A stretch of 64,000 nt of DNA from Strigamia acuminata (taxonomy: Eukaryota), in the NCBI GenBank assembly GCA_949358305.1, contig OX442314.1, positions 19,282,001 to 19,346,000 of the forward strand, read 5' to 3'. Under the pieces are notes generated by a model. That model was not told the DNA's origin, did no database searches, and saw only the letters and a list, made by a program, of their open reading frames with translations. Positions 1-64,000 of the stretch are shown piece by piece (the first letter of the stretch is position 1; each line of letters starts with the position of its first letter). The translations under genes and the position numbers were made by a program.

Positions 1-273
1 CGTCCCTTTGGACCGGTCACTTCTTCCACTATTGCCAGATGGATCAAAGAAACCTTGACCATGGCAGGAGTAAACACTGCAGTTTTTTCGGCCCATTTTA
101 CCCGAGCCGCCGCTACTTCCTTTGCTTGGTCAAAAGGTGTTAATATCTCTCACATTCTTCGGGCGGCTGATTGGTCATCCGCCTCTATATTTTTTAAATT
201 TTATAATCATCCAGTCGAAAAGATTTCGACGGATTTCACTTCTACGGTTTTAGAGGCTACGAAGAGCCTATAG
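1..273 (+). CDS. Tyrosine recombinase C-terminal fragment of the DIRS-like element (5' part outside the window)
   Basis: HxxR motif (HFTR) and a downstream putative catalytic Tyr (FFKFY). Confidence 0.8.
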   Translation, partial: RPFGPVTSSTIARWIKETLTMAGVNTAVFSAHFTRAAATSFAWSKGVNISHILRAADWSSASIFFKFYNHPVEKISTDFTSTVLEATKSL

Positions 274-741
274 TTAACAACATTTATTGCCTAAGCTGTA
301 ATATAATTGAATATTTTGCTAAGTTATGACGCAAAATATGAATTATATAAAGAGGCAATAAATGTTGTTATTTCCCACCCAACTTTTAGTTTTTGTTTTT
401 CTCGTTGATTGATATCTTGACCGCCCTTACAACATTTGTTTATTGTTTTTTATCGTATTTTCAGATCGCCAATAAGTCGATCCGTCACCTCTCCTTGATG
501 CCTTTCAGTAAATAAAGTATTATTTCTGAAACAACTTGTTTTTTATTCCTCAGTTCCTTAAAATTGGACTGGGGTCAGGTCTCGGGCTAGACCATAAGTA
601 GGGGTCAACCCCTCCACCTGGTATTTTTTCTTTAAAGTACTAGTATTTATTTTAATAATTGGACAAGCCTATAGTTAACAACATTTATTGCCTCTTTATA
701 TAATTCATATTTTGCGTCATAACTTAGCAAAATATTCAATT
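1..741 (+). mobile_element. 3' end of a DIRS-like (tyrosine recombinase) retrotransposon
   Basis: The ORF ending at 273 reads like a YR C-terminus (TIARWIK..L..AGV..FSAHFTRAAATS..ILRAADWSS..FFKFY). 305-370 is the exact reverse complement of the terminal 676-741 (ICR-like), and there is a 28-bp direct repeat at 265-292/666-693. Host intron sequence resumes at about 742 (tttaacag), matching the paralog near 22724. Confidence 0.85.
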
Positions 742-749
742 TTTAACAG

Positions 750-3425
750 CTTACAATACAAAAAAATCAAATGAAATCAAATTTAAAACAGTTTTGGCAC
801 ATCCCAAGCAAATCCAGAGTTGAAATTAATGTTGCTCTAACCGAGGTAATTTTCTTTTAATTTTTCCATTTTTTTTTATTGAATATTATTAAACGCGCAC
901 GTAGTATAACTTTGTGACAAATAAATGGAAAAAATGTGTTGCGATCGAAGAGTATGAGAGGTGTTACGACAATTGTTTTGTAAGACATTACCGTGAAGGT
1001 CAGCTATACCCTGAAATCAAGAAACATTTCTCATGCAGGTAAAATTAACAATCACATCTTATAGTAAATTGAAACAAACTTGGTTTTTCGATGCTTAGAT
1101 ATCCATTTGATCCCGAATTTATACATTTGCCACCATGCAGTCAAACCGACTTTTTGACGTACATTATTCATGCAATTTTTCCTGTGCGCCTTAAACCATC
1201 TGTCTGTAATTGTTCAGACCCATGTCACGATTACACGTTTGATATAAATTTCCACTACTATGCCAACCAAAAAGCTAACACAAACGTCAAAATAAGAAAA
1301 AGAACTTATTATGTAACTACATTCACTCAGCTGTACAGTTATGACATTACCACACTTCTGTGTGACATTGGAGAAAACTTAGGTCTTCTATTAGGCCTAT
1401 CATTACTTTCTATCTGCGACGTAGTGTACGTATGCTTCAAACACATTTCCATTAAAAGATGTTTGAAGAGATATAAAGTGTGTTCCTCTGTGAAAAGTAA
1501 AATTCAGCACATTTGTGAAATACACATGAAGAAGAACCAGGTCCCGCCATACGGCCCGTCGATGAGCGCAAAAATAATGAAAAACAAACGATCTTTTTCC
1601 AGTATACTCTGTATTGCTATATACTTGACATCATTGGGTTTTTGTTCGTTTATTACGATAAACAGAGCTTTACATTACTTCAGCTTTCCTACTAAAACTA
1701 TTGTTCGAGTGCGTAAAAATGAAACAATACAGTTTCCAACTATCGCTGTTTGTGCAGATAATAATTACATCAAAGATTTAAGAAATTTGTATTTCAAAAT
1801 CACTGGAAATCACTCTTGCTTGCCTTTGGATCAATACTTGGATGCATCAGAAACTACAGTACAAGATTTATGGCACAAATCTGCAACAGGAAATGTTATA
1901 TATCATGACAATTTCCCTGCTTTGGTATCAATATATTTATTATTATTATTACATTTAATTTTACTAAAGAGCAGAACCAACTGTAGAAAAACATATTTAG
2001 CCTTAATGTACCTTTCAACGTTTCAAGTGCTGATTTTTCCAGATTAACACGGGTGTGGTAATTGAAAAATCAAATTCGTCAAAAAACTTTGCCAAAAGTA
2101 AAAATTTTTATAGAATAAACAGGTGTACCGTATTCAAAAATTATTGCATGTTTTTGTTTTGACCTTCATCAGAACTACAAAAATATGGCAATATAAAATT
2201 CACTACACTTTACCGCAAAGTAACCCACCCCTGGTCCAGACCACGCATTTTAATCAGATAAATCAGTCAAAATAACTTTTCTATTGCAGCTAGAGTATGG
2301 CTGGATGTTTTTCTTTAAGTTGGCTAGTTCGAAATCGAAATGCTGCTTCTTAAAATTGTCTCTTTGTAAAAGAAATTTTTTTTTCCATCATCCATGGGCA
2401 TTGAAAAGTCGACATTTACCAATTATCCGACGGTGTATGGAAATTGTGCTAAATACAAGTTAGGTCTGTTATATCACTGTTTGAATAATAGTAATTTATT
2501 CTAATATGACTTCAATGCTAACTGTTCACAGATAAACCACTGGACGTGTTTGGAACTACGACTACAGTAGAAAGCGCGGTATACAATGTGAATGATTCTT
2601 CTTGTGAACAACCCGTAGTAACGGTATGTTCGTTAAAATAAATCGGCTAGAACAAGTGCATTATTTAAAAAGAATTCTTAGATTTTCATAGCCCCGAAAG
2701 ACGTCCCTTTAGATTTTGAGTTACGCACAACCCTGAAAATTCCAAGGAATAAAATAGCTATTATCGCTTTAAGATTTCAAAAAGTAATTAACTTATTGTC
2801 ATTGAAAATATTTAATTACGATACATTATTATTGATAGCAAAAAAATTGTATTACAGATAATTAGGTTAAATAGCCAAGACGAGCAACAATGCTCAAATA
2901 GAAAAACTGCTATCGATTGCCTTATGAAATGTCACGAAAAACTACTCTTCGAAAAAATACCTTGCAGGGAAGTTAACTGTTAATTTACAATTTACATATA
3001 GAATTATAACTGTTTTAGTTAAAATAAAGATCTTGTCTACTCTCTGCAGGTTGCCTTTCATGCCTGAAAATGGGAGACAGCAATTTTGCACAAATTCAAG
3101 ATCTGCTGAAGTATCCAGAACAATCTATGAAGAAATCTACGAAAGACATTTCCCAGATAGCAGTTGCAAATGTTTACCATCCTGCACCGAATTGAGATAC
3201 GAGTACAGCGACTTCATTGAACCTTACGACGAAGAGTTTACTTTTATTCAACTTTTCTTTCCAAAGGATCTCTTTGAAACGATTGAACAAGTGTATTCGT
3301 ATACATTCATAAAATTTATTTGTGATGTTGGCGGTATTTTGGCAATTGGATTAGGGTTCACAGTTTTAACGTTAGTTGATACTCTTCAAGCTCTCATCAG
3401 TTTTGCAGTTTCTTCTAAACATTAA
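750..3425 (+). CDS. Double-domain DEG/ENaC channel gene, copy 1 (5' exons lie upstream of the window)
   Basis: Exons 750-845, 905-1038, 1099-1924, 2373-2463, 2532-2623, 2682-2783, 2858-2967 and 3050-3425 join in frame without stops. They contain TM2 (CDIGENLGLLLGLS), a second TM1 with FPTIAVC, GNC, CLPSC and a second TM2 (CDVGGILAIGLGFT). The last donor is non-canonical (GG). Confidence 0.8.
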
Positions 3426-3562
3426 AAACTAAATATTGTATTTTGAAAATTAATATTATGGAACTGATTAGATTTGATACTTTGTTCAATATTAGTATTA
3501 CCGGTAGTCCTTTGCATGTAAATACACGGGTGCACCAGAATTTAAAAATTTTGCTTTTCCTG

Positions 3563-4065
3563 TGTGAAAACTAATGTTTTAGTAAAATATTTTGTTGTTG
3601 AATTTTTATTAAAAGGTTTTGGGAATTTTTGTATTAATTAAAATAGGTGATGGTGAATTTGGATTTTTTAGTGTTTTCTATTTTTTAATTGTTTACTTGA
3701 AGATTTTGAAGGGAAAAAAGTGAGTCATTGTTATAAAAGGGAACTTTTTGTCGTGTTTTCCGAGAACTTGTTAATTTTCACCAGATGTGGTGACATGTAT
3801 TGTTTTGGGTTTTTGACCCTTTTTCTGTCTTTTGTTCTTGATTCCAAGAACAAACCAATTATCTGTAGCATAAAAGTAGTTTTCTTTGCTTAAATAAATC
3901 AGTACAACATTTTCACTTTAACCAAGCAGAGCTGCTCTTGCTGAGCAGTTAGAATTTATTTTGTATTCACACACTGAAAAAGAACTTAGAAATTTCCGAA
4001 ACCTGAACCAACTGAATTTACATCAAAAAGAGAACTTTCAACATTTATAATTTGGGATTTTCACA
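3563..4065 (+). repeat. BEL/Pao 5' LTR
   Basis: Direct repeat of 9463-9965; TATA-like TATAAAA near 3732 and AATAAA near 3893. Confidence 0.95.
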
Positions 4066-4082
4066 TGGTGCCGAAACCCGGG
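4066..4082 (+). other. Primer binding site complementary to the tRNA-Phe 3' end
   Basis: TGGTGCCGAAACCCGGG immediately follows the LTR. Confidence 0.8.
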
Positions 4083-4154
4083 AAATTAATTTAACCCGGA
4101 CCTGAAAAATTTGTGTCAAGAACGTGAGTGTTGAAATTTGTTTTGAACGTAATA

Positions 4155-7100
4155 ATGGCCGAACTTTCGGAAATCGACAAGCTAAAAAGGAATCGCACGA
4201 CCGCGAGAACGGCGTGCACCCGGCTGACCAACGTAACAGCCGGCTTGCTGGCAGAGGTGCCGGTCGATTTAAAAAAGTTGGCGCGACACAAAGCCCAACT
4301 ACAAGCCAAAAAGGACATTTTGGCGGGGCTGGACGAACGGATTGGAAACTTGATCGCCGACGACAATGAAGCCACGGCCGACCAGGAAACGGCGGACATC
4401 TACCAGGAACGCCTGATAGACCAAATGGAGGACCTGGTGCAGCACGCGGACGAGATACGACGAGCCGAGATGGGGCAGGCGAACGAGGCGACAGCGGCCG
4501 CCAACCAAAAAAAACTGGAAGATGCAATCGCCGCCCAGATGCTGCTCAATCAACAGGCCATCACGGCCCAGATCGCTGCCCAGGTTCAAGTCCATGTGCC
4601 GCCGCCAGCCGTACAGCCACTGGTCAACGAGGAGCAGGATGCAGGTTCGATCAAACTTCCTACAATTAACATGCAGAAATATGGAGGGGACCCGACAGAA
4701 TGGTATGATTTTTGGAGTAACTTTGAAATTGGAATCGGGGGAAGCAAGAAACTCACCCCCAAAGCCAAACTCGTATATTTAAAAACATTTCTGGAGGGCC
4801 CAGCAGCCAGCGTGGTCGCGGGACTCAACCCGACCGATGAAAATTACGAGACGGCTAAACAATTGTTAACTAACCGCTTTGGCAAAAAAAATGTAGTCGT
4901 GAACGCGCATTTGCGTGCGATAGAAAAAGTGCAGGCGGTGAAGAAAATTAGCGATTTAGTAGCCCTTCGAAAACTTTATGACGAGTGCGAATTACACGTC
5001 AGAAGCCTTGAAAATTTGGAGGTGGATGTGGCCACATTTGGCGCCTTGTTATGCCCGAAACTTATGGCCGCCGTGCCGGACTTCATCGCGATGGGGTTCG
5101 CGCAGGGCGAAAACGACGACGAGACGGACATCAAGGCCTTCCTCGTGTTCTTGAACAAGCAAATTGGCTTGCGAGAACGAACGGCAGCAGCCAACAGTTA
5201 CAGCAAAGAGCCTAGCCAAGAGGAGAAGAAAACTAGCCGACCCCCCTTCAACAAAAGCACAGAATGGGTAAAAAAAAAGACGACCTTGCCATCGGTCAAC
5301 GCACTCACCATCCGCGCAGATGCATGTGCTTTTTGTGATGTAAACGAGCACACCAGCGAAGTTTGCCCGTTGCTGCCCCACAAGAAAAGAAGGAACTTAA
5401 TGAGCGCAGGTCGCTGTTTTCTGTGCCTCGACAAGGGGCATCGTGTGCCCAAATGCACGGCAAAAATAAAATGCGGGAAGTGCAACAGACGTCACCACAC
5501 TCAATTATGCGAGGACGACGACGCAGAAGAAATTAAAACCACCGCCGTGTTGGGAACTAATCAAAAACAAGATTTATATTTCCAGGTTCTCATGGTCGAC
5601 GTCGAGTCAGACGAGAGGAGGAAAACCGTGCAGTGTTTTTTTGACGGAGGAAGTCATAGAACATTCATCACCGAGAGACTGTCGAGAGAATTGAACGCGC
5701 ACGAAATTGGAGAGACGACGATGAACATCGTGCCCTTTGGTCAGCGCGAACCTGCACCTGTGCAGCGCAAACAAGTTCGAGTGACTCTGCGCGCACGAGA
5801 CGGTGAAGACAGTCAAATTGAGGTACAAGCTATCGTGGTGCCCTGGATCACCAGCTCGGTGGTCAAACAGACTGACGGCAACGTGCAAACAATGCTGAAA
5901 AAGCACGGAATCAAATTAAATGTCGATCAAAATCAAATTCGACATGGTGATGTAAATGTTTTGGTGGGTGCGGACTATTTCTGGAAAATTATGAGCGGTC
6001 GAGTGGAGAGACTGGGGCCAGGGCTGGTTGGATTGGAGACCATGTTTGGATGGACCATTCACGGCTCAAATAACGAAATTGAACAAAAAGAAAAATGCAT
6101 GGTCGTTCAGGTGAATTTATCAAAAATTGAAGAAAAAATAGACTTACAATTACAGAAGTTCTGGGAGCTGGACGCCATCGGCATACTGCACGAAGCCAAC
6201 ACAGGGAAGCAGGACGAGGATCAACAAGCGCTGGAAGAATTCAAACGATCGCTGAAATGGAACGGCGTCCGCTACGAGGTTCGATTGCCATGGCTAGTCT
6301 CGAAGGATGAACTTGACGATAATTACACTATTGCCCTTCGTCGCTTTTGGAATTTGGTGCGCAAATTCAAAAAAGATCCAGAGTTGTACGACAAATATCG
6401 GGAAGTAATTAATAATCAAATCGCCGAGGGAATAGTGGAGGATATGCCAAGCGAGGTGGTCCAAAATCGTTGTTATTACCTCCCACATAGCCCTGTGATT
6501 CGAGAACAGCGTGAAACGACGAAATTACGTGTCGTGTGCGACGCATCATCACGAGGAGCGAGAAGCAAATCACTGAACGACTGCTTATTCACCGGCCCCA
6601 ACCTGCTTCCCGAAATAATTGACATGTTAATCCATTTTAGAGCTTACATTTATGCAGCTGTTGGCGACATCGTTAAGGCGTTTCACCAAATCGGGATCCA
6701 TTTGGACGATAGAGACTGCTTGCGATTTTTTTGGCTGTGTGACGAGTGGGACGGCAAAGGACCATTGAAGTTACGAATTTTGAGGCAAACTCGTGTATTA
6801 TTTGGGGCCACTCCAAGCCCCTTCCTGTTGAATGCGACGATACGCGAACACCTCATGAAATTCGTCGAGCAGTATCCGGAAACAGTTTTGCAAGTATTGT
6901 TGCGATTTTACGTCGATGACTTTATTAACAGTAATCACGATGAGACGGCGCTGACGAAAACATGTTACGAGGTCGCCGAAATTTTAAAGAAGGCCAACAT
7001 GGAACTAACCAAGTGGATGACCAATTCGACACAGGTGCGAGAAAAGATGACCTCGTCAACAAGCAGTGAAAAACAATCAACAAAGGTTTTAGGATTGGTT

Positions 7101-9467
7101 TGGGACTTGACGTTAGACATGTTGACACTAGAAATGGGCAAACTTTTAGAAAAAATGAAAGTGGAGCAAATCACAAAAAGAAATGTGATACAAGTGGTGG
7201 CCAGCATATTCGATCCGTTGGGTTTCGCCAGTCCATTCAGTGTTACGGGGAAGCTAATTTTTCAAAGTCTGTGGCGCCTGAAAATAGATTGGGATAAAAA
7301 ACTGCCAAATGAAGAAGCCAAGAAATGGGAAGAATGGAAATGTCAGATCCCGATTTTAGCACAAATTAAAGTGCCACGTTGGACAGGCTTCGACAGTGAC
7401 TGTTCAAATGTAGAAATACATATGTTTTGTGACGCCAGCCCACTCGCCTATGGTGTAGTAATTTACACTAGAGTGGGCAAAAATGATAATTTTGAAACTC
7501 TTTTCGTTCTCTCAAAATCCAGAATCGCGCCAGTGAAGACCATCACCTTACCACGACTTGAGTTGATGGGCGCGCTCTTGTCGTCCAGATTGGTAAAAAA
7601 GTTGACCGAGTTGCCAGCTTCCCGGACCATATGCTGGACAGATTCGACAATAGTGTTGTCATGGCTCAAACGAGGAAGCAGCAGGACAATTCCATTCGTA
7701 TCCAGACGAGTCGAGGAAATCCAGAGCAACGCGCCACAAATGGAATGGCGACACATCCCCGGCAAGGAAAATCCTGCAGACCTGCTGACCCGAGGAATCG
7801 ATGCCCAACAGCTGTTGGACGATCAAACATGGTGGCGGGGACCGAGATGGCTATCCGAGAGTGAGGAAAATTGGCCGCAAGCCGATATTGACCTCGAATA
7901 CGAAGACGATGTCGACGAGCAAATAAACATCGTGGTGGAAGAAACGTCCAATTCAAGAGACATTTTCGATTCAGACAAATACGGTTCATGGTCGAAGTTA
8001 CTACGCGTGACAGCATGGGTAAGACGATTCATAAACAATTTGAAATCTAAAATTCGAGATGGCAGTCCACTGTCAATACGAGAGTTGGATAAAGCTGAGC
8101 ACTATTGGATCCGAGAAATTCAAAGTGCTCATTATTCAAACGATTTAAACGCCTTGAGGACGGGGCGGGAGCGTGATAAAGCGACTGAGTTGGGTCAAAT
8201 CGATTGCGCACTTGATGAACACGAACTGTTACATGTGAGACCAAGAATTAAATGGAGTGAGGTGAATCCAGGAACCAAAGGACCGTGGGTATTACATGAC
8301 AAAAATCATCTAATAGGACTCATTGTTAGAAGTGCACACGAACGCGTGTTTCACGGAGGGCTGAGCGACACGTTGGCTGAAATAAGATGTCGTTATTGGT
8401 TCCCACACTCCAGAAGCGTCATCAAGCGTATAATAAATAACTGTTTTGTTTGTAGACGAGTTCAAGGCCGACTTATGCGACAAATAGAAGCTCCAATGCC
8501 GTCTGATAGAGTCAAGCAAGCGGATCCGTTCCAAGTCGTAGGCGTCGACTTTGCTGGGCCTCTTTATCAACGATCAGGGCAAAAGAGTTATATTGTGCTG
8601 TTCACGTGTGCTGTTACCCGCGCTCTACATCTAGAACTAACAACCACAATGAATACGGAGGACTTTGTGTTGGCTTTGCGACGATTTTTCTCACGACGAG
8701 GCGTGCCGAGCGTTATTTATTCAGATAATGCAAAAACTTTTAAAAAAGCTGATGTAGAATTGAGAACCTTAATTAATGGCATTCGAAAAGAAGAAATAAG
8801 TGGGTATTTGGCTAGGAATGGGGTGGAATGGAAATTTATTGTTGAAAGGGCCGCCTGGTGGGGTGGGTTTTGGGAACGCATGGTTCGGTCTGTCAAAACT
8901 TGCTTAAAAAAGATTTTGGGGAAACGTGTTCTCACTTTTGAGGAGTTGACCACCGTCCTATGCGAGGTGGAGGCCATGATCAATTCACGGCCCATCACTT
9001 ATGTCTACGCCGACTCAAGTGAGCGTGAACCCTTGACCCCCTCCCATTTTTTGGTCGGTAAACGCCAAATAACCCTCCCAGATGCTTTTCAAATTGATAC
9101 AAAACAGTTGACATCACATTCTGCCGAATTGCTGAAGAGATGGAAATTAAGGGAAAAGTTGGTAAAACATATTTGGGGGAGGTGGAGAAAAGAGTATTTG
9201 ACCGAGTTGAGAGTATTTAGAACTGCTCGAGAACGGAGAGAGTTAAAAAAGGGAGATGTGATTTTGATACAAGACGAGAATCAACCTCGTTCTACCTGGG
9301 CAATGGGACAAGTGACAGAAACATTTCCAGGAAGGGATGGGAAAGTCCGGTCGGGTGAGGTCAGACTAGCTAACGGAAAAAGATTGCGGCGTCCGGTCCA
9401 GAGATTGTGCTTACTAGAGACGCACGATGATGATGTCGAGAATAATACTGACCCCCCCCCAGTGTGA
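4155..9467 (+). CDS. BEL/Pao Gag-Pol polyprotein (single ORF)
   Basis: Three Cys/His knuckles, protease FFDGGS, RT YVDD, RNase H FCDAS, integrase H..H/C..C with VGVDFAGP, SDNA and GGFWERMV. First ATG at 4155. Confidence 0.95.
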   Translation: MAELSEIDKLKRNRTTARTACTRLTNVTAGLLAEVPVDLKKLARHKAQLQAKKDILAGLDERIGNLIADDNEATADQETADIYQERLIDQMEDLVQHADEIRRAEMGQANEATAAANQKKLEDAIAAQMLLNQQAITAQIAAQVQVHVPPPAVQPLVNEEQDAGSIKLPTINMQKYGGDPTEWYDFWSNFEIGIGGSKKLTPKAKLVYLKTFLEGPAASVVAGLNPTDENYETAKQLLTNRFGKKNVVVNAHLRAIEKVQAVKKISDLVALRKLYDECELHVRSLENLEVDVATFGALLCPKLMAAVPDFIAMGFAQGENDDETDIKAFLVFLNKQIGLRERTAAANSYSKEPSQEEKKTSRPPFNKSTEWVKKKTTLPSVNALTIRADACAFCDVNEHTSEVCPLLPHKKRRNLMSAGRCFLCLDKGHRVPKCTAKIKCGKCNRRHHTQLCEDDDAEEIKTTAVLGTNQKQDLYFQVLMVDVESDERRKTVQCFFDGGSHRTFITERLSRELNAHEIGETTMNIVPFGQREPAPVQRKQVRVTLRARDGEDSQIEVQAIVVPWITSSVVKQTDGNVQTMLKKHGIKLNVDQNQIRHGDVNVLVGADYFWKIMSGRVERLGPGLVGLETMFGWTIHGSNNEIEQKEKCMVVQVNLSKIEEKIDLQLQKFWELDAIGILHEANTGKQDEDQQALEEFKRSLKWNGVRYEVRLPWLVSKDELDDNYTIALRRFWNLVRKFKKDPELYDKYREVINNQIAEGIVEDMPSEVVQNRCYYLPHSPVIREQRETTKLRVVCDASSRGARSKSLNDCLFTGPNLLPEIIDMLIHFRAYIYAAVGDIVKAFHQIGIHLDDRDCLRFFWLCDEWDGKGPLKLRILRQTRVLFGATPSPFLLNATIREHLMKFVEQYPETVLQVLLRFYVDDFINSNHDETALTKTCYEVAEILKKANMELTKWMTNSTQVREKMTSSTSSEKQSTKVLGLVWDLTLDMLTLEMGKLLEKMKVEQITKRNVIQVVASIFDPLGFASPFSVTGKLIFQSLWRLKIDWDKKLPNEEAKKWEEWKCQIPILAQIKVPRWTGFDSDCSNVEIHMFCDASPLAYGVVIYTRVGKNDNFETLFVLSKSRIAPVKTITLPRLELMGALLSSRLVKKLTELPASRTICWTDSTIVLSWLKRGSSRTIPFVSRRVEEIQSNAPQMEWRHIPGKENPADLLTRGIDAQQLLDDQTWWRGPRWLSESEENWPQADIDLEYEDDVDEQINIVVEETSNSRDIFDSDKYGSWSKLLRVTAWVRRFINNLKSKIRDGSPLSIRELDKAEHYWIREIQSAHYSNDLNALRTGRERDKATELGQIDCALDEHELLHVRPRIKWSEVNPGTKGPWVLHDKNHLIGLIVRSAHERVFHGGLSDTLAEIRCRYWFPHSRSVIKRIINNCFVCRRVQGRLMRQIEAPMPSDRVKQADPFQVVGVDFAGPLYQRSGQKSYIVLFTCAVTRALHLELTTTMNTEDFVLALRRFFSRRGVPSVIYSDNAKTFKKADVELRTLINGIRKEEISGYLARNGVEWKFIVERAAWWGGFWERMVRSVKTCLKKILGKRVLTFEELTTVLCEVEAMINSRPITYVYADSSEREPLTPSHFLVGKRQITLPDAFQIDTKQLTSHSAELLKRWKLREKLVKHIWGRWRKEYLTELRVFRTARERRELKKGDVILIQDENQPRSTWAMGQVTETFPGRDGKVRSGEVRLANGKRLRRPVQRLCLLETHDDDVENNTDPPPV

Positions 9468-9965
9468 AAACTAATGTTTTAGTAAAATATTTTGTTGTTG
9501 AATTTTTATTAAAAGGTTTTGGGAATTTTTGTATTAATTAAAATAGGTGATGGTGAATTTGGATTTTTTAGTGTTTTCTATTTTTTAATTGTTTACTTGA
9601 AGATTTTGAAGGGAAAAAAGTGAGTCATTGTTATAAAAGGGAACTTTTTGTCGTGTTTTCCGAGAACTTGTTAATTTTCACCAGATGTGGTGACATGTAT
9701 TGTTTTGGGTTTTTGACCCTTTTTCTGTCTTTTGTTCTTGATTCCAAGAACAAACCAATTATCTGTAGCATAAAAGTAGTTTTCTTTGCTTAAATAAATC
9801 AGTACAACATTTTCACTTTAACCAAGCAGAGCTGCTCTTGCTGAGCAGTTAGAATTTATTTTGTATTCACACACTGAAAAAGAACTTAGAAATTTCCGAA
9901 ACCTGAACCAACTGAATTTACATCAAAAAGAGAACTTTCAACATTTATAATTTGGGATTTTCACA
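9463..9965 (+). repeat. BEL/Pao 3' LTR
   Basis: Direct repeat of 3563-4065. Confidence 0.95.
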
Positions 9966-11140
9966 TCCTGTTGTTGCCAAGACAATTTGTTTCACACCTC
10001 ATTGCATCTACACTTGTTTATTAGCAAGCAATACGTACAATGTTGCTATGCCATTGTCAGGCAACCTTGCACAAATATCAACTCGAATAAAAACAGTCAT
10101 GGTGTTGCAAAATTTCTTCAATTGACAAGTCTTGTTTATTTCTTCCTTAAACTGCAGCTCGTTATCAAAGCAAAGAGCGAACACTGTAAAAATAAACAGT
10201 TTTAGCAATGAATCTCAATCCCAGCAACAATTACACCGATCAACACAAGGCCAGTTTGGCATGAGTGTTGAAAGTGGTGTTTGAGTTTGGAAGTCAGATC
10301 AAGAGAGATCAGAGTGAGCCAAAAATCATTTGACCCACCCTGGAATTTGCTCAGTAAAGCTGTGCAGAACTCTTAATTTAGTTGATTACAAGCAACCGTT
10401 TAACATCTGCATGCAAACCTCAGGGCACGCACAAGCGAAGGGGAAAGAAACTTCTCCCACAGCTTGCTCCTGATGCACAACACAAAGGATTGGACCACTC
10501 TACTTGTATATTGTGCTAAAGAGAGTTGCCCCTTTCACCAGAAGTGAGCAAAAAGTTATAAAACATAAATAATACGGAGTATTTTATTTACACAAAAATA
10601 TGGTGCACACTTAAGAATATAATTGGAGGTCACCACAAATCTGACTCTAGTCACAACTCATCTTGGATAAATTGCTAGCATAAGTAATTTATATTAGCAA
10701 CACCCCCATAAATTTGCACTGTAATGGATTGCCCACACTCCGTTAACGAACTTTGATTATTGCAATCATAATTGTTAAATGGGCAGCTTTTGTGAGTGGA
10801 TTTGGGAGGTAAGCCAAACGATTTTTGATGCACTCACATCACTTTTCATCTTTTTTCAGCCTTGCTTGTCGTATCACCTCTCTTCCATTGAAAGAAGAGT
10901 TGATCGTGTTTTTGGAATCTATAGAAAGACATTTATGCTGTATCGCTCACTAAATATTTTCAATTTGTGTACGATTTTGGCATTGAGTTTACTCTGCCAA
11001 AATCAGTACTCACTCATCGCCATCGTCCGTGGATCATCGAGAAGATTTCGAGACCCAACATCGTGTATGAGAGCTTCTGTGTATCGCAGTTTTTCCGCTA
11101 CATCATCGTTCTTTCGTATTTAGCAACACATTCCATTATT

Positions 11141-11325
11141 TTAAATATTTCGTTTCATATTCCACTGCATTAAATATTTCGTTTCATATTCCACTGCATT
11201 AAATATTTCGGTTCATATTCCACTGCATTAAATATTTCGTTTCATATTCCACTGCATTAAATATTTCGTTTCATATTCTACTGCATTAAATATTTCGTTT
11301 CATATTCCACTGCATTAATTATTTC
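11141..11325. repeat. 29-bp minisatellite, about 6 copies
   Basis: Tandem unit TTAAATATTTCGTTTCATATTCCACTGCA. Confidence 0.95.
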
Positions 11326-12239
11326 ATTGTATTTTCCATCAATTAAAATGCTTCAAGTTGTCGCTCATTTCATTTGTAATCAATTGTGTTCATTTAAAAG
11401 GTTAGCCTGGCTTAATTTGAATAATTTTTATTCCAATTGTATCTTTTCCTGCTAATCAATGGAAATAAAAGAAAAATTTAATTACATTCACAAATTTAAA
11501 AATTACATTTAAAACAATTTTTATGGAGGCTGACAACAGTCATGTGAGTGGAATAGGCATCTTTTATTTGTCATAGCGCCTCACAGGCACCAAATGAGAA
11601 TAAAGCAGTGCTTTCGAGTGGAAGAAATATCACTAAATAAGCTTAGAAGAGCATGCAACGTATGTGTATCAGCAAATGTTATTCTTTTTCCTGGACTACA
11701 TCCCCAGGAAAGACAAGAACAGTTCACATGCGCACATTAATTTAAGAAAAAAAAATCCCTTAAAAATGAATTAGTTTAAAAGTTTTTTGTTAATAAATGA
11801 AAAAAACTTAATGAAAACGTAATTTAATGTGCATTTTATACTTTAAATATATAGAGCCATACTGTCCCTTTAATGTATTACTCCTAAACAAATTAGTGTT
11901 TGGCTTAAGAGTTTAAGTCCCACAGTGGCATCTCAATGAGGATTGTTCGATTAGTTTAGTGTACCTAACAATTAATCACACGGACCGTCGTGTATTTTAC
12001 CAAGATCACCGGAAGAGCTTAGCTATCTGCATAGTTTCAAGAACAAAATATTTACTGAATGTAAGTTGGTATGATATTAAATTTTATGAGATAACAATTA
12101 ATCATGTTGACAGCCTGACATAAACAAGTTCCTGTACTCCACCGTGGACAATTTTACGATAATAACATAAATTACAAATGACATAAGTTTCCGTTATTGA
12201 CTTTACAAAAGGTGCTCGTAGCTACAGTTTGCGTCTAGT

Positions 12240-15200
12240 ATGTTCAGTTTACTTGAGACATCCAGCAACATGTATTTAATTCAGAAAAAAATTACAAGAC
12301 GGCTATTAGGACAAATAATTCGGACAGAACTGGATTATAAACGACTCCAAATTCCAATTGTTGGATTATCATTCGCCCAAAACAATCAAAGATCAGTGTT
12401 GTTAAGAATAATATGGGTTATTGTTTTATTGACGTGTGTTGTAACTTGTGGTTATCAAGCATACGACCGTATAAGACATTATTGCTCTGCGCCGATAAGA
12501 GTTGATGTCAAGTACAGCATTGGTGATAATTATTTTCTGCCCTCTGTTACCGTATGCGCTCACGATACACCATCATGGATTGAATACATCGAAAACAATT
12601 CGGAAGTTGCTAGTAAGATTCAATCGTTTCAAGATGAGTATCCATGCGCCAATCAGATATTGGATTTTGATGATTCTATTAATGAGAAATCAGTTGGCGA
12701 AATTTGGAAAATGTTCAACACAAGTACAGTTCTTGAAAGCTATAATTTAGCGAAGGTACAGTACATTTATCATTTGTATTTTAAAAAGACTTGATGACTA
12801 TTTTCCAAGAATAAATAAAAAAAAAGTACACTTAAAAAATGGATGGCAACGATTACGTACTGTACGACTAAATACCGAACCAGAGCCTAAATCTTATGAT
12901 GAAGATGAAAATAGTCACAAAATTCTTATCACTACACTACACGAGCACCATTGGAAAAGCCATTTACACTTCAAAACATTTTAAACATCGATTTAAACTT
13001 CAATGTAAACTTTCTGACTGTGGCTGGTCTGATTTAACTTGTTAAATAGCGACAGTTTAGTCAGAATTTTTCCACAATGATTCAAAATATCAGATTTTGA
13101 AAACTCGAATACACATCATAGTGTTATTTTCAAGCGAAAACAATAGTTTTGACTGGAGCGGAATGTTCAGGGCTGTCGTTAGATGTAAAATAATGCGATT
13201 CCGCATCAAAGAATTTCGTTCAGTGATAACGGCCAAATTTGGCATTTTAAACTGATTTTTCGAATGCAGCTATTGTTTTATATTATCATATTCTAAGAAT
13301 TCTCAACCATTCTTTTCTCTCCAGGGAAAAACCTTGCTGCCAAATACTAGTGTTCAACTAATTAATACAAATTTATCGTTAGGCAACTGCTTAAAATTTT
13401 CATATGGTTTGTATTTTTTTTAAATTTCATTCTTGATTTAAACATTATTTTATTTTTTATCAGACGATGCTAGTGATGAAAAGGCTAATAAATTCGATTT
13501 TAAAATAAAAAAACCCAAAGGAGGTTGCAATCGAGCTTCTAGATTGATGGTAAAAGTGATAGAGGTTTATAGAAATCAGGTTTCTCAACTGTCTGTTCTC
13601 AATGTATTACAGCTTACAATACAAAAAAATCAAATGAAATCAAATTTAAAACAGTTTTGGCACATCCCAAGCAAATCCAGAGTTGGAATTAATGTTGCTC
13701 TAACCGAGGTAATTTTCTTTTAATTTTTCCATTTTTTTATTGAATATTATTAAACTCGCACGTAGTATAACTTTGTGACAAACAAATGGAAAAAATGTGT
13801 TGCAACCGAAGAGTATGAGAGGTGTTACGACAATTGTATTAAAAAACAATACGATGAGCTTCAGCTAGATCCTGATTTCGAAAACCATTTCTCATGCAGG
13901 TAAAATTTACAATCACTTTTTATAGTAAATTGGAACAAACTTGGTTTTCCTATGCTTAGATATCCATTTGATCCCGAATTTATACATTTGCCACCATGCA
14001 GTCAACCCAACTTTGAGACGTATCTTTATCATGGAATTTTTCCTGTGCGCGTTAAACCATCTCACTATCATTGTTCAGACCCATGCCACGATTACACGTT
14101 TGACATAAATCTCCACTACTATGCCCACCAAAAAGCTAACACAAACGTTCAAATTAGAAAAGAAACTTATTATGTAACTAGTAGTTACATAATAAGTTTC
14201 TTTTCTAATTTTCACTCAGCTGTACAGTTATGACATTGTCACACTCCTGTGTGACATTGGAGGAAACTTAGGACTTCTATTAGGCCTATCAATACTTTCT
14301 ATCTGCGACGTAGTGTACGTATGCTTCAAACAAATTTACATTAATAGATGTCTGAAGAGATACAAAGTGTGTTTCTGTGTTAAAAGTAAAATCCAGCATA
14401 TTTGTGAAATGCAAATGATGAAGAACCAGGTCCCGCCATACGGCCCGTCGATGAGCACAAAAATAATGAAAAACAAGCGATTCTTTTCCAGTATACTCTG
14501 TATTGCTATATACTTGACATCATTGGCTTTTTGTTTATATATTACTGTAAACAGGGCTTTACATTACTTCAGCTTTCCTACTAAAACTATTGTCAGAGTG
14601 CATAAAAATGAAACAATACAGTTTCCAACTATCGCAATTTGTGCAGATAATGATTACATAAAAAATGTAAGAGATTCGTATTTCAAAATCACTGGAAATC
14701 ACTCTTGCTTGCCTTTGGATCAATACTTGGATGTATCGGAAACTACAGTACAAGATTTGTGGGAAAATTCTGCAACAAGTGATGTTATACATTATGAGAT
14801 TTCCCCTGCTTTGGTATCAATAAATTTATTATTACATTTAATATTACTAAAGAACAGAACCTACTGTAGAAAAAACATATCTAGCCTTAATGGGGTGGCC
14901 TCCAAAATGTCTAATGCCAAAATGTCTAATCCCTAAATGTCTAAGCCGAAATGTCTAATCTGAAATGGCTAATGGACCAAATGTCTCATCCAAAATGTCT
15001 AACGAGGGGAACACCCGTATAAGATACTCACAGATTGTTGTAATAATAAACGTGGAGAATTGTTGTATCATGCTGAATGCAACCCTAAAATAATTTCATT
15101 CCATAAACAGCCAACAATGCAAACAATGAGCTCAAAGTTTGCACTATTTTGTCTGTGTATTCATCCAATCTGAGCAATCAGGCCTAGTGTATGAATACTG

Positions 15201-17187
15201 TAAACAACAGTTGCTAGGTAAAGAATAGTTCCAAGATCCAAGTTCAATTTTATCATTTGATATTTAATGATGTAATTTCCTCATTTGATATCACATGACA
15301 TATGACATCAGAACTTTGTTCACCAACATGACTGTCTTCAGGAAGACAACAATAGTTTGTAGTGGTGGTGCAGTGGTTAAGCAATGGACTAGGAATCTTT
15401 CCACACAGGTTCAAATCCTGCTGTCTGTGAAAATTTTTTACTTTTATTTTTTAATTTTTACAGCAGTAATTTTAATGTTTGTAATTTTATGTTTGTTTTT
15501 AGAAAACTTTAATTAATTAATTTTAATTTTTTAACAAACATAAAATTACAAACATTAAAATTACTGCTATAAAAATTAAAAAATAAAAGTAAATTTTTTT
15601 TACAATTTTTAGCAGGATTTGAACCTGTGTGGAAAGATTCCTAGTCTATTGCTTAACCACTGCACCACCACTACAAACTATTATTGTCTTCCTGAAGACA
15701 GTCATGTTGGTGAACAAAGTTCTGATGTCATATGTCATGTGATATCAAATGAGGAAATGACATCATTAAATATCAAATGATAAAATTCAACTTGGATCTT
15801 GGAACTATTTTTTACCTAGCAACTGTTGTTTACAGTATTCATACACTAGGCCTGATTGCTCAGATTGGATGAATACACAGACAAAATAGTGCAAACTTTG
15901 AGCTCATTGTTTGCATTGTTGGCTGTTTATGGAATGAAATTATTTTAGGGTTGCATTCAGCATGATACAACAATTCTCCACGTTTATTATTACAATAATC
16001 TGTGAGTATCTTATACTGGTGTTCCCCTCGTAAGCCGAAATGTCTAATTCGAAATGTCAGCTAGAGTATGGCTGAATGTTTTTCTTTAAGTTGGCTAGTT
16101 CGAAACCAAAATACTGTTTTTTAAAATTGTCTCTCTTTTGAAAAGAGTTTTTTTTTTTCGTCGTCCTTGGACTTATTAAAGTCGAGATTTACCACTTATC
16201 CTACGGTGTATGGAAATTGTGCTAAATTCAAGTTAGGTCTGTTATATCACTGTTTGAATAATAGTATTTCATTCTAATATGACTTCAATACTAACTGTTC
16301 ACAGATGAACCATTGGAAGTGTTTGGAACTACGACTACAGTAGAAAGCATCATAAACAATGTGAATGATTCTTCTTGTGAACAACCCGTAGTAACGGTAA
16401 ATTCGTTAAAATAAATCAGCTAGAACAAGTGCAATATTTAAAAAGAATTCCTAGATTTTTATAGCCCCGAAAGACGTCCCTTTACATTTTGAGTTACGCA
16501 CAACTCTAAAAATTCCAAGGAATAAAATAGCTATTATCGCTTTGAGATTTCAAAAAGTAATTATTGTCATTGAAGATACTTAAATACGGTATATTATTAT
16601 TGATAACAATAAAAATTTTATTACAGATAATTAGATTAAACAGCCAAGACAAGCAACAATGCACCAATAGAAAAACTGCAATCGATTGCCTTACGAAATG
16701 TCACGAAAATCTACTCTTCAAAAAAATACCTTGCAAGAAAGTTAACTGTTAATTTACATATAGAATTAGAATTGTTTTAGTTGAAATAAAGATCTTGTCT
16801 ACATATTACAGGTTGCCTTTCATGCGTCAGAAAATGAAGCAACAATTTTGCACAACTTCAAGATCTGCTAAAGTATCCAGAACAATTTATGAAGAAATCT
16901 ACGCAAGACATTTCCCAGATAGCAGTTGCAAATGTTTACCATCCTGCACCGAATTGAGATACGAGTACAGCGACTTCGTTGAACCTTACGACGAAAAGTT
17001 TACTTTTATTCAACTTTTCTTTCCAAAAAGTCTCTTAGAAACGATTCAAGAAGTGTATTCATATACATTCATACAATTTATTTGTGATGTTGGCGGTATT
17101 TTGGCAATTGGATTAGGGTTCACAGTTTTAACGTTAGTTGATACTCTTCAAGCTCTCATCAGTTTTGCAATTTCTTCGAAACATTAA
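12240..17187 (+). CDS. Double-domain DEG/ENaC channel gene, copy 2 (11 exons, roughly 830 aa; one frameshifting insertion, so possibly a pseudogene)
   Basis: Exon 1 (12240 or 12270 to 12755) has TM1 (LLRIIWVIVLLTC) and LPSVTVC. Later exons start near 13325, 13463, 13613, 13767, 13960, 16146, 16305, 16455, 16627 and 16812 and are collinear with copies 1 and 3. The only lesion seen is the inverted duplication at 14181-14210. Confidence 0.75.
14892..16058. mobile_element. Truncated element with AAATGTCTAA subterminal repeats, in an intron of ENaC copy 2
   Basis: About 10 copies of AAATGTCTAA-like units at 14904-15002 and 16031-16058. Absent from copies 1 and 3, and it replaces part of the intron. 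Confidence 0.6.
15003..16030. mobile_element. Foldback/MITE-type element, near-perfect 1-kb palindrome with TAA TSD (PIF/Harbinger-like)
   Basis: Arms 15003-15497 and 15533-16030 are reverse complements (CGAGGGGAACACC...GGTGTTCCCCTCG), flanked by TAA on both sides. Confidence 0.9.
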
Positions 17188-17613
17188 TAACTTTAATTTA
17201 AAAAAAAAAAACAGTTTTGTGTAACAGTGAAAAAATAGCATAATGTCTATTTCATTTAAATTAGTGCACTTAGAAGTTAATACAGTTATTTTAAAGTTCA
17301 GCTAAAATAATGTAGAAAAAAATTAAAATAATATAAATACTGTATAAGTAATGTAGGCTTTATTTTTTATTTTGTAAAAATCCAGGGGGAAAAGTCTATT
17401 CAAAAGAGAGTCCCGATTTTAGGAGAGCCACAAAAAGTTATTTAATGTGTTCTTTTCACATATATAAAAATTAAAAGTCATAAAAATTGCAAAAGTGAAA
17501 GCGAAACTGTGAATGAATTTTATCCCTAGAGAAGCAAAAAGCACGCGTTATTGTTACGGATATGTACTGTGGTTATTATAGCAACACTGTGGGGAGGAAA
17601 ATAAATAAGATTA

Positions 17614-19183
17614 GGGGGTTTCATTATATGAATGATTTTGCAATTTTGTGATTTTGCATTAATCACAAAATCATTATTTTTTGACGCCTCCAAAAATGGG
17701 ATTACATTGAATTAACCCAGTCAATTTTGCAATTGTGTGATCTGGACAACTTTGTGATTTTTGAGTATTGACATGTGATATCTGTTCCACCAATCACATT
17801 CACATTCACTAAAGTACAAGAGAGTGAAAACATAAAATCTCAAAAACATCTAAAAGGTAGTTTTTGTGATTTTGATAAGAAGTGATTTTGAGGCTTGTGA
17901 AACTCAAAACAAAATGGAGGCATCCAAGCTCTATCTAAGTGGCCAACTTGTATCCTTGTATATCATCCATATGATGATGCATCCATGACTGTATAACTGC
18001 TAAGAAACTCAATTAATGGCTCTGGTGCAATCTGTGAAACTTATATTTATAAAAATGTACCTTTTTAAAAAAAATTTTGTTCCATCACACAAATACAGGG
18101 TGAGTCAAAAGTCTGAAAACACTTTTTTTTCTTGAAAATAACCGAAGATATATCAATTCTATTGATGTAGGCATATAGGAAGTTGATGGTGGGCTATCCA
18201 GTGGTGATCTTAAATTTGACCCGGAAGGTCATCTTCAAAGTCATTCACTTTCTAACTTTTAAACCGTTTAAGATACAGCAAAATTTCCAATTACAAAGTT
18301 GTAGAGCACCATCAAATTAGTATTATCCAACTTATCTTAGTCACTTTAAGTAAAATGGTTTTTTTTAAAAAAAATGAAAACAAATCAGCAAATTGAAATT
18401 TTTTATTCCTATAAAAATAAAATAATTTAGACTTTTAAAAAAGACAGTGGTTTTACTTGTTTACTTACATAATAATGCAAATTTGAATACATTTATTGAA
18501 GAAATTCAGTACTTTTGCAGTAGAAATTTAAGTTTTGTCACAATGGCTGGCTTACTTCAGCTGATTTGTTTTAAATTAAGATGTCTAAGATAAGTTGGAT
18601 AGTACTAATTCAATCGTGTTCTACGACTTTGTAATTGGAAATTTTGCTGGATCTTAAACGATTTACAAGTTAGAAAGTGAATGACCTTGAAGATGACCTT
18701 CTGTGTCAGATTTAAGGTCACCACTGAATAGCATACCATCGACTTCCTATACGACCACATCAATAGAATTGACATATCTTTGGTCATTTGCAAGAAAAAA
18801 AGGTATTTCCAGACTTTTGACTCACCCTGTAGAACCAGTTATTTTGCATCACATTTTAAAATTGGTTGGATATAACTAAACCCCAGTATGGTGGTTAGGA
18901 AGTCATGTGACTATTTAAATAATTGCAAAATTGCAAAATCATGAGATTGTTTTTGCAACTAATTGTTAATCACAATTTGTGATGGCCACTTGGATTGAGT
19001 TTGGCTGCTGCCATTTTGTCAAAATAGCAAAACTACCTTCGATTTTGTGATTGTGTATTTTTTCTGTTTTGTGTTTTTGCAATTATGCACACGATTGGTG
19101 GAACTGATATCATGTGACAAATCCAAAAGTGCAAAATTGCTAAAGTTGCAAAATTACAAAATTGCTTAATTAATGAAACCCCC
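17614..19183. mobile_element. Non-autonomous TIR element containing a nested MITE
   Basis: Ends GGGGGTTTCATTA...TAATGAAACCCCC flanked by TA; inverted subterminal motif near 17775 and 19093. Confidence 0.65.
18096..18829. mobile_element. Tc1/mariner-type MITE with about 250-bp TIRs
   Basis: TA|CAGGGTGAGTCAAAAGTCTG...CAGACTTTTGACTCACCCTG|TA. Confidence 0.9.
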
Positions 19184-20926
19184 TATTGTTATTTTTGTGT
19201 TCAATCTGGCTGTTCAATCTGGCTGACTCTATTCCATCAACAAAAACTAGGTCCAACAAAACTGTACTTTCCATCTGCGGCGATCCGGGTTTTCACTTAA
19301 TAAATTTGGTAAACTTAGTAAGCAATCGTCGGTGAGATGCCGTACAGGACTTCTACTCTGTGGCCAAATGTTTGTCTAGGGGAATGATTTTACACAGAGT
19401 AAAGGAAAAATTAGATAGCTTTAATTGTTCAAAATACAAAGGAGATATTATTCAAAATGTTTGGGGTCGATCTGGCTTCTTCTTCAATATCTACACTCAC
19501 GGTTGACCGTTGGCTCCAAGATGGCGTCGATGGCGTCGTGTGAGTGCGGGATTTTGGCAGAGTAGACTCAATGCCAAAATACGTTGCCAAATATACTAAA
19601 ATCCTCGTGGAGCACGCTCGACACGAGAATACGTCTTGCACACAGCGGTTTGATTATTACGGAGCAAGCTCGACGTAACAATTCGTCTTCACAGTTCGCC
19701 TTGTGGAGTTAAACTCAACACAAAGCCTTCAAATTGACAGAGCAAGCTCAATGTCAATTTACACACAGAAATGGCTTAAATTACGCGTAGTAATTCAAGC
19801 AAGAAGGGCGCTATTCTGTACAGTTGGTACAGACCAGCAATGAAACTCAATTCGTCCAATATCACAGATCACACTTAGCAGGTTTGGCTTAAGTTTGACA
19901 CGGTTGTGAACAGTTTGGAGGTGGAATCAAGAGTGCGGGAAGAGTGGGCCAAAACCGTTTGGCTCACTTCTAAATCTGCTCAGTAAAGCTGCGCAGATGA
20001 CGAGTTGCGCAAAGATCACACACGGCCGCCTTCGGGTCGTGTGCAACAATTGAGCCAGGCAAGCGCGAGAGGAGGGGATGCTCCGCCCAGGCACACGCCT
20101 AGCAGCATCATCAAAGCAATGCACGCTGCAGCGTGATTGGTTGACGCTGTTGCTGGGCCAAAACTTGCTGCAAAACACAATATTATTTGGGTAATATTGC
20201 GTCTTGTTTTATATTTAATTAATGTATGTTGTATTTCAATTTACATTGAAACAAAACATATAGGAATGTTTGATATGTTCATAAGATAAATCAGAAATAT
20301 GGTGTTCACTCAAATGGAAATATTTGAGGTCACCACACATCTAACTTGAAGAGGAGGTTATGAGATAATTTTTTTCAAAGTAGTCAATAAGTATCAATGC
20401 AGTGCGATTGATTGCCTTTATAAAAAATGTGTCGGAATGTTTAAATTTTTGAGAACCCCTGGTCTAGATGACATCAATTAAATGGCATGTTGTCACGACA
20501 TATGTAAGGGTCTTTGTACCACTGGTGGATACAGTTAAAAAAAACATTCTGGAGTTGAGCTTGAAGCTTTGGTGGGAAGACTTTTATCATCATGGCCACA
20601 CGTCTTTCTCTCCGGAAAAAAACTCCTTGTATACACCTGTTAGCAAAAAGTGCAATGCGCTTTGGCTCCCCGATAAGTCAATACCGACGTGACAAGACCT
20701 TGTTTCCGGATCAGACCATCACAGTTCTGCACTACTGTAATTAAATACCATAAAAATTAATACTGTATCAACCAAGGTTTAGTAAATATTTTTGATTTTG
20801 AAACTAAGCACATAATTAAAGTCGTGTATTTTATTCCGATTATCTTGATAAAACACAAAATTTTATGATAACATAGTCTGTTAGAAATGACACGAGTTTT
20901 CTTTATTACAAAATTCTATGACAATA

Positions 20927-21350
20927 AGGCTTTTTTACTTACCGTCGGGTGGCGCTACTACGCGCATGCGTATAGCGCAAATGAGTGGCACAAGCCACAA
21001 CAAGACAATAGAAACGGACCAAAATTCTATTTATTAATTTATTTTTTCGACATTTAAAAAAAAAAATTTTCCAATTACTTCTGAAAACTGATGTTACATT
21101 CATTTATAAAAAAAAAATTAAAAAAAAATAAATTAAAGTTAAATAAAAAAAATAAATAAATAAAGTTAAATAAAAAATGAATGTAACATCGATTTTCCAA
21201 AGTAATTGGAAAATTTTTTTTTTAATGTCGAAAAAATAGATTAATAAATAGATTTTTGGTCTGTTTCTATTATCTTGTTGTGGCTTTAGCCTCTCATTTG
21301 CGCTACGCGCATGCGCATAGTAGCGCCACCCAACGGTAAGTAAGAAGCCT
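20927..21350. mobile_element. Foldback MITE just upstream of ENaC copy 3
   Basis: Long imperfect inverted arms (AGGCTT..TTACTTACCGTCGGGTGGCGCTACTA / TAGTAGCGCCACCCAACGGTAAGTAA..AAGCCT). Absent at the homologous site upstream of copy 2. Confidence 0.85.
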
Positions 21351-23808
21351 TATAGGTATTCATGGTAACAGTCTGCGTCTAGTCATTAGTACATTGAATT
21401 TACTTGATACATACAGCAACATGCCTTTGACTAAGAAAAATATTAGAAGATGGCTCTTAGTATAAAGAATTCAGACAGAACTGGAATACAAACGACATCA
21501 AATTCCAATTGTTGGATTATCATTCGCCCAAAACAATCAAAAATCGGTGTTGTTAAGAATAATATGGGTTATTGTTTTATTGACGTGTGTTGTAACTTGT
21601 GGTTATCAAGCATACGACCGTATAAGATATTATTGCTCAGCACCCATCAGAGTTGATGCTAAGTACAGCATTGGTGATAATTATTTTCTGCCCTCTCTAA
21701 CCGTATGCGCTCACGATACACCATTATGGATTGAATACATCGAAAACAATACTAGGTTTCAACGTATGCTTCAACTGTATCAAGCTCGGTTTCCCTGCGC
21801 TAATCAACTATTAGAATCGTATAATTTAATTAATAAGAAATCAGTTGGCGACATTTGGAAAATGTTCAACACAAGTACAGTTCTTGAAAGCTATAATTTA
21901 TCGAAGGTACAGTACTTTTATCATTTGTATTTTAAAAAGACTTGATGACTATTTTCTAAGAATACATAACAAAAAGTAAGTTTAAAAAATGGATGGCAAC
22001 TATTATGTACGTACGACTAAATATCGAACCAGAGCCTAAATCTTATGATGAAGTTGAAAATAGTCACAATTTCTTATCACTACACGAGCACCATTCGAAA
22101 AGCCCATTTACACTTCAAAACATTATAAACAGATTAAACTACAATTTAAACTTCCTGACTGCGACTTGTCTGATTTAACTTGTAAAATGGCGACTGTTTA
22201 GTCAGAATTTTTCCACAATGATTCAAAATATCATATTTTGAAAACTCGAATACAACACAAGTGAAAACAATAGTTTTGACTGGAGCGGAATGTTCAGGGT
22301 TATGTGGTTAATTCATCGTCAAAGAATTTCGCTCAGTAATAACGGCCAAATTTGGCAAATTTAAACTGATTTGTCAAATGCAGCTACTGTATTGTCCTAT
22401 ATCATCATCTTCTAAGAATTCTCAACCATTCTTTTCTCTTCAGGGAAAAACCTTGCTGCCAAATACTAGTGTTCAACTAAGTGATACAAATTTATCGTTA
22501 GGGAACTGCTTAAAATTTGCATATGGTTTGTATTTTTTGAATTTCTTTTTTGATTTAAACCTGATTTTATTTTTTTATCAGACGATGCTAGTGATGAAAA
22601 GGCGAATAAAATCAATTTCAAAATAAAAAAACCCAAAGGAGGTTGCAATCGAGCTTCTAGATTGATGGTAAAACTGATGGAGTTTTACAGAAATCAGATT
22701 TCTCAACTGTCTGCTTCTCAATGTTTAACAGCTTACAATACAAAAAAATCAAATGAAATCAAATTTAAAACAGTTTTGGCACATCCCAAGCAATTCCAGA
22801 GTTGAAATTAATGTTGCTCTAACCGAGGTAATTTTCTTTTAATTTTTCCATTATTTTTTATTGAATATTATTAATAAACACGCACTTAGTATAACTTTGT
22901 GACAAATAAATGGAAAAAATGTGTTGCAATCGAAGAGTATGAGAGGTGTTACGACAATTGTTTAAAAAATATGTATGATGAGGGTCTCAAAGATCCTTAT
23001 TACGAGGACTATTTCTCATGCATTTAGTAGTAAATTGGAACAAACTTAGTTTTTCTTTGCTTAGATATCCATTTGATCCCGAATTTATACATTTGCCACC
23101 ATGCAGTCAACCCGACTTTGCGACGTACATTGTTCATGCAATTTTTCCCGTGCGCCTTAAACCATCTCTCTGTAATTGTTCAGACCCATGCCACGATTAC
23201 ACGTTCGATATAAATTTCCACTACTATGCCCACAAAAAAGCTAACACAAACGTCAAAATTAGAAAAGAAACTTATTATGTAACTACATTCACCCAGCTGT
23301 ACAGTTATAACATTGTCACACTCCTGTGTGACATTGGAGGAAACTTAGGACTTCTATTAGGCCTATCAATACTTTCTTTCTGCGACGTCGTGTAACTTAC
23401 ATATGCTTCAAACAAATTTACATTAAAAGATGTCTGAAGAGATACAAAGTGTGTTCCTCTGTGAAAAGTAAAATCCAGCACATTTGTGAAATCCAAATGA
23501 TGAAGAACCAGGTTCCACCATACGACCCGTCGATGAGCACAAAAATAATGAAAAACATGCGATCTTTTTCCAGTATACTCTGTATTGCTATATACTTGAC
23601 ATCATTGGCTTTTTGTTCATTTATTACGATAAACAGAGCTTTACATTACATCAGCTTTCCTACTAAAACTATTGTCCGAGTGCGTAAAAATGATACGATA
23701 CAGTTTCCAACTATCGCAATTTGTGCAGATAATAATTACATCAAAGATTTAAGAGATTTGTACTTCAAAATCACTGGAAATCACTCTTGCTTGCCTTTGG
23801 ATCAATAC

Positions 23809-26800
23809 TGTAGCATAGTGAATAAAGGATAACCTCATTGCTTGAACGCTAGCTAACTTGTGTTTAATGTACTCTATGACCTTGCACTCCTCCTTGCGCC
23901 TCGCGCCCTCTATCGGTTACATTTAACAACACTACATCCCTCCCCTTGTCCGGAGTACAACAACAATCAAGAACAATTCGACAAACATTAAATTTGATAA
24001 CAATAATTCGACACCAAAACAATAATTAATAAAATTCGACAATCAATAAGTTCTATCACAATTCAGTATATAGTTCACAGTTTCACTTTTTTCTCTTCTT
24101 GCAACACATATCATAGTCCTTTTGCCACGACGGCTTGTTTGTTTTCCTATTTGATTTCCTCAGCACGAATGGATCCTCGGGTTCCGGCACAGCCGGGATA
24201 TCCTCCGGTTCCTGAGCGGGTGGAACAATTCCCTGCTCCCCTCTCTCTTCCACTCTCGACTCCGTATCACATAATGGCGTTTTTTCCTCACTTTCATCAC
24301 TCGTCTCCAGCTGCGGGTCCCTTCCTCTCCCTCCGTCATCCTCATCCATCTCCCCATCCCCCTGTCTTACTCTCTCCAATTCCTCCCCTCTCTCTTGACG
24401 TATCTTCTTGAAGAACGATGAGTTTCGCACCACGTTCTGTCTTCCCCTGTTGGCTGTCACTTGAGAACCCGCTATCGCTATAATTCTGAACGGTTCCGGA
24501 TCATACGGTGTTGTTAGTTTATTCACCTTCCTTCTTCTCACCAGGACTACGTCTCCCACCAATAGCCCGTGTTCCCGAACATGCCTCTTTCCATCTGCCA
24601 AACTCTTCATACTCCCCTTCTTTTCCTCATCTCTCTTCCTCATTATCGCATCGTTTGGCCTCACGAAAACTTGTGGTAACCTGGTCTTAATCGGTCTGCC
24701 GTACATCGCGTCGGCCGGCGAAACTCCCGTGGTCGCATGTGGAGTCGCGCGGTAATTTAGAAGGAACTCGTGGACTTCCTCGTGCCATTTCCGTCCCTCC
24801 GTAACCGCCGTCAAGATCGCTTTGTTTAAAGTTTTCATTAAACGTTCAACTTCTCCGTTCGCTTCGGGCCACAGCGGCGTAACTCGATGGTGTCGCACGC
24901 CCATTTCGGCCAGAAAATCCGCGAACTCGCATGACGAAAATGGCGGTCCGTTATCGGACTTCACCGTCTCCGGGATGCCCAACTCCGAGAAACGCTTTCT
25001 CAGAAGCGCGATGACGCCCCGAGCCCCCGTCGACGACACGCCGTCCACAAATGGGAAGCGTGAATACTCGTCTACGATGACAAATAAAATCCTGCCGTCG
25101 GGAAACGGTCCTAAAAAGTCAATTGCGACCTTCTGCCAAGGCCGGTCGGGTAAACTGGACATCTCCAATGGGGTCCTCGATTTTGTCACCACGGTTGCTT
25201 GGCAAGGAATGCATCCCGCTATAAGCCGCTCCACCCGCATATCAATTCCGGGAAACCACACCTTTTGGCGTAAGAGCATCTTGGTTTTCACCACTCCCTG
25301 ATGTCCCCGGTGAGCGATCTCCACTACTTTGTCTCTTAGTGACTCGGGCACCACAATTCGATCGCCCCGAAGGATGATTCCGTCCTCAGTATTCGTAAAT
25401 TCTTCCTGCAACATTTTAAACGGTTTTAAACATTCTTTTTTCCATGTTTTCTCACGTTCTGCTCCCTCCTGTGTCAGCGCTTGTTGTAAAAGTTTCAAAC
25501 TGACATCCTCGTTTGTACACTTCGCAATCTCCTCCCGTGTTAGTGATTTCGGCACACGAGTCCTGACCACGAAATTAACATATCCCTCCACGGTCCTCGA
25601 CATGGCGCCGTCCTTCAGGCCTCTTGTCCCCGTATGTCGCGACATATAATCGCTGGGGTTGGAATTTCCTCTCGTGTACTTTACCTCGAACACATATTGT
25701 TGTATTCGAAGGCAAAGCCTCTCTATCCTTGCCGAAGGTCGCGCTTTGCGGTTCCCGAAAATGCTTATTAACGGCTTGTGATCTGTGAAAAGGGTAAACA
25801 TTGTTCCATATAAGTATAAATAGAAGTGCTCGATGGCCCAAATTGCCGCCAAGGTTTCACGTTCAATTTGAGAGTATCTACTCTCTACATCCGTTAAAGT
25901 CCGGCTGGCATACGCCACTACTCGAGGTTCGCTCTCGCCGCTCCTAATTTGCGCCAAAATTGCGCCGAGTCCATTTGGCCCCGCGTCTACCGTCAGGTGC
26001 GTGCTTGCCGTCGGGTCATGATAGGCCAGCGTGTTCCTATTTCCGAGCTGCTCCTTTATGCACATCCACGCCTCCTGATGTTCCTTTTCCCATCGAAACG
26101 GCCCATTTGAACTTTTCGTCAGGTCCCGCAACGGTTTCAAAATTTTCGCCATATCTCTGACGAAACGAGCACAATAAACTACCATACCGAGCAGACTCTT
26201 TACCTCCGCTGACGATTTTGGGATTTCCATCTTATCGATTGCCTCCACTTTTCGTGGGTCAATTGAGACCCCGGCCGCTGAAAATACATGTCCAAAAAAC
26301 ACTATCTCACCACGGCGCACCTCACATTTGTCCTCGTTTAAAGTCAGTCCTTTTTTTTCCAGTCGCTTCAAAACGGCGTGCAGCGCCGCGTCGTGTACCT
26401 CCACAGTTTTTCCTACAATGAAAATGTCATCAACAATGTTAATGCAACCCTGCAAACCCTCGATCACTTGACGTATGGTGTCCTGGAATAACTCAGAAGC
26501 TGAGTTTATCCCAAACAATAGCCTTTTAAAACGAAATAGGCCCACATGAGTCGCAAAGACAGTATATTTACGAGATTCCGCATCTAACTCAACTTGATTG
26601 AATCCATGATTCAAATCGAGTTTTGAAAAAAACCGCGCTCCCTCCGCCAGCGCCACAATGTCTTCCAACCGCGGCGAAGTGTGCCTAACCCTTTTAATCG
26701 CTCTGTTCACTTCCCTTGCGTCAACACAGAGGCGGATCGCGTCGGGGTCCGGGTCTTTGGGTTTGTCCACGCAGTGGATCGGTGAGACCCACGGCGTCGG

Positions 26801-28561
26801 CCCCATTCCTTCGTCGATCCGTTCGATCACATCCATTTGCAGCAATCGGTCGAGTTCTTTTTCGACCTTCTTTCTTAATCGAAATGGCAGTGGGCGGTAG
26901 CGCTGCGCCACCGGCGCTACTTCCTCGTCCACGTGTAGGTGAATTTGGTATTCCTTGAGTTTTCCCACTCCCTGGAATAATTTGGGATATTGTCTTTTTA
27001 TCTCCTCCTCCAACGTTGTTTTCTTGATATTGTTCACCACCTGCACGATTCCCAGTTGTTTCGCCGTTGCGTAATTCAACAATGACTCACCCGGCCGATC
27101 CACCACGTACGCCGTCGCTTCTAATTCCATCTCTTCGTAACGGATCATTAATGTCACTCGGCCCAATAATGGCAGCGGCTCGGATGATCCATACGTCATC
27201 AGCTTAGCACGACTTTCCTTCAACATCGGTTTTAACTTCATCGCCCAATAATCCTCTCTGCCCAAAACATTCACTGAAGTTCCCGAATCAACGATGAATC
27301 TCGTATCCCTACGCTCTTCCCCCACTGTCAAACACACTTCCGGCATCTTTGGGCTCCCCTTTCTGCCGTCTGAACACAAACCGATTGTAAACAACTCCTC
27401 ATCATCACTCTCCTCGACATAGTCGCACTTCACTGCATTTATTTTGTTATTAGCTTCCGCCCCCTCCTCTCGCTTTACTCGACAAAAGCGCACGAAATGA
27501 CCCGTCTTACCGCATCCCCGACACGCCACTCCCCTCGCCGGACAGTCCTGTGGCGTGACGTGTGGCCACGCTCGACCGCAATTAAAACACTTCCTATTTC
27601 CCGAGCCACGGGATCCGCCGAATCCGCCACGAGCCGCGCCACCTGTCGATTCTCTCCTACGGTACCCCGTTTCACTGTTCGCTCTCCTCCTGCCCTCAGT
27701 CGATGCTCGAACCAGGTTAATTTCACCCGTTACCTCTTTCTCGCTACCTTCCATTTGTTTTGCTTGCCACTCCGAGGCTTCGTATCCTCGGCCCAGGTCC
27801 AGAAGCTCTTTCAATGTCAGCGTATCATCACGCAACGCCTGTCGTCGTAATCGGTTCAAACTTGTCCCCAGAATTATTTGGGATTTAATCTCGCGGTCAT
27901 CGTCCTTAAAATCGCATCCCACCGCTAAATGTCTCAATCTCATCTGGTATTTATCTAACGGTTCCGTCGCCTCCTGGCGGGACATTCGGAATGTATAAAT
28001 GCAAAATTCCGTATTCTTTTTGGGAATAAAATAGGCAGTTAATGCGTCCTTTACCGTTTTATAGTTCTTATCCTCCTCCTCTATCACTAAAGTCTCATAA
28101 ACGGCGAACACCTCCTCACCCGCCTGGTGAAGTAACGTCGCCATTTTCCTCATATCGTCCTTGATTCCCGCCGCCAACATAAACATTTCCAGCCTGCTAA
28201 TCCACCTTTGCCAACGCTGGGATTGAGTGGTGGTCTCGCCATGAACATCGAATGGTGGGATGCCTGCCGACCGCAGAAAACCAGACGTCGCCGTTTCATC
28301 CGCCATATTGTCGCGTTTCGCGTCTGTTTTACTCTCCTCCTCGCACAATTCCATCAGCCGCAACCACACCGCTCATTTACTGTTCGTATGCACTCGTATC
28401 GCGTCTATTTCATCAAACTTCCCTCGTCGCCAATGTAGCATAGTGAATAAAGGATAACCTCATTGCTTGAACGCTAGCTAACTTGTGTTTAATGTACTCT
28501 ATGACCTTGCACTCCTCCTTGCGCCTCGCGCCCTCTATCGGTTACATTTAACAACACTACA
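23809..28561 (-). mobile_element. Full-length Ty3/Gypsy LTR retrotransposon (Mag-like)
   Basis: Identical 128-bp LTRs at 23809-23936 and 28434-28561; 5-bp TSD AATAC. Minus-strand PBS TGGCGACGAGG (tRNA-Ser-like) at 28422-28432 and PPT AAGGGGAGGGA at 23937-23947. Confidence 0.97.
24083..28369 (-). CDS. Gypsy Gag-Pol polyprotein (single ORF; exact start codon uncertain)
   Basis: Two CCHC-type knuckles, protease IVDSGTS, RT (LDLNHGF..IVDD), RNase H (VDAG..YSQIERE), integrase (HRGH..CIPC, IDF, SDNGPPF, NGEVER) in PR-RT-RH-IN order. Confidence 0.95.
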   Translation of the reverse strand: MWLRLMELCEEESKTDAKRDNMADETATSGFLRSAGIPPFDVHGETTTQSQRWQRWISRLEMFMLAAGIKDDMRKMATLLHQAGEEVFAVYETLVIEEEDKNYKTVKDALTAYFIPKKNTEFCIYTFRMSRQEATEPLDKYQMRLRHLAVGCDFKDDDREIKSQIILGTSLNRLRRQALRDDTLTLKELLDLGRGYEASEWQAKQMEGSEKEVTGEINLVRASTEGRRRANSETGYRRRESTGGAARGGFGGSRGSGNRKCFNCGRAWPHVTPQDCPARGVACRGCGKTGHFVRFCRVKREEGAEANNKINAVKCDYVEESDDEELFTIGLCSDGRKGSPKMPEVCLTVGEERRDTRFIVDSGTSVNVLGREDYWAMKLKPMLKESRAKLMTYGSSEPLPLLGRVTLMIRYEEMELEATAYVVDRPGESLLNYATAKQLGIVQVVNNIKKTTLEEEIKRQYPKLFQGVGKLKEYQIHLHVDEEVAPVAQRYRPLPFRLRKKVEKELDRLLQMDVIERIDEGMGPTPWVSPIHCVDKPKDPDPDAIRLCVDAREVNRAIKRVRHTSPRLEDIVALAEGARFFSKLDLNHGFNQVELDAESRKYTVFATHVGLFRFKRLLFGINSASELFQDTIRQVIEGLQGCINIVDDIFIVGKTVEVHDAALHAVLKRLEKKGLTLNEDKCEVRRGEIVFFGHVFSAAGVSIDPRKVEAIDKMEIPKSSAEVKSLLGMVVYCARFVRDMAKILKPLRDLTKSSNGPFRWEKEHQEAWMCIKEQLGNRNTLAYHDPTASTHLTVDAGPNGLGAILAQIRSGESEPRVVAYASRTLTDVESRYSQIERETLAAIWAIEHFYLYLYGTMFTLFTDHKPLISIFGNRKARPSARIERLCLRIQQYVFEVKYTRGNSNPSDYMSRHTGTRGLKDGAMSRTVEGYVNFVVRTRVPKSLTREEIAKCTNEDVSLKLLQQALTQEGAEREKTWKKECLKPFKMLQEEFTNTEDGIILRGDRIVVPESLRDKVVEIAHRGHQGVVKTKMLLRQKVWFPGIDMRVERLIAGCIPCQATVVTKSRTPLEMSSLPDRPWQKVAIDFLGPFPDGRILFVIVDEYSRFPFVDGVSSTGARGVIALLRKRFSELGIPETVKSDNGPPFSSCEFADFLAEMGVRHHRVTPLWPEANGEVERLMKTLNKAILTAVTEGRKWHEEVHEFLLNYRATPHATTGVSPADAMYGRPIKTRLPQVFVRPNDAIMRKRDEEKKGSMKSLADGKRHVREHGLLVGDVVLVRRRKVNKLTTPYDPEPFRIIAIAGSQVTANRGRQNVVRNSSFFKKIRQERGEELERVRQGDGEMDEDDGGRGRDPQLETSDESEEKTPLCDTESRVEERGEQGIVPPAQEPEDIPAVPEPEDPFVLRKSNRKTNKPSWQKDYDMCCKKRKK

Positions 28562-29145
28562 AATACTTGGATGTATCGGAAACTACAGTACAAGATTTAT
28601 GGGACAATTTTGCAACAGGAAATGTTACATATCTTGGGAAATACACTCCTTTGGTATCAATAAATTCCTTATTACATTTACGTTTACTGAAGATCAAAAC
28701 AGAACTTATAGAAAAACATATCTAGCCTTAAACGTTTCAAGTGCTGATTTATCCAGGTACCAGGTATACACAGGTGTGTTGAATAAGAAATCAAATTCGT
28801 CAAAACTTGCCACAATTAGGAAATATTATAAAATAAACATTATCCATGTGTGTTGTGACCTTCACCAGAACTGCAAAGTTTGGAATAATAAAATTCACCA
28901 CACTTTGCCACAAAGTAACCCACCCCAGGTCAAAACCAGTCAAAATAACTTTTCCAATGCAGCTCAAATGTTGCAGGCTGTTTTTCTATAAGTTGGCTAG
29001 TTCAAAATCGAAATAATGTTTCTTAAAATTGTCTCACTTTTTAAAAGAAATTTTTTATTACATCGTTCACGGAGAATAAAAAGCCGAGATTTACCAATTA
29101 TTCGACGGTTTATGGAAATTGTGCTAAATACAAATTAGGTCTGTT

Positions 29146-29170
29146 CTTGGACGAACAGTGTTCGTCCAAG
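29146..29170. repeat. 25-bp perfect palindrome insertion with 7-bp target duplication
   Basis: GTCTGTT|CTTGGACGAACA-G-TGTTCGTCCAAG|GTCTGTT; absent in copies 1 and 2. Confidence 0.85.
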
Positions 29171-30421
29171 GTCTGTTATATCATTGTTTGAATAATAGTA
29201 ATTCATTCTAATATGACTTCAATACTAACTGTTCACAGATGAACCACTGGAAATGTTTGGAACTACAACTACAGTAGAAAGCACGATATACAATGTGAAT
29301 GATTCTTCTTGTAAACAACCCATAGTAACGGTACGTTCGTTAAAATAAATCGGCTAGAACAAGTGCAGTATTTAAAAATAATTCCTAGATTTTCATAGCC
29401 CCGAAAGACGTCCCTTTAGATTTTGAGTTACGCACAACTCTGAAAATTCCAAGGAATAAAATAGCTATCATCGCTTTAAGATTTCAAAAAGTAATTATTG
29501 TCATTGAAGATACTTAAATACGATATATTATTATTGATAACAATAAAAATTTTATTACAGATAATTAGATTAAACAGCCAAGACAAGCAACAATGCACCA
29601 ACAGAAAAACTGCAATCGATTGTCTTACGAAATGTCACGAAAATCTACTTTTCAAAAAAATACCTTGCAGGAAAGTTAACTGTTAATTTACATATAGAAT
29701 TAGAATTGTTTTATTTAAAATAAACATCTTCTCTACACTCTACAGGTTGCCTTTCATGCCTGAAAATGGGAGACAGCAATTTTGCACAAATTCAAGATCT
29801 GCTGAAGTAGCCAGAACAATTTATGAAGAAATCTACGAAAGGCATTTCCCAGATGGCAGTTGCAAATGTTTACCATCCTGCACCGAATTGAGATACGAGT
29901 ACAGCGACTTCATTGAACCTTACGACGAAGAGTTTACTTTTATTCAACTTTTCTTTCCAAAAGGTCTCTTAGAAACGATTCAAGAAGTGTATTCGTATAC
30001 ATTCATACAATTTATTTGTGATGTTGGCGGTATTTTGGCAATTGGATTAGGGTTCACAGTTTTAACGTTAGTTGATACTCTTCAAGCTCTCATCAGTTTT
30101 GCAGTTTCTTCGAAACATTACAAATTAAATATTTTATTTTATAAAAACTGATTAGAAAAACTGATTAGACTTGATACTTTGTTCAATGTTAGTATTACCG
30201 GAACCCAGAACAGGATGAATCGTATTCACCCCCCCCCCCCCTTAGCAACAAATGTCTCCCACTCAGGCCCGTCTGTTGACATATAACCATTTTTTCCCTT
30301 CACCTAGCAGGAGTCTCATCAATTCTGGGCTTAATTTACTTTATCACAAATGAGCTTTTTTTGGTCCAAAAGTACTATTTTGGACACAAGTTTAACTTCT
30401 ATTGCATAGTCTTACTCTTAA

Positions 30422-30824
30422 CCTTCCCATAGCCATGGTAGGTCAAAAAAATTACAGAAGTGCAAAAATCACTGTAATTCTTTTTTTCCTGAAAATTAAT
30501 TAATGAGGTTAACTTTTATTCCTCAAAAACATTTTTTTCTTATTTTATAATGTCTAAATACAAATAGTTTTTCAATAATTAATAAGATAATTTAATATTT
30601 ATAACATAAAACACCCTTAATGGGAGCGCCGTACACCACTTTGCCATCTGTTTGCACTAGGTGGCGTATTAAAATTAGTCCTAAAACATGTGCTTTTACC
30701 AGGAAAAATGCGATTGCACCAGGAAAAATGTGATTGTGCACATGTGCAAAAGGATTTTTAAAAGAAGGCAGAAATGACCGACCTTAGCTAGCAATGGTGG
30801 AAACTAGGCTTGGCTATGGGAAGG
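30422..30824. mobile_element. piggyBac-type MITE
   Basis: TTAA|CCTTCCCATAGCCA...TGGCTATGGGAAGG|TTAA. Confidence 0.85.
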
Positions 30825-31963
30825 TTAAGCACACATTTTTTTTCCTTGGGCCTTATGAGATGGGTACGACATACGAGATTGAAAACTTGAAAGATTGGAG
30901 ACAAATTTGATACAATTTTAAAAAAATTTCGCAAATTTAATTTAAAAAAAATTAAAACTTTACAATTTTTTTAAAAAGTTTACCAAGAGACTTTATTTTT
31001 ATAAGAGGGCCCATTAATTTTTTTTAGTACACCACTGAATGCCTGAAACATACGGTATTTTAAAATAATCTTAGTTTCGCCCCCCCCCCCCAAATTAGTC
31101 GGTCAATTGCTTAGAGAAGACCAACCTTAAAAATTCCCATTCTCCGAGTCTGGTTCCTTAGTTGTGTAGCGCCATCTTTTACTAGTGTTTACTAACTTCA
31201 CCAACGGTGGCGGTGATTTCAAATTTGTTCCAATCTCATTTTTTATTTAAATTATAAACTGAGCACATATTTTCATTCAATATTGTCAGTCTGAATATTT
31301 TCAACTCTTTGTATAAAATCACAATCACCCAACTTTCCGCTTCCTTAAAACACTCATAACCATACATCTTAGAAAACATTTTTACATTTTTAAAAAATTG
31401 CACTTGTTTACCCCATTTTCCACTGAGAAAATAAGCAAACACGATTTCATTGACCCATGTTTTGATAAGATGTTCCACAACTCCATGCAAAATATTTTCA
31501 ACTGAAGTTATGTTAAGAAAAAATACGAGTGAGCACATGAGTTCGAAGCTATTTAGACATTTTATGTAATTTCTTTTAAACATTGAAAAGAATTTTACTT
31601 ATTTTAAATACTAATCACAATTATTAACCAAATTATTGCGCTTATTAGCTTACTGTAACATTAATTATCTTTAATAAGAGCAAAAAATAAAACATTCCCA
31701 TGTGTTTCCTGTCTCCACTCGATCTGTTTTAATTTCGTCCGTTTTAATTTTTGTAAAATGTGAATAATTTTTCGCAAATTTTAGTATTCACTCCTCACAG
31801 CGTTCATCACTGTGCCAAGTTATATAACTTAATCCTCCATCATTGAGAAATCTAACCCAAAACACATGTAACACAAGATAGTCGCCCCTGAATATTAAGC
31901 AAGTGTTTTTGTTCGACAGCAGAACCACTGTGGGACGTAACATAAGCTTGTACTAATAACAAC

Positions 31964-34900
31964 ATGAGATGTGTTTGTGTGTTCTTACGACGCAACAAAA
32001 CAAGCGGTGCAATGACTTTAATACAAACAAACGACTCAAATGATATTGTTGTAAACGAAGAGAACAATGCAGTAACAACACCAGTTGAAGAAAAAGTTGT
32101 TATCGTGGAAAGGCTGTAAGGATTTCATGTGAAACGTAATGTTGGATGTTTTGTATTATACTATTTTGTATTCATTTCGTGTAGAAAACGAAGTAGTACC
32201 GAGTGGGTTTTTGGATTGTTGGCAATACTTTTGCTTTGTGCTTGTGCAATTTTAGCTGCTGAATTGAGCCTTGTCGTGTCGAAGGGAAACTTAGAGGAAA
32301 AAAACCTAAGCGGTTGTTTATTTATTTATTTTGTTTTATTATGTTTTATAATTTTAATTAATTTTAACAGAATTGAACCAAAGTAGTATTGAAAGTCCTT
32401 CGCATGTGTGCTTGAGTTCAAATTGTCTGAGAACAGGTATAAAAAAATGATTACACAATTAAATGACCTTGTAATTATAATTTTTTTCCATCGTGTTGTT
32501 ATAGCGAGTGTAATAACAGAAAATGGTGACTTTAATCACGACCCGTGTGAAGATTTTCATCAGTTTTCTTGCGGTGGGTTCATGAAGAAAAAGAATGTGC
32601 AAAATAAAGGTTTTTTTGATTCATTAATAACAGATGCACAGAAAAAGTTACAAGGTAAATAAAGACAATAAATATAGAAAATAAACTTTAACTGATGCGT
32701 TATATTACATTCCAGATATAATTAAATCACCTGTGATAAGAAATGAACCCAAAACCGTTGAAAAACTCAAAGTATTTTACCAATCATGTATTCAGACAGG
32801 TAAATAATACAAAAGTTTGCTTTTTTCCTATTTATATCCTGAAAATCACTAAAATTTATTATATATATTTTTTTTTCACAGATAAAATTGAATTTTTAGG
32901 TCTACGCCCTATGCAGAAAATTCTCGATTTAGTTGGGGGTTGGCCTGTGGTACTTAATTCAAAATGGAGATATGGAAGCTTCAGCTGGCAAGAATTAGCC
33001 AATAAATATAGAATAGCAAATGTTTCTGTAAATTTCTTTTTCGAGCCTAGAATAGCGTTTGATACAGGCAGTGATGGACTAAAACTGAGCTTGGGAGTAA
33101 GCAACCTAAGCATCATCAATATTTAGAATTTACTTTTCTTTGCTACAAAAATGCCATTGATTTCGTATTAGTTATCGTCTGCGAACTTGGGCTTGACATC
33201 GATCACAGACGAGTCTAAACATGAAGATTATTATCAAAAGCTGGTTAATTTAGCCATTTTATTTGGCGCCGATAACGAAACAGCTCGCAGTGAAATGCGA
33301 TATGTTTTTTATTTTGAAACTGTAGCCAAACATGTGAGTACAAATTGACATTTTTGCTGTGTCGCATTCAAACCAATTTCAGAAACCTTTCAAGTGCTGT
33401 TTTTCTGCTATTTTTAGTGTAAACGTAAAATACTCAAAAAAATGTGCAAATATAATCAAATTAAACCGATAAATGTATATAATTTTCAGGAATATTGGAA
33501 TAATTTTAATTTAAACAACCAAAGAATTGTCAAGATGAATGTAGGCGAGTTGCAAACGTTAGTTCCTCAAGTATGAAATTTAATACCATCACATTATTAC
33601 AGTTTAATTAATTAGCCGTTGTATTCAAGGTTGATTGGAGAACATATCTAAGCGCTTTTCTGCCTTATACAATCAATTACAAAGACACTATTTTTGTGGA
33701 TTCACCGGCATTTCTTCCCAAATTTGCACAACTGCTTGAAAAAACAGATCGAAGGTTGGTGAAGGGAAGTAGAACCATTTTCAATATTCCAGTAATTTTT
33801 TTTTTTTAAAAAAAAACACAGGACGTTAGCCAATTATGCTGCTGCACGAACCATCTGGAACCTGGCTCCATTATTGAATCAAAAAGTGAGGAATGTGGTT
33901 GGAAGTAATTTAATTCCAGAACCAAGGCAACATTATTGTTTGGATATTGCAATGAAATACTTCTCGGTTCCAATCGGTGCCTTTTATTTATTAAAATATG
34001 TCAATACTGGGGCGAAGGAAATAGTTAAAGAAATAGCTAATCTCGTTAAACTGGCTTATTTTCTAACAATCGATTACTCTGGTTGGGATTACACAGTGAA
34101 ACATTCTATAAAACAAAAGGTGATTTGTTTTTGAAAAGTACAGTGATGTTAAAATCAATTATTTCTCAAATCGTGTTGTTTTCTAACAGCTCGCTGACGT
34201 CAAGTTTTTCATAGGATATCCAGACGAATTGACTAATTTCACACTGATTGAGGAGTTGTATTATACTGTAAGTAACAGACGAATGGAAGCACAAATATGA
34301 TAATTTATGTCTTTCAAAATCCAATTCTCAGCTGTCGTTTAATCAAGGAGAATTTTTTGATAATTTTCAAAAAATTAAAAAACATTATTTCGATAAAAGT
34401 ATCAAATATGCCCAGCACGGAAAAAGCATCGTAAATAAGTGAGGCTTAAATTGCTCGTAAACTTAAATTTATTTAACGCTTAATGCAATCTCATTTATAG
34501 TTGGGATCAAAATGGTGGAGCGTCTATTGCCCTTGAAGTGTTTTATTTAGATCTCACAAACACATTGTGTAGGTAGTAAATCAAGGCTAAGATCTACAGA
34601 TTATATTATTCTCAAATACTTTTAAACAGATGTTCCTATTGTGATGATCGAAGAGGTTTTCCAGGTGACTGAGAAACCTGCATATATGAATTTTGGCAGT
34701 CTGGGGGTTTTGATTGCCAAGGAATTTGCAAAAATTCTTACGAAATCACAAGGTGACCTCTTTCTCTTCTTTTTTATTCATAGAATTTTAAAAAATCAAA
34801 CTGTTTTTCAGGAAATGAACAAAATATTAAAGACAAGCTTTCATGCCTGAACAAGCAACATAAAGTAAGACAAAAATATTTGAAATCTGATTGAATGACA

Positions 34901-36029
34901 GTAGAGCCTCGGTTATCCGAACTAATTAGGGACATAGGTGTTCATAAAACCGAATTGTTCGGATAATCCAACATTAGGTTGACTTGTATACACACACTGT
35001 ACTACATATGAAAATATAAAGTCATTAAAATATAGTTAGAAAGCAATAAAACCGACCAAAAATGGATAAAAATTGCCAAAAAACATTAAAAACCGATTAA
35101 AAATCGGTAATAAATCGGTAAAAAATCGGTAAAAAATCGCTTTACTGCTGTTCGGATAGCCGAAAGTTCGTATTACCGGTGTTCCGATAATCGAGGCTCT
35201 ACTGTACTTGATATTATCATTCTTTCAAGTTTCCTAGCAATCCAGACATAACTAAAGAAATTTTGAATTATTTCACTGGAATTGAAATCGCACAAAAGGT
35301 AATGTCCATCGACTGCATTTTGTATTATATGGTATAATATTAGGCACACAATTTAGGCATACAATTTATGGAGTGCGAAAAATGGAATCGAAAAGTCTTT
35401 ACCAGGAGAAAATTTTACTATTGAGCAAATGTTCTGGATTAGTTATGCTAATGTAAGTGTTTTTTTTTTTTGTTTTTTTTTTTTTTTACATTTAATTATT
35501 TACTGAGTCAACTACCTACATTAATGCTTTTTTAATTTGAACTGAACAGTTGTTTTGCACAAAATTGAGCCCGTTTGATAAAGATTCAGATTTAAACTAT
35601 TTAAGGTAATAAAAAAAACGAAGTGGCTACACGTTCATGTCCGACATGAACGTATTATTTTCATGACGCAGTGTGATTGGTTGACAGATGAAAATACTCG
35701 TTCAGTCTATGTTGCTAAAAACGAATAAGGTTAGGTTTGGGGGAGGGGGGGGGGTGTCAAGCAAAAAAGAAGATACATCCTCGAAAACATCGCTTTGAGA
35801 AAACATGCGTTGAAATAACGAACCGACATCAATAGATCTCAACCAATCACAGCGCATCATTAAAATAATACGTTCATGTCGGAGATGAATGTAGCGACTG
35901 CCAAAAAAAAATATGGTTCGATTAATTTGTTATTATTTTAGGTTAACTTTGCCGTTGAGGAATGTTCACAATTTTCTGCAAGATTTCAAATGTTCTACAA
36001 ATACAACAGAAAAATGTGATTCCTGGTGA
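31964..36029 (+). CDS. Multi-exon M13 (neprilysin-like) type II membrane protein, predicted catalytically inactive
   Basis: N-terminal [49 protein letters not shown] and C-terminal CDSW*. HExxH is replaced by KEFAK. The exons checked are GT-AG and in frame. Confidence 0.85.
34899..35204. mobile_element. pogo/Tigger-type MITE in an intron
   Basis: CAGTAGAGCCTCGGTTATC...GATAATCGAGGCTCTACTG|TA. Confidence 0.8.
35620..35903. mobile_element. MITE with about 65-bp imperfect TIRs in an intron
   Basis: GCTACA..TTCAT.TCCGACATGAACGTATTATTTT..TGTGATTGGTTGA is mirrored at 35839-35899; internal GGTTAGGTT. Confidence 0.7.
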
Positions 36030-36458
36030 TTTTTTTTCCATTATACAACACTTATGTAATATTTCGATGCAATATTCTCATATCATAATCACTGCCACTA
36101 TCACTATTCACTTGAATTCTGATTCGTCATTGAAACATTTAAATTCTACTCTTAAATTTTTAACTCTTGATAATTTTTTGTTTGTGATAATAAATAAGAT
36201 AAATTTTCCAAAGAAAAAAACCAAGTTTTTCTTACTCGTACCTTTAAAGGGTAACAAAAACACTCAAAAAACAAGTTTAAAAATTATAGAGCCAAAGCAA
36301 GTCGTTGCCTGGCAACACCAGAAATTCATTAGGTCACATGATGCAGAAGTGCAAGACCCCAGTACTCATGTTTTCTTCAGACCGTGTGGAGAAGCCGTGC
36401 AAAGATGTGAAGTTTGAAACTTGTGGGTGTTAGTGGAGACACACACACTCCTTTTGAA

Positions 36459-39105
36459 ATGAAACCAACGGTCAATTCCTGTCTTGGACTTATAGTTTTA
36501 TGTTTTCTGAATATTACAACTACTGAACAAAAAGTAAGTAAACATTAAAAAGTAATCAACTATTACTATTTATGCTGTCATTAATTTTAGTTGTAGCTAC
36601 ACTAAATGGGAACATATGTTTTTTACATAGCAATTTGTACGTCCTATTAACCTAAAATGATTAATATTTCCTCGTTCAAGCGAAACTTCTATTATTTTAC
36701 GCAAAATTTGATTTTCTTTAGAAATACCAAAGATGCGTGGAATTTGGTTGGTCAATACAGTTAAATTTAGGCTCCAAATCGAGTTACCTGATGCTAAATT
36801 AGTCATCACATCATCGGATGTCTCGTTTTCCGTTTGCAATTCCACAGCTGTTTGGTGATGACAAGTCAGTCAACTCAAACACAAAACAACAGTATCCAGA
36901 AAATACTGAGAAAAAAAACAGACAAAACATAAAATTACTCGCTATTTCCTAAAATGTACTGACATTTACAACAGAAATAAATTATTCCAGCCCAGTAGTT
37001 ATAACTTTCCAAGTTGCTGTTCATGGAACATGCTGACAATTTAATGAAAATGACCCACCCAAAAGTAAATTACTTTAACCTTGGAATTCTCATCCCACCT
37101 AGCACCTGTATACGTATTCTTATAAACAAGTGTTATCCGTTCTACATAAATCCTTTTATAACACATTAAAAATAGATGATAATGTCTCGAGAAAATTTGA
37201 AACTTAAGATAAAGTCGCGCAGACTCTGCTCTGCCCTTACACCAACCCATAAATTAGCTCATTGATGCCAAGATAGTAGTGTAAATGAGGATGAGACATT
37301 CATTTTGTCCAAAAGGGCTAAAGTAGGTCATTGCTGACTTGTGAATTAGATGGTATAATTTCGTGCTAAATGTATATAACAAATACAATTAAATGCAAAT
37401 TTAAAGTCCTTATTAAATAACATTTGAGGGCCGGTTAAAACTGTTGGTAATTTTATTTATCCATTAAAAAACGAATTGTTTTTCTTCTTGTTTTACAGAG
37501 TCGAGCAAAAACATTCCAATTAACCCAAAGGAGAGAGACATATATTTCCCTAGTCGATTTTTGCCCTCCTGTTACTCATAATTTCACCACTAAAGAATGC
37601 AATAAACCAAGCTGTACTTCCACATGCCCCGGAACGGATGAATTCTGCTGCTTCAATGGATGTGTTCACACCTGTACTCCAATTGAAACATCACACAGAG
37701 GTTAGAGCAATTAAACAAGTTGAGTTTTCTGTTGTTTAAGAGTCTATTATTTACCTTGTAGTAGTTAACTGGACGGATGATCTCAGAAAAATTCCTGGTA
37801 AGTATTTTTTTTAGTCTAGGCCTACACATGATGACTAGCTGTTGAGACATCAACAGTCTAGTTCTTTACAAAGTAAACAAACCGTCTCCTTTTTCGACAG
37901 ACAGTTTATGTTAACTTGGGCATATTGGTGGAGTACATACATAAAATTAGATATAAAATTCCACTTTTTAAAGCGCTTGTCTGGTCGTCAGCTGTCAGTT
38001 CTTTCTTCCCAAGGCAAACGGCTTTGAACTTCACCTTTAACACCAACGAAATAGAATAGATTTTTTTTTCTCCTTCTTTTAAGTGCTGTCTTTTGAACAT
38101 CTAATTTACGGGGCATTGCAAATATAGAATTAAAATTAATTAATGGTATTGTTAATTTAGGTAATAATCCTTAATGATGACTTATTCTTTCACAGTAACT
38201 TTTGAATCTGGTGGCGAGCCGGAAATTGGTAAGGATTGCAAAATTAATTAATCAATTAAACACATTATATAATTTTGGTTTTTAAAAATAAATTAGAATG
38301 TAGTACTACAGCAAAGGACGCCCAACATCTTTGCCCTTCTGGCCATATTTGTCAAATTTTGGACAAAGGAGATCCCTTGAGAGGAATTCCAAACAAGGGC
38401 GTTTGCATTGATTTGCAGAATATGGAAAAAGGTGAAAATCCATTTAGGGCAGGGCTCGAAATGTGAACCATGAAATTGTGCAAAATATTATTCCGGTTTG
38501 GGATTATTTTTTTTTTTTACTCGTAATTTTGTAATTGTACGAATTATAATTTTTAAAAATTTGAAGTGGCGACCCGGTTCGTAAAATTCTCCAATTCGAG
38601 CCATAATTTACGCACTATGTAAATGTCTATAATATAAATCTGCAAGATTTAATTTTTACTTATATAATTTTTTCTTTTTTCATTTTCAGATTCTTTTTTT
38701 CCTTTGTTGGAAGATCCACAAACTGAAGTTAAGTTATCAGCTGACAAAAAGGAAATTGGTCAGTATTTTTTTAAATTAAACGACTCATTAGAGCAATTAT
38801 AATGTCATAAACTATGTTCTTAGTTTACTTGCCCGGTGGGTGTTTTTTGACAGCTGAGCAATACGGGGACATAGAAGAGTTCCTTAAAGGAATGCATTTT
38901 ACCAGCTGGTAATTGGGTTTAATTTTCATTGCATTTTTATTGCATTTTTAACACTATATGATTGTCTTGTTTCCAGTGTTTGTTCAGCTGGATCAGTGGT
39001 TTGTTCAGTACCACAAGTAAAAGGTTAAATGACACTTTTTCATGTTATAACACAGAATTTTAATCCAGATATTTATTTTCAGCAGAAAAAAGACCCAGTG
39101 GATAA
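36459..39105 (+). CDS. WFDC1: Secreted WAP four-disulfide core protein, WFDC1 (ps20)-like
   Basis: Signal-peptide exon 36459-36533; WAP exon 37499-37700 (CPP..C..C..C..CCFNGCVHTC); WFDC1-type second Cys motif ECSTT..LCPSGHICQILDKGD..GIPNKGVC near 38297-38431; stop at 39103-39105. Confidence 0.8.
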
Positions 39106-39439
39106 AACTGAACTGTGATCGTTTTATTTTATTTTTATTTTATTTGATTGTTTTTCATTTAAAACATTTTCTTTTACAAGTAGTATACTAATATTTACAA
39201 CCTGCTATTTCAACTCACTGCCATTTACACTTCACTTTTATAAAGCTTATTTCAGATTTTATATACTTTAGAATAAATTTATTATAGTGGGCAAAATGTA
39301 GCAGCTTTTATTAAAATGAGGTGAACCTGATTAAAACATTTCACCCTGCTCTATATTAATGGATCAAAAAGCCTAGCATCAAAAACAGCCTAAAAAATAG
39401 AAGTTCACCTCAAAAGAGGATGTCCTTAAGCTCATATGT

Positions 39440-39447
39440 ATAAATAA
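39440..39447 (+). promoter_or_regulatory. Putative TATA box of the cuticle protein gene
   Basis: TATAAATA about 50 bp upstream of the ATG at 39493. Confidence 0.45.
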
Positions 39448-39492
39448 AGTAGAAATACTCAATCGTTTCATCACATTTTTCAAGATACCGAA

Positions 39493-40536
39493 ATGAAGAG
39501 TTGTTTGGTAAGTCTCAATTTTCATGTCCAATGTGATAAAACTTAATTTTCGGTTTTATTTTATCAGCTTTTCATTTTGATTTTGGGATATTCATCCGGA
39601 CAAACCTTCATAGATGAATACGAAGATGATTTTGTACAGCCTCAAAAGAATTTCAACAGACCAACCAATGATTACGAAGACGATTACGTTGCAGAAAATC
39701 AGAAGAGATACCAAAAGCCAACTCATGTCAGCCCACATCGAAAGGAAGCGCCGCCACCACCACCATTAATAGTGAAACAAATCAATGAGATGAATCAAGA
39801 TGGGTCTTACACATTTGGTTATCAAAGTGAGGATGGTTCATATCGCGTAGAAACTCGAAACATTGATGGATATACGAGAGGCAAGTACGGATATATTGAT
39901 GCTAAGGGTGAGCTTAAAGAAGTGGAATACTCAGCTGGTTCAACCGGATATATTCCTTCCGGAGACCACATCCAGGTGCCGCCACCAGCACCGCCACCAC
40001 GCCCAGAGGTTGCCAGGCCGAAAGTAAGTCAAGGTGAAACTCGCGGTCGTGCAATCCCGCAAAAGGAAGTTGTTCAAGATTACGATATTGACTATGAGGA
40101 TGATTTGGTCACTATTCAATCTAACATACGTGGGAATTCCAATAAAAATTATGCGAACGATGACCGTCGAAATAATAAAAACAAGTTTAGTCAAAGAGAG
40201 AAAGATGGCAAAATAGAAATAGATAACAAGGCAGCAAATGGAGCGCCAATTTTGGAATTAAGTATTGAGTATCCAAACGCAGGGAAAGTTCCAACTGCAG
40301 GTAGAATTCCGAATGTAGACCGGATTTTAAACACGGGAAGAATTCAAAATGGAAGACATTCAAATGTAAGAATTCCAAACGGAGGAAGAAACTCAAATTT
40401 GAGAAATCAAAGTGGAAGACGACATCCTGATGTCAGAATTGCAGATGGAGGAAGAGATCTAAATGAACGAAGAAATACAGAAAGACGAGGAAAAAATCAA
40501 TTCGTGGGAACATCTAAAAATGTCTTTGATTTTTAA
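39493..40536 (+). CDS. Cuticular protein with Rebers-Riddiford chitin-binding consensus
   Basis: Exon 1 at 39493-39507 (MKSCL) and exon 2 at 39568-40536. Signal peptide, then DGSYTFGY..DG..R.E....G..RGKYGYID..G..V.Y.AG..GY, then an Arg/Asn/Gly-rich tail. Confidence 0.9.
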
Positions 40537-41067
40537 TACAAGTCAAAAAAAGTATCTAGAAAAATAAGTACAAACTATCGCATTGTTGTTATTAAAGTCA
40601 TTAAAGCGACGGTGTTGTGTGTTCCATTGGTTGTTGTTGTTGTTGTCTTGTATAATTAATAAAGTCGAAATATCAGAAACAGAACTTGTTTTTATATACA
40701 AATTCGAGAGAATATTCAAGTGATTGTCTGTCAATAAGATTTATAAACCCCTCGATACTTTTTAATCGAATAAAAATCTATAAAAAAAAAAACAATCATT
40801 AGGTGCATCCAAAGTATGTTTATATGTTTTTTGATGTTTCTATGTGCAGAAACAGAAGTCAAAAATACGCCTACCGGTAAATATGAATGTGTGATTATTT
40901 CTCTTTTGGATTTTAGAAATAAAATATGCTATTAAAATTCTTAGAATTTCTCCAAATAAATGAATTATGGCCCACTTTTTTAAACGCAATTTTGCTCTTT
41001 TTTTGTAATTAATAAACTATTAAAACACTGTACAGCAGTACCAAAAATAAACTGAATTGTCTTTTGG

Positions 41068-41517
41068 ACAAGCGACTAAGGACAGCATTCCCGTCGATCT
41101 CCCATTGGCCCAGAAATCCGACCAACCCCCTCTGGTGGCGTGCTTTTGTGAATGTGCGCTCATACTACGTTCACATTCCACCGGTTTTGAGCGCCAAATC
41201 AATATGGAAATGCAAACTGATAATGATAAGTCATCACACGTTTGGGCGGATGATTTGGGTGGTTTTTCGGGGGCGTTTGTATGGTTTTTCGCGAGGAAAA
41301 GTGCGATCCGGCACTTGTGTATGACAGAAGCGACTAAGGACATCATTCCTGTCGCTCTCCCATTGGTTAAGGTTAGGTTAGATTAGGTTAGGGTAAAAAG
41401 AAAATGTATTAATGTAATAATTGTATCTGGGCCAACACAGCCACCAGAGTGTGCCGACAACAATCGGATATATCGGCCAATGGGAGAGCAACAGGAATGC
41501 TGTCCTTAGTCGCCTGT
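41068..41517. mobile_element. Mutator-like MITE
   Basis: 9-bp TSD GTCTTTTGG at 41059-41067 and 41518-41526. TIRs ACA.GCGACTAAGGACAGCATTCC, an internal TIR copy near 41329, and a TTAGG run at 41365-41393. Confidence 0.9.
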
Positions 41518-41700
41518 GTCTTTTGGAGAGCATGTCCCTTCTAGTACAAGCTTACGCCACTAGGTGAGTGTTCTGGAAACCTAAATGCATCAATCTACCA
41601 GCTAGAGTTGTTGTAAGATGCTGCATTCGACTTCAGTTAATTTTTTTTGGAGACTATGTTAAAGCAATTTGCCTATTTGTAATAAACTGATTTACATGTA

Positions 41701-42306
41701 CAGGGTGGGCCAAAAGACACGAACTGGTGTGAAGTCTTAATAACCTTTTTAATTTAAATTAATTTAAATTTTTCTTTAACTATTTTGGAGATTAATCGTG
41801 GAAAAATTCTCAACCGAACAAAGAACACAAATTGTTAATTTTTACTAATAAACGTATAATCATTGATACACTGGTTGGGTCAGAATTGACCCTCACTTTT
41901 GATAGTAAAATTCCCAATTTTTGTTCGCTGTTTGGTCTTGAATTTTTCCATGATTAATCTCCTGTGTCTTCTTCACAAAATGGTTTTAAAAAAATTTATT
42001 TTAAAAAAAGGTATTAAGACTTGTAATGAACCGGCTTTATATGATGGGGTAAACGCGTTTGAAGGAGTACGGCACGAGGATCACGTGAATCACACCAGGA
42101 CAGACCAAAGGATAAACTGAGACAAAAACAACAGAAACAAATGAGAAATTCAGGTAGGTTTAATGGGAATTAGGTTTATTAACAAATGATTTTAACAATA
42201 GGAACAAATGAACGGGAGAATGCGTACAAAACAATAGAAAAGTAAGAGCACGTAATGCCGGATCGTGACAGACTTCAACCCGGTTCATGACTTTTGGCCC
42301 ACCCTG
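41701..42306. mobile_element. Tc1/mariner-type MITE
   Basis: TA|CAGGGTGGGCCAAAAG...CTTTTGGCCCACCCTG|TA. Confidence 0.9.
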
Positions 42307-42604
42307 TACAATGTGAGGCAACAGTGATAATAAAACTTATACTACGTTTACATGCATGGAATATTTCGAGTGAGGCAAAATATTCCGTGTGCACAACTGG
42401 CATGTAAACAGGATTATTCGGATTGTTTGAAGATTATTCGAGTAGTGAATAATCCCTCGAATTATTTTTATTGCGCATGCGCGCATTGCTTCCGGCACTT
42501 CCCCATTGGTCGAAAACTGAAAATGATTACGAATTATTTTCTGCATGTAAATGCAACAATTGGATTATCTCAACACTCGAATTATTCGGTGCATGTTAAA
42601 CTTA

Positions 42605-45300
42605 CAAGGAGAGGGCAGGAGTGTGTCCCTCACAATTGTTTAATTTTTGTCAAAATAAAGTATTGTTATTATCTAAACAGTCAATACTTTCATTATTTAA
42701 ATGCAACGCTCTTTCACATTGTACAAACAGTCAAAACACACAGGATTCTTTACTGTGTGTAGAATCATCCTTTTATCACTTTTTTGAGTAAAAAGGTCAA
42801 GTGTAGCACTACACTTGATGATTAGCCTGTTCAAACCTTACTCTGGAACCCAGGTAATTTGATATCTCATGACATATGACATCACAGCTTTGTTCACCAA
42901 CATGACTGACTGCATGAAGGCAAGAATAGTGTGTTGTGATGGTCCAGTGGTTAAGGTAATAGACAAGATCCGCGATACTGCAGCGCCATCTGCTGAGCGA
43001 ACTTAATACTGTCGCATAGTGACAGAAGGTCGCGTCGTGAGCTTATTTACTATGGCAGTTTCGCGTGTTTCGTGCGCTGTTCAGCTGTGTTTTAGTAATG
43101 GTAGAAAACGGCCGATTGGGGTAACTTGGCATGCTTTTCCAAGTGTTACAGCTATGAGAAAAGAATAGAATGTAAAAATCAGATGTCATTTTGGTCCTAA
43201 ATTTAAATGAGGAACAGCAAACGAAGTTGAAGTTTTGTGTGGAGTGTTAGAGGTTTTGTTTAAAAATTCATTTTCTTTGCATAAACATTCATGTTTTTAG
43301 CGTAAAAATTCATTTTTAGCAAGAAGATTCATTTTTTAACATAAAAATTGACTTTTTTAACGTAAAAATACTTTTTTTTAACCTAAACATCCATTTTTTA
43401 ATTATAACAATGTACTGTCATGGACAAAAAAAATTCTCTTATGTTTAGCTGTTTTAAGTTTATCTATCATTATTTGCCGGTCTATCGTTTAATACTGTTG
43501 TTAGGGCAAGACTGAGGCAATAAGACACATCAGTTTGATGATTTAACATAACTTTTTGGCACTCTTTAATTCTCCGTCACTCCTCATCGGCACCACTACA
43601 ATCAACACACTACAATAGTCACGGCAACCAAAAACATAACAACGGTTGCCACGAATAAAGGTAACAATAGTAACACAAATAATAATATCATTTCTTAAAC
43701 GCACTTAACCTCAAAGACAGAATTCGGTTCAAAATTGATATCAATTTTGAACCGATCTCTGACATATGTCATTGAATCTCAATGGATTTTTATGTCACCT
43801 TGTAAATAAAATTAAAACGGCTAAACTGAAGGGAAGTTTTTATTGTCCACGACTGTACTATTTTGTATAAAAATTCATTTGTGCATCAAATTTGCTTTTT
43901 TCAGTAAAAAAACTCCATATTTTCGCCTAAAAAGTTTAAAATACGAAATAAATTAATCTCTTTTTTTTTTGGTGAAAAATTTGCTTTTTTAACCCATAAA
44001 AACATATTTTTTCCATCTAAAATTGCTCCAATGACCTGCGATTGCTGCAAATTTCTGCAAAAAAACAGAGATCAAGTTTCAGCGCTAAAGTTGAATCTAT
44101 GCAATCAAATTATACAACTGATTCAACCACTACTACACCTCAATTCATAGCAAATTATTTTTATGATCCTGATATACGGAATATATATACACACACACAT
44201 AATAACAGCGTAAAACCATGTCAGTACATTTATTTTAACAAAAATAAGCATAAATTTCAATCAAACTTTACGCAGTAAAAAAAAAAAATTATAATCAAAA
44301 TCACACAAAACTAATACTAAACTTATCTCCCAAATCCCTCTCTATATACATCGCTCTTCGAGATTGTAACTTGTGTTCGTTTCTTTCAACGTCCTCTTTT
44401 TGTTCGGATTCTGCGCTGTCTTCTTAATCTTAACTTTCTTCACCCCGAAACTCGGCCTCGGCGGGTAGTATTTCGGCTTTAGGCGGCAACGGCGGCGGAA
44501 TGTTGGGCGGTGTCGGCAATTGGAGTCGAAGGGTTGGCGTGAAATTTGCTTTCTCGACGTACAGAGACGTGTCGTTGACGTTTGAAAGCGGCGAAATATT
44601 AGACGGCGTCAATGAATCGTCCTTGTTATCCGTCTTTTCACAGAAGTTCGATGGGAGCGGCAGATTCTGTGTTGGGATCGGGAAATGTTCGTTCCGGGTT
44701 AGCCATCTATGACTACTTGCAGTGCTGGAAATTTTTGCTTTTATTTTTTATTTATTTTTAGCAGTAAAGTTAATGTTTGTTATTTTATATTTGTTTTAAA
44801 AAAAATTTAATTTTATTAATTTTAATTTTTTAACAAATATAAAATAACAAACATTAACTTTACTGCTAAAAATACATAAAAAATAAAAGCAAAAATTTTC
44901 AGAGACAACAAGATTTGAACCTGCATGGAAAGATTCCTGATCCATTACCTTAACCACTGGACCATCACAACACACTATTCTTGCCTTCATGCAGTCAGTC
45001 ATGTTGGTGAACAAAGCTGTGATGTCATATGTCATGAGATATCAAATTACCTGGGTTCCAGAGTAAGGTTTGAACAGGCTAATCACCAAGTGTAGTGCTA
45101 CACTTGTTCTTTTACTCAAAAAAGTGATAAAAGGATGATTCTACACACAGTAAAGAATCCTGTGTGTTTTGACTGTTTGTAACAATGTGAAAGAGCAGTT
45201 GCATTTAAATAATGAAAGTATTGACTGTTTAGATAATAACAATACTTTATTTTGACAAAAATTAAACAATTGTGAGGGACACAATCCTGCCCTCTCCTTG
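42605..45300. mobile_element. Foldback element with TTA TSD, left arm interrupted by about 1.75 kb of other sequence
   Basis: 42605-42968 is the reverse complement of about 44935-45300 (CAAGGAGAGGGCAGGA...TCCTGCCCTCTCCTTG), with TTA on both flanks. The inner palindrome resumes near 44729. Confidence 0.85.
43052..43210 (+). pseudogene. THAP zinc-finger-like fragment
   Basis: Translates as MAVSRVSCAVQLCFSNGRKRPIGVTWHAFPSVTAMRKE*NVKIR, matching THAP C-x4-C, H.FP and R..W with the Trp codon mutated to TAG. Confidence 0.6.
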
Positions 45301-45839
45301 TTAGTAATAGTAACTTTACACAGAGTTTAAAAATTATTACTTTTTCATTATTTTCTAATAATGCACAGCAAGTGTTTTCAACAAGTGATGTCAGCAGACA
45401 AAGAAAGATTTGTATGCTTATTACAATTAAACAAAAACTAATATCAGATAATCTATAAAGCCTGCTTCACGAAAGCAAAAGGCAAGCTACAAAATGAATA
45501 ACATTTTTTTTTATCAACACACGAATCTACTGATCTAGTCTACACTTTCACAATCGTAGCTCGCGGTTGTGAATCGTGTCTGTGTACACTCAAACGTAAG
45601 TATTATTATTTGATGGATGAAAATAACTAAGCGAAAAATTCTGAATTTAACACGTCTTTCCACTCGACACATTAAAATAAAATTAATTTCGGAATTATTC
45701 GCTCAGTTATTTTGTGTAACCTAGCGGAAATCCGTTACTGGACATTTTGACGCAACAATAACCTTTTTAGCAAAGTGTATCACATTTATAACAATTTTTT
45801 TTTCATCTGATCACAGATTTCTTGCATTTTCAAAATAAG

Positions 45840-47090
45840 ATGAGTTTCCAAACCATATGGCGTCATGTGCGAGAAACTTTATTTCCGCTATTTATCATGA
45901 CCCTTGGCCCAATTGGTGTCCATTCACTTGCTAGATTCGGACATTTGCATGAAGTAAACATGACTTGGAAGGAAATAATGTTTGGCAACACGACAAGTTG
46001 GAAGATTGTGATAGTTATGATATTTTGGGCATTTCTCTTCTTAAAAATCCCTTCTAAACAACACATCGGTCCAACAGCTCAATTCGGATTCACACAACAC
46101 TATCAAGACAATGGTCGTCTGTATTATGCGGTAACAACACTACTATTTATCGTGACTTGTTACACATATCCTTCATTACCCCAAATTATTTACTTCAATA
46201 TTCTCCATCTGTTTTCAACGTTAAATATTGCAGCATTAACTTTATGCACCGTCCTATGGTTTAAAGGGAAATATTGGCCATCACATGTAACAGAAGAACG
46301 GGAACCAGCTGGATTTATTTTTGAACTTTACAGCGGACTAGAACAACATCCAAGAATCTTCGATGTCGATGTTAAGCAATTTGTGAACTGTCGATTTGCA
46401 ATGATGCTTTGGCAGTTGTTAGTCTTAAGTTATTGGGCTGTTGCTTATGATTACTATGGTTTTAATTGGGGGGTTACGGTTATTGGCATATTGCAAACGT
46501 TTTACATTATCAAGTTTTATTATATCGAACACTTATATTTTTATAGTTTAGATGTGATTTTAGATTACGAGGGTTTTTATATGATTTGGGGATGTTTGGT
46601 ATTCATTCCTGGTATCTTTGGGTTTACAATGTACTATTTTGTAGCAAACCCTCCAATTATTGGTAAATGGATGGCTTTGACATTAATAATTTTGGGGATA
46701 ATTAGTGTCACACTTACTTGTTTAATCGATTACGAAAAAGATGTATTTAAAATGTCAAACGGAAAACGAACTTTATGGAGTAAAAATCCAAAATTTGTAC
46801 TAGCTGAATACGAAATGAACGGCCAAAAAAAGACGACCAGGTTATTAACTTCAGGTTTTTGGGGCATTTCTCGTCATTTGAATTATCTTTTTGAATATAT
46901 TTGTTATCTTGCGTGGAGTTTGCCCGGATATAATTTAGGAATTCTGCCGTTTATGGTTCCTATCTTTCTTAGCGCTTTCTTTACTCATCGCACATTTCGA
47001 GATGACGATAAATGTAAAAAGAAGTATGGTGTAGCTTGGGAGCAGTATTGTAAAATAGTAAAGTATAAAATGATACCTTTTATCTATTAA
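45840..47090 (+). CDS. Sterol reductase (ERG4/ERG24 family), 7-dehydrocholesterol reductase-like, intronless CDS
   Basis: Multi-TM ORF with G.E.HPRI..DVK.F.NCRF.MM.W, GFY..WGCLV..P, LL.SG.WG.SRH.NY and HR..RDD.KC..KYG..W..YC..V.Y. Likely ATG at 45840; AATAAA near 47133; probable 5'-UTR intron at 45596-45816. Confidence 0.9.
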   Translation: MSFQTIWRHVRETLFPLFIMTLGPIGVHSLARFGHLHEVNMTWKEIMFGNTTSWKIVIVMIFWAFLFLKIPSKQHIGPTAQFGFTQHYQDNGRLYYAVTTLLFIVTCYTYPSLPQIIYFNILHLFSTLNIAALTLCTVLWFKGKYWPSHVTEEREPAGFIFELYSGLEQHPRIFDVDVKQFVNCRFAMMLWQLLVLSYWAVAYDYYGFNWGVTVIGILQTFYIIKFYYIEHLYFYSLDVILDYEGFYMIWGCLVFIPGIFGFTMYYFVANPPIIGKWMALTLIILGIISVTLTCLIDYEKDVFKMSNGKRTLWSKNPKFVLAEYEMNGQKKTTRLLTSGFWGISRHLNYLFEYICYLAWSLPGYNLGILPFMVPIFLSAFFTHRTFRDDDKCKKKYGVAWEQYCKIVKYKMIPFIY

Positions 47091-47657
47091 ATCACTAAAT
47101 CACATGTTATTAAATTATTTAATCTATAATTAAATAAATAATGTCATAGTGTTTCGGGAAAACTTTGTATAAACCTAAAATCTAATCGAGATATAAAATT
47201 ACATAAGACATACAATTACATAAGACTCACAACTTTGAAGATTCAACAACGATTTTATCAATTACTGCACTCAAAAAACAGCTTGAATTACTAAACAATG
47301 TTCGTGGTATCAACAAATGTTGCATCAGCAAATGCAAAACAGAAATTAAGCAAGAAAAGAAAGATGTTCAAGAATGAAAAATTGCTACAAACAAACAGAT
47401 TGTATTTTTGTTGTAAAAATAGCAACATTTCGTTTAATACTCCCATTTTATCTTAATCTTGGATTTAATCTGAAAATATAAACATCCAATCTGTGCCTTT
47501 TAGTGTGCATCATTTTTAGTTTATGATTATTTGTGCAGACTTAGTGAGAAAAGTGTATGTGAATACAGGGGAGTGAATTTTTTCCGTCAGCTACTCCAAT
47601 ATACCCATTACTTCTACTAAAAATTTCAATATTTTAACATTTAAGGAAGCGTAATTG

Positions 47658-47942
47658 CCGTTCTGCCTCAAATAAACGCCCGGGCGTTTATTAATTTTCC
47701 CGACCTGCACGGTGCTTATTCAGGCCGGGCGGAAGTTCAAAAAATCGCCAATTTTTTCAAAAAATGGTGATTTTCTCGTAAAAATTACTGATTTATTCGA
47801 AAAATCTTCGGAAAAATCGGCGATTTTTGGAGACCTGGTGTTTAATTTGAGCCGGCGCTGATTGAATAAATCACGGCTAATCCCCGGCGCTTAAACGGGC
47901 CCGGCTCCTATTGGAACCCGGCGTTAAGTCGAGGCAGCACGG
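47658..47942. mobile_element. pogo/Tigger-type MITE
   Basis: Imperfect TIRs CCGTTCTGCCTC.A.T.AACGCC / GGCGTTAAGTCGAGGCAGCACGG|TA. Confidence 0.7.
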
Positions 47943-48589
47943 TACAACCATTTTTCGACAAATAGTCAAAATTTCATGCAGAATGGGTATCTGGGCAAAA
48001 TGAAAAACAAGCTCAAAATTACAGATTTTTGCATGATAAAAATTATGATTTTTTTTCTTTTTTTACCACTTGATTGGCACACTTTTAAAGGTCACCCATA
48101 GGAAGAGAAATAAAAAATTTCTCTGATCTCTTTAAAATAACCTAAAAAATGTTATGTAACATTTTTAACTGTTCAACATATGGGATATTGTTTAAAAGTA
48201 GTGTTAAACTTCGAACCGACCAATAATTGTTCCGCCATTACAATTTTTGAAAGTTTATAAATAGTGTTACTAGGTGGCGTTATTTATACGTCAACGACGA
48301 CAAACAAGCATGTAAATTCAAGCGCCGATTCGCAATTTCATCAAGTTTTTATGTGATAGTGAGGAAGATGTTGATTTGTATGTTTTAAGGTGCATCCAAT
48401 AATGATAGGTCCACCCCTGCATTGTTACATATAATAACTTCTGTGATTGTTACAAAAAGGACAATTTATTTCTGATATTATTACAACAAAATAATGCTAT
48501 TCCTATATTTCCAATGTATTTAAACAATAAATAAATAAATAAATTCAAAAAAGCACATTTTTTCAGTCCAGAAATGATAGATCCAGTTG

Positions 48590-49270
48590 TTTTAGTATCC
48601 AATAAACTTGCCTTTTTGGCATTGACTTTATAAACTTTCTAAATACATTTAGACCAATTTCACTTCATTTGGTAATGATGGCAGTCTTTAATTCTTCAAT
48701 GTTGCCATATTGCTTCCCTCCTGCGTCCACAGCACGTGCAAGCAACCCCCAAACATTTTCAATGGGGTTTAAATCTGGAGAATAAGGTGGCCAGTCCATA
48801 ACCTGAACCCCATTATCCAAAAACCACTTCCAGGTGGACTTTGCCGTATGCACTGGAACTCCCCGAATGCTTCTCCAGTTGCTTCACCAAATGGCACAAG
48901 ATGTGTATCCAGCACTTGTTGATACTTAATTGCGTTCATCCTGCCATCTAGAAACACAATACCAGTGGATCCATTATATCCAAAGGTAGCCCAGACCATC
49001 ACTGAACCACCACCAATCTGTCGATTGGAATAGACTCCCTTATCCTTACGAATATCATGCCAGTAGCACTGACAACCATAGGGTCCATCCAAGTTGAATT
49101 TCTTCTCGTCACTCCACACAACATTGTGCCATTTGTCAGTCCAGGACATGTGTTCCTGAGCCCACTGCACTCGTTTCTTTATGGCAAATTTTTAGTGATG
49201 GTTGGGCCTTGCATTTGGTGTCCTTGAGTGAGCTCTTTTGTTTCAATATGCTGCTCAAGGTGGATTTAGA
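48590..49270 (-). pseudogene. Degenerate Tc1/Tc3-type transposase
   Basis: WSDEKKFNLDG, GGGSVMVW and WPPYSPDLNPIENVWG lie in two frames; the QDNA motif is deleted at the frameshift. Confidence 0.9.
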
Positions 49271-49366
49271 CACATTGTAATTACTAATTACAATTCATTT
49301 ACATCAAGAAAACTTTGAAATGGCATGAAGTTGTTATTTAACACCTGATTTCACTCAAATAATTTT

Positions 49367-49567
49367 TTTATTTTGCATATTTTTATTTTTATTTTGCATA
49401 TTTTTATTTTTATTTTGCATATTTTTATTTTTATTTTGCATATTTTTATTTTTATTTTGCATATTTTTATTTTTATTTTGCATATTTTTATTTTTATTTT
49501 GCATATTTTTATTTTTATTTTGCATATTTTTATTTTTATTTTGCATATTTTTATTTTTATTTTGCAT
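49367..49567. repeat. 21-bp minisatellite, about 9.5 copies
   Basis: Unit TTTTGCATATTTTTATTTTTA. Confidence 0.95.
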
Positions 49568-50296
49568 AAAATGAAATTTTTGGTGCATATTTTAGCCACA
49601 TAAAACAAATTTTATTTTGCATAAATATCGGGAGTCTAGAAATCACTGATGATGATTATGGTAATAATCAAATAATGGAAACCTCTGCCAGTGACCAAAT
49701 AATAGAAACTGCTGCCAATGATCAAATGTAGTAAAAACCACAGCCAATAATCAAATAGTAGAAGCCGTAGGCAAAAACACTAGCAATGATGAATTAACTG
49801 ACAGTTGATGATGTATGATGATTCAACTGGCAGCAGTAGTGATGATCAATAGATCAACAGATAATAGGCTACAGTACAATTCGTTTCATGTTGGCTATAG
49901 CTATTCATGTTGACTAATATAAATAAACTATTCATGTTTTACCGGTGGTGCAAGTTGTGGCGTAACATTCATTAATTCCTATATGTATTGAGGAAACGCG
50001 ACGTGGAACAATTGCGACATTTCTGTTGGATTTTCGCAAATATTGGGGCATACAACCTTCAATTGTGTTTCCCAGTTCAGGCGCGGGGGTTGCAGGAGCA
50101 GTTTTATGGCCTTTGGGCCCCTGGCTCCAAAACAACCGGGGCTCTTACCATCAGTATTGACACCTGAAAACAGGAGAAATAAAGCAAAAAACTGCAAAAA
50201 AGAGCACCCCTCAGGTGGTGGAGTTTTCGCCACTGGGGGAGTTGCAAGGGGGATTGGTCTCCTGCAGAAAAAATTACAAAGGGGCAGAGTAGTAAC

Positions 50297-50654
50297 TAGG
50301 GTTATTCACGAGTGCGATATCTCGCACCACGATTAACCGCAAACCAGAAAAAACGGCAGAAAACCGCACAACCGCAGACAACCAAAAATCTGCAAATTTT
50401 ATTTTATTTAATTTAAAAAAATAAAAAATAAAAAATTATTTTTTATTTTTTTCTTCTTGAATTTTGGAGTTTTTAAAATTTATTTTCTTGAATTTTGGGT
50501 TTTTGCGGCTATGCAGTTTTTTGCGTTTATGAAATTTTTTGCGGTTAGCAGTTTTTGCGGTTTATGCAGTTTTTGCGGTCTTGCGCTATACCGCGTGCAT
50601 TGCGGTTTTTATAGAAACCGCACCGCACTTGCCTAAAAAAACCGCACAATCCCA
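50297..50654. mobile_element. hAT-like MITE
   Basis: 8-bp TSD GTAGTAAC at 50289-50296 and 50655-50662; TAGGGTT...AATCCCA ends; AACCGC subterminal repeats in both orientations. Confidence 0.8.
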
Positions 50655-52108
50655 GTAGTAACTGTGCTGCAACATAGAACTACGTGTGGAGAATTTTTTT
50701 TTGTTTTGTGTTATTGTTAATGGGCATTGTTTTCCATCGTGGCATTGTAAATTCCCATCGCCATTTCAGTTTTGAAGATTGTCCCGATAGACGTAAAATA
50801 GTTAGTTCAATGTCAAAAAATTTCAATGAAAATTAAAACTAAATTGTCGCACTTGTTCCGTGCCACGTTTCGCGCATGTAGCCGTTGTATTGATTCTCAG
50901 CAATCAATAATTAGAGCTTACAGACGTGTAAAATTCCTAGGCTTTCTAAATGTAACTTCATTTAATTGTTAAAAAGAGCACATGGCAATTTTAATGCTGC
51001 AAGATATATTAAAAACTAAATTCGTGATGATGATAAAACACCGCTTTAATCAATGGTCCCCACAGATGACGATGCATCGATTAAATGAGGATGACACCAG
51101 TTGAATTTAGCTTAAAATAGCTCTATATTAATTAATTACGGTAATTAATTAACTAATTTAAGTTGAAATTCTAATTACATCAAGTAAGACTTATTTCATT
51201 CATAATCAGTTAGCCCCACCAAAAGCTTTTTTCTGGTTTCTTGAGTTGGCAAGTAGACCAAGTGAAATATTAGCCATATAACCATTGAGTGAAAAAAATA
51301 TGCAAACACATTGAAAAGATTAAACTGCTTGTTTCAACTCCAATTTTCAAATAAAAATTTTGTATTTAATTCATCTCGATACCTTAATCGAGAGTTTTCT
51401 CTACCTAACTTAAAAAATAACAGCAGATTTAGTCTACATTCTGCAATCAGTCGCGGTGCGCATGCGCACACATTTTAAAGACAGATATATCAACAAAGCA
51501 TTTAAACTAAATAAGTTTCGAATGTAGTAAGTACAAGTGTACACGTATTGGAATAACCAAAAATTAATTAAGAAAACAAATTAAATTATGTTTATCCCCA
51601 ATGCACACACATCAAATTACAACTTGACTAACAAACCATCAAGTTCAATGTCACGCTTGAAACAGACAGTAATATTCCGATTTTCCTCCAAGATTAATTA
51701 CATACAATTAATACAAACTAAAACTGCAGTAAAACAGTAATGAAAAAATCAATAAAGAAAACTCAGACATGAGTTACAAACAAAGAATATACACAGCATA
51801 AAAACAAAACATTTTAAATTTTAACAAAACAAATGTGAACAATTTAAACAAAATAAAAATAATGTCACTCTAACAATTAAATGGAAAAACCTATTGCTCA
51901 ATCATACGATACACACGACTGCCTATTCGTTTACACTGAGTGACAGTTGTCATGGTGAGTTACCTACATCGTTATAACCGTGCAGTTTACTACACCGAGG
52001 GACCAGAGCGGAAGAGAAAAGTACACCTACACTTTTGCTCATGCTTTGGCTCCAGTCCATAGCCATGTGCGTTGTGGGAGCAGTTTGTGTGTAAACTTTT
52101 AGTTTTCA

Positions 52109-55100
52109 ATGAGGCTACGACCCATCGAAAACATGACTGGAGATCGAAGAACCACCATACCTTCTCTTAGTCATTCCTTATCGCATCCACAGTAAGTAAA
52201 CTAAATATTAAAATAATAATAATAATAATGCTTTTTCAGCGTATTTTTTTTTCATAATTCATAAAATATAGAATTTTTTTTAGAATATATTTTCAAGGTT
52301 CGGTTTATTATGAAAACCAGGATATAAACCAAATCTATATCCATTAATTATAATGTGGAGATTATAATCTCGACGATATAAATAAATATTTTAGAAATAA
52401 AATTTAAAATCTCAATATCATAGTCAATAAATATCGTACCTTTAAAATTAATATGGATGGCTGTTTGAACATTAAAATTCATTACCTTCCTTGTAAATGA
52501 AAGGCTATTTTCCTGCTGTTTTATGCTGCATTTGAGATCAAACGATTCTCAGTATTTCACGTCAGGCAGCCGTCATTAACAAAACACATTTTATTCAAGT
52601 GCACGAGGCGCAAGAGCAAAGCTCAAAATAAATTTTCAACCCCTTCAAACCCTGAAACCCATGAAATCGTTAAAATCATGTTTTCTAAACATAAATTCTC
52701 AACTTTTTTTTTTTTATTTTTTTTGTTAATTCGTATTCGATTAAATTACGCAATTTTATTGATTTTGACCTTCAAAGCCTTTACTCCATTTTCCTCGGTT
52801 TAAAAATACACCAAATGATATTTTTCCTGGATGTGAAATATGGGAAAAATTGAATTTTTCATTATCAATCATTGTCCGGGCCGGAAAAGGATGTTTTATG
52901 AATATCTCCCTCTTGACATAAAATTCCCTTTTCAACATTCAATTGCTCTTAACAAGTGTTCACTTTACCTGGCATTGACCTCAAGAAATCAATAAGTGTG
53001 CTACCATTGCTCTACTAATTCAACTTTCTGAATTATTCCATATTTTGCATTTTACATTATTATTATTATTATTAAAGTATCAATCTACAGGCAGAATGGT
53101 TTCCATAGGGATAACTTGGGGGTCAAGGTAATCGACAACCATAAATAAGAGAGAGAAGAAAAAAAACTTTCTCCGAATAATTAATTAACTATTTAATGGA
53201 AGTTGTTAAATCAATTACTATCTCATTCACACACGTGTTTCAAAAGGCAGTAGAAATGAAGAAAAGAAACTACCTTAATGACCCTCAATTAACATGAAAA
53301 AAAGGTTGGCTTTGCTGCCCTAAATTTTGTAAAAAGTAATCACAAAAACGACATAATCCATTGCTAAAATAGGACAATTTGACGTCAAAAAGCAGTGAAA
53401 TATTAACATAATGTTTACAATTTAAATTATCAAAAATAAGTTATATGAAATATTTTTTTTTTCGTCCATTTTTTCAAGATCTATAGAAGAATTAAAGGGA
53501 ATAATCCAAAAATAATATTAAAACTTTTGCTGTATTCCTTTAAATGGAAAAATATGGAAAAATTTTAAATTTTGAATGATTTTTGTTTTGTTTTTGCACC
53601 AACAGCTGATAAGATAAAATTGATAACTTCTATGTTTTAGCTCCTCATATTACCAGTGAATCAAATTTCCACTTTTGCAATTTTTAATGGCTCACACTTT
53701 TTTTTCTCAATTGATTAATGAGTAAAACTTGGGAGCATCAACATGTGGTCTGTCATCGATCAGTAATTTGGTAGTCGTGAGATTCGTACTTTTTAAAAAT
53801 TAACATGTATACGTTGCATAGCACACATGTGATTTCGTAACAGAAATGTAAGTGGTCCGTGAATCCTTTGCTTTATTATTTCATTTCACAACTATAAAAT
53901 AAACATATCACAATATAATGGCGAAAAAAGCTCATCTGTATGTCTTTATTTTAAGTCTACTAATGGTTGAAATGTAACTGCAATTCCATTGTCTCTCTTA
54001 TGATAAGATAGAACATTTTCTACCGTTGTTGTGTACTGATATTTACTTCCTTTCTTTCTAGGGTCGGTTTCAGAAGGCATGCTTGGTGGAAACCGCACAC
54101 AAGATTAGAAAAAGTTTTATTGTTTTGTCTTAGCTTTTTAATAATTGCAATTATTCTTACCATCACCTTAATGATAATTTATGTAAAGTATTGGTCAGGT
54201 AATACTTATTTAATACAGTGATCAAACTGAAGCTGATTATGACAATTTTTTTTTAATTTTTAGATAATGATAAACCAACTACATGTCAAAGCAAAGGATG
54301 TGTGTTGGCAGGTATAATTTTCACGCACTGGCCATGTCTGTATGACATTAAGGGGCCATCCATTACGTAACGCTCCAAGGGGGGAGGGGGGAGGGATTTT
54401 CAAATTTTGTTACGGGTCATTAGTAAGGCAGAGGGGGGTTCTCAATAATGTTACGATCCATGAAAAAAAATTTAAATGTTTTAAAATTGAAAATATACGC
54501 GTTTTTGAGACTGACTTTTGAAAATTTTTGGGGGAAGGATTGCAGTTTTATTACGTAATTAAGGGGGTGGGAGTTTGTTACGAAGGGGGAGAGGGTCTAA
54601 AATTACCAAAATTTGCGTTATGTAATTTATGGACTGCCCCTGAGCACCTTTCCAAGCTTTTCTGATGCACCCAGTGGCGTTCTAAAGAAACAAGTCAAAA
54701 TTAGTCAAAATTTAATTTTAAAAAAAATTTACAAATTCTTCCAAAACTTTTTGAATTGGTTAATATTTGTCCAAAATTTAAATCTTTATAATATTTGTCC
54801 AAAATTTAAATCTTAATATTTGTCCAAAAATAAAATCTTTATAATATTTGTCCAAAATTTAAATCTTTTTAATATTTGTCCAAAATTTAAATCTTTATAA
54901 TATTTGTCCAAAATTTAAATCTTTATAATATTTGTCCAAAATTTAAATCTTTATAATATTTGTCCAAAATTTAAATCTTTTTAATATTTGTTCAAAATTT
55001 TCAAATTCTGTCAAAATTTATTGAATATTTTTTATTGTTTGGTGCCAAATACTCTTGGTACACAGCTGGATTCCCCCCTAAAGTTTTCACCACTTACATG

Positions 55101-58100
55101 TAATAAAACGTAAAATAAGCGACTCGCATACCGTAAAGCTTCAAATTGGCGTCGGAACCGTTTTTCCGCCGGGAGGGAGTCAGCGGCGATTTAAGCCAAT
55201 TTGTTTGAATATTTGCCAAACCCAAATAACCGCCGGGGTTCAAATAGGCGCAGGGAGTCTAGACCAAAAAATAAATAAACGCTCGGCCGCAATTTGAAGC
55301 TTTACCGTACGCATAAATGTTTAACATTCAGGTTAAATTGCTTAATTGAATGTGTCTACTGTTTTTCTAATGCTTAATTTCGATTGTTATTTTAGCTGCA
55401 AAAATAGCAAGCAATATGAATGCATCTGCTGACCCATGTGTAGATTTTTATAATTACGCTTGTGGAAACTACGAGAAAAGAGTTTTACTAAATGAAGAAC
55501 AGACTTCCATCAATTCCTTTAATTCTATTGATAGTGATATCCAAGCGCGGATGAGAGGTAGGACTGAATTTTACTTATAAAAATTATATAAAAAAAATCA
55601 ACTTTGAGAGTTACCTCAAAACTCAGTTTAGCGTGTAGACCTAATCACTCACGTCTGGCAAAAATACGATGCTCTGTTAAAGATCACGTATTATTAAGGT
55701 CATTACCCACATTTCAGCGTATTTACCTATCAACTACCAGGCACTGTTTCACACCATTTATTCCCACTTTTCCTAACTTTCCTTTCTAAACAAAAAAAAT
55801 TACGTTTAGAGTAAAAAGTAAAACATTAGACCACACTTCTGTTAATAAGTGACTCTCAAGGACATAATTCAGTCACCAACACAGAGCACTTCCTTCTATG
55901 TAAAAGGTTATACTAAAAGGTTATAGGGGAGACAATAATGCGGTATGCCACAACAGTAATGCCACCACCACAGTACAAGAATACCGTACCGCCCCGTTTA
56001 ATACGCGGGGTTCATTAAGACGCCGGCCCCGTTTTAGCGCCGGGCAGTTAGCGATCCAAAATTCAATAGGCGCCCGGCCCGTATAAGCACACATTCGGTC
56101 GGTGTATAAGACGCCTTCATTCTTCATTTACTTCATTTCCTCTGGTAAGACAGCGCTATAGCTCCAATAAAGAGAAAACATTTGTACGACTTCGAATTTA
56201 AATTGCGTGCAGTGCGGTTTGCATTAGCAAACAGTGGCAAGAATTTTTTTTAATTTTTTTGGGTAAGCGCCGGGTTCGTTTAAACGCCGGGCTTCAAATT
56301 GACGCCGTGGCGGCTCAAAAAAATTAAGCGCCCGGGCTATTAAACGGAGCGGTACGGTAACATATTGCCACACACATTATCCAAACAACTTTTATACCTA
56401 TTTCCATTTTGATTTTCTTTAGAATTCATAAAACAGCCATGGTTGCCAACTGAACCCAAATATTACAAGTTAATTAAAGATCTCTACGCTTCATGCATGA
56501 ATGTTGGTAAATACTCTTGTTAGTGATTGAAATTTCTCGACTATTGATTGTTCTTCGCTCATTATTCCAGATGATATAGAACAGCTTGGAGGAGAACCAC
56601 TACTTAATTCAATGCGTTCAGTTGGGGGCTGGCCAGTTGTTGAGGGAGACTCATGGGATGCAAAAAATTTTGACTGGATAAAGACCATGCAAAAATTTCG
56701 TGGAATGGGTGTTTTTATGAATGTTATTATTGATATATCTGTTGTACAAGATTTGAAAAACTCGAGCAGTTATATGCTCCAGGTATGTTGAATGTAATTA
56801 ATTTAACAATCGAAATTGCTAAGTTCAAGTTATATTAAAATAAAATGGTTTTTCAATGCTCTAGTTAGATCAACCATTCTTAGGCATGCCCGACAGATCT
56901 TATTTCTTGAAAGGATTAGATGATCCTTTAGTTAAAGCTTACTACAAATACATGGTTGAAACTGCTGTTCTTTTACGAGCAGACCGAAACCGAGCAGAGA
57001 CTGAGCTCAAAGAGTCATTGCAATTTGAAATTCAGCTAGCAGAGGTAATTAATTAACAACAAATTTGCTTTTGTCTCATGAAAATTCAAAACTAATTTAC
57101 AGATTTCAATACCTAAAGAAGAATTTAGGAATTACACAAAAATGTATAACAAAATGACTCCACCGGCTTTGAGTAAACTAGCAACAAATGTAAATATAAC
57201 ATGTTTTAATTCGTGTAAAAATGTGTCTAAAAATGAATCTTTTCGTTTGGATAGATCAACTGGATTGAGTTTTTTAATGGTATGGGTTTACCAACCTCTA
57301 TGGCTGACAATGAACAGATCTTGGTGATTAGTCCATCATTTATTCGCAATATTTCCTTGTTATTGGACCGTACTGATAAAAGGTAATAATTGTTCTAATA
57401 ATTAACGAAATGGCACTGCAGCAAAGGGAGATTAAAATTCAAAGTTATAACTATCGAAGAAATAAACGAAAACTTCGACATTTCGAAGAAATGAAATTCG
57501 AAGAAATGAAATTCGAAGAAGTGATGGAAACCCCTTTTGAGCAGCTCCCTGAATATTGAATATTAATAAAAGTAAAATTAGGTTAATAAAATATATCATG
57601 CGTGAAAGTGATATATCAGATGACATGACATCGACCCCAAAACTAAAGCTCCCGTCACAGTTCTACTTTTTAATACTTGTGCTGCAGGGAATGCAACAGA
57701 TGGTCAATTATGCATTTCCAATACGTATATTAATTCAAAAGTAAACTGCAGAAATTTTTATAGAAAACATAACTTGTAGTCAGTCAAATTTTACATCAAT
57801 TTTTACATGTTACAACTGGCAAACTTCATAATTAATTAATTACTTTTCCAGGGTTGTCGCTAATTACATGTTCTGGAGAATGGCACGGTCTTTATTAGAT
57901 ACGTTAAATCGTGATTTTCAATATTTACGATCAGAGTATAGGAGACATTTAACAGGACAAGCCAGTCAACCTGCTAGAGCTTATTACTGTAGTGATACAG
58001 TATTTGAAAATTTGGATATAGGCATTGGAGCTATGTATGTTAGAAGTTTGTTTAGTAAGAAATCAAAAGCACTAGTAAGTTTTGTAACCTTAAACGCTCC

Positions 58101-59762
58101 ACATATAGAGTAGATGTGAACTAGTCTGTTATTTAACATTTCAGGCATCAGAAATAGTTAACGAAGTTAAAACTGAATTTTACAACAGTTTTGAGACTGT
58201 GGATTGGTTAGATAAAGAAACACTTGACAAAGCTCTAAAAAAAGTATGTTTTTGCTTAGAAAAATATAATAAATTGCAATAAAAATAAAAAATAAAACTA
58301 AACTAATTTAGTTGATAATTTGGCATTGCAGATGGCGGCTATGAGAGATTACATAGCTTATCCTGATGAACTACTTAATGAAACTATAGTGGATGAATAT
58401 CACAAAAGAGTAAGTAATGCAAAACTTGTATCGTCTAGCTAAAACAAATAAATGTGTAAACTTTTTGTAATTTACAGCTATCTATTTCCCAAGATGAATA
58501 TTTCCATAATATTTTAAGAATAAATAAATTTACCACAGATTTTTACTTATCAAGACTGAGGCAGCATTCTTATGAAACACAGTACAGATTATTAATAAAA
58601 TAAACCTAACAGATATTCCAAAATTTAACATAATTTAAAATAAATTACAGGTGGATTAATGTTGGAACAGCAGCTAATGTTAATGCATTTTACAAGTTTT
58701 CCGATAATATTATGGGTAAGTGAAGTAAATAAATATGACATAATACATTATATATTATATTAATGTAATTTAATTATATTTTTCTTTAGTTTTTTATGCG
58801 GCAATATTAAATGGTGCATTTTTCAACGCTGATTATCCTAAATACATGAATTTTGGCAGCATTGGATTTATCGTTGGGCACGAAATCAGTCATGGCTTTG
58901 ATGACAGAGGTAATGTGTATAAATTAAATAAGATTCAAACGAATTGACAGTAGAAAATAAATTTCACCAATCTTCTTTGAGAATGTATTTACTTCTGCTT
59001 GCTAATCACATCTTTTGTGCAGTACAGGTCGCCAGTATGACGAATACGGGAATTTAAATAAATGGTGGACAGCAGAAACAGATGCAAAATTCATCCAAAA
59101 ATCAAGATGTATTGTAGAACAATATGGAAATTATACAGTTCCTGAAGTCAATGACCAAGTACAACAACAACAAAATAAAAATCATAATAATTTTATATTT
59201 AACTATTCGCTTTTCTATCTAGATAAATGGCATTAACACACAAGGAGAAAACATCGCTGATATTGGCGGAATGAAGAAAGCTTATAAAGTACGAGTTAAA
59301 AAAATTAAATAAACGGTGATATACAAAATAAACCAATTTAAAATATACAAAAGGCATACAACAATTGGGTAGCAAAGAATGGAGAGGAACAACGTCTCCC
59401 AAGTTTAGGTTTAACTAACCGACAAGCTCTCTGGCTAAGTAACGCAAATGTAAGTAGATTTGGCGTAATTAATTAAATTTTCATTCTCAAAAGCAAAAAA
59501 TGTTCTGAAAATTCTAGGTATGGTGTTCAAAAACAAGAAAAGAGTACTTACAATTAGAAGTTACGACTGATGCTCACAGCCCAGCTCGATTCAGGTAATT
59601 TCTCGCCTTTGTTGGTCGAAAGAGGCGGATTATTCACGATGGCGTCTTTTTCTTTGTTAAAGAGTCATTGGACCTTTCTCCAATTCCGAGGATTTTGCTA
59701 GAGATTTCAACTGTCCCATCAACTCGCCTATGAACCCTGCGAAAAAGTGTGAAGTTTGGTAA
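52109..59762 (+). CDS. Multi-exon neprilysin (M13 metallopeptidase) with intact active site
   Basis: Start at ATG 52109 or 52133; TM exon at 54062; [37 protein letters not shown] (58876-58902), [12 protein letters not shown] and CEVW*. Confidence 0.92.
54352..54640. mobile_element. PIF/Harbinger-type MITE in an intron
   Basis: TAA|GGGGCCATCCAT..TACGTAACGC...GCGTTATGTAATTTATGGACTGCCCC. Confidence 0.75.
54761..55000. repeat. 28-29-bp minisatellite, about 8 copies
   Basis: Unit AATATTTGTCCAAAATTTAAATCTTTAT. Confidence 0.9.
55131..55307. mobile_element. pogo/Tigger-type MITE
   Basis: TA|CCGTAAAGCTTCAAATTG...CAATTTGAAGCTTTACCG|TA. Confidence 0.75.
55984..56357. mobile_element. pogo/Tigger-type MITE
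   Basis: TA|CCGTACCGCCCCGTTTAATA...TATTAAACGGAGCGGTACGG|TA. Confidence 0.85.
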
Positions 59763-60633
59763 AATTAATTGAATGTTCTATTGACATAGTGCAATATACG
59801 AGTATTTGTTAATACAAATACTACTAATACTTTATTTTACCCAGCAAAAAACCATGTTAAATTTGTATTCTTTCTTATCATTTTCATTTTGGTTAAAAAT
59901 ATTTGTGTTAGTTAAAATAAAATTATTATTTATACACAAAAAATACCATACTTATTTGAAGAACATGACTTGGCTGTTTATTTTCGTGCTTTCAAAACTA
60001 TGCAAGTTGTAACGTGTTCCATCACAATTTAACCTTCAACCTATCATGACCCAGTTACGTCAAAGACTGATCCACGCTGAAAAGATTCCACGATCGATCC
60101 ATAGAGAGCAGCAGGTGTTATTTGTTTGTTGTTGTGGTTCTCCTAAGAAAAGGTCGTCATGGTAGCTTAGACGAATTCGTCTAAGATGGTAGCATATGTG
60201 TTGTGAAACATTTTAAACTACGTATACGCAATAAGCTCAATCAAACTATAATACGATATCCTGTGACGAGTTTTATCAATACCTTCGTCTCATTCTGCAT
60301 TCCAATCGAACACTGTAAGTTGAATTTGTAACAGTTTTCTGTGTCATCGATCACGTGATTATGCTTAACACTCGGGTTTCAACTCGTGGTTAACTAATCT
60401 CGTATAAAGTTAAATTCACTATCGAACAAGTTATCATTGTTTTTTTTTTATAACAAAAAATTGTGATTGTATTGCAGGCACAAATCTTATAATCGAAGAC
60501 TATCATTCGGACTGTGTTACGGGTCATGTCATGTGGTGATGCCGCAACAAGTGCTATCGCGGAATCATGTGATCTGAACTGATTTAAACGACATAATTCT
60601 TGAACAGAGTGAGCTAACAAAGTAACTAGCACA

Positions 60634-62546
60634 ATGTGGACCAAATATCATTATTTTTTGGCACTACTAATGGTGATAACAGGATCAATTAATACTCTTA
60701 GTACTAAGTAAGTCAAATTTCATTTCATTTTTGATTTTTTGCGAATTAAAAAAATTACTTTTTGCAGATGGGCAGACGATACTTACGCTATAGGAATAAA
60801 TAATGATAAACATCAATTTGATCATCCATATGTACAAGTAGGTATCAAGTTAAAAAAAATTGCCTTTATGAAATTTTTGTTGAATTTGTCATGTTGTTTT
60901 CTATTTTAAACGTCTTTTCAATATTTTTCAGTCATGCGGCATGTTTATTGGAGAAATGCTCTGCTTTCTGGCCTTTGGATGTTTATACATGTACAACAAG
61001 CGGACAGTGGCTCCAGAAACACGGCAGCCAATACCAAAGTTCAATCCTTTTATTTTTCTGCCACCGGCGATGTTTGATATGATAGGAACATCGACAATGT
61101 ATTTTGGATTAACCTTAACTTTTCCATCAAGTTTTCAAATGCTTAGAGGTACGGTACGTCGCTTATCTTTATTAGTTTAGTAATGTATTAACATTATTTC
61201 AACAGGAGCTGTTATCATCTTTACTGGTTTGCTGTCAGTTGCCTTTTTGAATAGGACTTTAAAGAAACAAGAGTGGGCCGGCATTTTTACAATAATATTA
61301 GGCCTCGTTATTGTTGGCTTGTCCGATTTTTTAATGGGGAATGACAACACGACTGATGTGAATGGAATTATTACAGGTTAATTATGCATTTAATACGTTT
61401 TAATTTAGATAATACTCATTTTTTTAATTGTTTTTAGGAGATCTGTTGATTGTTGCTGCTCAAGTTATTGCTGCATGTCAAATGGTAATCGAAGAAAAGT
61501 TTGTCGTCAAGCATAATGTACCTCCGCTGTTAGCGGTGGGGTTTGAAGGTGTGTTATTAACAAACTGCAAATGTATTTATTTTATTTTAATTAAATTGTT
61601 TTATATATTTTTTTTTAAAGGTTTGTTTGGATTCGTCGTTCTATCCATCCTTTTAATCCCGATGTATTTTATCCGACTATCTGGGAAATTTGCTAGAAAT
61701 CCTGAAAACCGGTTTGAAGATCCGATAGATGCGTTTACACAAATGGGGAACAGTTTGATACTTTGTGTTGCTTTACTTGGTAAATATATATACGCACTTT
61801 CTTTTTTAAATTTAAACAATCACGATCTTTGACCATCTTTAAACTTATATGAGTTTGAGGTATTCTAGTAATAATTACAATTTTCAGTTACCAAACTTAA
61901 AAAAAAAATCTTGTTTGGGATGCAATGTTTCTGAGAGCATCTTTTAGGTCAAATTATTAGGCTGTAGCTCATATTTAATTAATTAATTAATTAATATTTT
62001 TAGCACAATTCTACTAAATATTTCATTTTATTATCAGAATAATTTTAAATGTATATATATTTTTAATGAATTTAAAAAGAAATTAGAATGAGTAAGCAAT
62101 TCTAAAATGAGAAGAAGTTTTCGTATCTATCATTTCTCATCAAGTGTTACAAACTTTGAAAGGGTGGTACAATACATTTTTAAATTGCAGGTAATATTCT
62201 CAGCATTGCGTTTTTCAATTTTGCTGGAATCAGTGTTACCAAAGAAATGAGTGCTACAACGAGAATGGTGCTGGACAGTGTGCGGACAGTTGTTATATGG
62301 GCAGTCTCCTTAGCATTTAACATCGGAGGTCAAAAGTTTCATTATTTACAAGTTATTGGTTTCATATTCTTGATTATCGGCATGTGTTTATACTACGATA
62401 TTATTATAATGCCATTCCTTCGCGCCAAGGGTTGCTGTGGACCTAGAGTTATTGCAGGAGCACATACTGAAAACAACATACAAGAAAATGGGAATGATGC
62501 ACACAAAATTGATGTAAATGATAAAGCCAATTTAGTTGAGCCGTAA
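60634..62546 (+). CDS. SLC35F6: Solute carrier 35F6 / TANGO9-like transporter, multi-exon
   Basis: MVITGSINTLSTKWAD, FDHPYVQ, MFIGEMLC, FLPPAMFDMIGTS, SSFQMLRG, QMVIEEKFV, SIAFFNFAGISVTKEMSATTRMVLDSVRT. Confidence 0.9.
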
Positions 62547-64000
62547 ACTTAATTTGAAACATTTCATGTATAATAGAAATAACTAAACAAATCAATCATG
62601 TAATAAATTCTGATTATAGCAATTAATTTATTGCATTATGGTACGGCAATTATAATTTGTTTGCTTAGTTAGGCTGAAGGTCTTCTTTCTTTACAACAAA
62701 CGGGAGATTTAAAATAATTATTTACATTTGATTGATCAACCCAGCACCCTCTCAGTGTCCGTTCTTGGTCACAGTCACAACAGAAACGTTACAACTGCCA
62801 CCAGAGACCTTACCTTGTGATAACCAACCACAGGGTCAGAGCTCTTTGCTGGCGCATATCTATGGGGGTAGCTGAGAGGCTGCAGTTAGCCGGATTCCCT
62901 GAAAAAAATTTTTGAAAATTTGAAATTCTTTAATTTTTTTATGTGGTGTTCAGCATTTATCAGACCAAAATTTTGGTATAAAACTGAAGTTGTTAGATTG
63001 GTATCCAAAACAGCAACTTTTTGGAAACTTACCGCAGTAACGACGGTATTACTCCGCTGTAAGCAGCATGCCATTGGACATGGGTTTACCAAGTTTTTAG
63101 AATTTCAGTAAAACAGTTTTAACTGACATGCCAATATAAGTAAAAAAGCTGTTTTTTTTTTTTTATTTAATAAGATGAACAATTATGTTGGAATTTGGGC
63201 CTGAAATTTGAGTTGTGGGTAAATTTATAGAAATTTAAGCCAATTTCCTACATTCAGGACATCTAAAAAGGATTTTTATGCTTGTTTTGGCTGAATTCTC
63301 ATTGAAAAAAATGCGTACTCACATCGGCATGACAGTAAAAACGGGGTTTATCGGCATGCCAGTAAAACTCGCGGCTTAAAGCGGGCTAATACGGAAAATA
63401 TTTTTTGATAGGGAACAGTAAAATACCTTTTTAGGTTTAAAGCTAACTAGCATGGAAACTCACCAACTTTGGTTAGCATGTTTTACTGAGGACATGCAAC
63501 AATTCAATCAAATGGAAGGAATGTTGTACTATAAATGGTTTTTGTATTTGCCAAGAAAATCTGAAGCCTGGATTTAAAGTAATGTAAATAGAGCTACCGG
63601 TAACTGTTTTTACATGCAAACTTGTGTATCAAACTTAATTTACGTCAATAAACAGACCTTGAACTGTATGCTAATCTATATCATTTAGCCAAAGGCAGGA
63701 AATTTTAAAAATTTCGTTTCCACTTTCTTAAATTCGACTTGAATTTCTATTTTGGGGATTGTGGGCACATTCAAACATACCAAATACAAATGAAGATTTA
63801 TACTGATTAATGCCGCATTTATTTGTCAGCTGTTTTAGTCAAGCATCAACACAAATAAAACTGAAAATTCTTGTCTGTGTTAGGTGTTTGGGTGTTTTCA
63901 CTGCATTCAGTTTGACGTTTTTAGTTCATACAGTTTGTAAATCGTAACACGACATAAACCCAGCACTTTTTTTCAAGATGCCAACAACACAATACAACTG

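What the first reader, a model, noticed from the sequence alone, without database searches (positions are those of the whole stretch)
1099..1924. Naturally concatenated two-subunit DEG/ENaC channel: TM2 of one subunit joined to TM1 of the next inside one exon
Seen: one uninterrupted exon encodes the end of a DEG/ENaC subunit (QLYSYD..LLCDIG.NLGLLLGLS), an approximately 50-aa basic linker, then the start of a second subunit (TM1 ILCIAIYLTSL..YFSFPT..FPTIAVC). The same junction occurs in all three paralogs (near 1340-1750, 14240-14640 and 23300-23720), so it is not an artefact of merging neighbouring gene models. Known: DEG/ENaC/ASIC/ppk subunits have two TMs and assemble as trimers. Inference: a four-TM covalent heterodimer cannot form a trimer alone. 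It would need a 2+1 assembly with a single-domain partner, cross-linking of two trimers by three chains, or linker cleavage. I cannot confirm novelty without a search.
Basis: partly seen in the sequence, partly recalled or inferred. Interest (0 to 1): 0.88.

Follow-up and report, generated by a model that had tools for sequence, protein, structure and literature searches.

The report
Two-subunit DEG/ENaC channel gene, centipede-type
One exon joins the end of one DEG/ENaC channel subunit in frame to the start of a second, an arrangement shared with a centipede relative and kept open by selection, so the gene is predicted to make a covalent two-subunit chain in a channel family known only as trimers of single subunits; no transcript has been seen yet.

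Summary
Window 1099-1924 is one exon with canonical splice sites. It encodes the palm and TM2 of a DEG/ENaC domain (A), a 55-residue basic linker (14 K/R, 1 D/E), then TM1 and the first ectodomain part of a second domain (B).

The three copies in the window are recent tandem duplicates (dS about 0.13), so they are not independent evidence. Independent support comes from:
- Strigamia maritima T1IPM9, 58% identical straight across the junction.
- 28 of 154 database relatives with the same C-module to N-module order. Of the 24 whose source I looked up, 22 are Strigamia.
- One unnamed ENA contig with a single ORF across a junction.
- Domain trees that separate A-type from B-type modules.

Within the window the reading frames are protected: P(no stop | neutral) is about 0.001, and exons hold 1 indel in 1747 columns against 5 in 496 intron columns.

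Only copy 1 is unbroken in what the window shows, and its exons 1-3 are not in the window. Copy 2 has a 28-nt frameshifting insertion. Copy 3 has several lesions, including a fresh LTR retrotransposon. One B-domain donor is non-GT in all three copies.

No RNA data were available, so expression, cleavage and stoichiometry are untested. My paper searches found no description of a natural tandem DEG/ENaC. Verdict: a new variant of a known kind.

The parts
750..845 (+). Copy 1, exon 4 (domain A ectodomain). Homology to copy 2 begins only at 736, inside intron 3, so exons 1-3 of copy 1 are not in the window.
   Evidence: tblastn with Strigamia P0002; blastn of copy 2 against the window; splice table ag|..|gt
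905..1038 (+). Copy 1, exon 5 (domain A); ends TGCAG|gtaaaa, phase 2
1099..1924 (+). Copy 1, exon 6, the junction exon: end of domain A (palm, TM2), linker, start of domain B (TM1, first ectodomain part)
1379..1435 (+). TM2 of domain A, preceded by GENLGLLLGLS (G-x-S motif = GLS)
   Evidence: Kyte-Doolittle window 19, score 2.18; Pfam ASC profile end
1436..1603 (+). Predicted cytoplasmic linker. Of 55 residues counted, 14 are K/R and 1 is D/E. First in-frame Met at 1526-1528. 27 of 53 residues are identical to Strigamia by my hand count on the alignment.
   Evidence: dN/dS 0.22-0.26 between copies
1604..1660 (+). TM1 of domain B, followed by YFSFPT...FPTIAVCA
   Evidence: Kyte-Doolittle 2.19; Pfam ASC profile start
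2373..2463 (+). Copy 1, exon 7 (domain B)
2532..2623 (+). Copy 1, exon 8 (domain B)
2682..2783 (+). Copy 1, exon 9 (domain B)
2858..2967 (+). Copy 1, exon 10 (domain B). Its donor at 2968-2969 is GG, not GT (GA in copies 2 and 3).
3050..3425 (+). Copy 1, exon 11: palm and TM2 of domain B (GLGFT in place of G-x-S), stop TAA at 3423-3425
12270..17187 (+). Copy 2, all 11 exons: 12270-12755, 13325-13406, 13464-13549, 13613-13708, 13766-13899, 13960-14813, 16146-16236, 16305-16396, 16455-16556, 16627-16736, 16812-17187. As it stands the frame stops at 14231-14233. Leaving the 28 inserted bases out gives one ORF of 826 aa.
14151..14211 (+). 61-nt palindrome in copy 2 exon 6, made by a 28-nt inverted duplication (about 14180-14207). 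It shifts the frame just before TM2 of domain A.
21427..30151 (+). Copy 3, disabled. TAA at 21463-21465 in exon 1; a 19-nt deletion removes the exon 5 donor; 5-nt insertion in TM2 of A at about 23393-23397; LTR element inside exon 6; final stop changed to TAC, extending the ORF to 30151.
23809..28561 (-). LTR retrotransposon inside copy 3 exon 6. It has a 1429-aa RT/RNaseH/integrase ORF and 128-nt terminal repeats that are 100% identical.

Best explanation
The exon at 1099-1924 is the junction exon of an 11-exon gene in which two divergent DEG/ENaC subunit domains are joined in frame, and this gene is predicted to make a single chain of about 826 residues with four membrane helices and two ectodomains.

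Shown here:
- The join lies inside one exon.
- Each half has its own TM1, Cys-rich ectodomain and TM2.
- The closest public relative has the same join.
- The reading frame, linker included, has been protected from stops and frameshifts.

Inferred:
- Origin. An internal tandem duplication of a compact single-domain gene of the BRTNaC1/PDPNaC1 type ran from the first exon to the last. That would create a hybrid exon (last-exon head plus first-exon tail) and remove both A's stop codon and B's start. The linker is alignable with the N-terminal cytoplasmic segment of domain A. B's own post-TM2 tail is only about 10 residues.
- Age. The A-B form then likely spread as a gene family in centipedes.
- Mechanism. 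The basic linker would lie in the cytoplasm and tie TM2 of A to TM1 of B, as in engineered ASIC concatemers. Because solved channels of this family are trimers, a two-domain chain cannot close one trimer alone. The simplest closed assembly would be three chains forming two linked trimers (A-B-A plus B-A-B, or A3 plus B3). The alternative is two positions from one chain plus a third from a single-domain partner.

State of this window: one copy is possibly functional (copy 1, whose 5' exons are out of view) and two copies were recently disabled.
For: 1. Architecture in the window.
- Pfam ASC hits lie on both sides of the join.
- All splice sites are canonical except one.
- Spliced copy 1 exons 4-11 read as one 608-aa ORF.
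- Copy 2 reads as one 826-aa ORF once the 28 inserted bases are left out.
- My N- and C-module HMMs find the order C-N-C in spliced copy 1.

2. Independent species.
- The only hit of the 'longer' search (1 of 639 candidates) is Strigamia T1IPM9, 907 aa.
- It aligns at 58% identity over 278 residues without a break across TM2, linker and TM1.
- The segment between TM2 and the first Met would be untranslated if A and B were separate genes. It is conserved there too (IKRCLK, SKI..IC.I).

3. Family.
- phmmer of T1IPM9 against 1.84 billion representatives gave 244 hits at E<=0.001.
- Of the 154 database proteins held, 28 show a C-module followed by an N-module.
- I looked up 24 of these: 22 Strigamia, 1 Helobdella (with a 170-residue gap between the modules) and 1 unnamed ENA contig of 1154 nt whose single 241-aa ORF spans a junction. 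Four were not looked up.

4. Age.
- In the careful tree, the 7 terminal (B-type) C-modules form one side of a branch (UFBoot 72, SH-aLRT 87).
- The AU test rejects A and B as sisters within P0004 (p 0.0002) and within P0012 (p 0.0096).
- The N-module tree gives the same split, support 85.

5. Selection.
- Simulated neutral substitutions leave the 1824-nt coding sequence free of stops in 0.05-0.15% of 2000 runs, with a mean of 6.6-7.5 stops.
- Indels between copies 1 and 2: 1 event in 1747 exon columns against 5 in 496 intron columns. Between copies 1 and 3: 2 true exon events in 1746 columns against 8 in 459.
- dN/dS is 0.54-0.59 overall and lowest in the linker, 0.22-0.26.

6. Fold.
- The AlphaFold2 model of the clean two-domain paralog P0004 has pLDDT 70.2 and pTM 0.63.
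- Residues 423-783 match BRTNaC1 (8ymr_A: Z 21.3, rmsd 4.6, 338 aligned).
- Residues 51-379 match PDPNaC1 (9jf7_A: Z 19.8, rmsd 3.9, 316 aligned).

7. Feasibility. ASIC subunits covalently joined C- to N-terminus gave currents that were characterised in oocytes (PMC4899722, passages read).
Against: - No transcript or protein evidence. No RNA run holds the stretch.
- Two of the three copies are broken, and exons 1-3 of copy 1 are not in the window.
- The exon 10 donor is GG or GA in all three copies. Domain B therefore needs a non-canonical splice, or it was already defective in the founder copy.
- Exons and introns are about equally identical between copies (90-94% against 90-92%). A dN/dS near 0.55 is only moderate constraint.
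- The A/B split is not strongly supported (72/87). For the window/T1IPM9 lineage itself, the AU test does not reject A and B as sisters (p 0.138).
- All Strigamia proteins used are automatic gene models. T1IPM9's own B domain lacks about 55 residues and carries an odd tail.
- Domain B has GFT where the family has G-x-S.
- A conserved Met in the linker (1526) would allow a B-only product.
Confidence: 0.6

Rival explanations
1. The locus is read as two proteins. Domain B would be made on its own from an internal start (the conserved Met at 1526-1528, 'QMMKN' in the other copies and in Strigamia). Domain A would be made from a transcript that ends or is spliced differently. The open linker would then reflect overlapping use and not a fused product.
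For: - The Met is conserved in all three copies and in T1IPM9.
- The part of the linker after it is homologous to the N-terminal cytoplasmic segment of domain A.
- The ORF-breaking indels in copies 2 and 3 lie in domain A. B's exons stay open in copies 1 and 2.
Against: - There is no stop codon for A anywhere before the end of B.
- The 30 residues between TM2 and the Met are conserved as protein between species.
- I saw no AATAAA in the linker DNA (by eye).
- 28 of 154 relatives keep the C-to-N order, with linkers of about 25-70 residues.
Confidence: 0.15
2. Nothing in this window is functional. The array would be three decaying copies of a two-domain gene whose working copy, if any, lies elsewhere. 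The open frames would be leftovers of recent duplication.
For: - Copy 2 has a frameshift and copy 3 has at least four lesions.
- Exon 10 has a non-GT donor in all three copies.
- Homology of copy 1 stops at 736, next to repeat sequence with a tyrosine-recombinase ORF.
- Exon identity is about equal to intron identity.
Against: - Neutral drift at the observed divergence should have produced about 7 stops and more than 15 exon indels per pair. Observed: no stops in exons 4-11 and 1-2 indels.
- The LTR insertion has identical LTRs, so it is very recent.
- Copy 1 shows no lesion in 1824 coding bases.
- This reading concerns the copies only. It does not touch the two-domain architecture.
Confidence: 0.15
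3. The fused chain is made but is then cut in the basic linker, releasing ordinary single subunits A and B in a fixed 1:1 ratio.
For: - The linker is rich in K/R pairs (KR, KR, KK, KNKR).
- It is modelled with pLDDT below 50 at residues 400-421 of P0004.
Against: - The linker is predicted to be cytoplasmic, out of reach of secretory-pathway proprotein convertases (established topology of the family; N and C termini are inside).
- No cleavage motif was tested.
- A 1:1 supply still does not fit a trimer evenly.
Confidence: 0.1

Closest known systems
[quoted passage not shown]
   Same: - They are the closest solved relatives by sequence: PDPNaC1 E 1.5e-12 and BRTNaC1 E 5e-8 against T1IPM9.
- They are also closest by fold, Z 19.8-21.3 for each half of the two-domain paralog.
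- They are compact subunits of 421-431 aa, about the size of one domain here.
   Different: - Both are single-domain proteins with two TM helices.
- PDPNaC1 is described as a homotrimer (abstract seen in the listing; passages). BRTNaC1 is placed in a superfamily of trimeric channels and is deposited with 3 chains per entry.
- The gene here carries two such domains in one chain.
Strigamia maritima T1IPM9 (UniProt, uncharacterised, 907 aa) and its paralogs T1JD34, T1ITL7 and others
   Same: - Same N-C-N-C module order and same junction.
- 58% identity across the junction.
- Gene structure is colinear with the window copies.
   Different: - These are automatic gene models without any described function.
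- T1IPM9 lacks about 55 residues of domain B and has an extra C-terminal tail that the window copies do not support.
Engineered ASIC concatemers (PMC4899722 passages read; PMC10329638 seen as search listing and abstract only)
   Same: The C-terminus of one subunit is tied to the N-terminus of the next on the cytoplasmic side, and the constructs gave currents that were characterised in oocytes.
   Different: - They are man-made and have three subunits per chain, so that one chain equals one trimer.
- Their linkers are short and artificial.
- The natural chain here has two domains and a conserved linker of about 55 residues.
Two-pore-domain K+ channels (K2P) and two-pore channels (TPC), cited from my own knowledge
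   Same: They are natural channels in which two subunit-equivalents are fused in one chain.
   Different: - They are unrelated folds.
- Their parent channels are tetramers, so two fused halves divide evenly. In a trimeric family they do not.

Membership tests
DEG/ENaC superfamily (Pfam ASC, PF00858) | Significant match to the ASC profile above the gathering score (23.6 bits) | tested here: met
   - ORF 1073-2047 scores 64.2 bits in 2 stretches; exon 11 ORFs score 42.6-51.4 bits; copy 2 exon 1 scores 43.8 bits.
- T1IPM9 scores 118 bits in 4 stretches.
DEG/ENaC superfamily (Pfam ASC, PF00858) | Each subunit has TM1, a large Cys-rich ectodomain and TM2, with both ends in the cytoplasm | tested here: met
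   - Hydropathy peaks lie at 1379-1435 and 1604-1660 and at the matching places in T1IPM9, P0004 and P0012.
- The AlphaFold2 model of P0004 has helices 38-71, 359-399, 415-452 and 755-790.
- Each half aligns end to end with a solved subunit.
- Which side of the membrane each end faces is inferred, not tested.
DEG/ENaC superfamily (Pfam ASC, PF00858) | G-x-S selectivity-filter motif in TM2 (motif recalled from my own knowledge; Gly-Ala-Ser in ASICs is mentioned in PMC12714832) | tested here: inconclusive
   - Domain A has GLS in all three copies.
- Domain B has GFT in all three copies and in T1IPM9.
- The motif is therefore met in A and changed in B.
DEG/ENaC superfamily (Pfam ASC, PF00858) | Assembly as a trimer around one pore | not testable with these tools
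   - Three chains of about 800 residues exceed the size limit of the complex predictor, so no job was sent.
- The solved relatives are deposited with 3 chains per entry.
Compact centipede NaC channels (BRTNaC1/PDPNaC1 type) | Closest sequence and fold relatives among solved structures | tested here: met
Compact centipede NaC channels (BRTNaC1/PDPNaC1 type) | One two-TM subunit per polypeptide | tested here: not met
   Two complete domains lie in one ORF. BRTNaC1 is 431 aa with two TM segments.

The most novel reading that the evidence does not exclude
Centipedes carry a whole branch of DEG/ENaC channels built as covalent multi-subunit chains. Two-domain A-B chains would make obligate paired channels, with three chains forming two pores tied together. 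At least one Strigamia locus would encode three domains in a row, a complete channel in a single polypeptide. T1IZL2 residues 367-936 overlap T1IU28 residues 20-539, and together they read N-C-N-C-N-C. This would be the first natural concatemer in any trimeric ion-channel family. It would fix subunit order and stoichiometry genetically.
Probability: 0.3. Interest if true: 0.85.

Novelty: new variant of a known kind. Interest (0 to 1): 0.64.

Why it matters
DEG/ENaC, ASIC and pickpocket channels are treated as trimers of separate two-TM subunits, and subunit order is studied with artificial concatemers. A natural two-domain chain, conserved and under selection, poses a concrete stoichiometry problem: two does not divide three. 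It also offers a ready-made system for asking how subunit order and neighbour identity shape gating.

The two characterised relatives come from centipede antennae and sense heat and protons. This gene family is therefore a plausible source of unstudied sensory receptors.

The finding also shows that apparently over-merged gene models of this family in Strigamia may be correct.

Tried and rejected
- RNA evidence. The look-up of sequencing runs listed no RNA holder, only two runs of unknown kind kept as contigs. Laid on the window they cover exons and introns alike and show no splice joints, so they behave as DNA. They reproduce 949-1120 without a difference. They report no alternative form at the copy 2 or copy 3 insertions, which does not prove cover there.\n- Whole genome. 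None is held for this window, so exons 1-3 of copy 1 and further copies could not be sought.\n- Nonsense codon in copy 1. I first read TGA at 1070-1072 as disabling. The family motif and splice phases place it in an intron.\n- Homolog searches. A search with the junction region of T1IPM9 returned only T1IPM9 itself. A 'near'-length search with the exon translation returned nothing at E<=1e-5.\n- Alternative splices for exon 10. A GT 6 nt or 13 nt downstream gives a frame with stops or an intron of 33-40 nt (by hand). Both were rejected.\n- A 32-nt 'exon' indel in copy 3 exon 7 proved to be intronic.\n- Complex prediction. Not sent. Three chains exceed 1000 residues, and an A+B pair would likely pass only by likeness to solved trimers.\n- Earlier findings of this scan. 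Nothing for this genome, this sequence or these words.\n- Papers. Two tries failed on syntax. Ten searches were run, and none turned up a natural tandem or two-domain DEG/ENaC. Searches used the phrase 'DEG ENaC', which probably does not match 'DEG/ENaC', so those three blanks are weak. Subscription journals and supplements were not searched.
Full report
**What is there.** The window is AT-rich eukaryotic DNA. It holds three tandem copies of one gene on the + strand, at about 736-3425, 12270-17187 and 21427-30151. The gene belongs to the DEG/ENaC superfamily. Pfam ASC (PF00858) is hit by 9 of the 10 ORF pieces I submitted from the three copies; the eleventh protein in that call was the transposon fragment at 1-273.

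It has the acceptor gcttag|A and the donor TTG|gtatca. Its translation runs from the palm region and TM2 of one domain (A), through a basic linker, into TM1 and the first ectodomain strands of a second domain (B). Coordinates are TM2 1379-1435, linker 1436-1603 and TM1 1604-1660. Of 55 linker residues counted, 14 are K/R and 1 is D/E.

**Gene model.** I used Strigamia T1IPM9 as a guide and read the DNA in three frames.
- The gene has 11 exons. Introns within a domain are 56-82 nt.
- All sites are GT-AG except the donor of exon 10.
- Copy 2 has all 11 exons. As it stands its frame ends at 14231-14233. Leaving out a 28-nt insertion gives one ORF of 826 aa.
- Copy 1 exons 4-11 read as one 608-aa ORF.
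- A correction to my own first reading: TGA at 1070-1072 is not a nonsense codon. Exon 5 ends at TGCAG|gtaaaa (1038) and joins 1099, which gives SCRYPFDP. This matches the C-[RK]-x-P-F motif seen throughout the family.

**State of the three copies.** They are young duplicates with pairwise dS of 0.12-0.15 and exon and intron identity of 88-94%. They therefore count as one observation.
- Copy 1 has no lesion in the 1824 coding bases visible. Its similarity to copy 2 starts at 736, inside intron 3. Upstream lies high-copy sequence with a tyrosine-recombinase-like ORF, so exons 1-3 are out of view.
- Copy 2 carries one frameshift. It is a 28-nt inverted duplication that makes a 61-nt palindrome at 14151-14211.
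- Copy 3 carries five changes:
  - a TAA in exon 1;
  - a 19-nt deletion of the exon 5 donor;
  - a 5-nt insertion in TM2 of A;
  - an LTR retrotransposon inside exon 6 whose 128-nt LTRs are identical;
  - a lost final stop codon.

**Is the open frame more than chance or youth?** Yes.
- Placing the observed number and kinds of substitutions at random on the coding sequence left it stop-free in only 0.05-0.15% of 2000 runs. The mean was 6.6-7.5 stops.
- Indel events between copies 1 and 2: 1 in 1747 exon columns against 5 in 496 intron columns.
- Between copies 1 and 3: 2 true exon events in 1746 columns against 8 in 459. The third listed exon event is intronic.
- dN/dS is 0.54-0.59 overall, 0.65-0.76 in the A part, 0.52-0.63 in B, and lowest in the linker at 0.22-0.26. 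The linker values rest on few sites.
- Against this, substitution identity is no higher in exons than in the short introns. Constraint on amino-acid change is therefore moderate.

**Independent evidence from elsewhere.**
- A search for longer relatives of the exon translation found one protein among 639 candidates, Strigamia maritima T1IPM9 of 907 aa.
- It aligns at 58% identity over 278 residues through TM2, linker and TM1 without a gap at the join.
- By my count on that alignment, 27 of 53 linker residues are identical. That includes the stretch between TM2 and the first Met, which would be untranslated if A and B were separate genes.
- phmmer of T1IPM9 against 1.84 billion representatives gave 244 hits at E<=0.001.
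- With small HMMs of the N-terminal and C-terminal modules, 28 of the 154 database proteins held show a C-module followed by an N-module.
- I looked up 24 of them: 22 Strigamia proteins, one leech protein with a long gap between the modules, and one unnamed ENA contig of 1154 nt whose single 241-aa ORF spans a junction. Four were not looked up.
- All Strigamia entries are automatic models, and I could not see their DNA.

**Age of the arrangement.**
- In a careful tree of C-modules, the seven terminal (B-type) modules lie on one side of a branch (72/87). Three long-branch rows (P0042, P0026, P0128) were left out.
- The AU test rejects A and B as sisters inside P0004 (p 0.0002) and inside P0012 (p 0.0096). 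It does not reject this for the window/T1IPM9 lineage (p 0.138).
- The N-module tree shows the same split, support 85.
- One subfamily (P0003, P0006, P0011, P0022) breaks the pattern: all its domains are alike.
- The most economical reading is one old internal duplication followed by spread of the A-B gene. Support for this is moderate.

**Fold and nearest known proteins.**
- AlphaFold2 on the clean two-domain paralog P0004, with a 24-sequence alignment, gave pLDDT 70.2 and pTM 0.63. The linker is of low confidence.
- Each half matches a full solved subunit. Residues 423-783 match BRTNaC1 (Z 21.3). Residues 51-379 match PDPNaC1 (Z 19.8).
- Foldseek ranks the same entries first.
- By sequence, PDPNaC1 (E 1.5e-12) and BRTNaC1 (E 5e-8) are also the best solved relatives.
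- Both are antennal channels of Scolopendra, one activated by heat and one gated by protons. They are 431 and 421 aa, with two TM helices per subunit. PDPNaC1 is described as a homotrimer, and BRTNaC1 is placed in a superfamily of trimeric channels (passages read in PMC9974506 and PMC12714832; abstract in the listing).

**How it most likely works.**
- Shown: two complete subunit-like domains, one ORF, and a conserved basic linker.
- Inferred origin: the linker is alignable with the N-terminal cytoplasmic segment of A, and B's own tail after TM2 is about 10 residues. The join therefore looks like A's short tail fused to B's N-terminal segment, as an internal tandem duplication from first to last exon would produce.
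- Inferred topology: both ends of a DEG/ENaC subunit are cytoplasmic, so the linker would stay inside the cell and tie TM2 of A to TM1 of B. This is the geometry used in engineered ASIC concatemers that were characterised functionally in oocytes (PMC4899722).
- Inferred assembly: a two-domain chain cannot fill a trimer evenly. I favour three chains making two tethered trimers. A single-domain partner (2+1), a B-only product from the conserved Met, and cleavage remain open.

**Unexplained.** The exon 10 donor reads CAG|GGAAGT, CAA|GAAAGT and CAG|GAAAGT in the three copies. Every other donor position fits the consensus, and the family motif IPC(R)|LPF demands a splice exactly there.
- Either this is a working non-canonical intron, or B was already impaired in the founder copy. 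The protected B frame argues for the first.
- A Strigamia paralog model (P0005) reads on past the same '..IPCR'. This hints that the gene predictor found no GT there either. I could not check its DNA.

**Novelty.** None of the ten paper searches that ran found a natural tandem DEG/ENaC. Three of them used a phrase that probably does not match 'DEG/ENaC'. Subscription journals and supplements were not covered. The proteins have sat in UniProt as uncharacterised entries. I rate this a new variant of a known kind. It is interesting if transcripts confirm it, and tempered by the lack of RNA evidence and by the broken copies in this window.

Noticed in passing
2968-2969, 16737-16738, 29671-29672: The donor of exon 10 is GG, GA and GA in the three copies. 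The rest of the donor consensus (AG|GnAAGT) is intact and the acceptor is strong. It is either a conserved non-canonical intron or a defect inherited from the founder copy.
   Followed up: partly
14151-14211: A perfect 61-nt palindrome created by a 28-nt inverted duplication of the neighbouring coding sequence. It looks like a template-switch mutation and is the only ORF-breaking lesion of copy 2.
   Followed up: yes
29139-29178: Copy 3 intron 7 holds a 32-nt insertion with a hairpin core (CTTGGACGAACA..TGTTCGTCCAAG), flanked by a repeat of GGTCTGTT. Contigs of runs X1 and X2 carry the same letters (table 5c).
   Followed up: partly
23809-28561: An LTR retrotransposon on the minus strand with an open 1429-aa ORF (RT, RNase H, integrase) and 128-nt terminal repeats that are 100% identical. 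It is a very recent insertion into a coding exon.
   Followed up: partly
4128-9467: An open 1779-aa BEL/Pao-type polyprotein ORF (Peptidase_A17, RVT_1, rve, DUF1759, DUF5641) lying between copies 1 and 2.
   Followed up: partly
1-735: High-copy sequence (depth about 15,000 in bin 700-793 against a few hundred to about 2,000 in the bins beside it). It has a tyrosine-recombinase-like ORF at 1-273 (weak Phage_integrase hit, E 0.005, below the cut-off). It abuts intron 3 of copy 1.
   Followed up: partly
14999-16034; also 42857-42967, 44729-45047: An element of about 1 kb in intron 6 of copy 2 matches its own reverse complement at 95% (foldback or MITE-like). Related pieces lie further along the window.
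   Followed up: no
45792-47090: A single open 432-aa ORF of the ERG4/ERG24 sterol reductase family (E 1.4e-43) with no intron. This is unusual for an animal gene of this family and could be a retrocopy.
   Followed up: no
39547-40536: A 329-aa ORF with a Chitin_bind_4 cuticle-protein domain (E 2.9e-15).
   Followed up: no
33796-34134 and 57832-58113: Two ORF pieces hit the same part of Peptidase_M13_N (profile about 262-358). This suggests two neprilysin-like genes or a duplicated exon.
   Followed up: no
Strigamia proteins P0003 (T1IZL2) and P0006 (T1IU28): The two models overlap (P0003 367-936 against P0006 20-539, 76% identity including gaps). Together they read N-C-N-C-N-C, a possible three-domain single-chain channel.
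   Followed up: partly
30119-30151: Copy 3 has TAC where copies 1 and 2 have the final TAA stop. This extends the ORF by 10 codons.
   Followed up: partly
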